The notes below the pieces were generated by a model. The model worked only from the letters and a program-made list of their open reading frames with translations, was not told where the DNA came from and searched no databases. The translations under genes and the position numbers were made by a program. DNA of 64,000 nt, taken from positions 16,375,653 to 16,439,652 of the forward strand of contig NC_134028.1 in NCBI RefSeq assembly GCF_964204645.1, in the 5' to 3' direction. This document shows positions 1-64,000 of this stretch, one piece after another; the first letter of the stretch is position 1, and each line of letters opens with the position of its first letter. The DNA comes from Tubulanus polymorphus. Lineage: Eukaryota; Animalia; Nemertea.

Positions 1-574
1 CAATATTCTAACATATTTTCAGGACAAGGAATTGATCTAATTGTTCCAATTCTGTTCTAAAATCAGAATTCTTTATATTTATATTACATCCATTTCATAT
101 TTTTTAAAACTTTGATCAATTAATATTATTATATAATTTATTAAAATATTTTAATCCCGATAGAGGGCTTTCTAATTCATTTAATGTGATTCTATTTTGA
201 AACTATGTAAGAAATCGAAATAAACTGTGCATAAATTTATATTTAGAGTTATTTAAATGATTATTCCAACTTATGTCACATCCTGTTGTTGCATAATAAA
301 CTGCAAAATTCAATTGATTTTGCCAATATTTCATATTAGATTTTATTAACCATTGTTTTGCTTCTTTCAATCTTTTAAGATAAATCAAATATAAATTAAA
401 TATATTTTCCATTTAATCATTAAAATCATTAGTTTCAGTAACATAAATATCTAAATCAACTAATGAATTGAAAACAAAATGTAAATATGTAATATCTTAA
501 TTAAAATCTATTGCTGAAATATAATATTTGATTGATTTATTATATTGAAAAGCTTATGGACAATTATCTACCAT
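1..574 (-). pseudogene. Conserved Polinton/adintovirus-associated protein of unknown function (WQNQLNFAV..ATTGC motif), disrupted
   Basis: ORF 203-412 contains WQNQLNFAVYYATTGCDIS..HL....SLFRF. The 5' part (500-574) matches 37610-37685 of the full element. Confidence 0.55.
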
Positions 575-602
575 CTATATAATAAGAAAATTAATAATCA
601 AT

Positions 603-950
603 TCATTCTTTTAATAATTTATCTTGTTCGTCGGTTGTAATATTTCCATTTAAACTAATTATATAATCTAATGTATTTTTCAATTTATTAATTTCTTTTG
701 TATTAGATTTATTTTTTTCTATATTACTTTTTATATTTAATTTTGAACTTATTCCGGTTAAAACACTCGAACTTAAACCTAAGACGCCATTTGAAAGAGA
801 AAGTGTTAATTGACTGAATATTGCTAAAAATGTTATTACAGAACTAATTGTAACAGATCCACTAACAATAAGGTAATACATAATTTTACTTTTTGAATAT
901 TTTCTCTTTTTAACTTTTAAATCATTTTCAAATTCTAATATTTGTTTAAG
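603..950 (-). pseudogene. Two-helix hydrophobic membrane protein of the Polinton-like element (5'-deleted copy)
   Basis: GSVTISSVITFLA..GLSSSVLTGISSKLNIKS is nearly identical to ORF 37685-38134. Confidence 0.65.
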
Positions 951-1596
951 CTAAGGCGTTAACAATTGTTGACCCAATAATAGTTATAATTGCAGATGCC
1001 ATTTATTCAACAAAGAAATTAAACATCAATTGGAGGAATATATTTCTGTTTTTCTAAAGAATCAATTGTTAAATTAGATAAAGTAAGTGCTAATGTTAAT
1101 TTTAATACATCATTTATATCAAATCAGTCAACATTAATATTTCCTATTTTAAATACTTTGTTTTATAACATTGTGTATCCGACAGTTCTAACTGATAATA
1201 ATGCTAAATTATATAATCAATTAACTATCCACTTTTGATCCATTTATTAAAGACGAAATTACCATTTTCAAAATATCTAGTTACTTCTGCTATCATTATT
1301 TCAACATTTATATCATTATAAGTTTCATTTTCAAATATTTCAGTAATCATTTTTTAATATCATCAATAATAGAATATTCATCTTATTCATGAAATTTAAA
1401 GATTTTCTAATTGAATCAGTCATTTTTTCTACATTATAAGCATCTTTATTTAGAGTTTTGACATAACTAAATGTAGTATTTTTAATATGAGTTATCACAT
1501 CATTGATTTCAAATTTCATTTCTTTTTCACGTTTAATATCAAATCCAAAACATATACTCGGTCTAACAGTTATATTCATATATTTATTACAAACAA

Positions 1597-2269
1597 TTAC
1601 TCATTACATCTTATTACTATTTCATACATAACAGGAAAATTATTTATATCAATGAATTCACCATTTTGATCTGTTATTTCTAATTTGGAATTATAAAATT
1701 GTGGAATACAAGGTTTAAAATCATATTCTGATGAATCATAATTAATGGTAAAATATTAAATTGCAATAAATATAGAAAGTGTGTAAAAGTTATTAAATAT
1801 GGTGTAGCATTAATATTTGTAAAAACTTTTATCTGGGGTAATTCCTAACAGTTAAGCTAAAGGTTTTCTTACCATAAATTGTGTAGTTCATTAGCTACAT
1901 GTATCCTCATTTTGTTTCAGCTATCACTTAAAAAAAATCAATAATAAATCCGACATCAACACCCATTTTCAACCAAGCCTTTCTATAAATTTCTTGCGCT
2001 AATGTTTCTAAATTATAAAATCCTAGTTCTAAAAATAGTTGATATAAGTAAAATTTATCAATATGTCTAATGTAAATAAAAAAGATTCTACGATCAAGAG
2101 TTGTATCTGATATATTATGAAAAGAGTAACATAAGCTAATATTTACTAATTTCATATCAATACAAATTTTATACCCTCTGTTTAATTGTATTTCTAAAAT
2201 ATGAGATTTATGACTTAATAATAGTTTTCTTGAATCAACATATATTCTATATTCTTTTAATTCTACCAT
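1597..2269 (-). pseudogene. Minor capsid (penton-like) protein, paralog 1
   Basis: N-terminal YRIYVDSR..SFHNISD and C-terminal DFKPCIPQF..LEITDQNGEFIDINNFPVMYEIVIR are typical of Polinton minor capsid proteins. Frameshifted. Confidence 0.65.
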
Positions 2270-2580
2270 TTATGACTTACAAAAGAGTATTCCTTACATC
2301 TTAAAACTATTTCATAAATTACAGGAAAATTATTTAAATCAATCAAATATCCATTATGAGTCCTAATTTCTAATTCAAAATTATTGAATTGCGGAATACA
2401 AGGTTTGAAATCACATCATAATAAATTATAAATCATTTGTGTTCCAAATCGTTTACATTTTTAATGGTAAAAGATTTAATAAACTTGAATAACAAGTCGT
2501 AATTTTATTTGCTTCAAATGTTTTTATGGGATCAATTAAATTGCAATAAATATAAAAGTGTGTAAAATGTATTATATTTG
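2270..2580 (-). pseudogene. Minor capsid (penton-like) protein, paralog 2, C-terminal part
   Basis: FYIYCNLID...DFKPCIPQFNNFELEIRTHNGYLIDLNNFPVIYEIVLR closely matches 39207-39500. Confidence 0.65.
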
Positions 2581-2917
2581 CCATACTTTGCCTTAATTTG
2601 CCTTATATTTGCCTTAATTTGCAATACTATCAACATTTAAATGTTTTCATAATCTTTGGTAACATCAACCAATCCTAATTTCGTGTAACACTTTAAATTA
2701 TTAGGGTGATCTGTTTCTCCACAGAAAACCCTATTGATATTCACGTGATTTATTCTTTTTTTCCCTTTTACACACTATTTTCGTCGAAAGAACATAGGTT
2801 ATTACCTTACCGCTGTTTCAGATACAATCCGTATAATATCATTTAGCTAACTTCGATCTACAAATACTCCGTCGGTATTTTTATGAATCGATGAATTTAA
2901 TAAAAGCACTGTCGGGC

Positions 2918-3237
2918 CGGTGTTGTCATATCGGAATGACGGAATCGCGGAATTCTTTAAAAACACGGAATATCTTCACTATCACTGTGAATAGTAAACG
3001 GGAATCGCAATTCTATCTAAAATTATTTTATAATACCGTTCACTGGCTGACAGTTACCAGCTGCAGCAGCAGACAGAATGTAGTCGACAAAGAGATCGGC
3101 ACCAGGGTAAACATCGGCTATCGAAGTTAATCGACTTTTTGCGATCTTAGTAGATTTGAGCACGTCACTCTAGGTCGGGCCGTACTTACTTTTAGATGTC
3201 TGTCTATTCACAAATAACAGAGTTGAAAAGATACCAT
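2918..3237 (+). mobile_element. Truncated copy of the non-autonomous DNA transposon at 48898-50013
   Basis: Starts CGGTGTTGTCATATCGGAATGACGGAATCGCG and aligns in blocks with 48898-49410. The right end is missing. Confidence 0.75.
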
Positions 3238-3239
3238 TT

Positions 3240-3850
3240 TATATATTCGATGTGACGTTTAAATTCATTAAATAATTTTCCAATTTCTCTATTTCTTCAG
3301 AATGTGTTTGAATATTGTAATCCATTTATTCTTCTAATTTTATAAAACTTACTTTTACTCCTGAAAGACTAATTTTAGGTTATTCAAAATCTATTACTAA
3401 ATCCATTTTTCCCCATTTTTCAATAAATTTACTATAATCTTCTATTGTTGTGCCTTTAAAAAATCTAAATAAAAAAGCTGCAGGTCCAATTTTCCTACGC
3501 AATGTTTCTAATATTTCGATTGTACCTTTTATTTCTAGTGAATCAATATAATTTCTAACATTTTCCATATAAGGTTTATTTGAAATAGATTTAGTTCTTT
3601 AAATAGATTTTTTTACTCGTTGAGATTTATCATCAAAATATTCTGTTTCCAAAATATTTTTACTTAAATTTTGTTGATGTTTTTTTCGATTCAAGATATC
3701 TTTTAAAATTCGTTTTTGTTATAAATTAATTACAAATATTATTTAATTTCATCTTTTTTATATCCTCTAATTGTACTTTTCTTTCATCTGAATTTTTCAT
3801 GTCGAGATTGAAGTGATTTATCGATGTATTTTTACAATATGAAAATTAAT
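3240..3850 (-). pseudogene. N-terminal (terminal-protein region) fragment of Polinton pPolB
   Basis: MENVRNYIDSLE..IGPAAFLFRFFKGTTIE is homologous to MENVRNYIYSLD..IGPAAIEFKFHKGKTLE at 30440-30570. Confidence 0.7.
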
Positions 3851-5492
3851 ATTGATTCTTATTAACATTAATTTTGTTCTGTTTGGAACTCACTCTCTCC
3901 CTTTTATAACGGATAAAGAATACTTGTGGTGATGAGTGATGTGACGCCCTCTGGTATGAAAACGCCATATTGTTATTACTTACGGTTAACAAGCGCATGC
4001 AGATTTTTTCAATTGGGAAACGGAATGCCGTGAAGAATGTTGAGGCGACTAGTATAATCATTGTTCCCCTTTCTTTCTCCGAGGCCAAAGAACTTAGACT
4101 TTATATACTAATTTTATGCATTTCTTTCCATTCCTACCGTTCCTAAGCTATGCCCCCACTCTCGTCTGACCTTACCCCTAATGGTGTGTGTAGTCACTAC
4201 TACTTCCTTTAAGCGTACTCCTGGCCCGAACTAACCTACGCTCTTCTCCCTTCCTCACAAACTCGCACTTTGTTACCTGATCCCTCTTAAGCGCGCCCTA
4301 CACACGTACTAACCTACGAAACTTTTCGCTCAACAGAATTGTGGACAACAGAGAGAGCACGAAACATAAACTTTCAACCTTTATAGATCGTTGTAAATTA
4401 TATTTTCCGGCTTAATATATCCAATCATCTGTCCAATTCTCAGTTTCAGATGTACGTCGTATTCTTCTTATATGCAAATATCGTTCATATTCTGAAGATT
4501 TTGCGTTTTAAATTGATTCACTGTGTTTTTAGAGGAGCTTTACTTATGGTATGAGTTGCAAATATAATGACTGTTTTAACGACTAGTTTTAGTCTCCTTC
4601 TCGGGCGAACAATCGGAACCAGATGTTTAATACTATTCACTTTAGAGAAGAGTTGTAAAAAATACACATTTCCAGAGTAAAAATAATTAATTTAACAATC
4701 ACCAACTTCGGAAAAAAAAACGAAATGAAAAAAAGACATACTCTCGCCCTCTCATGAAGTCATTTTCTCTGCCCTACCAATACCAAGACCGTAAACCCTG
4801 TGCCACCACAGTGTTGTAACCCAGATGCGCACCTGCTTATGATATTCGACTTACGAAGTTTCATCAGTAATTGATTAAAAGACTATTTCAATGTTACCTC
4901 TTTCAAACATACTACTGGAAAGGCAATTCATGTCGCTATTGACTCAATAGCTCATGTATTGCGCAAAAGATGTCGGAGTTTTTTTGTGGATTCGTATAGT
5001 GTCTTGATCGCTACTCACGTGACAATGTTTAACAACCACATAGTCGTATCGTCAGAGATCCACGGATTTGATGGTAGAGAACCACAAATAAATGGGTCAT
5101 GCTCTGCATAAAGTTCGCATCTTTGTGTCAGACTAGAATGAAATAAAAAAAGAAAAGTGTACTTCAGTATGATTGAAGGAATCATTGAGTTTGTAAACAC
5201 TGAAGGTCGGTGCATTTAATGAACAAAAGGAACGTAAATAAATCAAAGGAGTTGCTTTGTGTAATGCGCAATTTGGTTGACGTTTGTCTGTAAGCGGAAT
5301 CTTTTGATAAGCCCTGACATCCGTTGAGAATAAGTTCGAACCCCATATCATTACGCATCGGGCGCAACTTAAAACGTCCGCGCGTAATGTAACTATTTTG
5401 TAATGAAATAATTATTATTGCTGTTTTTTGTAATTTGTAGTCAACGACTTTTCGATTATCGCCACTTAGAATTAAACAAGTCCGTTAACTAG

Positions 5493-8400
5493 AAGGCTCA
5501 GGAAATCGCGGGCTAGTCATGCTGGTTGGCTCAAGAAGAGTATCGCCAGGGTGGAAACAGTATCGCGTCCAGGGGTCGATATCCTGGCTCAAAGAATTAA
5601 GACGCAATTCAACACTCTTCAGAAAGTTCAGGGCGAACTTGTTGTACAGCTGGAGGAGAACGAAATCGAAAAAAGAAGAAATCTGGTTCGAGGCGTACCA
5701 CGATAAAACTATGAAAGCTCTCCAAGACCTTGCGGAGAAGACTGCTGAATCGTCACCGCCGCTGAATCCGAACGCGACGGCATTTAGAGCAACGACGCAG
5801 TCTACAAGACAGTCGACGCAGTCTACGGCACAGTTTACGCAGTCCATATCACAGTCCGGTTCGTCAGTCACTTCCGATATCGACGGTTGGATCGACGAGT
5901 TGGTATCCGCAGTGAATCAGTCATCCCGCACTCCGGAGATGATGTAAGTATCGAGTTAGCTCTATCCCAGTTATATGTTGACCTAAAGTTGAAATCCCCG
6001 TTTTCGATGGATCTCCTTTACTGTGGCCGAGGTTCATCGAACTGTTTCATACTCAAATCCATGCCAGGCTGGGTATCATGGATGTCCGTCGAATGGATTT
6101 GTTGCAATCCCACGTCAAGGGCGAAGCCAAGAAGCTGATTCAAGGAATGGGATACTCGGCGACCAATTATGCAGATTGTTTAAAAGAGTTGAAATCTGTA
6201 TTTGCCCATCGTGTAGGTATTAGTAGGGCGTATATTGATGCTTTAATATGTGGGGGTCAAGTACCTTCCTATGACTCTATAGCCCTTCGAGACCTTTATA
6301 TCGAAGTCCGGGATTGTGTAGCCACGTTGATTCGTTTAAACTATCAGTACGAAATAGGTAGCAGTGAAGTCGTGCTTAAGGCATCACGTCAAATTCCGAT
6401 GGAAAAACGATCAAAATGGAATGATTACGTAAAAAGGTATCAAAATCCATCGCTAGTTGAATTGATGAACTGGTTAAAGGATTGTGTTGACTCAGACTTT
6501 GGTCCATTTGCGATTCCGAATAAAAAACAAGCTAGACAGAACGTCAGTGTTAGAAATACAGTTGGTTCATGTAATAATGTTAATAGTAAACAAAATGTTT
6601 GTCCTCTGTGTAAACAATTGCATCACCTTTCAAAGTGCAAAGAATTTTTAGATAAGTCAGTCTCGGAAAGGTTTTCGTTTGTAAAAGGTCATAACCTGTG
6701 TATCAATTGTCTTTTTTTCAGGTCATGTAATTGCAACCTGTTCTTCGAAGGGTAAATGCAGGGAGACAAACTGCGGTAAAAAACACCATACAACTCTACA
6801 CCGTTCATGGTCCTCACCTTTTGCACGCCCACCTCCGATTGTTCAGACCAAAACTTTGTTAGAAACTACCGTCGAACCAGACAAACCTAAATCCGCGGTG
6901 AATCAGATTGGTGTGTTGTCAGAATCGTCTTCAAAGGTAAAATTTCAAATGTTACCTGTTATAGTATATGGTAGAAACGGTAGGCAGATTTCCACACATG
7001 CTTTACTAGATTCTGCTAGCAATGTAAGTCTCATTGATTCGGACCTAGCGCGGGAACTGGGTTTAAAAGGTAGGGAAGGTAAACTCACAATATGTACACT
7101 TAATTCCGAGGGTAGTGAACGCTCACGGTTCGTATCATTTTCTACTGGGAGCCAGTATGGTGACAAACTTATAAATGTTAGCGCCTGGACTCGTCATGGG
7201 CACTTTAATTGTTCGTCACAGACTAAAAGAGATTTTAGTTATTTCACTGATGTCCCTCTCGATGAGATTTGTCATATCTCCGTCAAGATATTGATTGGTG
7301 CCAATGTTCAAAGGGCACACCTGCAGTTGGAGGTTCGTCCCGGTCCTGATAATTCTTACCCATTCGCAATTAAAACCCCTCTTGGCTGGAGCCTTATGGG
7401 AGATTCAGATGAGCAGGGGCGCGTATCTAGTTATCTGGCTAAGGCTAATGTTGTTATTGCTCAGGAAGAGAATCTAAAGGCTCAAGTGGAGCTGTTCTGG
7501 AAGGTTGAGTCTACTAATTTGTTTTCCCCTGCTTTAGGTGATTCAGTTGAAGACAAAAAATCTCGTGAGTTGTTACATAGTTCATGTAAGTTAGTCAATG
7601 GTCATTATGAGATAGGTATGCTCTGGCGGGATCCACATCTCCAAATGCCTGATAATCGCCATGTGGCTGAGGTAAGGTTTAGGAATTTGAAACAGAAGTT
7701 GAGTAAGGATTCGAATCTTATGTCTGGGTATTGCGATACTATAAATGGTTATATTTCAAAGGGGTGTGCTCGAAAGTTGACGCCTTATGAGGTTACTCGT
7801 ACTTCTAATAGGATTTGGTATCTTCCACATCATTGCGTTATTAACCCAAACAAGCCTAAGCCCCGTGTAGTCTTTGATGCTGCATCCAAATGTAAGGGTG
7901 TTTCCTTAAATAGCATGTTGATGACCGGTCCTGATTTACTCAACAATTTGTTTGGAGTTTTACAGCGTTTTCGTTTAAACGCTGTCGCCATGGTATCTGA
8001 TATTGAGGCCATGTTTCATCAGGTACGGGTCCCAGAGGATGATTCAGATTCTTTTAGGTTTCTGTGGCAGGATGATTTGACTCAGGATTCTGAACCCGAC
8101 GTCTACAAAATGGTTTTTCATATTTTTGGAGCGGCCGATTCTCCTTGTATCGCCAATTATGCCCTGCAACGGTCAGCTATCGATAATCAGGATTTTTGTT
8201 CGTCTTTATGTACAGATAGCATTTTAAATGATTTTTATGTGGATGGTTTGCTGAAGTCGGTTGAATCCCCGGATGTTGCGGTCCATTTGGCCAATGAGGT
8301 TTCCGAGGTTTTAGCAAAAGGTGGATTTCATTTAACCAAGTGGTTGAGTAATGTGAGGGAGGTTTTGTCTAGGATTGACAGGGCGAAACGTGCTAAACCC

Positions 8401-10826
8401 GACTTGGACTTGGATTTGGATGACTTGCCCGTCGAGCGGGCCCTAGGAGTAAGATTGGACGTGGAGTCTGATTGTTTCGTATTCAAATCGTTTAACAAGG
8501 AGGGACCCCTCACAAAGTGTTGTGTGCTTAGTGCTGTTAGTTCCATCTTTGACCCCATCGGTTTTCTCGCTCCTTTCACTTTCCGCGCTACTTTGTTGCA
8601 GGATGTTTGGAAATTTGGTTTGGATTGGGATGATGAATTAAGTGATGATTTATTGTCGAGATGGACCGACTGGTTATCTGACCTGGAGTTTCTTCGTGAA
8701 TTTAAAGTTCCTAGGTATCATCCTGCGTTAGTATTTCACCCCCAGTCTGTGGAGCTTCATTTCTTTTCGGATGCGTCAGAAAGTGGTTTTGCTACCGTGT
8801 GCTATTTACGTGGTTCGTTTGGTTCCGAAGGTTCATGTTCTTCTCTGGTGGCGTCCAAAACTCATGTAGCACCCATTCGGCAGAGGTTAACTATCCCTAA
8901 GTTGGAACTGGAGGCAGCTGTCCTCTCTGTTCGCCCGTACCAAACATTGACGAAGGAGCTCAGCTCGTTACATATTTCTCATGTTTTGGACTGATTCTAT
9001 GACGGTCCTACGGTATATCAACAACTTTACAACCCGGTTTAAAGTTTTCGTGGCCAATCGTCTGTCGGAGATCCATAGTTGCACATTACCTGATCAGTGG
9101 CAGTTTGTTCCCACAAATCTGAATCCAGCGGATCCTTGTACCCGTGGAATGTCGGCCCAGAAGGTTTGTAATTCGGATTTTTGGCTCTCTGGTCCTGCAT
9201 TCTTGAAAGATAAATCCATGTGGCCTGATCAACTTGGTGTTTCAGGGTCTATCTCAGAGGATGACGTAAATGTTAGCAGGCCAAAGTGTATGAACAATGT
9301 GGCTGTCGTACGAGAATTGGTCGTAAGTGACTTAGATCTTACCGGCCTTATCGATGTTAATAGGTTTTCTTGCTGGATAAAACTAAAGCGTCATGTTGCT
9401 TGGATACTACGAGCTGTTCTTAAATTTGCAGGAAGTCGATTGCAGTTTTCCAAAGTTTTTCCTAGTGAGTTTTTGCTTCCTTCCGAGGTTCGTCAAGCAG
9501 AAGACTGTCTAGTTAAGTTTGCTCAGTCGGAGAAATTTCCAGATGAAATTGCGTGTTTAGCATCAGGGTTTGTAGTGTCTAAGAGGAGTCCAATTCAATC
9601 GATAGCCCCGTTTAGCGATGGTTCATTTCTGAGAGTTGGAGGACGCTTGTCAAAGGCTCAATTGCCGTTTGAGGCAAAACATCATTATTCTGCCCTTTGG
9701 ACATCATGTGACCCGTCTTATCCTTAGAAGTATCCTTAGAAGTATTCACGATTGTAATGCTCATTGTGGTCCGGAGCAGATAATATCGGAGGTTCGTCAA
9801 AAATATTGGCCCATTAAAGCTCGTTCTATGGCTTAGAATAGTACGCGTAGGTTCTGTTCTGATTGTCGTCTTTATTATTTGAGGCCTGAGGTTCCGATGA
9901 TGTCTGATCTCTCTGCGTCCAGGGTTTCCGGTTACACTCGGCCTTTTTGCTTTTACTGGTTGTGATTATTTCGGTCCTATGGAGATTAAGCAAGGACGTA
10001 GTCGTTTAAAGCGATGGGGATGTTTGTTCACTTGTCTAGTCACCAGAGCTGTTCATTTAGAGCTGGCCGAATCCTTGGAAACTGATGACTTCATTCTGGT
10101 GTTAAGAAATTTTATTGGCCGTAGGGGACAGCCGCAGCATATATATAGTCATAACGGCACAAATTTTGTAGGTGCAGAAAGTGAATTACGGGATGCTATA
10201 ACTCGTTGGAATCAGGGGAAGGTACATAATTTTTTGTTGCAGAGGAACGTGCATTGGCACTTTTCCTCTCCCCAGGCCCCACATTTGGACGAGTATGGGA
10301 AAGGTTGGTAAGAAGTACTAAACACGCCCTGAAGTCCTGTTTAAAGGGTCAGGTAGTGAAAGATAGTGTCTTGCGTACTTCTCTAATCGAGGTCGAGGCT
10401 GCGGTCAACAGTCGCCCATTAACGTACAATAGTTCAGACCCAAACGATTTTATAGCAATCACGCCCAGCCATTTCCTCTACGGAGGCGCTGTTAGTGAGA
10501 ACACTCCAGCAGAGTTAAGTTCTTCTGAAATTAATAGTCGTAAAAAATGGCAGCAGGCTCAGGTAATAGCTGACCATTTCTGGAAAAGATGGACCAAGGA
10601 GTATTTGCAAACTCTAAGTAAACGTCAGAAATGGAGAACTGAGGTAAGAAATCTTCGTATAGGTGACGTTGTAGTTCTCATCGACGAGAAATGGCCCCTT
10701 GCCCGTATATTGGAGGTTTATCCCAGTGAGGATGGCGGGGTGAGGACCGTCAAAATTAAAACTCAAAAGGGCGAATATGTTCATCCAGTAGCCAAAGTTT
10801 GTCTTCTTGAGGAGTCAGAGTTGTGA
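5493..10826 (+). pseudogene. BEL/Pao gag-pol polyprotein, frameshifted
   Basis: ORFs 5519, 6078, 6856, 8981, 9636, 9979 and 10254 tile one polyprotein. Catalytic residues are mutated (YVDG for YVDD, SHN for SDN). Confidence 0.9.
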
Positions 10827-11053
10827 TTATATCTAGTGGTAATGTAAATATTTAAGTGTTATCTTGCAGCAAGTTAAATTAAGGTCGTGAAAACTGAAAT
10901 ACTTAGTATTTAAGCGTGAGTTTCTTGATTTGTCGATAGCGATGGTTTATAGCATTTGTGTGATGTTTATAACTGCAACTTAATTGCGGTCTGTGTGTAC
11001 ATAAAAATTAAGGGGTTTGACGTCTTTTAAAGTTTGAGACGTCAAGGAGGCGC

Positions 11054-11618
11054 TGTTTCCAGACCACTGGGTTTTGTGTCGCTGGGGTTCGTGAATTTTG
11101 CATTCGGGTGTTGAGTTTAATCCTCTATTATGTTTGTTCTGTCACCGGTTTACTTCTGAATTTACTTCGTGCCTTACGCACAGGTTTGTGGCAGTACATA
11201 CTTAGGTCAGTAGACGAGAAGTACTCATTTTACTGGTAACAGCGGATATAGTTGTAAGTTTCGCAAATTTGTTATATCTCATTTCTGTATGATGAAGTCT
11301 AATTTTCATGACATAAATGTAAGCTTTATGTGCCATTTCATTTACTTGGTATTCTGGCGTAGTTTGGCCTAAAATTTGGTCTATAGTAAATTTAATGCGC
11401 TATAATTTGCAGCAAATACGCATTTGTGATTAAGTATAGTCTAGTAATGTAACTATTTTGTAATGGAATACTTATTATTGCTGTTTTTTGAAATTTGTAG
11501 TCAACGACTTTTCGATTATCGCCACTTAAAAATTAAACAAGTCCGTTAACTAGCCGTTGGTTGTTTTGTTCGTTTAGTTTCTTTGGGCTTGTCCCATATC
11601 GTTGGAGACGATAAATAA
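11054..11618 (+). repeat. 3' LTR of BEL element 1
   Basis: Starts TGTTTCC after the purine-rich AAGGAGG and contains the 110-bp segment also present upstream of gag. The 3' boundary is approximate. Confidence 0.7.
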
Positions 11619-11619
11619 C

Positions 11620-12670
11620 CTTCTAAATAACCGACAAGTTTCAGAGCCCTCAGACTACATTAAAGGGTGACCGCCCGTAATGTGTTCGCATGGCCGTCTG
11701 AGACCCCTGGTAAGTCCATGCGCCAAACGGTAGAATGCTGCTCGCTAGGGTCTAGCAAGTTTCAGAGCCCTAGGGCAACTATTAAGATCGTAGGAGATGT
11801 TAGAAGGGGGGTCGTTTTTCACGTTTTTCAGGTCTCGATTTTTGACACTGATTTTTGCGGTCTGGGCACGGACCCCCGCGCCCAGGGTTTTAATGGTTCT
11901 GTATCATCTACAGGGCCCCTTCTAAATAATCGACAAGTTTCAGAGCCCTAGGGCCACTATTAGGGGTCGAACGATTCCCCAGAAAGTGGTCGCGCGGCCG
12001 TTATAGACCCCTGGTACGGCCACGCGATAAAATGTCTAGCTCCGCAACCATGGGCCTAGGGTCTTTTTTGATGTTTGCGTATTTGTAAGAGACCCTCCCC
12101 TAGGTCCCTGAGAAGTTTCAGAGCCCTAGGGCCCCTATTAAGGTCGGAGGAGATGTTAGAAGGGGGTCGTTTTTAAGCTCTCAACTTAGTGTATTTTCGC
12201 GTATATTTGACACTGATTTTCGTGGTCTGGGCAGGGCTCGCCGAGACCCAACGGACCTCTGCGCTCGGGGTTTTAATGGTTCTGTATCATCTACAGGGCC
12301 CCTTCAAAATACCCTACAAGTTTCAGAGCCCTAGGGCCACTATTAGGGGTCGAGCAAGTCCCCAGAAAGTGGTCGCGCGGCCGTTTTAGACCCCTGATAC
12401 GGCCACGCGATAAAATTTTCCCTGAAATGTTTCAGAGCCCTAGGGCCAGTATTAAGGTCGTAGGAGATGTAAGAAGCGGGGTCGTTTTTCAGGTCTCGAC
12501 TTAGTGCATTTTCGCGTCGCCGTTTTGGGCACGGCCTGCCCAGACATAACGGGCCCCCGCGTGCAGGGTTCCGATAGTTCTGTATCAGCTAGACGACACC
12601 TTCTTAATACCCGACAAGTTTGTAGGAGATGTTAGAAGCGGGGTCGTTTTTGAGGTCTAGACTTAGTGTA
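11620..12670. repeat. Complex GC-richer tandem repeat with alternating sub-units
   Basis: AAGTTTCAGAGCCCT(AGGG) recurs at ~11636, 11757, 11936, 12113, 12317 and 12429. GGAGATGTTAGAAG..GGGGTCGTTTTT recurs 4 times. Confidence 0.8.
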
Positions 12671-13433
12671 TTGTAGTAACCCGTGAAGAATGTCGTTTCG
12701 TCTAGCTGAAATTAGCAAATTATTGATTTTGATCGTCTGCTGCATGGGATTAAAACATCGTCTGAAAGCAACTTTCGTGGATTATTATAAGGATTTAAAA
12801 GGTATTCAATTGGTTTCAATGAAATAAACCGTAAGTACTAATACCAAAGCATATTCTTTGCTAGTTTAGAGACATTTATTCGTGCTCCGTTGGTGAGAAA
12901 AGAGAGGTTTTTCTTGGAATTGGCTATTTCAGATGACTCAAAACCAGTTTCCTATTTTTCGTTTCGTCTGTATAGTTCGGATTTTATACCATTAACAAAT
13001 GAACTAGGACTTTAATTTTATTGATCCCTATAATATACAAATGGAAGATCTCATTGGATTCGAGTCCCACTTACCTCAGTACACTCTTGATTGATTATTT
13101 TTTAGGTCCGATTTTTAAAGGGCTTTCCCTGGAGGGAAGGGAGGCGACTTACAAATCCCAAAATTCCACACAAGCCTTTGTAAAATTAGAGTAAGAAAAA
13201 ACAAGAGACAACAGAAAAGAAAAACTATATTGGCATATATTTATTTATATATTTATTTTTTGCTTCAGTGAAATAGATTTGCACAACAAACAACAGTCAC
13301 TGGGTAGGCCCTACCGTACCAAAGAGTTTAAATAAAAATTCTACTTAGAATCATAATTACTACAGTCTGGATGTGAGTTAGAATATACTGATTACCGGTA
13401 TCTATAATAAACAGAATTCAATAGTCACATTAC

Positions 13434-14294
13434 TAATACAGAGGGTACTTTCAAGCATCAATACCAGATACAATTAGGCCTACATGTTAAGACACATTCA
13501 GTCCTCAAAACATTTTGTTAGAGATAAGCACGGCGCTAGTATGTACGACCACATATTGCAGGTAACAAATTATTGCAACACTTATGCTATACTCTTTAAT
13601 TGCATTCTGGGCGGCCTTAAAATCACTACAGTCAGTAGATGACAGCGCAGTCTATGTCGAATTGTCCGCCATACATATGTCATTCAACATGCTAATGTAA
13701 AACGCTGATCCGTTATACTATCTGTAGACGGAACGGTCTGGTTTTGAGTCATCTGAAATAGTCAGTTCCGTTTTTCTTGGTATCAACCAATCCAACTCAA
13801 TCATTGAATTTATTGAAGAAACACGATCTCAGAAGTCGGATCTTATTATCATAGTACACATCATTTTACATTTTTAGGCCCTTAAAGTCGTAATTATTGA
13901 GGTTTTGGGCGCCGGAGCAGCCGGCAGCTTTTCCTGAGAGACTTAGAGATGCTGTCAAATTTTTTTACAATAGATTAGATAGTGATGCACGTTCCCTATT
14001 AATTTCAGCACGCTAAGCATCTTCACCCGTCAAGGGATTCGAACCCACTACGCTAAAGCTGTTCGCCGAACCCCTTCACCTCACAAGTTCAAGTTCAAGA
14101 TCAAGTTCAAATTTATTTCACAGAAAGCATGACAGGCTATGTACACAGGTTGAGAGAAAACAAACAATAAAATTTACAATTTTATTTCTATGCGCCGTAC
14201 TTATCTCTGACAAAATGTTTTGAGGACTGAATGTGTCTTAACATGTAGGCCTAATTGTCTCTGGTATTGATGCTTGAAAGTACCCTCTGTATTA
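13434..14294. repeat. 103-bp inverted repeat pair (13434-13536 / 14192-14294)
   Basis: TAATACAGAGGGTACTTTCAAGCATCAATACCAG...CGGCGC is reverse-complemented at 14192-14294 with ~3 mismatches. Confidence 0.85.
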
Positions 14295-14417
14295 CAAAGC
14301 ACGAGTCGTTGGAGTCGTTACTAGCCGACCAGAATCCAGTCGTACCATTCACACGCTTGTAACAAACGACTATAGGCTTCTATTGGTTTTCCCGTTAAAT
14401 GGACCAATCAGCGAACT

Positions 14418-15311
14418 GACTTCAATGTTGATAACTTTCTTATATATTTAAACTCCCTTTACCCGTCTCTGGCTTTTACGTATGAATGGGAATCTAATAG
14501 TAAAATACCTTTTCTGGATGTTTTGATTTTTAACTGTGGATCCTTTTTGAAATTCGCGGTTTATAGGAAACCTACCAACGCTGAATCCTACCTCCATTAC
14601 TTCTCTTTTACTTCTCCGGATATTAAACTCGGTTTAGCTCAAGGATTATTTCTTCGCGCTTTGAGAATTTGCGACCCCTCATTTCTACCCGATGAAATTC
14701 ACCATATTAACCAATCTCTCAAAAAACTTGCCTACCCCGATTTCCTATTGAAAAAGGCTCTACTTAAAGCTCGTACTACGCATTTTAGAAATAACAACCT
14801 TAGAACTCCTACGTTGGCTACCGATAAACAGCCTATCATTGTACCGTATGTACCTTTCCTCGAGAATTCTAAAGTTTCTCTTCGGTCACTAAATAAACAA
14901 CTTATCTTTAAATACAATAATAAACTTAGTAACATATTGATTAATAACAAACCGAAAACCGAATCCCTAAACTGTGGAATTTATAAAATACCTTGTAAAG
15001 TTTGCGACAAAGTATATATAGGAGAAACAGGTCGGAATCTTAATCAACGCATAAAAGAGCATAAATTAGATGTAAAAAACTTTAAACCTGAAAGCGGAGT
15101 TGCTAGTCATGTTTTTCAGACTTCACATAATTTTGATTTTGCTAATGCTGAATTAATTTACCCTTGCAGCGATAAAACTAGAAGACATATTTTGGAATCT
15201 GCATTAATTATTGAAAATTCGAACAACGTTGTAAACCTTAACAATGGTTTTTCACCCCATAATAAACTTATATCAAAATTCCTCTGTAAACTGGTTAAAC
15301 TCAACACTTGA
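14418..15311 (+). CDS. Penelope RT C-terminus plus GIY-YIG endonuclease (5'-truncated open frame)
   Basis: GIYKIPCKVCDKVYIGETGRNLNQRIKEH...SGVASH..HNFDF..RHILESALI..NLNNG. Confidence 0.88.
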   Translation, partial: DFNVDNFLIYLNSLYPSLAFTYEWESNSKIPFLDVLIFNCGSFLKFAVYRKPTNAESYLHYFSFTSPDIKLGLAQGLFLRALRICDPSFLPDEIHHINQSLKKLAYPDFLLKKALLKARTTHFRNNNLRTPTLATDKQPIIVPYVPFLENSKVSLRSLNKQLIFKYNNKLSNILINNKPKTESLNCGIYKIPCKVCDKVYIGETGRNLNQRIKEHKLDVKNFKPESGVASHVFQTSHNFDFANAELIYPCSDKTRRHILESALIIENSNNVVNLNNGFSPHNKLISKFLCKLVKLNT

Positions 15312-15620
15312 TTTCCCCTTTGATTATTTGTTATTTGTTCTCTCATCAATTTCCTCTCTGACTTAACTTGTATTCACCTTTGTTTTAATTTAAGTGCCCC
15401 CTAGTTTGTCTTTCTTTTTACTACTGACTTTAAGTTTCATTTATATTTATACTGACTATTGTTATTTATAATCACCCCTTAGTTTGCTTCCCTTTAATCT
15501 ATTTTAGCGTGTAACTGTTTCTACGTTAATTTTCCTTTAGTTTGTATCATCTCTGATTACTTGAATTATTCTCTTTGTCTCTGGATTGTATATATATCTC
15601 ATAATTTTTGTAGTATCTCA

Positions 15621-15667
15621 TTATTCCTGAAGATGACTATTAGGATATAGTCGAAACGTTGAAATAA
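15621..15667 (+). ncRNA. Minimal type I hammerhead ribozyme in the Penelope 3' pseudo-LTR
   Basis: TTATTC-CTGAAGA-t-GACTAT(taggat)ATAGTC-GAAA-CGT-T-GAAATAA. This gives the core boxes CUGANGA and GAAA, stem II and a palindromic ACGU stem III. Confidence 0.8.
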
Positions 15668-15917
15668 ACTACTATCTCGAAGTTTCTTTTTCGGACTTTT
15701 TATTATCATTGTGGGATTCTCTCCTCATCGCGTCAACACGGATATAGTGTTCTACCAATCGTAATCAGCGAACGTTTTACTGAACAAGGAAGTATTTCGC
15801 AAATCGATATATGACGTCATGCACAACAGCGCCAGTAATGAAATCACGCTTCGTGAGGCCAGGGGGCTGGTGGAAGCGAGTTCGGGAGTGAAACCGGACC
15901 CCTGGCAAGCAAAGATG

Positions 15918-16290
15918 CACGCTAAGTACCCTAGAAATATTTTTTCGGGTCCCTGAAAATCGGTAAACTTGCCATATTTGATACGTTTTCGGCGCCGGAG
16001 CAGTCCGCAGCTTTTCCTGAGAGACCTAGACATGCTTTCAAATTTTTTTCAATAGATTAGATAGAGATGCACGTTCCCTAATAATTTCAGCACGCTAAGT
16101 ACCCTACAAATATTTTTTTCGGGTCCCTGAAAATCGGTAAACTTGCCATATTTGGTACGTTTTCGGCGCCGGAGCAGCCCGCAGCTTTTCTATACACACT
16201 TAGACATGCTTTCAAATTTTCTAACCATAGATCAGATACTAGTGTATGTTCCCCATTAATTTCAGCACGCTAGGCACCCTGGAAATATTA
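15918..16290. repeat. ~174-bp tandem repeat (2 copies); third partial copy at 13908-14019
   Basis: GGCGCCGGAGCAG..GCAGCTTTTC..TAGATTAGATAG..AATTTCAGCACGCTA is repeated. Confidence 0.85.
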
Positions 16291-16326
16291 GATCATGGAT
16301 GATTTTAACGTATCGGAATCGACGGA

Positions 16327-16540
16327 TTAGAAGATAATATCACGGACCCGCATCATACAGAAGATAACACCACGGAACCGCATCATACAGAAGACAACAC
16401 CACGGAACCGCATTATACAGAAGCTAACACCACGGAACCGCATCATACAGAAGATAACAACACGGAAACGCATCATACACAAAATAACACCACGGAAACG
16501 CATCATACAGAAGATAACACCACGGAGCCGCATCATACAT
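16327..16540. repeat. 30-bp minisatellite, ~7 copies
   Basis: Unit CACGGAACCGCATCATACAGAAGATAACAC. Confidence 0.92.
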
Positions 16541-17358
16541 AGTTTGACGATGGACTCGTAGCGATATCGTAGCTTTATGGCCAAAAAGGAAACGTCGTTG
16601 TCGGATATCCAGTAGGCTATATACCGCATCTCTGTATCCCTAGACAGCATATTGCTTGTTGTATGTTTATTTGTCATTTTTTCCAATAGACTCAAATGGA
16701 TTGTTTTCGGACGATTCCTCCGAGGCTGATGACTCGGGTGCCGATGAATTGTTTATTCCTAAGGATGATTCAAAAGATTTAGAGACATCAGATACAGACG
16801 ACGCAGAGCCCGAGGAGCCACCAGTGATTCTAATAAGAAAAAAAACGAGTTAAGAGACGTCCCACGCCGGAGCCAACCGATTTCGGTAGTCCCGTTAAAA
16901 AAACACGCGCTGTCCGTGACTGCCCCGTGCGAGGGTGTTCCTCAAGAGTTAAACAAATGAGTAGACACCTCAAAAAGGTACACCAATGGTCGCCCTATAG
17001 GGCCAAAAATTGGTAGTAAGTTAAGACTTCGTAGCGAAGACAAACCTTACTTAGACCCAATGTAATTCATTTCATTTTTCAGTCGAATTTTGCCGACTTA
17101 CGCAACAAATAGACGGAATGAGAAAGGTTCCAGAAAACCAAAACCACGAACCTGCATGTTTTGTGGCGTAATGTTCAACCGTGCCAGTTGGCACGAAAGA
17201 AACTGTACATTTGGTAAGATTTATGTTGTACTTTTTCAGCTAGCGAGTGAGGCTGACTTGGAAATCCGCATCGTGGCTAAGTAGTTGATAATTGCATAAT
17301 CTAATAAAGTGAATTTGTGCCCTCAGAACCAAATATTGACGACAATGATAACGACGAT

Positions 17359-17655
17359 AATGTTCCGGAAGCCGTTCCCGCACTCGACGAAGAACACATT
17401 GACGTTCCAGAAGCCGTCCCTGCACTCGGGGAAGAGCACATCGACGTTCCAGAAGCCGTCCCTGTACTCGGGGAAGAACTCATCGACGTTCCAGAAGCCG
17501 TCCCTGTACTCGGGGAAGAACACATCGACGTTCCAGAAGCCGTTCCTGTACTCGCGGAAGAACACATTGACGTTCCAGAAGCCGTCCCTCTACTCGAGGA
17601 AGAAAACATAGATGTGCCAGAATCCGTCCCTGTACTCGAGGAAGAACACACAGAT
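17359..17655 (+). repeat. 42-bp coding minisatellite (DVPEAVPVLGEEHI) x7
   Basis: In-frame tandem units within ORF 17317-17889. Confidence 0.9.
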
Positions 17656-18157
17656 GTAAACGAGAAAACACCTAAAAAGAAGGAGAGTCAAATGCGAACA
17701 CCTGTTAAACGTTCGACGGAATGTGTTAACAAAGAGAAGCTCGAATCTCCGAGAAGAACTCCAAAGAAATTCAATCGCGATAAAGTGATCAATCAGATCT
17801 TAATCGGATTCCTAATCGTGAGTTCATTGACTAGACCAACGATTACACATGCACAGTTATTAATAATCATTCATTTCAGATCTCCTTAGCTCCTTCGGGG
17901 AATGGCCGTGTGGCCCGGCGATATGCGGTCACAGCACGAGTACTGCAAGCAAAAGGGTGGTCGAACAGAAGGTACAGCAGGTGCGCGCTGCATTAAATGC
18001 CTCGGAGTGGCACTTGCAGTCCGAAGCCCTTAAAAAATCCTTTTTTAGTCTCGTCGAGAATGGACTGAAGGCCAACACAGCCATTATATACATGAATTCA
18101 TTTACAGAATTCCTCACATCTTTGGCTGATGTAAGTACATATATAGTGTATATTGTA

Positions 18158-18300
18158 AACTAAGTTTCACGGTATATTATATGCAACATTATATACTATG
18201 TTTCACGGTTATATCATATGTAACATTATATACTAAGTTTCACGGTTATATTATATGTAACATTATATACTAAATTTCACGGTTATATTATATACAACAT
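18158..18300. repeat. ~37-bp intronic tandem repeat x4
   Basis: Unit TAAGTTTCACGGTTATATTATATGTAACATTATATAC after the donor GTAAGT at 18131. Confidence 0.85.
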
Positions 18301-19973
18301 ATATGCGTCATATTAAAGAAATTAATGGAATCGTTGCAAAAAGAGGCAGACCTGCGGAGGTTGAGAAATTTAATAACTCATTGGAGGAAACTCCTGAACA
18401 GGCGCAAGGACGTTGAAACTGCACAGAAGAACATCGAGGACTCCGGTATGTAATAGTTGCAATATCAAATCCTCCTTGCAATATCTATTCATCATATTTC
18501 CCGAATTTTAGAAAACGTTATAACCAAGGACGATTGGCAGGAAGTCCTCGGTTCCGACATTGCCAGGGACGTCGTCAAATTTCTCGGGGCAAGGTGTCGT
18601 GCATTACAACGGCGCAGTTCACGGCTGTCCGGAATCATCTCATTACCTATATTTGTACCCAGAATGCACAACGAGCTGGCGTTGTTAACCATCTTACCGT
18701 ATCGGATATCGATAGAATTCGGCTCGTCGAATCAGATGATAACGAAGACCTATACCACGTGACAGTAAGTAATACTTAAGATACATATTCAATTTTCCTG
18801 TGCCATAATTATCACTTCACAATTCACGTAGGTGACAGGCGACCCAGAGCGAGGTCATAAGACTGTTTCGACGCATGGTGCAGTTATTCTGTATTTAACC
18901 GGTGACCTGAAAAGATTGCTATCTCTCTACATCGAAAAAGTACTGCCACTAGTAATTAGAAATGTGCGTCCACACAAGGTGGGTAAGTTTTGCGGGAACA
19001 AAATTAACCAAAATGAGCATGTAAGTATCTTGAATTGTTGTACGTCTCAGTTAATTGTCACAATAATTATTGTTATCATTTTCATCTAAGTGTACTGCAG
19101 CGCTATTGGAAACAGTCGACGGGAAAATTTAAACCGATTACTAATAAACTAATCAGAAAGTCCGCAACAAAACTGACTCGCACAGAGCACCCAGAGACGG
19201 CTGATACTTTGGCGCAGCTGATGTGCCACAGTACAGCAACAGCAAACAAATACTACATGATCGGACAAAAAGTGAAACATATAGAGGGCGCGGCTAGGGC
19301 CGTTATGAAAACGTTTGGAACAGCTAACGTATGTACATTTAGTACATTGTATATGCCTCTAATTATACTCCTTTCATGTATTTTGGGTGTGGTATTTTTA
19401 GTCATCTGAAGTACGAAACATCGTTACGGTGCAGAAAAGGACAGAGGTGCAAGTGCCAGTTAATCAAGTGCCAGATGAGCATTCTTACCTTCCTCTTGTA
19501 AGTATTAAACCACATTAGGCTTCTGTGGAATTTCCCAGTAAATGGGCCAATCAGCGAACACGTAGCGAACGCGGAAGTATTGTCGCGTGTTGATATATGA
19601 CGTCATGCGCAAAAGCGCCAGTAATGAAATCGCGATAATTCACGTGAACAGCTGCTGATATTTTCAGATAAACCAATCACAGGGAAGACACAACTTCCTG
19701 ATTGGCTGATAAAAATTGAAATTTTCCCGATTTAACTTTCGTGAAAAATGCAGAAAACATTTTTATGAGACCCTATTTCAAAATTCTGCTCGCTACGATT
19801 CCGAGAATGGATTACGCTTAAATACGTGATTTGTTCGAATTTGCCCTCACTTGGCAAGCAAAAGAGCCTTTTGTGTGGAAACCATGTCATTTAAATTCGC
19901 TCCATTTGTATAGTAATAGGCTCAGCCTACGGCTGGCCTAATAAAACAACTTGGTCTTTGTTTTAACTGCTCA

Positions 19974-22900
19974 ATGTCGAGTCAACAGTCACGTCAGTGT
20001 CCGTCAAGAATCAAATGTAAAAAATGCCATGTTGGAAGACATCACACTAGTATTTGTACCGGAAGTCAGTCACGAGGACAAGCACAGACTGGAGGACAGG
20101 GTTCGAGTTCAGATTTGGCAGGTGTTCAAAACGAAAGAGTACCAAATTCGTCATTACAAAATGGTCAAGGTCAAGGTCAAAGTCAAAGTCACGTCTCTGC
20201 TGCGGTCCATGATAATGCTGATTCTAGCCAGGTAGATGTAATTCAGAATATTGATGCCCCAACCGTATCCAGGAATGTTGCTGTTGCTGTTGCTGTCTCT
20301 GGAAATTACTGTAATGCTACACTACAAGGAGGATTACTGAAAACTGCTGTTTCGCAAGTTGAAAATGCTGTATCGGGAATTAGAACGAAAGCTAATATTT
20401 TATTAGATGATGGGTCTCAAAGAAGTTTTATTCAAGAGTCGTTGGCTGAAGAACTTCAACTTGTTACTGAGCGTGAAGAACTGTTACGATTGGCTAGTTT
20501 TGGGTCTCAGTCGGCAAGTGATGTACGTCTTCTTCCTGTGGTTAAACTAAGGTTGATATGCAGAGGTGAAGAAGTTTTTGAGATGGAGTTACTTGTCGTT
20601 CCGGAAATTGCAGCACCGATAAAGAATATGTCTAAAATTACTAAAGAATTTTCTCATTTGGAAAATTTGACATTAGCGCATCCCGTTGATGATACTGATT
20701 TATTCAACATCACTGTACTAATCGGATCGGATTATTACTACAATATTGTTAAAGATGAGATAATCAGAGGATCGAGCGAAAATTATCCCGTGGCAGTTAA
20801 TTCGAAAATTGGTTATTTATTGTCGGGTCCGATCAGCGAAGCATATAGTAGTCATTCGTCCGCGTCAATGGTGACAATGCTAGACACATTGGTTAACAGT
20901 ACCGACGATAAACTCAATATGAAAAGACTATGGGAATTGGAATCTATAGGGATTGAAAGTCCTGATGCATCGAAGCGTGAGTCAGTTTCTATGGAGGAGT
21001 ACTGTGCTGAGTCGATTAAATTTACCGACGGTAAATATGTTGCGCGTCTACCATGGAAGAGTGACCACCCGCCATTGAATGACAATTTTACAATGTGTCG
21101 TGCACGGACTATGTCGACTATAAAACGATTGGTTAGCAATTCAATGTTGGAGACTTATGCTGGTCTAATAACAGAACAAGAAAGAAGAGGATTTATAGAA
21201 CGAGTTCCAGACGCAGCACCAACTGATGGATCATGTCATTATTTACCACATCATGCCGTGATAAAAGACTCTAGTACAACACCGCTCCGTATTGTCTTTG
21301 ATTGTAGCTGTAAGACAAATTCATCCATAAGCTTGAACGACTGTCTGGAATCGGGACCCCCTCTACACAATGATATTGTCGGAATGTTATTGCGTTTTAG
21401 AATCGGGAAATATGCTGCGGTCTCAGACTTGGAAAAAGCTTTTCTATCCATCCTTCTGGCAGAACAGGATAGAGATATGACACGTTTTCTCTGGTTAGAA
21501 GATCCGAAAAATCCAGGAAGTAATTTGGTGACATTCAGATTTCGCGCGGTATTGTTTGGAGCAACGTGCTCGCCGTTCATTCTTAATGCTACAGTCCTTA
21601 AACATTTACAGCTGAATACGTCATCAATCACTGATTTGATTGCTAAGAATATATACGTGGATAACGTCATAATCTCGATGAATGAGCAGTCATCTATGAC
21701 AGATTTTTACGAACATTCTCGTCAGTTATTGAAGAAAGGTGGTTTTAATTTACGATCATGGAGTAGTAATTGTCCAGAAGTAATGGAACGAGCGGAACGA
21801 GATGGTGTTGCTGAGAAATCGGTTAAAGTGAAGGTACTTGAACTCAGATGGGATTCTGAAAATGATAATTTGAGACTATTACCCGTTACATTTTCGTCGA
21901 TTCATCAAGATTCATTGACTAAACGAATGATTCTCAGTGATTCATCAAAGGTCTACGATCCGATAGGATTTATTTCTCCACTGTTGATTAACGCTAAAGC
22001 ACTGCTGCAGGATATGTGGAGAAGAAGTCTTGTATGGGATGATCCAGTACCAGAAGATATTAAAGATCGTTGGGTTAAAATTTCAACAGAAACATCTCAA
22101 GCTCTGGATTTTGACTATGGACGTATGACGTTTGACTATGGTTTAGACTCGATAGAAGGCTGCGAGTTACATGTATTTGCAGATGCAAGTGAAAAGGCTT
22201 ATGGAGCTGTCGCTTATCTAGTTCGTGATACAGATTCAAGATTACTGATGTCGAAGTCAAGAGTTGCACCCGTTAAACAACTATCAATTCCACAACTGGA
22301 ACTTGTCGCTGGTGTAATTGCGTCACGGTTGGCTAAGTTTATCATGGATGCGATTGGTACACCTAAGAAGCTGTTTGCGTGGTCTGATAACCAGTCAGTA
22401 CTGTATAGATTACAATCTGATAAACCATTGAAGTCGTTCGAATTGAACAGAATTACAGAAATTAAGAGTCAAGTTCCAGATGCTGTTTGGGGATACTGCC
22501 CAAGTTCAGAGAATCCAGCTGATGTATTAACACGCGGTTGTACAGCATCTGAGCTAAGATGCAATAGACTATGGTGGGAAGGCCCAGAATGGTTACGCAC
22601 TGGTGATCACTCTAAGTGGTCTGCTGAGTCAACGTTGCTGAATGTTCAATTACCAGTACTTGAAGAAGTAGGAAAGAACATTGAACCTGAGAAGATTGGG
22701 ATTGATCAGATTATTGATGCTCGAGATTATTCTGATTTAAACAGATTATTTAGAATATCAGCATGGGTAATGAGATTCGTTGATGTTGTACGTGGTGATC
22801 AGAAAAACAGAGAAGAAAATTTGAGATCGTCTGAAATCGAAAGAGCTAGAATTGAATGGATTAAAGCGGCACAGAGAGACGAATTCGCTGCTTCTCGAGA

Positions 22901-24341
22901 AATGATGCGTGGACGTAGTAAGATTAAGGTTGATATCGTTCATCAACTTAATCTCTACATCGATGATGATGACGTGATTAGATGTCATGGTCGAATTGGT
23001 AACTCGGATCTGCCGTTCTCCGCAAAGTTCCCAGTATTGTTGCCGAAAACTCACAGATTGGCTCAACTTGTCGTTCGAGATGCACATGAGAGAGTTTTCC
23101 ATCTTGGGATTAATTCAACCGTAACTTTCATCCGACAGTCGTTTTGGATTCCGTGTGTACGTCAGTTAGTGAAGAGTATGGTCCGTCAATGTGTCGTCTG
23201 TCGTAAACTATCAGGTCGTCCATTCAAGCTTCCTGTCGAGCCACCGTTGCCAGGTGCGCGAGTAGCAGATGTTCCCGCGTTTTTCCATACTGGTATTGAC
23301 TTTGCTGGTCCGTTCAACGTGAAGATGATGTCAGAATCTCGGAAGTGCTATATCTGTCTATTCACATGCTCAGTGAGTAGAGGTTTACATTTGGAAGTCA
23401 CAGAAGATCAGTCTACAGAATCGTTCATGAGAGCTTTTAGAAGATTTGTAAGCCGTAGATCTCTACCAAAGAAGGTTTTGACTGATAATGCTGCAACCTT
23501 CAAGAAAGCATCAGAATATGTGTCGAAGAAAGGAGTAGAGTGGTCCTTCATAACGAAAAGGGCTCCATGGCATGGAGGCTTTTGGGAGCGTTTAGTTGGC
23601 ATTGTGAAGATGGTATTGAAGAAGGTTATAGGAAGAGCTCATATCTCGTTTGATGAATTTCGGACAGTGGTATCGGAAGCAGAGGCTATCGTCAACGACA
23701 GACCACTGACGTACAGTTCTACCGACATAAACGATGAAGCCCCTGTTACACCGTCGCAGCTGATGTGTGGTCATCGGCTGACTACACTTCCACATGATTT
23801 TATCACCCCGGAAGAGCTGGTAGATCCAGACTTCCAGATTCAGAAGAATGAAGCAGACGTGAGAGCTAGAAGATTATACGAGATATTAACGCGATTTCGT
23901 AGTCGATGGTCTAAAGAGTATCTTACAGCCCTAAGAGAGTATAATCAACGATCTGGAAAAGAAGAACAAGTAAAGGTTGGCGAAGTGGTGATCATACATG
24001 AAGAAACGCCAAGGCTTAAATGGAAGTTGGGACTAGTGACAGAACTGTTCTATGGACCAGATAGAATATGTAGATCTGTTGCATTAAAGACAGCAAATGG
24101 TTTCACGAACCGAGCAGTGTCCAAGCTGTATCCACTTGAACTACGAGCCAGTCCAGATGTCAAATATACCAACATAGACGTCGAAGACGATAGACGAACT
24201 CATGCAGCAGAAGATGGCCGAACTAGAACTCATGCAGAAGAAGATGGCCGAACTAGAACTCATGCAGAAGAAGATGATCGGTTACCAAGACGAGCCAAAA
24301 CAGAAGCCAAGAACCGAATTTTTGAAATTTCTCGTAATTAA
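19974..24341 (+). CDS. BEL/Pao polyprotein (zinc knuckle, aspartic protease, RT, RNase H, integrase), 1455 aa; true start lost
   Basis: CKKCHVGRHHTSIC, LLDDGSQRS, YLPHH, DLEKAF, YVDN, FADAS, HHCC zinc domain, GIDFAGP / TDNA / WERLV. Confidence 0.93.
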   Translation: MSSQQSRQCPSRIKCKKCHVGRHHTSICTGSQSRGQAQTGGQGSSSDLAGVQNERVPNSSLQNGQGQGQSQSHVSAAVHDNADSSQVDVIQNIDAPTVSRNVAVAVAVSGNYCNATLQGGLLKTAVSQVENAVSGIRTKANILLDDGSQRSFIQESLAEELQLVTEREELLRLASFGSQSASDVRLLPVVKLRLICRGEEVFEMELLVVPEIAAPIKNMSKITKEFSHLENLTLAHPVDDTDLFNITVLIGSDYYYNIVKDEIIRGSSENYPVAVNSKIGYLLSGPISEAYSSHSSASMVTMLDTLVNSTDDKLNMKRLWELESIGIESPDASKRESVSMEEYCAESIKFTDGKYVARLPWKSDHPPLNDNFTMCRARTMSTIKRLVSNSMLETYAGLITEQERRGFIERVPDAAPTDGSCHYLPHHAVIKDSSTTPLRIVFDCSCKTNSSISLNDCLESGPPLHNDIVGMLLRFRIGKYAAVSDLEKAFLSILLAEQDRDMTRFLWLEDPKNPGSNLVTFRFRAVLFGATCSPFILNATVLKHLQLNTSSITDLIAKNIYVDNVIISMNEQSSMTDFYEHSRQLLKKGGFNLRSWSSNCPEVMERAERDGVAEKSVKVKVLELRWDSENDNLRLLPVTFSSIHQDSLTKRMILSDSSKVYDPIGFISPLLINAKALLQDMWRRSLVWDDPVPEDIKDRWVKISTETSQALDFDYGRMTFDYGLDSIEGCELHVFADASEKAYGAVAYLVRDTDSRLLMSKSRVAPVKQLSIPQLELVAGVIASRLAKFIMDAIGTPKKLFAWSDNQSVLYRLQSDKPLKSFELNRITEIKSQVPDAVWGYCPSSENPADVLTRGCTASELRCNRLWWEGPEWLRTGDHSKWSAESTLLNVQLPVLEEVGKNIEPEKIGIDQIIDARDYSDLNRLFRISAWVMRFVDVVRGDQKNREENLRSSEIERARIEWIKAAQRDEFAASREMMRGRSKIKVDIVHQLNLYIDDDDVIRCHGRIGNSDLPFSAKFPVLLPKTHRLAQLVVRDAHERVFHLGINSTVTFIRQSFWIPCVRQLVKSMVRQCVVCRKLSGRPFKLPVEPPLPGARVADVPAFFHTGIDFAGPFNVKMMSESRKCYICLFTCSVSRGLHLEVTEDQSTESFMRAFRRFVSRRSLPKKVLTDNAATFKKASEYVSKKGVEWSFITKRAPWHGGFWERLVGIVKMVLKKVIGRAHISFDEFRTVVSEAEAIVNDRPLTYSSTDINDEAPVTPSQLMCGHRLTTLPHDFITPEELVDPDFQIQKNEADVRARRLYEILTRFRSRWSKEYLTALREYNQRSGKEEQVKVGEVVIIHEETPRLKWKLGLVTELFYGPDRICRSVALKTANGFTNRAVSKLYPLELRASPDVKYTNIDVEDDRRTHAAEDGRTRTHAEEDGRTRTHAEEDDRLPRRAKTEAKNRIFEISRN

Positions 24342-24370
24342 TATTATGTAACTCGTTCACCCCCGGAGAG

Positions 24371-24522
24371 TGTTGGAGATATGATTTAGTCATTGAAACG
24401 GTAGATTAACTTTTATATATTTTCCATGCTCCAACGCTCACCGGGGTTGGCGGGATTAGGCAGAATAAACGGTGTTCTCGTACTATAGAGACGTAGTTGT
24501 ATATATCGAGGAAATATCGACA
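24371..24522 (+). repeat. 3' LTR of BEL element 2 (152 bp)
   Basis: TGTTGGAGATAT...ATATCGACA with AATAAA inside, directly after CCCCGGAGAG. Confidence 0.7.
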
Positions 24523-24729
24523 TTAGGTACCCTCCGATGTTGGACTTAGGTACCATTGGTGGCTTTAGGTACAATCGCGTTGGACTTTGGTACTCCCATA
24601 CATGAACCTAACCATACAATATTTAAAAATTATCTTTTCTATTTTCAAAACTACTTTTATTCGTTATGTACTAAAAGTACTAAGACTACTAAAGACACTA
24701 TGACACAAGGGGGTATTAATTGAAATATC

Positions 24730-25845
24730 TTTTTTAAGGTTATTTCATAAATTTATATTCATATGGAAATTGTAGTCTCAGTAATAATTTTGAACCTCTT
24801 ATTACTTTTTAATTTATTCATATATTCATCATGTAATTCAGTAGGTATAATTAATTTTCTTCCAATGATTGTTGCATAGATTTTCTATCTTTATTGTAGA
24901 ATAAAACTAAAAATCCAATGTTTTCTCTAAAATCTTTAACAATTGAATTATATGTTTGATTTAAAACCCATGATTTAAAACCCAAAATGTCTCCGAGAGA
25001 AAGCTAAATAGCATAGTTCACTTGCTCTAACTTTTGATTCATGTAAATTTGCACAATCATCTATAATGAATAATGTATTTGTTCCTTTATTAATATATAA
25101 TGCAATTTCTATACAATTATCTAAGTTATTCTTTACAGAAGTAGGATTTAATATTATAAATCTTTTATCTTTAAAAACTATATCTCAATTATACGTTTCA
25201 TTCATTTCATAAGTAGAATATTATTATATTATCAAAATGATTTTTTGACGCCTTATAAAACGTTACCATTATGAAACCTAAACAATGTTAACCATTCAGC
25301 GTCATTTTACAAACGACAGCCGTAAATCGATGTGCAAAACGTCACAGGTCTATGTGTACACAAATAAGCTATCTGGCAAAATATTATTGACATAGATGTA
25401 GAATGGCTTCCTTTGATTATATAATGACCTATATTTGAACGTCGAAATGTTATATTGCATTGAATATCATAAGAAGACGTATTGTAATAGTAAAGGATGT
25501 ATGATTATATCAGAAGCGGCAGGCATAAATAGAAATGATAAGTAAATCGGATTATTCGGTTAAATGGCGGATGTATACACGATTTGGAAGTCTGATATAA
25601 AAGTCAGACCCTGACGTGGGCATGCCGGTGGAATGACGAAGCTATCTACGATGTGTGTAGGGCCGGCGTGAATTTCATCAGCGGCTACAAGCGGTCAATA
25701 TGAAAATGTTTAAACATATAATTTCAATATCAAATTATTTTCTAAAATTAATTTTCTTGTTATAAATAGTTTCTAATAAATCTAATATGAAATACACACT
25801 CCAGTAACTAACATATTATCTGGTCCAAATATAAATAAATCTTTT
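24730..25845 (-). pseudogene. FtsK/A32-like packaging ATPase, interrupted by a ~470-bp insertion (~25247-25720)
   Basis: Walker B TLFIIDDCA..SELCYLAFSRRHFG..NQ.YNSIVKDFREN. Confidence 0.75.
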
Positions 25846-25846
25846 T

Positions 25847-26615
25847 TCATTTATTCTTTAAATTTTTACTAGATAAAATCCGTTCATTAAATTTATCATC
25901 ATACCCTTTATATTTCACCAAAGAATATTTCGTACCACGTAATGTTTTTGTTTTAAATACATTTTTTATTTTGTATTCTATCATCTGGATTTGGTACATG
26001 TGATAATTCTTGTTCATAAGAATAACCTTATATTTCTTCATCTTTTAGATTTATTTCTTATTTATAAACAAATTATTTTTTATTATTTAATATTATGTTT
26101 TTAATTTTAAATATTTCTTCAGTAAAATTTGGAGTATAACCTTTATAAATTTTTTTTCTTTATTTTTAGAAATTCTAACATGTTGTCCTATTTTAAATTT
26201 AGGTGACCCGAAATCAAGTGTAACAAACGCACCATATAAATTATTCCAAACTAGTTGTCAATTATCTTCTTTTCTAGCTTGTATAGGTTTCATACCAATA
26301 CTTGAATGTTTAGAATCATTATAACCTTTCACTAAATCATATAATACATCGATATATTTATATGTTCCATTAGCAGTAAAAAATTTCCACATTCTAGCTT
26401 TCAATTTTTTATTAAATCTTTCTATGATAGATGCTTTTTTATCTGAGTGTGTTGAAAAATTTTCTATTTTGTTATCGGATAATAATTTTTAAAATTCTTT
26501 ACCTTCATCAAATTGTATCTTATCTGGGATAACTTGTTTAAATATATTTTTTAATGCATTAGTTATTTCTATACCAGTTTTGTTTTTGATTGGAATTGAC
26601 CATGCGTATCTACTG

Positions 26616-26706
<91 letters not shown>

Positions 26707-26972
26707 CCAAAAATATCCTTTATTGTATTCTTCTAAGTTTTTCATATCAATTAAATCTGCTTGCCATTGTTGATCATTATATGAAACCATAACCTTTCTT
26801 CTTAAATAGTGTTTGTAAATGTTGGTTGATTTTGTAACCATAATTTCAATTTACTATATTTCATATTTTCATTATCAAATTTTATTTTATCCCATAATTC
26901 TGTAACACTAGAATATGATACTTCACTCTCTGGGTTATAATATAAATCTCTTAAATATTGTTCTTTTTTCAT
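25847..26972 (-). pseudogene. Polinton-type retroviral-like (rve) integrase with C-terminal chromodomain
   Basis: LYYNP.S..SYSS, QWQADLIDM, FSRYAWSIPIKNKT, QFDEGKEF, KASIIERFN, YN..KHSSIGMKP, LVKYKGYDDKFN. Disrupted by (TA)n and frameshifts. Confidence 0.88.
26619..26703. repeat. (TA)n microsatellite inside the integrase
   Basis: About 42 perfect TA units. Confidence 0.97.
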
Positions 26973-27543
26973 CTTATTTTAATCCATTAATAATAATTTC
27001 GATTTATTTTCAATGATCTTATCATTTGATTTTTTTTAGGTTAGTTTTTTTTTAGTTAGTTGAATTATTGTTGCATAAAGAATTACAATATCATATATGA
27101 ATAAATTAAAAAACTCAATTTGAATTATGTAATCTATAATCTATAATTATATAATTAATTCGTGAATATATTTATGATTTTTTAAACTCTTTGAATTTTT
27201 ATACTTTTTATTATATATTTCACAACACGTAATATTATTCAATTTATCTGAATTATAATATATGTTATCTTTTAATTCTATATATTTAATTTTACAAGTA
27301 TCGTAAAATTCTAATAACTGTTTTAATGAGTAAATTGAAACAGAAACCATTCCGGATATCATAATAATTAACTTAATGCTCTCTTGATATCTGTATATAA
27401 GATGTAATAAATTTAATATATTTTCGCTCATTTATTTATTAGATCAATTCACTAATCTGATTCAATAACTTTTTTATGAATTCACTGTGTATTTATTTAC
27501 TTTCAATTTATTATACAAACTTTTTATTAAAATTGATTTCATA

Positions 27544-27696
<153 letters not shown>

Positions 27697-27705
27697 TATT
27701 ATTAC

Positions 27706-27860
27706 AGTAATAGGGTAAGTGTTGTTTCATATCAGAGGTTGAAAGGTTGTTTGTGAGTGAAAAATAAAAAAATAAATTCGAGCGTGTAAGAATTTATTTT
27801 TTATTTTTTATGAGCTGGACCTTTCGACCTCTGGTATGAAAAGACACTTACCCTATTACT
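27706..27860. repeat. 155-bp terminal hairpin of remnant B
   Basis: AGTAATAGGGTAAGTGT...AATTC-gagcgtgtaa-GAATT...ACACTTACCCTATTACT. Confidence 0.88.
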
Positions 27861-27869
27861 AATCACTCG

Positions 27870-28110
27870 TCTAAGCGCATACGAGCCCGATGCTCCTCGG
27901 TTTGACAACCTTCACACTGAGTTAAAAATATGGCGTGGAAGGTGGATTGGAACAGACGAAACAAAGTGTCCGAAATAACCGTGTGCCACCTTGAAGGCAT
28001 GTTCGAAATATTCCTTGTCAAGTATTCATTGCAGATCGCTTGCGTAATTCCGGTAACTAGTTGCGAGGCAGAGCGATCTTTCTCTACTTTTCGGCGTGTG
28101 AAACTGTGTT
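27870..28110 (+). pseudogene. hAT transposase C-terminal dimerisation domain fragment
   Basis: LQIACVIPVTSCEAERSFSTFRRVK motif. Confidence 0.7.
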
Positions 28111-29595
28111 GCGTTCTAGATGAGAGAGGAGCGCCTAGTGGCGCTCGTTTTAGCGAACAGTAGGTCACAGTCGTCAGGTATCAATTATGCGGAAAACGTC
28201 CAGCATTTTATAAACCAGAAGCCGCGTCGTTTGTTTTCATATACGTGTGAACAGATATGAACTAAACATGATATTAAAGGTTTCGTTATGAAGTAACGTA
28301 CATGTACTAGTCCTGTCTCGTATGGTATAGTATATAATTCGTCGGCGCCCAGGCTGGAACGCGAGCCTGGAAATAACTATGCCTGTAACCTGATACAGAT
28401 CAGGCATGGAATTGTCATGACGGTTATGGCAGCCACTTGGTCAATTTTGCTGAATGGGTAGCCAGACCAGGAAATTATCGGGAAATATGAGAATAGGACC
28501 AGTATACTATTCGTATGGTGTTGCCATCTGATGTTGATGTCGATGCTACACGCATTACACACATTACACTAAGACGCTTTGACCATGAACGTAGGCATTT
28601 AACTAAAGTTTACGTACATTCAGTTAGTTTTTTTTCCTGGGAATGGCTTTCAATATACGGGTAATATGTACAACTAAGCATAGTTTACATTAAATGAATG
28701 GATAGTAAATTTACCTTTCTAGTGCTTTGGATACTTTCATTCGGGGTAATTCTAATCTGAGTTTCAGCTGTCCAACCTAAAGTATTAATAATAAATGATT
28801 AAGCAAAAAAGTAGCTCTTTTCGCAGTCGCGAGTATCACAGAGACAAACTGTGACGCAATTCTGGTATGTTCATTATATTTTTCATTTATCTGAACAACA
28901 CATTAAAGAGGATTATCCAGCTTTTTCATTCAGACGATTTTAGATGTGACGGTTAAGGCGTGCATCATAGGCGACTATTTTATTCAGCATTCAGCGTCAG
29001 CAGTAAGGTAATCTACAAACATTTATTCCTTGGCGAGCCATACACGTCAATAGCTCATTGAAGATAAGTTTTACATGTGCACACGCTAGTCCAATAAGAG
29101 TTAATCGTATTAAAAAAACGCATCGATATCACCGATATCAACAATGTAAGTGGAAAAAACAAAGATGGTAGGCAGAATTGATAATGGAAATGGTGGTAAA
29201 AACGCAAGTATCAAAATCAAGTCATGATTATTGAATCATTTTATTTACACGTTCCAATCGATTTCGACTCATATTGTCGAGTCCTTTTTCAGGAAATGAA
29301 TATATACGTGGTATACTATCAATAACAAGGCAATTCGATACTACGTATCTATGTCCCCCACGATAGCCAGTATAGCCAGTATCAATGACCCCTGAAGACA
29401 CTGATCTTCGGTATAGAAAAATGATGAATGTATCCAGGGATAACCATACTATGAAATATCATTTTCCTGCTATGAATGGTTATTTAAGAATTGAGTTTAC
29501 AGGGTTTTAGGCAAACGGCGTCTACCAACCTTGACCTTTGACCCTAGAACTCCAAAATCACTAATGCACATCCTCTTCCCAGGGGTAATCATACT

Positions 29596-30104
29596 AGTAT
29601 TAGGGTATTATTTGTTCTATACCAAAGGTGGAACGGTCGAAAAATAAATTCTCGCACACTCGTATTTATTTTTCGACCATTCAACATTTGATACAAAACA
29701 ACTAATACCCTATTACTTCTACATAATCACAAGTCTCATAATTTACAAGCCTCAACACGTTGAGTATTGCGTAATACATGTTGATTCTAGATGGATGGTT
29801 CTAGAAAACTACATTAGCCAATCACAGTTGAGTATTACACTATCCAATCACAGTTGAGTATTCCCAGCCAATCACAGTTGAGTATTCCCTATTACTCTAT
29901 CCAATCACAGTTGAGTATTCCCTATTATTCTAGCCAATCACAAGCCTCATAATTTACAAGCCTCAACACGCAGCTGGGTTTTCCCCACTGTCGAGTAGTA
30001 TAAATAGGAGGGACGCACCACGTGGCGGGACGCGTTGAGAGGTAAGTGTTATGTTCAATTTTAATAAAAAATATCTTTTTAAAATAGAGAGTAGTAAGAA
30101 GTAC
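29596..30104 (+). repeat. Left TIR (122-bp terminal hairpin, CCAAT array, TATA, first codons)
   Basis: Reverse complement of 40298-40832 apart from scattered substitutions and one repeat-unit indel. Confidence 0.93.
29818..30006 (+). promoter_or_regulatory. Putative inward-facing promoter in the left TIR
   Basis: Five CCAATCACA units, then TATAAATA (29999-30006) 45 bp before ATG 30051. Mirrored at 40395-40612. Confidence 0.55.
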
Positions 30105-33100
30105 TACTGTTCAACATGTAAAATTAATATTGATAAATCTCATAAAGCAAGACACAATAAAACTAAATCTCACTTAGAAAATAAATTAAAGTGAGAATAT
30201 AAAGATGATATATTAGAAAATAAATTAGATGAATTAAAGAATGAAAAAGAAATATATAAATGTGATACATGTAATCAATCATTCAGTGAACAAAGATATT
30301 ATGAACAACATTTAAAATCTAAAAGTCATATTAGAAATATGAATAATGATATTTTAGGTGAAGATTATTTTGATAATGATTGTATTAAACCGAAGACAAT
30401 TAAAAGAATAAAAGATACTCTAAATAATAAGAAATCATATATGGAAAATGTTAGAAATTATATTTATTCATTAGATAATAAAAAAGAAATAGAAATAACC
30501 GAAGCATTCAAAAGTGATATTGGACCAGCTGCAATTGAATTTAAATTTCATAAAGGCAAAACATTAGAAGAAAATAAAAAGCATTTAGAAAATATGAAAA
30601 ATATTATAAGAATAATTACAGATGTTGAATACCCTATAATTAGTATATCTTCTAAAGTTAAATTTATAAAATCTAAAGATAAACCAATATATAATATAAA
30701 TTCTCATTCACAACATATAATATCTAAACAACATATAGATGATAGATTAGATAAATGTTATAATGAAATAAAAAGTAAAATAGAAGAGAAATATTTTGAA
30801 GGATCAGGTTTAATATTTGATGAAATAATATTTATGACTTTACATGTATAGAATACAAAATATAATAAGCTAACTGAATCAAAACCAATTGATGAAAATA
30901 ATTTATTATATTATAAAGATAATAATATAAATGGATCAAGTTATATCAAATTACCATTTAAAACTAATGCTGTAATAAATGTACAAAATGAAGATGATAA
31001 ATGTTTTCTTTGGTCAATTATAAGTTGCTTACATCCAACAGAAGATATTACACATAGTTTTAGATTGACAAATTATAAAAAATTTGAAAATAATTATAAG
31101 ACAGATAATCATCCTGTTAGAATTAAAAATATCCCAAAAATAGAAAGAGATAATAATATAAAGATAAATGTGTTTGATTTAGTCAAATTACCAAAAACAA
31201 AAGGTAACAATATAAAACATCACACATTAGAACCTTTATACCTATCAAAAGATTATGATTCAAATGATGTTATAGATATATCATATTATGGGAAACATTA
31301 TATGTATATTAAAATTGATTTATTTTTTAAATCAGAAAATGGTTTTGATAATAAGATATATCTATGTAGAAAATGTATAACTTAATTCAGATAGTGCAAA
31401 AAATTGCATTATTAAATCATAAACAATTATGTGAAAATCATGATTATTGTAAAAAATGTCTTACCAAATGAAAAGGATAAATTATTAGAATTCAAAAAAT
31501 ATAATTACAAGAATAAAGTACCATTTGTAATATATGGAGATTTTTAATCATTAAATAAAGAATTAACTGATCAAGATAGAAAAGAAATATATCATAAAAT
31601 AAAGAAATTAAATTCTATTGAAAATGATGTAATTGATTATTCAGATCCTCTAATAACAAATACCATTGAAAAGATTCATCGAATGCTGCAGCTTTCGGGT
31701 TATATATAAAATCTGATTACCCAGAACTAATTAAAAGTGAATATTATAATTACAGAAATGAAAATGTTATCAATCATTTTTGTGACTTATTAATTGAATA
31801 TGAAATAAAATTTAATAAATTGTTAAATAAAAATAAAGAAATAATTATGACAGAAGATATAGAAGAATTTGAGTTTGCTGATAAATGTTATCATTGTGAA
31901 ACGATATTTAATTATAAAAAAGTTAGAGACCATGATCATTTGAATGGAAAGTTTAGAGGCGCAGCGCATGAATATTGTCACTTACAAGCTAAGAAAATTA
32001 ACTTTGTTCCAGTAATACTTCACAATTTATCAGGGTATGATGCTCATTTATTTATCAAACAGTTATGCCATAAAATAGAAGAAATCAATAATGAAATAGA
32101 AAGAGTAAATTCAAATAGATCAAAAGATAAAATACCAACATATAAATTTAAAATGTTAGCTAAAACATCTGAGAATTATATATCTTTCCAATTTGGATGC
32201 CTAAGATTTATAGATTCATATAGATTTTTAAGTAGTTCATTAGATAATTTATCAAAATCATAAGTTGATGATGAATTAAAGATATTAAAGCAACACTATC
32301 CAAATAATGATGATTTTCAATTAATGAGATATAAAGGAGCAATTCCATATTCATTTTATAAATCACATGATGATTTCAATATAACTGAAATATTAAAAGA
32401 ACAATTCTGTGATGAATTAAAAAATGAATATGTTAAAGATGAAGTCTATGATAGAACATTGAATATTTGGAATCATTTTGAAATGAAAAATCATGGACAA
32501 TTAGTAGATTTATATTTAAAATCAGATGTATTATTATTAACTGATATATTTGAAAGGTTTAGAGATGTAAATCTAAAATATTTTAATATTGATCCATGCC
32601 ATTGTTATTCTAGTCCAGGTTTAACTTGGGATTGTGGTTTAAAATTTACAGATATAAAAATGGTTTTGTTAACAAATATAGATCAATTATTATTATTTGA
32701 AAAATCTATAACATGAGGTGTTTCGGGTGTATTAGGCGATAGATATTTCAATGTAAATGATAACCCTGGATATAAGTTATTATATGTAGATGCAAATAAT
32801 CTATATGGTTGGGCAATGATGGAACCTCAACCTTATGGAGTATTTGAAATAACTGAAGTTTTACAGCATGAAAATAATGATACATTTGATTGGAAGAAAA
32901 GAAATCTAGATATTGCGGATGATTCAGATACTGGTTACTTCTTTGTAGTAGATTTAGAATACCCTGAAAATATTAATTTTAAATCTAGAAATCTAGCATA
33001 CTGCCCCGAACATAAAACTGTTACACACGAAGAATTTTCAAATTATCAATAAGAATTAAACCCGAAAATCATATTCATACAGAAAAATTAAAGGTAACTC

Positions 33101-34119
33101 AGGAAGATAAATATAATTATGTAGTGCATTATAGAATGTTAAAATTCTATTTGAATCAAGGAATGATTCTAAAAAAAGTACATAGATATATTTCGTTCAG
33201 TCAATCTAAATGGTTAGAAAAATATATAGATTTTAACACCAAATAGAGAACTTAAGCTAAAACCGATTTCGAGAAAGATTTCTTCAAACTAATGAATAAT
33301 GCATTCTATGGTAAGACTTGTGAAAATATTAGAAATAGAAATGATATTGAGTTAGTTAGCAATGGTAAAAGGATAAGGCATTTACAAACATATCCTAAAT
33401 TTATCGGTACCAGAATATTTGATAAAAATTTAGCTGCAGTTAAAATGAGAACTTCTATGAAATTTAATAAACCAATTTATGTTGGTGCTTCAGTTTTAGA
33501 AATATCAAAATTATTAATGTATGAATTTTACTATAACGTTTTACAACCTTATTTTGGAGAAAAGCATATAGAAATCTTATATTTTGATACTGACAGTTAC
33601 ATATTAAAGATTAAAACTAATAAAATAACAGATGACTTAAAAACATTAAAACATAATTTTGATTTCGGTAATTATCCTAAAGATCATGAATTGTTTAACA
33701 ATGATAATAAAAAGGTGCCCGGTAAATTCAAAGATGAATTAGGAGGTGAAGAAATGATAGAATTTATAGGTATTAGATCTAAAATGTATTCATATAAAAC
33801 TAAAACTCATGAAGCTAAAAATTTAAAAGGAATTACTAAAAGTGTAGTAGAAAAGAAAATTCATTTCAAAGATTACATCAATTGTATATTTAATGAAGAA
33901 GTTAGAAAACAAAAGATGAAATGTTTAAGATCTGAGTACCACGAGATGTTTATTGAAGAAATAGAAAAGGTTAGTTTGAACCCATTTGATGATAAAAGAT
34001 ATATTCTGGATGATGGTATACACACAGTTGCTTATGGTTGCAATTTAGAAGAATATCTAAAACTTAAAAGAGAAGAAACAAAAGAAATGGAAATAATGAA
34101 CAGGATTCTAAAATGTTAA
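30051..34119 (+). pseudogene. polB: Protein-primed family B DNA polymerase with N-terminal C2H2 fingers, terminal-protein/OTU-like region and endonuclease VII insert
   Basis: EGSG, GSSYIKLP, NEDDKCFLWS, YGDF, VRDHDHLNGKFRGAAH, HNLSGYD, FIDSYRFL, YLKSDV, YVDANNLYGWAM, KLMNNAFYGK, YFDTDS, KMYSY, KGI. Multiple stops and frameshifts. Confidence 0.93.
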
Positions 34120-34148
34120 TCAATTTTTAATACAAATATATATTATAA

Positions 34149-34766
34149 ATGGAAAATACACAAACTATAAATATAAACAATAAGAAATGTTGGAAGTGTA
34201 AAATAAATAAATCATTATCAGAATATTATAAAGATAAATATTCTAATGATGGTAAGCAAAGTTACTGTAAAAGCTGTACTAAAGTTGTTAATAAATCATT
34301 TCATGAAAATAACCCAGAATATATGAGAGATTGGAAAAAATATAACCGTGAACATATCAATAATTATTAAAAAGTAAAATAAAATTCAGATCCATTATTC
34401 AAATTATCAAAAATTCATAGATCTAGTTTGAACAGAGTTTTCAAAAATTATATAAAATCTGATAGATCAATTGGTTATTTATGGTGCTCTATAGAATTTT
34501 TTAAAGCATGGATAGAATATCAGTTCGATAATAATATGACATTTGAGAATCATGGAGAATATTGGGAGTTAGATCATGTTATCCCATTATCATCAATAGA
34601 AGATGAATCTGAAATAAAAACAATATGTAATTGGAAGAATATTCAACCTTTATCGAAAATAGAAAATAGAATTAAACATGATAAAATTGATAATGAATTA
34701 TATAATAATCAAATAATTAAAGCTGAAAGATTTATACAATTATGGAATAATATAAAAGGAATATGA
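34149..34766 (+). pseudogene. HNH/endonuclease VII-like protein with N-terminal CxxC..CxxC finger
   Basis: KKCWKCK..YYKDK..DGKQSYCKSC; CSIEFFKAWIEYQFDNNMTFENHGEYWELDHVIP..NWKNIQPL...ENRIKHDK. Confidence 0.72.
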
Positions 34767-34949
34767 TTGAATATCGAGAATCCGAAATGACTTATCTGGA
34801 CAATTTATTTGTTCCTATAGATAGACAAAAGTAGTGAGATATTAAAATCATATTCTTCTATTTCTTTTCAAAGAAGATTTTAAATAGAATTCAAATAAAA
34901 AATATTTAAAAAACAATAACTTCAACTATATAATGAATTCTATTATATT

Positions 34950-35190
34950 TTTATAGGTATTAGATCTAAAATGTATTCATATAAAACTAAAACTCATGAA
35001 GCTAAAAATTTAAAAGGAATTACTAAAAGTGTAGTAGAAAAGAACATTCATTTCAAAGATTACATCAATTGTATATTTAATGAAGAAGTTAGAAAAAAAA
35101 AGATGAAATGTTTAAGATCTGAGTACCACGAGATGTTTATTGAAGAAATAGAAAAGGTTAGTTTGAACCCATTTGATGATAAAAGATATA
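34950..35190 (+). repeat. 241-bp direct duplication of polB segment 33763-34003
   Basis: Near-identical sequence from TTTATAGGTATTAGATCT to GATAAAAGATATA. Confidence 0.92.
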
Positions 35191-35562
35191 GAAAATTTAG
35201 ATAATTGTATAAAAATAGCAATTGATATTTACAAAGGATCTAATACATTATTCATCATAGATGATAGTGCTAATTTACATGATTCAAAAGTTAGAGAAAG
35301 TGAACTATGTTATTTAGCTTTCTCTGGGAGACATTTTGGGATAACAACATGGGTTTCAAATCAAAAATATAATTCAATTGTTAAAGATTTTAGGGAAAAC
35401 ATTAGATTTTTAGTTTTATTCTACAATAAAGATAGAAAATCTATGCAACAATCTTTGGAAGAAAATCAAATTATACCTACTGACTTACATGATGAATATA
35501 TGAATAAATTAAAGAATAATAAAGGCTCAAAAATTACTTCTGACGCTTCAATTTCCTTATGA
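35191..35562 (+). pseudogene. Packaging ATPase, C-terminal half only
   Basis: TLFIIDDSA..LAFSGRHFGITTWVSNQKYNSIVKDFRENI. No Walker A motif. Confidence 0.8.
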
Positions 35563-35584
35563 ATATAAATTTATAAAATAAGGC

Positions 35585-35840
35585 ATTTAAAGCATTTACG
35601 TATTAGATACGTATTAAGTACGTATTAGATACGTATTAGATACATTAATACTTAAAACCCCTTTTTAAAAATGTTTTATTTATTTTAATTTTTCAACTAA
35701 TATATTTTTATTTTTTCAACTAAGTTTGAAAATAATAAAGGTTATTTAGATTAATACATATTAGATACATAAATACTTAAATACGTATTAGATACGTATT
35801 AAATACGTATTAGATACCTAAATGCTTAAAACCCCTTTTT
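35585..35840. repeat. Short repeats (GTATTAGATAC)n plus duplicated CTTAAAACCCCTTTTT at the convergence of the two gene blocks
   Basis: Two clusters, at 35598-35666 and 35755-35840. Confidence 0.7.
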
Positions 35841-36695
35841 TATTAACGATTATCTTATACCATTTTCAACTATTATTTTATATGAATGTGAGATTAACAT
35901 CATTTTCATCATCATCATCATCCTCCAATTCATCATCAGACTCTAACAATCTATTAAACCTATCTACCGGATCATCATAAGTTTCTTCATTATAATCCTT
36001 TTTCATCCTATCTACCGCAACATCAATAGTTACTACTTTACGTCTCGTCCAATCTGTATCTATATAATCTTCATTATCAATATGCTTATCTGTAACTATA
36101 TTTTCCTTATTTTCTTTCTTAGTGTTTGGTCTTAATATTTTATTTACAATGTTTGATCATCTTTACTGTGTTCAGGTACCTTAGATAAAAATTCACTTAA
36201 TAAATCTTTATATAAATCTTTACCATTTACTTTTTTATTTGAAACAAACTTTGTTACATATCTTAATGAGTGTTCTATAAATTCTCTTAAACCAACGCGT
36301 TTTATAACATTAATAATATGTACAAATGTATTCATATGGTTAATTCAATTTGATTGGCAGTTTGAAAATTCACCTTTACAATAACCACAATAATTTCTAT
36401 TTTCACTATGATCTAATATTATTTCATTATTATATGTAGAAGGTAAAACATTATCAGATGTAGGAGGTAAAACATTATTATCAATTTCATTACTTACATT
36501 ATCAACAACTTCACTTTTATTATTATCGATTTCTATTAGTTTAGTATTATAATTTTTGAAAATAGGATCAAATATCAAAGCTATATTACAAGGTATTACA
36601 TAATATAAGCCATCATTATTTTCATGTTTATCAATTTATGGAATATGTTTATATACTTTACCTGCCTCCATTTATTATAGAATTTTTTATTAAAA

Positions 36696-37509
36696 CTAAA
36701 ATTTTAATACATAACACTATTCAATTGAGAATTTACAATATTTAATTGCGCGTCAGATATAATATAAATGTGCATTTTGAAATTTAAACTTCCTTTTTTC
36801 TCTTTCATGAATAATTGTATCCCATCTTTTCTATTTTGTAGTTTTTTCCCAGAACCATGTAATGAATTATCCTCTGTTGTTCTTAGATCTAAACATAATG
36901 CATATTTATTACCAGTATAATAATCAATTTAATTATTATTACAATTTTAGCAAATGTTATTTCCAATATAATATCTTCTTGAATCGCATATTTATATAAA
37001 GGTGCATTATTATTTACCAATTCAAAGTCTAATGGAATTTTATATTTGCTTTCATAAATCTTTTTTATCAAATTATCTGTAGCATTAGTTATGATTGCAT
37101 TATTAGCTTCTGATCTTAATTTATCATGGTTTTCTGATTGGATGCCTTGAAATATCATATTACTTCCATTTTCTTTTGTTAACCATAAATCTTTATAATG
37201 CATAAATAAATTATAATCATCTAATGAAAAAACTGTTTCTGGTCCAATCTTTACAATTAATTTTTCAATCAAATATCTTCCAACATTATCGACAACATAA
37301 TTATTATCATGGCCAGATACTTTTATATCAGCAGATAAATAAATACGATTTGGAACATAAAAAGTATTTTTGTTACTCGAGGGATTCTAACATATAACGT
37401 TTCATCGGGATTAATATTAGATTATGGGTAATTATATGATGAGATCTCTCTGCTTTAATAGCATTAGATATTCTTGAATTCTTAGAAGGATTTATGTAAC
37501 TTCCCTCAT
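36696..37509 (-). pseudogene. Major capsid (hexon-like, double jelly-roll) protein, internally deleted
   Basis: ITHN..INPDETLYVRIP..VPNRIYLSADI..NVGRYLIEKLIVK..YKDLW..GIQSEN..YKIPLDFEL and C-terminal DNSLHGSG..HIYIISDAQLNI resemble capsids of invertebrate adintovirus-like Polintons (recognised from memory). Confidence 0.7.
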
Positions 37510-37684
37510 TTATTTAACAAAAAAATTAATTATTTATTTTTCATCATATTCACTAATCCAAAAATAATTGCACTTACAACTGTAATTAAGAATAAAATAA
37601 AATATTTTTATTAAAATCTATTGCAGGAATATTATATTTAATTGATTTATTATATTGAAAAGCTTTTAGAAAACTATCTACCAT

Positions 37685-38134
37685 TCATATACTAAAAATT
37701 TTATAATTTATTAATTCTTTTAATAATTTATCTTGTTCTTCAACTGTTATATTACCATTTAAACGTATTATCTTATCCAATGTATTTTTAAATTTATTAA
37801 TTTCTTTTATATTAGATTTTATTTTTTCTTTATAACTTTTTATATTTAATTTTGAACTTATGCCGGTTAATACAATTGAACTTAAACCTAAAGCTCCAAT
37901 TGAGATAGCTAAAGGTGTTAATGGTGAGAATAATGCTAAAAATGTTATTACAGAACTAATTGTTACTGAACCACGGATAATAAAATAATATATAATTTTA
38001 GATTTTAAATGTTTTTTCTTTTTAACTTTTAAATCATTTTCAAATTCTAATATTTGTTTTTCCAAATATAATTTTGATATAGTTTTATTTATATCATGAG
38101 GAATAATATCAATATTATCAACTTTATCATCCAA
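37685..38134 (-). CDS. Two-helix hydrophobic protein with coiled-coil flanks, unknown function
   Basis: Intact 149-aa ORF with a homolog at 603-950. Confidence 0.65.
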   Translation of the reverse strand: MDDKVDNIDIIPHDINKTISKLYLEKQILEFENDLKVKKKKHLKSKIIYYFIIRGSVTISSVITFLALFSPLTPLAISIGALGLSSIVLTGISSKLNIKSYKEKIKSNIKEINKFKNTLDKIIRLNGNITVEEQDKLLKELINYKIFSI

Positions 38135-38153
38135 TTATTTAGAAAAGAAATTA

Positions 38154-38591
38154 CTAATTAGTAAATTTATATGCAACAAATATAACAATTACTGTTCCAC
38201 CTAAAATCCAAATTATTTCATATTTCTGTTGTTCTCTACTTGGTGTATAATAATCTGATAATTTAGGTTTGTATAGATGTAATTTTTCTTTATTTGTTAC
38301 TGCATTATATAAACTCATAGCTTCATCAACTGATTGAAAATCTCTATGTGTAATTTTCTGGTTATATAATTCTTTGTTAATATAGTCCATATAATTTTGT
38401 CTCTTCTCTATATTCTTCTGCTGCTTTATTATACTTTTCTAACGATAAGTTGTGTCTTCTTTGTTCTGCTAATGAACTATTTTTATCAGATGCTATATAT
38501 CAATATATTATATCAATAGATACCCACCACCAGTAAATGCCAAAGCGTTAACTATTGCCGATCCTATAATAGTTATAACTGCAGATGCCAT
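38154..38591 (-). pseudogene. Small virion protein with amphipathic/hydrophobic N-terminus and C-terminal TM helix (putative membrane-lytic protein)
   Basis: MASAVITIIGSAIVNALAFTGGGYL..EQRRHNLSLEKY..MDYINKEL..KPKLSDYYTPS..QQKYE plus a TM segment. Frameshifted. Confidence 0.6.
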
Positions 38592-38609
38592 TTATTTAGT
38601 AAAAAAATT

Positions 38610-39190
38610 ACGCATTTATATAGGAGGAATATATTTTTGTTTTTCCAAATAATCAATTGTTAAATTAGATAAAGTAACTGCTAACGTTTATTTTAAAATA
38701 TCATTTATATCAAATCTATCAACATTAACACTTCCCATTTTGAATACTTTTTTTAATACCATTGAATAACCAACAGTTCCAACTGATAATAATGCTCCAT
38801 TATATAACCCAGTTATTATCCATTTATTATCACTCATTTATCTATCAAAAAAATCACCTTCAAAATATTTAGTTATCTTATTTATGATTATTTCAACATT
38901 TATTTCATTACTACTTTTGTGATTATCAGATATTTTAGTTAATATTTGTTTAATATCAATAATAATAATCTTCATCTAATTCATAAAATCTTAAAGACTC
39001 TAATTAAATCAGTAATCTTTTCTACATTAAAAGTTTCATTATTTATTGTTCTTTTATATTCAAATCTTGTTTCATTAGAAAATGCAATATTCTTAATATG
39101 TGTTATTACATCATTAATGTTAAATTTCATTTCTTTCTCACGTTTAAAATCAAATCCAAAGCATATACTCGGTCCAACAGTTTTATTCAT
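38610..39190 (-). pseudogene. Conserved Polinton-family ORF of unknown function
   Basis: Homolog at 1010-1579 (GPSICFGFD.KREKEMKF.INDVITHIKN). Confidence 0.6.
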
Positions 39191-39206
39191 TTATATAGTG
39201 AAAAAA

Positions 39207-39948
39207 TTATTCTTTACATCTTATAACTAATTCAAAAATTACAGGAAAGTTATTCAAATCAATTAAATATCCATTATGATTTCTTATTTCTAATTTAAAA
39301 TTGTTAAAATGTGGAATGCATGGTTTGAAATCACACTCAGCTAAATTATAATTTATTTGAGTTCCAAATTGTTTAACATTTTTCAATGGTAAAATATTTA
39401 ATATACTTCAATTACAAATTGTATCTTTAGTTGCTTCAAATGTTTTTTTATGATCAATTAAATTGCAAGAAATATAAAAATGTGCAAAAGGCATTATATT
39501 TGGTGTAGAATCAACATTTGCATGAAGTTTATTTGGTGCAATTCTTAATGGTTTTCTCACTATAAATTTATGTTGTTCTTCATTAGCTAACTTTATTCTT
39601 AATTTATTATTATTATCACTTTTTAAAAATTTAATTCCAAATCCAGCAGCTGCGCTCATTTTTGTTTTAGCTTTTCTATTAATTTCCTGCACTAATGTTT
39701 CTGAATAACCCTGGTCTTAAAAATAGATGATACCATTTATTATTTCTCCTAACGTGAATCATAAAAGCATTATGATCAAGACTTTCATCTGATATATTAT
39801 AAAAAGAATCACATAACCTTACATTTACTAATTTTAAATCTACACAATTCTTAAATTCTCTATCTAATCGTACTAGTAAATTATGTGATTTATAATTTGT
39901 AAGCCTTCTTGAATCAACAAATATTCTGTATTCTTTTAATTCTACCAT
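39207..39948 (-). pseudogene. Minor capsid (penton-like) protein
   Basis: YRIFVDSRR..FYNISD..FYISCNLID..DFKPCIPHF..NGYLIDLNNFPVIFELVIR. Frameshifts. Confidence 0.68.
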
Positions 39949-39962
39949 TTATTTTACATATT

Positions 39963-40352
39963 TTATTCGAAATCTATTTCATGGTGTTCTTTTTCATTCT
40001 TACCTTTATATATGGAATAGAAATCACCAGAACATAATTCTTCTAAATCTTCACTTGATAATCTATGAAATCTATCTGGTAAATATGTTCTGAATTTATA
40101 TTTATTTCCTTTTAATCCTTCATATTCTAAGTGAATAACTAATTTATCTCCATATTTGTTAGTAACTGTATCAATATTTTTAATTAAATATTTCTTATGA
40201 ATTGTTAATTCTGTTAACTTCTTAAATTTATAATCTACTGATTTAGCATTTGTGATACCTTTTATTCTATCTAGAAATGATTTGTTGTTCTCACTGTGTA
40301 CTTGTTTACTACTCTCCATTTTAATAACATATTTTTTATCAAAATTGAACAT
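39963..40352 (-). CDS. Small beta-rich protein starting inside the right TIR (possible OB-fold ssDNA-binding protein)
   Basis: Intact ORF FKKLTEL..KYLI..V.NKYG..LVIHLE..FRTYLPDRF with a second copy at 44984-45217. The fold is an inference. Confidence 0.6.
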   Translation of the reverse strand: MFNFDKKYVIKMESSKQVHSENNKSFLDRIKGITNAKSVDYKFKKLTELTIHKKYLIKNIDTVTNKYGDKLVIHLEYEGLKGNKYKFRTYLPDRFHRLSSEDLEELCSGDFYSIYKGKNEKEHHEIDFE

Positions 40353-40832
40353 AACACTTACCTCTCAACGCGTCCAGCCACGTGTGCGTCCCTCCTATTT
40401 ATACTACTCAACAGTGGGGAAAACCCAGCTGCGTGTTGAGGCTTGTAAATTATGAGGCTTGTGATTGGCTAGAGTAATAGGAAATACTCAACTGTGATTG
40501 GATAGGTTAATACTCAACTGTGATTGGATAGAGTAATAGGGACTACTTAACTGTGATTAACTGGGAATACTCAACTGTGATTGGATAGGTTAATACTCAA
40601 CTGTGATTGGCTAATGTAGTTTTCTAGAACCATCCATCTAAAATCAACATGTATTACGCAATAATCAACGTGTTGAGGCTTGTAAATTAAGAGACTTGTG
40701 ATTATATAGAAGTAATAGGGTATTAGTTGTTTTGTATCAAAGGTTGAATGGTCGAAAAATAAATTCGAGTGTGCGAGAATTTATTTTTCGACCGTTCGAC
40801 CTTTGGTTTAGAACAAATAGTACCCTGTTACT
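40298..40832 (-). repeat. Right TIR with 122-bp terminal hairpin (40711-40832)
   Basis: Inverted copy of the left TIR, followed by the TSD CATACT. Confidence 0.93.
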
Positions 40833-40838
40833 CATACT

Positions 40839-41760
40839 ATGAAATAGCACTGTTCCGTTATCAATGGTTCTTCTTGAATCGTTTTTACAAGGTTTCATAT
40901 GAATGATATCTAGTGACCTTGACCTTTTTCCCCAACATCAAAAGGGCACATCCTCTCCCTAGGGGTAATCATGCGATGTAATATCATTGTATTGCTATCA
41001 ACAGTTCTTTCTGAATCACATTCACGACACAACGTTTCACATGAATGACCTGAAGTGACCTTGACCTTTGATCCTTGGAGCCCAGAATCAATAGGGCACA
41101 TCCTCTCCCTAGGGGTAATCATACTACGTAATATCATGGTCCTGCTATCAACGGTTCTTCTTGAATGGCGTTCACAAGGTTTCACATGAATGACCTGTAG
41201 TGACCTTGACCTTTGGTCCTTTGACCCCAAAATCAATAGGGCACATCCTCTCCCTTGGGGTAATCATACTACGTAATATCATGGTCCTGCTATCAACGGT
41301 TCTTCTTGAATGACGTTCACAAGGTTTCACATGAATGACCTGTAGTGACCTTGACCTTTGGTCCTTTTTCCCAAAATCAATAGGGCACATCCTCTCCCTA
41401 GGGGTAATCATACTACGTAATATAATGGTTCTGCTATCGACGGTTCTTCTTGAATCACGTTCACAAGGTTTTAAATGAATGACCTGTAGTGACCTTGACC
41501 TTTGATCCTTGGACCCCATAATCAATAGGGCACATCCTATCCCTAGGGGTAATCATACTACGTGATATCATGGTCCTGCTTCCAACAGGTCTTCTTGAAT
41601 GACGTTCACAAGTTTTCACATTAATGACCTGTAGTGAACTTGACCTTTGGTCCTTGGACCCCAACATCAATAGGGCACATCCTCTCCTTAGGGGTAATCA
41701 TACTGTGTAATATCATAGTCCTGCGATCAACGGTTCTTCTTGAATCGCGTTCACAAGCTC
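40839..41760. repeat. ~146-bp tandem array (about 6.5 units)
   Basis: GTGACCTTGACC (last copy a variant) at ~40913, 41054, 41200, 41346, 41489 and 41635. Confidence 0.93.
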
Positions 41761-42559
41761 ATGCGGACGGACGGAGGCGGATACCAAGTCCCCCGCTCGC
41801 GGCCTACGCCGCGCGGGGGACAATAACTTGTTGACGACGTTTACATATCCCAGTAGATATATGGCAGAATTCTAAAGTGAGAATTTGTAATCCACTATTC
41901 CTGAACCAAAAACCGTTCAATTGAAACCTGCAAGGCTGACTCATAATTTAGAGGGTTGACACTAAAAAAGCCAACGCGCGTAGTACCGCACTCCTAGTAA
42001 GGTGTAACCGGCTGGTTGTTGTATCGGCAGGCTGTCTGGGGAACTAGCATTTACACCAGCGGTACAGGATTCGATCCATCAGGAACAAAAAGGCAGTTAA
42101 ACCTTATATGTACAATCTTTATTGCATCCCGGAATGAGATTGATTATCATAACTTAACATAGTCTTTATATACAGAATCATGAGTATAAAGTGAGAACTA
42201 GGTGTCAGACAAGTTGTAGACATCAGGACTCACAAACTTACACCTGGAGACATATTTGAGAGACTCAAATTAATTAATGATGAGCACTAATTACTTCGAA
42301 TACATATTGAGTAGTCTGACATGTTGATTACGATAAAGCACATATTGATACTATATTCATAAGTTATATGTCATTATTAATACTATAATTATTATTATTA
42401 AGCATTTCATGTAGTTAAAGATATGAAATATTATGAACCATTCGATATGACATTGTAGATATATATGATAATGAAATATGCAACTCATATCAGGGTGACA
42501 AAGGCACTAAACATAGTAACAAAAGCACAAAACCATACATGTTTATTGATTATGGGGAG

Positions 42560-45500
42560 CATGAAAGATGTGGCGGGAGAAATAAAACTAAAACTATAAG
42601 TAAACAGCAATAATCAATAAGAAATTTATTAACAATATGCACATGTGTCTGAAAAATGTTAACCTATCGTATTCGCCGACGACACGACTGCATATATTAG
42701 TGGAAGCTAAATTGATTATCTAATACAAAGCAATGAAAATGACTTGAATATACTACAATATTGGTTTACTGCTAATAATCTACTGTTTACATTTCTGAAA
42801 TAAAGGACCAATGGTCCAGTGGCTCACCAAACCACCGTGTGGAGTCAAAAATTTGTCATGTATGGCTACTAGGCTACTAAAGATTAATTTCATTGAAAAT
42901 AAAATAAGAAAAATATATCATAAAGGACCTAATTTTGGTCAGTGATAAGTGACTTTTTAACGAGAATGAAATCTTCGGAAAATTGATTTTGGGAATTTTT
43001 GTCTCAACAAACTAATATTCATAATTCTAATACATTCATAGAATGGCATATAAAACAAATAAAACCATTTTTTTGACCCGGCAAAATGAGAGCCTGGGTT
43101 TCAATCGGAGGTTTTTCGTTATCATACGGCTCAATTAGGACAGAAGCTCCCAAGTCTATGCAAATTTGAGGCCAGTGCCGGTTACTGACGAAATAAAGTT
43201 TATCGACTGACATTGTTTTTAATAATTTCACTATAGGATTGCTTTAATTAGGCAGGCAAGCTTACATCTTCACTCGGAAGGGTTGTTACGCGCGAGCTGC
43301 GCCTTGGCGCGCGTTATCTATAACTGATACATACACGCAGTGAACACGAGATTATGAGGCGATTTTACCTACGCCACTGTACACGACTGTTTTCAACGCG
43401 AACGCTCATCACTATGCCGCCATTGACAAGATAATACAAATAATCAGGCTCCAAAACGGATCGTTAATGCGAACGTCAAAATGACTTCAATTAATGATGA
43501 TAAAACTATTATTCCAGTCGTGTATAAATATCAGAATCATCTTAAAAAATTCGATGACGTCATGATGGAGTTCCAACCGGGTCAACACAAATTATATATA
43601 CCCGAGATTTTGGGGGGTTTCGTCTTTGAAAGCCCATAACTACCGAACAAAGCGTTGGATCATGACGAGGTAAAGTTCTTCCGACACAATTAGCATTGAA
43701 TTTTCACACGTGTTATTTTCGACAATCAAAGATGCTACTTGAAAAAACGTGCTCAAATAAATCGAACTTTTTACACTTTTTGGTTACCCACGGCTTTCAC
43801 CTTTGCGCACCATAAAGAAAAACAGATTATGGAATATATTCTGGCTTAATCCGTTCAATTCGCCCATTAGTAATCAAATTACAGGCTAGTAAATTGCGTT
43901 TGAGTGTTAGTCAGCCAGCCAATCATGGAAAATTCGACGATCACGGCATTTTTTGTTACAGCTTGGCATCCGGGCTCATTTGATAGCAGAGTATGTGGGC
44001 TACCATGTGTGGTGGATGCCTTTTATAATTTTTTGTTTTTTGGCCTACAGGGGGCGTTAAAGTCAGACATTTTGAAATTAAAACATCTTCATTTTCATTC
44101 GTCAAGGAAATACACTTTAAACTACTTTTGCTAAATAATTCGAATATCTCATCTTAGGTTTGGAGTAATTTTACAATCTAAACCTTTTCTGAGTTGGGGG
44201 ATTGCAGTGCATATAGCGCAACGTTAATTTTATGCATACATTCATTTGTTACCTAGTTACAGCAGCAACAATCGTGTAATATTCACTTGAAAATAGCAAT
44301 TTCATATGAAATATTCATTTTAAAGGTTATTAGCTCAAATAGTGATGTTGTTAATGTTTTTTGTTGATTATATTGATATTTCTTTAAACTTACTTATAAC
44401 TCGTATGTACTTGGTCAATATCGGGATTAACTGTTTATTGGTTTCTATGGTAACAGCAATTCAAATCTGCGTTCTTCATCCGTCAGGTACCGGTATTTTG
44501 GGCGTTGGGTCTTTCGTGACATTCCAAATGTTCTCAAACTTGCCTAAAGTCTTCGGCCATGTATTGGGCCGCTTATTACTACGTCTTGCTAACAATTGAA
44601 TTGCAACAATGGTAACCATTGTTGCAATTGCAGAAAAATCGCGTAATTTGTCCACATTCTTGACGTAACCAATGGATTAATTGAGGATGTGTTTATCTAA
44701 AACCATATCTAATCTTTTTTCTTTAAAATTTTAAAATCATTCCATATTCGTTCACGAGTAAATTATAACTAAACGTTGTCACCATGGTAACCATACATTA
44801 TATGCGTTTATTTGAAAAAATTCTTTTTTTCCCATAAGATTTTCTCCCATATCTTTTGAACCCTTTCACCGAATTTGTCGAATGAAAGCTCATTTTTGAG
44901 GCAATTCCTTGAATTTTCCTTACTTCTAGGGGATGATACTAGTTAACCTTTAGTAAAACTAATATTCCCTTAACTGCAATTTACTATTCCCAACATTTAT
45001 ATTTATTTCCTTTTAATCCTTCATATTCTAAGTGGATAACTAATTCATCTCCATATTTGTTAGTAACTGTATCAATATTTGTAATTAAATATTTCTTATG
45101 AATTGTTAATTCTGTTAACTTCTTAAATTTATAATCTACAGATTTGACATTTGTAGTATCTTTAATTATATTTAGAAATGATTTGTTGTTCTCACTGTGT
45201 ACTTGTTTACTCTCCATTTTAATAACATATTATTTTATTAAAATTGATTTTAGAAGTCATTAGATATTTTAAGAGTAATAGGGAATAAGTTGTTCTAGAT
45301 TAAAGGTTGAGAGGTCGAGTGAGTAAAAAATGAAAAATAAATTCGAGTGTGCGAGAATTTATTTTTCATTTTTTACTCATTCGACCTCTCGACCTTTGAT
45401 CTAGAACAACTTATTCCCTATTACTGACATAGGCTCGCAGCCTATGTCAACAAAATCAATAGGCCAACAAAAGTAATTCTTTTTTAACCAAATGGAATTA

Positions 45501-46100
45501 GAAATATTAAGAATCAAGATTATACGATAAAACTAGACAACGAGGAACTTAATTTAGTATCATCAACATGCTTCCTTGGATTACATTTAGACGAGATTTT
45601 TGATTTTAATTTACACATTAGCAAAATCTGCACCACAATAGATAGTCAAATTCATTTACTTAACTAGGTTAAACATTTTGAACCTACATACTGTTAAAAA
45701 CGACTTTATGTCAGTCGTATCCATTGTCATTTTACGTACTCACTGATCTCATGGGGGCCCACTTATCTTAAAAAGAAACCTGAGCAGATAAGAAAAATTT
45801 CAGAAAAAAGCCGTTCGAATTATTTCTAAATCAGCATACAATAGCCCAACAGATTCAATGTTTCGCACATTAGAAATTCTAAAATTCAAAGACATGATCC
45901 ATTTAGAAATACTAAAACACGCATATCGGCTTATCAACAATGAACTACCAGCACCGATCATAGACTTATTTCAAAACAATTCTGTATACCATCAATACAA
46001 TACTCGTCAGTACAATCATCCCCGAATCGCTCACTATTAGAAAAGCAGTTATTATAAAAGTTTCCTCAAATTAATTCCAATAATGTGGCTAAACTCCAAT
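42560..46100 (+). mobile_element. Decayed CR1-group LINE RT, interrupted by a ~2.65-kb insertion (~42800-45450)
   Basis: INNM..VFADDT at ~42630-42690, continued by FLGLHLDE..HISKIC and QKKAVRII..MFRTLEILKFKD at 45470-46040. Confidence 0.6.
44984..45425 (-). mobile_element. Polinton-like remnant D: 152-bp terminal hairpin plus truncated terminal ORF
   Basis: The ORF is ~90% identical to 39963-40352. The hairpin at 45274-45425 has only three mismatches. Confidence 0.85.
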
Positions 46101-48897
46101 AACAACCCTTGAATATAGCTACATAGCAGCGATAACGGGTTTCTGCCTAACTGGTTCATATGTCGTACTGGGAAGCGTAAAAAGATTTCATCGCAATAAT
46201 TCTAATCCATCCATAACACATGACAATTTCCAAGAAGCGCAACCTGGGTCAACAATATGCTGGATATGTGGATCCATAAAGGCTGCCACATAAAAAGTAC
46301 TGATGTACCAAGTCTAGACAAAATGGCTTTGAGGATACCGAAGATATGGTCCCCTGGTAGCAGTTGCATCAAAAAAGTATCGTGTCGAGGCAGGTGGCGA
46401 CCAGAAAAAGTAATATTTCCGGGGAAACTTTTAAAAGACGAAAGGCATTGATTGATCAATTAATTTAGTTGTTTCCTTTCTTAATTTACATTTGATTTGG
46501 CAGGTCATCTTGCTTAGGAGTCTGTTTGTCAAAGCATCGAAGCAATACGGTCTAACTTGTTTGTCTCAGATGCAGCGGCAGGGCGGTCATTAGATTGCTG
46601 ACTTGTCCAAATTACATTGACACAGCCCAATGTTTTTCAGTGTGCAAACTTCATCGTAATCGGCATTGAATTTTAGCCACCTGAGCCCTAGGCTTGATTC
46701 GAGCGAAAGACCTTAACTGACTTCACAGAATTTGATTATGAGTCTAGGATTTTCTAAATTTCTGAACAATGCTTTCTCTGGTTTTAAGATGATTTCAAAT
46801 TCAATCGTGAATACATAAAAATCAGTCAAATAATTTTTCATTTTATTGAAAGAAATTCTACTGAACACAGATTTTGAACTGAATGATGTGTTGACTTATC
46901 CAGCTGATAAAAATTACAGCAAAATCAACTGACGGTCAACAAGGTGAAGTTTTCGTTTATCTCCAGATAATTTTTCTACCCCTGATGATACAAGCATTTG
47001 GGCTACACCTTTTGAAACATCAACGCCTGATCTACTCGCACCAATTAGTCAGCCACAGTCGATTTTCATGCCATCTGACCTCTTTCCACCTGTAATTAAG
47101 CGATCCCAAGTAAGAATTACTTAAATGATAGATATTTTAGGAGACCAATTTAAATTGTGCGTTTGTCGTGAAAAATCTATTACTACTGTCTAGCGTAGAC
47201 ACCGTTAAGCCATGTGGCAGTGGTATCGTAAGGGCTAATTAATTTACTCCAAAACAAGTCTCTAAGAGCTTCATATCAAAGGTATGTCACAGGACTCTAG
47301 ACGCGCATGAATTAACATCCCATAATAACAATGAATCCATATCTGCAGTCCTAGTACGTTTGCCGGACTGATTACTAATCAAAATATTGTGAACATGGCA
47401 TTAGCAAAAAAACAAAAACCCAAAACGTCAAGTACTTACAGCATCTGAGACAGTTGCGCTTAAGTTACGACTTTGACTGCCAATGACAAAAAAGCTTGAT
47501 ATGAAACGTACACTTGCACACTGTGGTCTATATTCCCAGTAGCTGCAAGAATACGCAAAGGAATTGAAGACCGTAGTGACCAGTTCATTCCACGAATAAT
47601 AGCTGGAAAGAAAGTACTAGAAATAAATAGTCGTACGGAGTGTAAACCAGCCCCTTACTAATTTCTTGGGCTTTCCAATGGCGCAACACATTTCATTAGG
47701 GCCTTAATCTATTCTAGGTGTATCCCCCAAAAAGCTAGCTAAATGTAGGCATTATGTAGATACCGGGTAGCCAACTACGATTATCATTGCTTCACCGAGT
47801 ACTTATTTGCTACACCATAATATGGTATATTATATGAGTACTTTATGTACTCATACTATAAACAAATCACGTAAATTATTACCTGGTTAACGGAGTCTCA
47901 CCTTAAATCACATAAACTCTGCTGTCGTTGTCATTGATCCGAGTCGTCAAGTGAACACAGAAGTAAAATTCCGTACGAAAATTCCTACCATTTGTGTCCA
48001 CATTACGTCGATTTGAGCTAGAAATCTTCAGGAAATGTAGCCAACGTAAATTGATTTACGAATAGAATTAATCAATTGACTCATTTTAGGGATCAAGGTT
48101 TCGTGAAATTCATTAAAGTCCTAAAACTCGCGATGGATTGAAGCCGAAAATGATTTCAACCATCCACCATCCTAACACCCGATTGCAATAGTTGTCACCC
48201 TTAATCGGTGTGGAATCTTACACACGCTAACGTTAACAGTCGCAATTACGTTACTTTTAGTCATTAAACGGGTTAAGAGACTTTTTTTCAAAACAGGAAC
48301 GATGATTTAAAACAAGAGGACCGGAAGCCGAAAGGGCAAGAAACGCTTAGTTCTGGGTCCCCAACCCCGCTTGGTTAGATACGAAAACTGAGCAGCTCGA
48401 GTCTGACTGAACGCAGGCCCGACCGGCCAAATTGCTACATTTTCTTCAGTTTTAGAAATCAATGAAAAGCTTGAAGCGAACCAACGCTGGGCGGGTGGCT
48501 CGTCATTGGTACGTGCCTCAGTCTGGTCGCCGGTCAGCAGTGCCCTTGACCTTGTCCGGTCCAGGTGTCCCCCCAAAATAATCAATAAACATATAATTCT
48601 GGTTGAATAAGATATTTTTGCATTTGGTCGATAAATTATGCCAACTTTGGTTATATAGGGTATCGACTTTTGGTAATCATGCAATGAATAACAAAAGGTA
48701 TATACTGAGGAGGTGCTAGCAGACGGACTAGCAATTATCAAACGGCATTTGGCAACTAGCAATTGGCAACTAGCAACTAGGAATTGACATGTCCCTCCAG
48801 GTCTTCCATTTCATTGCGCACCAGCTGTAGTTATTGTTTTGTACGCGAAAGGTCGTCCGGTAAATCTGAAGCTTTTCGGGGTGCACTTTTATCAATG

Positions 48898-50013
48898 CGG
48901 TGTTGTCATATCGCGGAATGACGGAATCGCGAAATGTTTTTAAAAACACGGAATATCTTTACTTTCACTATGAATAGTAACCGGGTTTCCCGAGGGGATA
49001 CCCGGTGTCGGACAAAGCACCGGACCAATCGATGCACTAAGTTAGCTTCACACTATTAGCACGCAATTTTATCTGACATTGTTTTATGATACCGTTTAGC
49101 TGCAGCAGCAGTCAGAATGTCTTCGGACAAAGAGATTGGCACCAGGACAAACATTGGTTATCATTTATAATCAACGTTTTGCGATTTTAGTAGATTTGAG
49201 CACGTTCTAGCTTGGGCCGTAGTTTCAGATGGCTGCTAACGTGAAATGTGCTACTACCAATTATGTACCGCGATTCCTTAAAAATTACTTTCATAAAAAA
49301 ACCACCGTCAAGTATCGATGATACGTTCTTTAGACCCAAGGAATCAACAAGGAGAAGGAACTAAGTAACAGCTTTCCCTTCACAAATAATGGAGTTTAAA
49401 AAAATACCATAATCTTTAATATCATTTAACTTTTATTGAATCTTCTATATACACCACACTCGGAAATTAGATACACGTGAAGCATTAAAAATCCAAAGCC
49501 AGAATATGCATAATGTGTGTCTGTTTTCGTCTGACATCGTTCGTTTTGGGATATTTCTATTGACCGTATGAAAACATACCTCAGTTTGGTCTGAATACGA
49601 CCAGTGAAACAGTGCAGTCTAAATAAACCATCTTTTTATATCCATTTTACAATGCAGCATTTCTTAAATTAAAGGTTTATTAGTGGTAACATTCGCAGAA
49701 ATCGTAGATGCGGTCTCAACCGACGCACTAGCTTCAGTGCAGGCCCGATGCACAAGTAACTGTGATGGGGTCAGCAATCAATGTTGATAGATTAATTGCC
49801 TCCATTTTCTCGTTTGGAAGTATCGTTAATTTGTTGAGTGACGATAGTAATAGATTATTACAAATGCCTACCAGGTACCGGTAATGGAAACATGCGTCCG
49901 GTGCCTTGTCCAACAAGGGGAATCCCGTGGAAAAACACGGTTACTATGCATAGTGAAAATGAATAAACCCGTGTTTTTGGAAAATTCCGCGATTCCACGA
50001 TATGACAACACCG
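48898..50013. mobile_element. Non-autonomous TIR DNA transposon with 9-bp TSD (MULE-like by TSD length)
   Basis: TIR CGGTGTTGTCATATCG / CGATATGACAACACCG. TSD TTATCAATG at 48889-48897 and 50014-50022. Confidence 0.85.
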
Positions 50014-51549
50014 TTATCAATGGATGACCTTTGCGACATTCTTGTCGCTGTTTAGACCCGGTAATTACGCGGGATTATTTCATAATAAAATACTATACTC
50101 AAATTCGAAATGGTCAGGTGCTAAGTTAAATTTGTGTCATAATTTAAAATAACGTTTTTAAGCTGTAAGTAGCCGAATCTGAGAGCAGTTACATTTCATG
50201 AAAAATTTTTAGCTGGAAAGTGGAAAATTTAATAATAATAATAATAATCAACAGAATTACAAGAGGGTTTCTGCGAAAGCAGCAGAATAGAAAATAATAG
50301 AAAAAACTACTAAATTCCCTCAAACAGTCATTTAGAAACAATGGCTCTCGGGAGGCCCTGGACCCACCCCTTCCTAGCCCGAGCGCCAAAACTCAAATCT
50401 TACTGCAACCCATGGTCGTGTGACTCTATTAGACCCTCACATTCACCTCCATACAGCTGTTTCGCGGTGGAAGCCCTGGTCTGCTATCTGCGTGCCTAAT
50501 GAGCTCGGTTTTTGGTCACCTCGTCGATCGTGAACGACCCGTGTTTATTACGAGCCTGTGATGTGTCATGCTTCAAGGTCTGAAGGTTCCGCTATTCGGC
50601 CAAAGTTAACTTGTACTTGTATCCTATACAACTTTTACACTCCGTGCATTTATTACTAGATCGGACACTAACCCTGAGCAGAAACATCCGACCGACCATC
50701 TTCCCAGACACGCCCAAGACGCCTAACAGGAACCGTGATTATGTTAGCACCCGAGAGACGACTGCTATGCTAACAGAGACTACAAGAGTCCGGAGGTTCG
50801 AAGAAGCAACGTCTGATTTATAAATTATGAACTACATAAAAGAAAGGCAAATTATGAAAAGAAATTGATATTCCATTAGAGAAGTTTGTTTAAAAAATTT
50901 AAATTAGTTTACCGTTTGCATGACGCACCTGGTAATGTTATTGTTTACATCTGACGTCATCGATAAAATGAGGCGCGCAGCTGAGCCTGCCTGTCAATCA
51001 ACATCATTGGTTTACACTAAAAATGCGCTTACTTGAAAAACTATGTAGTGTATCAATCTGGACTTTTCGACACAATATCCGATGCTAAATACCTTACTTT
51101 AAAGGTTTATTTGGTGTAAATCGGATCACAAATATTGGTTATATTTTGTTCTCAACTTTTGAAGTGGAAGCCGGTGTTGGCATCAACGTGTGTATGGCTG
51201 TACCGGCGCTTTAACAGAGCATTGATGCTGTATTTATGCGCGAATAGATATAATGATTTGTTTTAATCGCTAAATCGGCGTTCGTTATGCATGATTTTAA
51301 AAAATGATATTATTCAGAGTATTTGAATATATTTATCGTGAGAATTATAATATTCATAAGACAAGCGAATTATGAATGTGGACCTATTTCATTGAGAAGT
51401 TTCACTTAAACTGAAAAAAAATCTTCCGATCCTGTCACGTGACTTCGTGACTGCAACTTGACGATAGCTTAGGTTCCCATTCTACGAACCAAAAACCAAA
51501 GTCTACGTATGTTGCCTTCTGCCCTATTATACTTCTTGTAGAGCGCAGC

Positions 51550-52400
51550 CCGGGATTAAACGTCGGCGTTTAACATTTCTGGACCTATTTTCTGTGGTCG
51601 GAAGCACGACGCATCGTCGTTTGGAGCACTCGGTTCGATCAGAACGATTGGGTTCAGTTTAGTGTCGCTATTCGTGCTGTGCGGGAAAGTATTGAGTTCT
51701 ATGGGGAGGGTTACTATCGTAGCCATTGCTCGAGTTGCGTTTGACCGCGACAACTTGTAATTGATGGCCTCACCCTCGGCTTAAAAGACTCCACCACATT
51801 GGGGTTTGATTGGGCCCTGTGAAAGCCAAGATTCATTTATGATTTCTAATTTTTCTACCCAGCTGACGGTCGAGACTATTGTGGTTTTGGTTGTCAAATC
51901 TGCACCAAGATGCCCATTATGTGCACTCTCCCGGACACATCATCGTGTAGTTCGCATTCTGATAACAGAGTGTACCCATACCTACTAACAACCTACCGAT
52001 CGCTACCCTAATTTGTGTTTTGGCTGAGCTTTATTTTCCTCATCGGTAAGGACAACTGGTCCAGCTGGAGGCAGGGCCAACATTTTCTTCAGGGCTCGTT
52101 GCAGCCTACTATTTTCAGCCAGCTTTTTGCCCCATGCAACTCGAGCAGGAAAATTTTATTTGTGCGGGTGGGTCATCACTTGTTCCACTTTTTGAGCTTC
52201 AATCTCAATCCCTATATTCTAGCGAGGAAAATACGACTTATCGGCAGGTGGACAAGTCACTTTCTTCAGAAGCCGCCATATTCTTTCCGGTGATTACTGC
52301 TACGTTCGCGATTGCGAGTTCTCAGAGTATTACCCAGATCGCCGAGCTGATCAACAGCACTCGGTTATTGTGATTAATACTATTCAGACTTTGTGATCAG
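51550..52400 (-). pseudogene. Highly degenerate Gypsy-like integrase remnant
   Basis: Only short motifs: RESAHNGHLGADLT and FHRAQSN..VESF on the minus strand. Confidence 0.3.
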
Positions 52401-55049
52401 GATAGATAGTGGTCAGTCTTCATTTGGATTGAATCATTCAAACATTTGTAGACAGACAAGCAATATAACTTTGAATTCAATTCTGGTAGAGATTGGAGAG
52501 AGATAGCCCTTATCAATTTGATACCGATAACGCTAAGGGGGAAACGATGATTCAGTGATTTTTCGTCAGGACCGCCAGTGGCAATAGGTTACTGCGCATC
52601 AATTTTCTTCTACATTTTGAGTGAATTCTAATCTATTTTTCTCATTAGTTAATCAGTAATTCGGTACTATACAAGAGTGACAAAGCAGATCTTAAATATG
52701 TCTAATGACATATTACATCATTTTCGTATTTGGGCGCCTGAAAATAAAATTCAAATTCCATTGAAAATGTACCGATTTAATACTACGAATAACTTGTTTG
52801 GTTGCGCTACCTGGTTTCTATTTCCCATTGCACAAGAAATGCCATTGCTAACTTATACCAATGCGGTTCCTAAGCTGTGGTAGCAGGATATGCAAACTGA
52901 AATTTTCTTAAAGATCTGCATTCAATGTTGAAAGATTAACGTGGTTGTGGTGGGAATGGTGCTGTTTGTGCTGTTGGTGATGATTTATATTCATGATGAC
53001 GATTTATTGTCATCTATATTTTTACAGAATAAATGAATTAGCAGCAACATTAAATATGTTACATCAAATATGTAATAACATTAAATGAAGGACTGGTTTG
53101 AAGCAACAGTAAGCTTGTTCAAGTATTCGCTCAGTGCAATATCGCGGGGCTGAGAACACTGACCGTGATGAATTCATAAGTGTATATTTCTTTGAATTAG
53201 GTAGTCTCCTAAGCTTTGAACTCATAAATACAATTCAAAATGAACAGAAATATAAATTCCTTTCAATATATATGACAAGAACGAAGGAGAAATTAAGCAT
53301 CGCGAACTACTTACCTCCGCGCGAGCTGCCTGAAGAGTTTTTTTCCTACGGGGGGGATAGTTCCTTTCAAAACCAGACATTACATTTTCTTCAAACCGCT
53401 TTACCTGCCCCGGCTGAAATATATGAAATCGTTTACACACACGTAGGCCTATCGATTATGGGCCATGCAAATCATCATATTGGGAGTGAAGATATAAATA
53501 GATTTTTTTTTTAATCCATTACTTTGTTGTATCTAAAGTATATCAAGGAATTTATCATGTCCATTCTTTACACTATGATTAAATATGACGTTAATTGTAA
53601 TACATCACACCCTCCTGAAAACTAATTAGCCGCAAAGCTGAAAGATTTTCTCCTAGTTATTGCATCGGGAAAATGATTGTAGACAAAGTGTGGACGGGTT
53701 CAGAGGTGCGAAGACAATATAGATCTGCCAAACATCGACGGCTCTGATTGAAGCGAATGTTGTAGAAACTACATTTCTAGATGAATCCAGAGTTGGCAAG
53801 CCAAGACAACATCCAGTCGGTTAACCGGATGTAGGCTAAATTACTAGACGAACAGCACTATATAGGATAACTATTTATTTGACGCACAAGCTTTCCCTAC
53901 TAATGTATATCAGCGTTCATGGCATCCACTTACTACTAGTCTCGGTATTCATGCACAAGCTTGGAATTACTGCGGGACCATCTGCTATCATGAGTATTTT
54001 TGGGTGATGGAGGAAGCGATATGTCGCAATCATTTTCACGAGCAATTTTCTGCCATGAATTTGGCTAACACTTTTTATGGCGCTTTCATGGTGCCAATTA
54101 TTTCAGAATTATTTCTGCTCATAAAACTAGCCTAAACTTACCGTCGGTCGGTGCATACGCCAGAATGCTCTTTCTTGACTATCAATTATTACTTTATCTG
54201 ACTTTTTCTTTTCCTTGACCAGTCTGGAAAAACCAAATGCTTTAATATTCTGAACCTTCTATCATAGAAACATTTCTTATCGAAACATTTTCACTCAAAT
54301 GCGATTCATATTCAAGATCGTGGGGGTATCAAAATAGGCAATACCTATAATATACACATTACAATCGTGTTTTCATAGGTAGCACAGACAGGGAGTTGTT
54401 TGGAACAAATACCTCGGATCAATCTTTTCCCTAGGTCTAATTGATTTTAGCGCAGAATGGAATTGAATTGGACTATCTGAAATTTGCTCAATGATACAAA
54501 ATGAATTTGATTTGTTGTTTGATTTGATCTGTGAAGTGAAATTGAATTGGATTTGATATTTTTTGCAAAATTAAATTTGATCTAATTTTCAGTTTGATCA
54601 CATAGCTAATTAGCATATCAAGGTTTTTGTAATAAGTAACTCTATTAACGAAAGAAAAATTTTACGGAATAAAAATATGCTGAAGACTTTTGAAAAGACA
54701 TTATTAGCAACACATTAGATAAACAGTTAATTTGCTACCAAAACATAATTTACTAAATGTTACATAAGAAATAGTACGAAGTTGAATATAACAAATAAAC
54801 TATAAAAATTTGCGTTAACTAAACTAAGGATGAATGGATATTGGTTTCAAAAGGAGTAAATATTGATTTGTTTCCATAAATTTTGAAGTGTTGTATATTA
54901 TTCGAATATTTGTATTGCAGGTTAAGCTAGCACTTCCAAAAAGAAACAATTGGCACTTTTCAAAGGAATTTAGTCTTTGGAAAGCAATAAATAATCAATT
55001 CTGAATATTATCTTGGTTGGTAGTGAGGTCAATGATATTTTGATGAAGG

Positions 55050-57150
55050 ACTGGGTTCCTGCATGTTGACATAAAGTGGATGGTACCCGGGTATTTAATA
55101 TAATGTTTCAGTAGTAACAATTTGATGAAATAACATTTAGAAAGTTGTGATTATAAAGATGACTTTTCAACAGTAGGTCTACTCCTAGCCTATTTAAGCA
55201 TTTCTTCACTACGAGAAATATTTGGAATTAGATAAGATGGAATAACAGGCATGTTACAATTACGGTGTAGTATCTTTGATTTAAACAGAGAAATTGTAGC
55301 ACTGCTTCTTATATCCAGACGTGTGTGATTGCAAGTAGTCATAAGTTAATAGAAGAGGGTGGGGGTGAAGAATGTTTTGCAGATTAGTGAGCTGGAATAC
55401 GATATGGTCTATTAGATCTATTATATGGAAGTCTAATTTCAATGATATTGCCAAATAATGATAGAACAGAGGAAGGTTTATTTCCGGTATTTACATTCTA
55501 CATAAAGAGTTGTAGTTTTTCGTAGCATCTACTTACAAGATTCTGCCTATTGAGGATGTTGAAAACTTTGTTCGAGTTTGATCCTTTAATGCAGCCGGTA
55601 CCAATAGAGCAGTTTGGTAATGAAGAATTTCCAATTTTGCTAAATTTAATTTCAAACAGCTGTTATACAGGATATCACGATACTCGAAATGGGGGTAGAC
55701 AAAAGACTTATAGATTCTATAGAGATGAGCTGATTTTAATTTCTTGGCAAAGAATTTCAGAGATTTTATTGCCTTCTGAACTTTAGTGGCCACCATGTCA
55801 ACATGGTATTGAAATAAAGCCTAAGTGTTTATGGTGAGTAACAGATGGAAATTGAGCATTGTTTAAAAGTAGAGGGTTATATGCCTTATTGCCTCTTTTA
55901 GTGAACGTTAAATCACAACTTTTGGACGGTTCAATATTTAATTTCCAGCGTAGGGCACAATATTCACTATACTATATTTTAGTAGATACATCAGGATCAT
56001 TGGGATCAATAGGAATATAAAGAGATTTATCATCTGCATATAGGAAGACAGTGCTAGTTAGACGACCTAGAAGATCATTGATATACAAAAGAAACAGCAT
56101 CAGTCCGAGAATCGAACCCTCTGGAACAGAACAATCAATAAAATGATCATAAGACTGCTCCGACAAAACATCATCTACACGTACTCGTATATGCCTATTT
56201 TCTAGGTATGATGTAATCAGGTTGAGTGATTTTCCACGGATTCCATACGACTTTAATTTGCATCAAAGCAAATCACGGGGAACTGAGTCAAATGCCGCAC
56301 TGATGTCTGAATACATAGACCTGACATCCTTGTATTTTTTTCAAATTGTTCGAAAATATGAGAAGTAATTGACGAGAGTTGATCACTAGAACTATTGCCA
56401 CGAAGGAAGCCAGATGAGTTTTTATAGATTAAATTGAATTGTTAAGTGTTCAATGATAGGGTCATATAGAACTCTTTCAAATAGGTTTCATAATGTACTT
56501 AAGAATGTAAGTGGCCTGCAGTTAATCGGATCTGATTTATCACCTTTATGTATGACAGTTACTACACCGAGTTTCCAAATACATAGGAAGACTTCATTTT
56601 CAAGCAGCAAGTTAAATAATTTAAACGAGAATTATAAGAGTAACCCTAATTACCCCCAAAACGCCAATACCTATCATTCTAAAAGTTCAGGTTTCAGCGT
56701 TTAGTGGTGGGAGGAATGTACCTCACTGATTCAATATACCTTGAATATAAGACTCAGTTCCATTTTCTTTTATTTGACATATGACAACATTTCGAGTTTG
56801 TGATATATTTCACGGATTTCGCTGTTCGATGCGACGAATTATTAAGGTAATGAAATGTTCCTCCCGATGCCCATTCTTTGAATATCAGACCTGAAGGTCA
56901 AGTTCTGTCAGGAAGACATAAATAACTAACATATAACGAATTCCATTCAACGTATATACAAGGTTTATTAAGAGTAATTTCATACACTTCCGCCCTGCTT
57001 GCGAGAGCTCTAGTACACACACAACCAACGCCCTCTACAACACCACCGCGCATGTCACGCGGGAAAATAATAATACAATATAATCCGTGGCGGGAAAATA
57101 TTCCCGACAAGTTCTCTTCGTTTGACATTGGCAGGAATATTCCTCACAAA
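55050..57150 (-). mobile_element. Decayed CR1-like LINE (endonuclease plus RT)
   Basis: DISAAFDSV, YGIRG, VPEGSILG..FLLYIND..LYADD, HKHLG, IYKSFV.PHFEY. Confidence 0.8.
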
Positions 57151-57663
57151 TCCATTTGTTCGAATATCAGACCCCTTGGTCCAGTTTCCATTGTTTGACT
57201 TTCTTCCCTTCGCTGTCAATTTTCACAGTACCGGTCCACTTAATTGGCGATCAAAAAACGCGCGGCTCAGATAACTATTGTGTGTCTATCGCGTTCTGCG
57301 CTTGAATCGCTTACGTTATCTTTTCTGTAAATGTGAAGACCTCGGGGGCATTATTTTCTCGACATTACCCCATAATTGGGACTGTTAATAGGTTGATTTT
57401 ACGGCAGAGTCGACATGTATCAACAATTTTAAACTGTTCATTTATGAATATTTGAGGACTTTGTAACTGGTCTCGAACCCGTTATTATGTATATAGTTTA
57501 TCGTCGGTAATTAGTGTAATGTATAGTGTAATGAATCACCAATAGGTGCGTTCTCTTAGAAGTGAATCCATTGTCCGAGTAAGTTCGTTGTTCTTTTGTT
57601 CGGGATAAATTGCCCCTTTATAGTCTATCGTTGGAGCGTAGATCATCCTTAAAGGAGGTATTA

Positions 57664-58409
57664 GACATTTAGAAGACCGGATCGTTACACTGGTGGTGGC
57701 GTTAAAGGGCAAATGCCATCAAAATTGTACTTTCCGCGATTTCTTAACCAGAAGAAACTTTAGTATACATATAACGACCTGAGATGAATTAGACGACCTT
57801 ATTGAAAAAAGGAGCACGAATTAGCCGTAATAGTTAGCGGAATAGTCATCTATTTATCCTTCACTCCGTGCGTATAGTTCATATTCAACCCGCGGGTGGC
57901 GCTATTTATGATGTTAACCATGGCAATCAACACAAGCACGTGTGCGGCCTAGTGCGCGTAGCCTATGGATAATCGATAAAATAAACACCATTTGTTCACC
58001 GTATTCACTGGCCTACAGCGCTACTCACTTATATACGACATTTAGAAGACAGGATCGTTACACTGGTGGTGGCGTTAAAGGGCAAATGCCATCAAAATTG
58101 TACTTTCCGCGATTTCTTAACCAGAAGAAACTTTAGTATACATATAACGACCTGAGATGAATTAGACGACCTTATTGAAAAAAGGAGCACAAATTAGCCT
58201 TAATAGTTAGCGGAATAGTCATCTATTTATCCTTCACTCCGTGCGTATAGTTCATATTCAACCCGCGGGTGGCGCTATTTATGATGTTAACCATGACAAT
58301 CAACACAAGCACGTGTGCGGCCTAGTGCGCGTAGCCTATGTATAATCGATAAAATAAACACCATTTGTTCACCGTATTCACTGACCTACAGCGCTACTCA
58401 CTTATATAC
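57664..58409. repeat. 373-bp near-perfect tandem duplication
   Basis: 57664-58036 and 58037-58409 differ at only a few positions. Confidence 0.95.
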
Positions 58410-58735
58410 GATTATCATGCCATCTACAACGGTAGCAACACTATTCAATGGTAAGAGTTTATTAATTCAAATCACTCCAAAACCATATAATATCGCATGA
58501 AATGTCTAGTGAAATGATTGCAAGCCGTGAGCGTTTGTCAGAGATGACGTCAGAAACACGCACCTGCTAAGATAAACAATAACAGTGAGCACGTGCTGAA
58601 ATTGCCGATTTAAAAGTCACATGTCTCAGTAATGGCTGAACTAAAATTCAAACCAGTTCCATATTTGATATTTGTGAATACATCACATTTGAAAATGAAT
58701 TTTACACAATATTTTATTTTGATGGCATATGCTCT
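58079..58735. mobile_element. MITE with TTAA target site (Kolobok-like)
   Basis: TTAA|AGGGCAAATGCCATCAAAAT ... ATTTTGATGGCATATGCTCT|TTAA. The left end is also duplicated at 57706. Confidence 0.72.
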
Positions 58736-59159
58736 TTAATGGGATAGGAGAGCATTACGGCCGTATTATTGAGTTGAATCGCAACCCTTTGTTTTTCGAG
58801 AAGCGTGTGAGCGTGAGTAGTCTGACCTACTTCCTTACGACTGCGGTATCGCGGATACTCTTCAGTAGTTAAACCATTGTTATACGCTTGCTTTAATAGC
58901 GGGGATGATTTCAGACATTAGCTACAGTTTATGCACATAGGTTGATAGGTGCATGAAAAGAGAATCCAAATCGCCACCAGGGACCGGGGAGGATGCCCGG
59001 GTAAAAGTCCCGTGCCCAAAAATGTACAGTATGGGGCAAAATTTTCCCGTCTAGTTAGAGCAATTTTGATGTCAGTTAAACAAAGTCGGAATATATATTA
59101 GAACCGGAATGTACTAATTGTGACGTTTATTGTGCGAACAATTTCGCTTTAAAATTTTC

Positions 59160-61519
59160 AACACCTTGTGAGGGAAAACCGTTGAGTGTATTTCATGCTA
59201 ACGTCCGAAGTGTCAAGAAGAACTTCGATAACTTCAGTGATTACCTTCAAACTCTGAACCATCAATTCTCTGTAATTGGATTATCCGAAACATGGACTGA
59301 CGAGAATATCCCAAATGTATCACATCCCAAACTACACTAGTGTTTTTCGAAGTAGATCGAATAAAAAGGGTGGTGGTGTAGGTATCTTAATAAATAATAC
59401 ATTTCGATATAAAATTAGGGAGGATTTAGTTATTGGTGAATCTATATTTGCTGAATTATCTTATTCAAAAAAAATACTATCGTTGGTGTTTTGTATTGTG
59501 CGCCTGATTCTGATTTAACAAACTTTATTTATGAATTCAATAAATTTACACATCTGGTTAACAAGGAAAATTTGAATGTTATATTAATGGGTGACTATAA
59601 TATTGACTTAAGCAAAATTGGAAAAAATTCTTTGTATGAGAGTTTCATAAATATTGCGAGCTCTAATTCATTTTCACCGCTTATTAATTTACCACTAGAG
59701 TTACTGAGCAATCTGCTACGGTAATAGATAACATATTAATTAATTTTAGCCAAGAGTCTAAAATTTTAAGTGGGGTCTTCCTTAACGATATCACAGATCA
59801 TTACCCGATTTTTGCTGTGATGGATATTTTAAATGAGAAATATAATCCCAATTCCCTATAATTCAGATCCGTGATATTAATCCAAGGTCAATCGAAACAT
59901 TTTCCCGATCATTGTTAGCCAGCGATTGGCAGTGTGTTTACAATAGCAATAGTCCAGAAAAGTCTTGTAACGAATTCTATAATATTGTAAATACGTGTTA
60001 TGAAGCATGTTTTCCGGTTAAGTATATTACACCCAAACAACACAATAAACCATGGATTACAGCCGGGATCAAAACGTCTATCAAAATTAAGGATAAATTA
60101 TATAGAAAACATATAGGTAAAAGAAGTATTGTAAATATAGGAATTTCTTAAACTCTTTACTTAGAAAAATTAAAGAACGTTATTACAAAGTAAAATTGTT
60201 ATCGTGTCAATATGATTCTAAGGAAACTTGGAAAATAATCAATTCATTACTTAATAAGACCAAAAATAAGAAGTGTAATTCCGAGTTTTTACACAATAAC
60301 AGGGTTATTACTGATGAACTAGAAATTGCAAACCAGTTCAATGATTATTTTGTAAATATTGCTTCATCTCTTGAGTCTAAAATTCCAAATTCCACTCACG
60401 ATTTTAAACAATATCTTGGCGATAAAAACGACGAAAACTTTTTTCTCTCACCTACATACCCCTCAGAAGAATTGTATCTAACTTACAAAGTAAACCATCG
60501 TGTGGATGTGACAATATCAGCAATAAATTACTCAAATCTATTATTTCCGCTATTTCAAGTCCCTTAACTCATATCTTTAATTGTAGCTTTGTCACAGGTA
60601 TAGTTCCCAATATTTTCAAAATCGCTTACATAACCACTATTTACAAAATGGGTGATAAGTCTTCTTTTAGTAACTACCGCCCTATTTCTGTTCTACCTTC
60701 AATTTCAAAAGTGTTGGAAAAACTTGTTTACAATCGGTTGATAAAATTTCTTGACAAATTTTCATAGACTTATCAAAAGCATTTGATACAATTAATCACA
60801 AAATCCTAAATTCAAAATTAGAACATTACAGTATACGTGGCATACAATATCTCTGGTTCCAAAATTATCTAACTAATAGAAAAAAAGCACTGAAGTTCAA
60901 TAACTGTTTATCCTCAACTCTCGACATTAATTCTGGTGTCCCTCAAGGCTCTATCCTAGGGCCGCTATTATTTTTGATTTATATCAATGACTGCCCTTCC
61001 TCCTGTAAAGCATTAGAGTCAATTCTTTTTGCTGACGACAACAACTTTTTTTACAGCCATCATGATCCAAAATTTGTCGAATACACCTTGAATTCAGAGT
61101 TGGCTAATCTCTTGCAATGGTTTCGGGCGAATAGATTGCCTGTAAATGTAGGAAAAAACCCAGTATATCATTTTTGGTAATAAAGACCATATTAAACTCA
61201 CCAGTCGTCTGGATGACCAAATTATCAAACGTGTTGATTCTACAAAGTTTCTAGGTGTTATATTTGATCACAATTTAACCTGGAAGGAGCATATATCTTT
61301 TACGTGTAAAAAAGTATCTCGTGGAATTGGTATAATCAATAGATTAAAGTACATTTTACCTTCAGATATTCTAAAAAATCTCTACTATTGTTTCGTTCAC
61401 TCACACCTACATTATGCCAATCTTATTCGGGGACATGCCAGTAAAATTTATTTGCAACCATTATACATCCTTCAGAAAAAAGCCCTTCGGATAATCACTC
61501 GTTCAGATTGGCTTGAACA
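59160..61519 (+). mobile_element. Decayed CR1-group LINE ORF2 (APE endonuclease plus RT)
   Basis: HANVRS, GLSETW, GGGVG, MGDYN, TDHYP, KPWIT, NYRPIS, GVPQGSILGPLLFLIYIND, FADD, KFLGV. Confidence 0.88.
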
Positions 61520-64000
61520 TAATAGTAATAATAATAATTTATTGAGCCTAAAATCCATATAAAATATGCTCATTGGCTTTACAATATAAAGACACAATTT
61601 AAAAATAAAGATAGAAAAAACAATTTACATCATTAGTTAAAAGCTTTAGTGAACAAATGGGTTTTAAGTTGCGATTTAAAAACATCAGTAGAAGGACTAG
61701 ATTTAATTGCATCTGGTAAGGAGTTCCAAAGTAGTGGGGCGGAGTAAGAAAAGGCCCTGTGACCCGCACAGACTAACTAGATTGACACGAGGGATGACTA
61801 GAAGTGATTGACTGTTTGATCTTAACACTCTAGAGGATGCCTTGTATTGCACTAATGATTTCAAATAGTGTGGGGCCTGACCATTCAAGGATTTATAAGT
61901 AAGGATCAAGATTTTAAATTGGATGCGGTATTTGATTGGAAGCCAATGCAGATCGTGTAGAATCGGTGTTATGTGACAAAATTTTGAGTTTCGAGTCAGG
62001 ATCCGGACAGCAGAATTTTGAACACGTTGTAATTTATCTAAAATAATGTCAGGGAGGCCAAAAAGTAAAGAGTTGCAATAGTCAAGGCGAGTTGTCACAA
62101 AAGCGTGAATAAGGCGTTCAGCAATTCCTTGATTCAAAAACTGTCCGATCTTACTAATGTTTCTAAGGTGATAAAAAGCTACAGAGCATAAGTGGTTTAC
62201 ATGTTTTACCATGGACATGATTTATCTGACCAATTCGGTGTTTAACACGAGCGAGTAGAGTATCGTGGTCAATAGTGTCGAAGGCGGCGCTCAAATCGAG
62301 CATAACCAGCCCAACTACCATACCCTGGTCAATTGACATCAAAATATCATTTAGAACACGTACAAGAGCAGTCTCTGTACTACAACCTGACTTATAAGCC
62401 GACTGGTAAACCTAATGTAAACCATTATTTTGAAGACGTTGATTAAGCTGATGAGCTACTACTCGCTCCATTACTTTTGATATGAAATGCTGAGTAGACA
62501 CTGGTCGGTAATTCTTGAGACATTCAACATCAAGACTAGGTTTTTTTTAAAGTGGATGAATATATGCAACTTTATAAGAGTCCGGAAAAACACCGAGACA
62601 TTTGTTAATCATAACAGTAAAAAACGGAATGAGGTAAGGTAGAGCTGCTTTTAACAGCCATGTAGGAATGGCATCGAGTTTACAATGCTTAGAAGGAGAC
62701 TGCATTATAAATTTGGCCAGCTCAGCCTCTGTAACCAACTTAAATTCATCCAAGTGAATACCATTGAATTCGGGTTCGTCCAAGACTGTAGTTGAAGGAC
62801 TAGGATAATCAAGTTTGTCCCTGATGTTGGTTATCTTTGCTTGAAAGAAATTAGCAAAGTTGTTGGCGAGTACAGTCTTGGTGGAACACGATGGTAAATG
62901 AGTAGTACATTTGCGGTTTAGGAGGTTATCTATAATTTCAGACAACCTCTTAGGATTGTTATAATTACTATTTATCTTATCAGCTAAATGCTGTTTTTAG
63001 CTGATAAGATGAGACAATTTACAAAATTTCTCTGAGTAACGAACATTTCTCTATGAATTGAAAGTTTAGTTGCTCGCCATTGCTTTTCCAATTTACGGCG
63101 TAGCTTTTTAGCTATGCGAATGTCATCATTAAACCAAGGAGCGTGGGGACGAAGTATAATTGGCTTTGTAACAACAGGGGCATGTTCGTCCAGTGAAGAG
63201 GTCAGAGCAGCGTCTAGCTCCAAGGCCATGACGCGGGGATCGCGAAAATTTAAAATATCCACTCTACTCTTGAACGACTCACTGAATTCACAGACATTGA
63301 TATTTCTAAGTTTTCTGTAAGATATAGTTTTAGTTGAAGCACACGGACGTGAGATGTTGACAGTAAAGTTAACTGGAAAATGATCGGAAAGTCCAATATC
63401 AGCAGCATTGATAGATCGAACAAATGAATCTTCAGAAAGGCGGGTGATCACTAAATCCAATGTATGGCCCTTCCTGTACGTTGGTACATTGACATGTTGA
63501 CAGAGGTTGAAGGAATGCAGAAATGATAAAAATCTCTTGGCAGTTGAATCTTTTCGATCATCCACATGGAAATTTATATCACCAACAACTAATAATTTAC
63601 TAGAACAAGCAATGGTTTCTTCTAGGAGATTTCCAAATTCAGTCAGAAACTGGGAAACAGTAAATCTATTCTTTCTGTTTGGAGGTGGGCGATAAATGTT
63701 TATCAGACGTATACAGTCTTCTTTAAAAATCAAGTCTATAGTTATCGCATCGAAACTCTTGGCATTTGGAAGTTTAACCTCCTTCGGTTGGAAGGTGGCA
63801 TCATAGATAATTCCGGCACCGCCGCCCTTTCCATTACACCTGGGTGAGTGCATTAAGTTATAACCAGACTGTTTAAAGTTGGCCTTCAAAATGCAGTCAT
63901 TATCGGTCATCCAAGTTTCAGATACAGCAGCAATTGAGACTGAATGATCAAAAAGATAATCAGATACGGCTAGCGATTTGTTACAGATAGATTGAGCATT
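61520..64000 (-). mobile_element. L2-clade LINE inserted into the CR1, continues past the window end
   Basis: APE (SETW, IYRPP, GDIN, GHTLDLVI, SDH), DLSAAFDTIDH, TTRLDYCNSLL..LHWLP..RIQFK. 3' AATAAA plus (ATT)n tail at 61520-61545. The RT core is deleted near 62225. Confidence 0.9.

Follow-up and report, generated by a model that had tools for sequence, protein, structure and literature searches.

Long imperfect palindromes form the ends of a Polinton family with a protein-primed DNA polymerase in the nemertean Tubulanus polymorphus

The window, that is, the whole stretch of DNA that was analysed, comprises 64,000 nt of Tubulanus polymorphus (NC_134028.1 in assembly GCF_964204645.1, 16,375,653-16,439,652), and all positions below are window coordinates. 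A decayed Polinton of 11.2 kb with terminal inverted repeats (TIRs) and a 6-bp target duplication occupies 29596-40832. The duplication, CATACT (29590-29595 and 40833-40838, without strand), lies directly outside both ends of the element, as the original prediction had proposed for the outer edges of its hairpins. CATACT is present once in the adjoining 145-bp satellite monomers, which represent the empty site, and the host satellite resumes beyond the right duplication, up to 41757. The TIRs are about 510-535 bp long and 90% identical to each other; the left one (29596-30104, plus strand) reaches into the first polymerase codons, and the right one is at 40298-40832 (minus strand). The element tips are AGTAAT...ATTACT, which is the 5'-AG...CT-3' type and one base off (AGT)2. 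The TIR interior of this long-ended subfamily (29810-30018, plus strand) contains tandem CCAAT-containing units, extra copies of the terminal 10-mer and a TATA-like box. We take these repeats to be promoter-like, with putative labels for the CCAAT and TATA-like units.

The gene for a protein-primed family B polymerase (pPolB) is located at 30195-34119 on the plus strand and is interrupted by stops and frameshifts; its intact relatives are 79-84% identical to the window copy. The order of its domains is zinc fingers, terminal-protein domain, vOTU, exonuclease with an endonuclease VII-like insert, and palm. The predicted linking serine, in a GSG motif, has its codon at 30804-30806 and is found in 49 of 50 relatives. 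The vOTU Cys and His are present in all 50 relatives and also in the window copy, and the Cys/His residues of the endonuclease VII-like insert are kept in 47-50 of the 50. In a model of the terminal-protein piece (pLDDT 83), the GSG follows helix 2 and precedes the last strand. Its best structural matches are Y-family little-finger domains with Z scores of 7.5-7.7, which are modest (Z <8), and a little-finger-like fold is as described for Polinton terminal proteins. The same piece also matches adintovirus/MELD polymerases. The terminal protein is predicted to be intact in the family.

Other genes of the main element are similarly broken. An HNH/endonuclease VII-like gene lies in two pieces at 34149-34763 on the plus strand (phrog_1035, E 7e-8; Pfam HNH_4 at E 0.009, under the cut-off). 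A duplicated piece of the polymerase 3' end (34950-35190, plus strand, 99% identical to 33763-34003) sits at the rearrangement that truncates an A32-like packaging ATPase (35167-35562, plus strand; Pox_A32, E 4e-4). The 5' part of the ATPase is missing, and the truncated piece resembles an ORF of a distant locus, L031. Pieces of a probable major capsid protein are found at 36707-37386 on the minus strand (intact relatives, 343-420 aa); the product presumably resembles a major capsid protein, as judged from motif likeness. One of four relatives scanned from the conserved 415-aa capsid-candidate family matches Capsid_N at E 0.002, under the cut-off, and the family gave no match against solved structures. 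A small terminal ORF (39966-40319, minus strand) starts inside the TIR and has three relatives at 62-66% identity; when it was considered as a single-strand-binding protein, its model (pLDDT 49) gave no match at E <0.001. No integrase was detected in the rearranged 29596-40832 copy, no adenovirus-like maturation protease among the scanned pieces of this decayed copy, and no HUH Rep among its scanned stop-free pieces.

Two sister remnants are present in the window. The second remnant (24740-27545, minus strand) contains a small ORF, a broken rve integrase at 25983-26850 and an ATPase piece at 24740-25135 that is 89% identical to the main element. This integrase-bearing remnant, 24740-27860 in all, has the family hairpin in common with the main element. 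The third remnant (44987-45273, minus strand) is composed of the start of the terminal ORF, 93% identical to 40094-40348, and a short spacer, and it is without the long TIR interior.

The four ends are imperfect palindromes, all flush with the element edge. The left (29596-29717, minus strand) and right (40711-40832, plus strand) terminal hairpins are each 122 bp long with 56-bp arms and loops at 29652-29661 and 40767-40776. The second remnant ends in a 155-bp hairpin (27706-27860, plus strand) with 74/71-nt arms and a loop at 27780-27789, and the third in a 152-bp hairpin (45274-45425, plus strand) with 71-bp arms and a loop at 45345-45354, whose stem has 68 Watson-Crick pairs and three G.T pairs. 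These coordinates and lengths agree with the original prediction. Its palindromes also hold in their sequence, but two details had to be corrected: the left end begins AGTATTAGGG, with one mismatch, and the loop of the 27706-27860 hairpin is GAGCGTGTAA, with an unpaired bubble of about 10-12 nt. Because of this bubble the hairpin was absent from a whole-window hairpin scan, which recovered three of the four palindromes. An (AT)n tract stands between it and the inner junction motif, which all four hairpins adjoin in one orientation. The terminal 3' base is paired, without overhang, to the base with which the inner arm begins, and the first 10 bases of that arm are identical to those of the true 5' end. 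The 10-nt loop has, as had been claimed, one orientation relative to the element at all four ends; because the left and right TIRs are copies of each other, these count as three independent ends. The loop motif occurs four times in the window versus 0.00 expected (100 shuffles). The predicted DNA folds reach -33 to -70 kcal/mol, whereas 40 dinucleotide shuffles per hairpin give -8 to -11 (z -11 to -26). The analysis supports the proposal that these hairpins are structural termini of a Polinton family and that they fold at the 3' end.

The hairpins are kept in pairing across subfamilies: their arms differ and yet stay self-complementary, as was originally noted, through two-sided changes and matched insertions. 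Two-sided changes between subfamilies were found at 9 of 55 pairs when the four ends were compared. None of 500 shuffles came up to this number, and slid controls gave 0-2 pairs; related sequences can beat a shuffle control, and just three independent ends are behind these statistics. Insertions are matched across both arms, the arm lengths being 56, 71 and 74 nt, and the outermost 10 pairs and the 12 loop-adjacent pairs are nearly invariant. The two-sided changes may stem from arm-to-arm copying without selection. Mirrored read variants (7 pairs among the 40 variants listed) were left out of the covariation count because a read of one arm can align on the other arm.

Read on the strand that terminates 3' at the element edge, the arms have 22 transition mismatches, all G.T and 0 A.C, beside 11 further mismatches and three gaps. 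The left hairpin (strand ending 3' at the left end) has 4 G.T and the right hairpin 7, neither with any A.C. Outside the bubble, the G.T pairs represent 10 different sites (two-sided p ~0.002). One wobble is common to all three subfamilies, and its T is found in 698 of 849 reads. At three of the 10 sites the wobble is almost limited to the window copies, most reads having the other letter (269/283, 295/299 and 220/266), and these three may therefore be decay; the seven sites left give p ~0.016. At all four ends the 3'-terminal strand folds 4-8 kcal/mol better than the other strand. The G.T excess is equally compatible with RNA folding or single-strand deamination. The wobbles were considered as products of CpG decay, a reading that was rejected: the host shows no CpG depletion (0.95), the majority of the sites lie outside CpG dinucleotides, and decay would yield A.C equally often.

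Copy numbers were estimated from the raw short reads of a sequencing run under the same species label. The hairpin cores are present in about 10^3 copies. Core depth was 2056 and that of the adjacent viral gene about 809, which makes a ratio of 2.5 against an expected 2; the excess is small, and divergent subfamilies are undercounted. Outside the hairpin the reads have diverse flanks (outer-edge agreement 0.37 in 185 reads); they carry further arm variants, and some end near the hairpin inner edge. A short-ended subfamily, backed by 10 reads, has the gene joined directly to the hairpin; what stays constant at the end is therefore the hairpin. Loss or replacement of the TIR interior has left the loop and the stem base conserved. 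Hairpin arms are 68-72% identical between copies, versus 93% for the adjacent gene. No flipped hairpin was found at the three independent ends or among the reads listed, short reads being weak on palindromes, and no strand-change joint fell at the hairpin border among the 15 + 15 joints listed (8 + 18 more exist). Strand-change joints near A-tracts were considered as flips and found to reflect arm-length variants instead.

As a distant control we used 29 pPolB loci (L001-L003 and L011-L036, with L002 and L026 on the same contig), of which two start with an AGT-type tip and three more have TIRs at contig ends. All five of these checkable ends are without a long hairpin at the terminus (z +1.3 to -3.5), in a small control where assemblies may lose hairpin tips. 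Hairpins are thus not needed for protein priming generally, since distant Polintons with terminal-protein motifs have no long hairpin at the few ends checked. A hairpin pattern scan found no stretches in viral contigs or genome contigs, and seven matches in a metagenome, none with the loop or Polinton genes. No loci of close relatives were found using P0007 or the capsid alignment.

Our tentative preference, held at somewhat less than even confidence, is that these Polinton ends are 3' snap-backs on the displaced strand which rebuild a duplex origin for protein priming. Protein-primed strand displacement would free one strand, and its last 56-74 nt would pair with the inner arm. The fold-back would give the geometry proposed for the adenovirus/PRD1 panhandle, without pairing across 11 kb or more, and the terminal protein would prime the second strand on this locally rebuilt duplex origin. 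The fold may shield the 3' end as well. Because protein priming would copy the hairpin in its original orientation, no flip/flop would arise.

The original prediction was self-primed or hybrid replication, in which the folded 3'-OH is extended inward and the resulting hairpin-closed duplex is opened by an encoded nuclease. The 3' fold-back it requires is supported: the 3' base is flush with the inner arm, the G.T polarity is toward the 3'-terminal strand, and two endonuclease VII/HNH-like modules are encoded. Self-priming is also hard to dismiss because any polymerase could readily extend a fold-back whose 3'-OH is flush. At AAV-type ends, however, symmetric resolution inverts the hairpin in half of the products, and the flips expected from it are not seen here, which is a weak test; asymmetric resolution, as at the MVM left end, would escape this argument. 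Furthermore, no HUH Rep was detected, and the terminal-protein fold, the predicted serine and the vOTU residues are kept. The retained terminal protein and the lack of any observed flip lead us to favour snap-back for protein priming; self-priming is possible but doubtful. Slightly more doubtful is a Polinton lineage with two initiation chemistries, in which duplex ends would be primed by the terminal protein and the displaced strand by its own 3' hairpin. The element's endonuclease VII/HNH module would then resolve the hairpin asymmetrically and thereby preserve a single orientation. If true, such a lineage would be an extant link between the adenovirus-like and the parvovirus/poxvirus-like way of replicating ends, with about 10^3 genomic copies available for testing it. 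Self-priming has a precedent in a preprint on Halocafeteria, which gives the same model in its Fig. 4D legend (10.64898/2026.07.28.741278).

The same hairpins might serve as an excision or processing signal, a cruciform or transient single-strand fold at the host junction cut by the endonuclease VII-like domain, the HNH protein or the integrase. The four-way junction would then fall exactly on the element border, and the conservation of the stem base and loop, and of the endonuclease VII-like residues, is consistent with it. This is nevertheless unlikely: a cruciform would need folding in both strands, and the one-sided G.T bias makes this less likely; moreover, the same domain occurs in distant Polintons whose checked ends have no long hairpin. 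More unlikely still is a functionless by-product, an old snap-back duplication of the terminus whose symmetry is kept by polymerase template switching. The inner arm does repeat the terminus in inverted form, arm-to-arm copying would produce matched insertions, and accidental annealing is named as an alternative in the available text of that preprint (10.64898/2026.07.28.741278); yet copying would remove mismatches, whereas one wobble survives in three subfamilies, and the loop and stem base outlast the TIR interior. The G.T bias, read as G.U, is a classic RNA signature, and with the promoter-like repeats within the long TIR it could point to outward transcripts folding as a terminator, decoy or small-RNA source. 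We regard this as very improbable, because an RNA would give no reason for the stem to stop on the element's last base, and an Rfam scan of 27000-46000 gave no match. The lowest probability goes to an independent palindromic MITE or mini-Polinton sitting at these ends by chance. Both hairpin borders resemble element ends, the depth ratio exceeds expectation with some reads stopping near the inner edge, and the arms diverge faster than the adjacent gene. However, all four hairpins lie beside the same inner junction motif in a single orientation, none of the four is flanked by its own 6-bp duplication while the target duplication encloses the whole element, and the depth excess is small, with divergent subfamilies undercounted. 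A solo MITE is therefore unlikely.

Exit of Polintons from the genome and the start of their replication rest on an unproven racket/panhandle model. A strand-polarised hairpin as a constant end feature, together with a retained terminal protein, makes that model testable.

Parvovirus and AAV ends are imperfect fold-backs of 120-250 nt with a flush 3'-OH. The Polinton hairpins resemble them in the predicted terminal fold-back with a flush 3'-OH; unlike them, the Polinton duplicates its target on integration and encodes a pPolB, and no HUH Rep or flip/flop was seen in the pieces and ends covered. Streptomyces telomeres belong to terminal-protein replicons with palindromic 3' ends, which are bacterial and are not known to have a pPolB. 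CTXphi attP and integron attC are single-strand folds that are strand-specific through G.T pairs and act as recombinase substrates. Casposon TIRs contain some internal palindromes. Bidnaviruses, in which pPolB is joined to parvovirus genes, are without such hairpins in the available text of PMC4061559. In the adenovirus/PRD1 panhandle model, the displaced strand becomes double-stranded again at its end, which allows protein priming, and direct evidence for panhandles is lacking according to the available part of the source (PMC11886824); there the two genome ends pair together, whereas here each end could self-pair.

Adintovirus-type Polintons/Mavericks, as far as the accessible text describes them (PMC8097293, 10.1101/2024.03.18.585575), share with this family the TIRs, the 6-bp duplication, AGT...ACT tips, the fusion of terminal protein, vOTU and pPolB, and the ATPase. 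The Polinton-type rve integrase is here in the sister remnant, and the tips, commonly (AGT)2 or (AG)3 in Polintons, are AGTAAT. The words 'hairpin' and 'palindrom' are absent from the available text of PMC8097293, and the accessible parts of the Gezel-14T, entomopoxvirus-PLV and cryptomonad papers describe no such PLV ends. A candidate precedent, 10.1101/2022.05.25.493380, was rejected, as its hairpins are protein beta-hairpins only. In the available part of the July 2026 bioRxiv preprint (10.64898/2026.07.28.741278), terminal palindromes are reported in Halocafeteria seosinensis virophage subtypes 1, 2, 5 and 6 and PLV subtype 4, and a hairpin-priming model is proposed without experimental test there. 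As here, those palindromes lie in the TIR and adjoin the target duplication, and the elements have an rve integrase. The original suggestion that such ends had no prior description for pPolB-encoding elements therefore holds in part: palindromic ends and the same model were already there, but in virophages and one PLV subtype of a protist, with ends of 52 nt (subtype 5) against 122-155 bp or more here, and preferentially with non-pPolB replication genes. The family analysed here shows that terminal palindromes of the protist-virophage kind also occur in elements that have pPolB, and so makes a simple replacement of protein priming by palindromes less plausible. The present family differs in its pPolB with terminal-protein and vOTU motifs, its pairing compensation and its strand polarity. 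What is new here is the presence of long flush hairpins with strand polarity in a terminal-protein-bearing pPolB family.

The four terminal palindromes that the original prediction had described were all found in place. The main element (29596-40832) is AT-rich (GC about 0.22 vs about 0.40 outside), is flanked by CATACT, and has TIRs (29596-30104 and 40298-40832) that are 90% identical over 536 columns. It lies in a 145-bp satellite (29431-29595 and 40833-41757; terminus/flank joint at 40806-40838) and splits one monomer, the empty site being seen in other monomers. The outer 122 bp of each TIR (29596-29717 and 40711-40832) consists of a 10-nt loop between two 56-nt arms. The second remnant (24740-27860) and the third end in palindromes of 155 bp (27706-27860) and 152 bp (45274-45425), respectively, with 68-72% identity to that of the main element. 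Fold z-scores range from -11 to -26, and the loop motif has four matches in the window vs none in 100 shuffles. All four hairpins have one orientation and lie outward of a common junction motif, which surrounds the terminal gene's start codon. The hairpins are real, family-wide and under structural constraint.

On its + strand, the main element carries stop-free pieces of a protein-primed polymerase (pPolB), an HNH/endonuclease VII-like gene and an A32-like ATPase, and the convergent block holds a putative capsid gene along with a small terminal ORF (39966-40319, - strand). The polymerase has intact relatives at 79-84% identity, and named ones at 39-50% in insects, a spider, a sea spider, a brittle star, a sponge and a sea anemone. 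Together with the Bel/Pao retrotransposons close by, they make an animal host probable. The rearranged main copy showed no integrase, and no maturation protease was detected among its scanned pieces; the second remnant carries an integrase, and its ATPase is 89% identical to that of the main element. The two are treated as one decayed Polinton family. Inward of its hairpin, the second remnant carries a small zinc-finger-like ORF, an integrase and an ATPase in place of the main element's pPolB, HNH and ATPase; it would be either derived by deletion or an arm that lacks the polymerase. It is broken up by two long (AT)n tracts, at 26619-26703 (inside the integrase) and 27547-27693 (just inside the hairpin). 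A fourth remnant (491-2580 and 3368-3580), with no hairpin within the window, is 72-85% identical to 37601-39952 and includes part of the polymerase 5' end in inverted orientation. A duplicated 110-bp segment that separates the convergent gene blocks (35597-35883) holds two arrays of an 11-bp unit and is possibly a bidirectional termination region. Repeats in the TIR interior (29810-29942 and 40460-40610) hold more copies of the terminal 10-mer beside CCAAT motifs; the tip and the promoter may thus have a putative binding site in common. The window also contains two Bel/Pao retrotransposons (6078-9727 and 19974-24341), of which the second has an open pol frame of 1455 aa.

Two-sided changes were found at 9 of 55 pairs; none of 500 shuffles was as high, and slid controls gave 0-2. 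Little variation is seen in the outer 10 pairs and in the 12 next to the loop, and in longer hairpin types an extra 15-18 nt is present in both arms. Coming from three independent ends, since the two TIRs of the main element are copies of each other, these comparisons give good but thin support for maintained pairing, which would fit selection or arm-to-arm copying alike. A strand bias absent from the original prediction was also found. On the strand with its 3' end at the element border, 22 of 22 transition mismatches were G.T, besides 11 other mismatches. Outside the bubble these occupy 10 distinct sites (p about 0.002); three are found almost exclusively in the window copies, and the other seven give p about 0.016. 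One wobble occurs in each of the three subfamilies, and 698 of 849 reads preserve it. Because duplex decay has no strand preference, the bias speaks for a single strand, either DNA or RNA, via selection or single-strand deamination.

In raw reads of run X3 (1,934 million letters; same species label as two runs containing the element), the terminal ORF had a mean depth of about 809 and the core (loop and adjoining stem) one of 2056, which gives 2.5 cores per terminal ORF vs 2 expected; the long TIR interior reached 118. From a depth of about 2 on one unique flank, core copy number is roughly of the order of 10^3. Ten reads join terminal ORF and hairpin directly, showing that the short-ended type is a subfamily with multiple copies. 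Among the best six loose-end groups per run, 365 + 203 reads depart from the reference before the core and 502 + 395 behind it, the groups on the two sides being, by eye, largely reverse complements of each other. Joints in which a read comes back to the arm it had left, with unplaced letters in between, suggest that a subfamily with longer stems is nested in these arms. Beyond the outer edge of the 45274 hairpin, 185 reads continue into unrelated sequence (agreement 0.37), and flanks of this type are diverse. Another arm type crosses the terminus into the same first four flank letters as the main element in 206 reads, a hint that the satellite may be a preferred target or may have been amplified together with the element.

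The N-terminal piece at 30339-30848 has a confident predicted fold (pLDDT 83) that matches Y-family little-finger domains (Z 7.5-7.7, rmsd 2.7, about 90 residues) and also adintovirus/MELD polymerases. Its Gly-Ser-Gly follows the second long helix and precedes the last strand; the same fold and linking-residue position are described for Polinton terminal proteins in the accessible text of 10.1101/2024.03.18.585575. The serine, the vOTU Cys/His and the exonuclease and palm motifs are kept in 49-50 of 50 relatives, and the window copy keeps the serine and the vOTU Cys and His. Fold and motifs together thus argue, as far as sequence can tell, that the family retained protein priming.

We tentatively favor the reading that 3' snap-back rebuilds a duplex end for protein priming. 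Protein-primed strand displacement would free one strand, which would fold its 3' end back and recreate a duplex end. The folded end would mimic the true one because the first 10 bases of the inner arm are those of the true 5' end. Snap-back accounts for the flush position and 3' polarity of the hairpins, for their invariant tip and single orientation, and also for a TIR interior that can be dispensed with and a terminal protein that was retained; we infer every step past the strand's ability to fold. The original prediction had suggested, among other roles, self-priming from the folded 3' end, which is rather unlikely. The flush 3' fold stands and, with polarity and invariant tip, is covered by self-priming; however, flipped hairpins are then predicted unless resolution is asymmetric, and none was seen at the three independent ends or among the read joints listed, a weak test.

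A nuclease substrate is a less probable role, and a by-product origin is more doubtful again. An RNA hairpin, for which the single-strand signal leaves room, appears improbable. Least probable is an independent MITE: some reads end near the hairpin inner edge and cores exceed expectation by a quarter or more, which solo copies might account for, but the window hairpins share junction motif and orientation, and none of the four has a duplication of its own.

The original prediction had also known of no description of such ends for pPolB-encoding elements. For animal pPolB Polintons none was found in the literature covered (outside subscription papers and Repbase entries). There is one direct precedent: the accessible part of 10.64898/2026.07.28.741278 reports palindromes within TIRs, adjoining the duplication, for four subtypes of virophages and one of PLVs. 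They go preferentially with replication genes other than pPolB, and priming by the hairpin is proposed there. In the parts available, a vertebrate Maverick survey gives tip motifs of 6 bp only (PMC8097293), and bidnavirus ends are described without hairpins (PMC4061559). None of five checkable ends among 29 loci of distant pPolB elements, a small control, had a long terminal hairpin. Inverted repeats with the same terminal 10-mer at their arms occur in three unrelated metagenome contigs (L004, 4455-4594; L007, 26-145; L010, 605-751), without Polinton genes or loop match; arm likeness reaches beyond the 10-mer in L004 and L007. The hairpin ends here are a variant of a recently noticed kind, not a new kind. 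Their snap-back would yield the same duplex end as the panhandle that, in the accessible text of PMC11886824, is proposed to supply it in adenovirus and PRD1.
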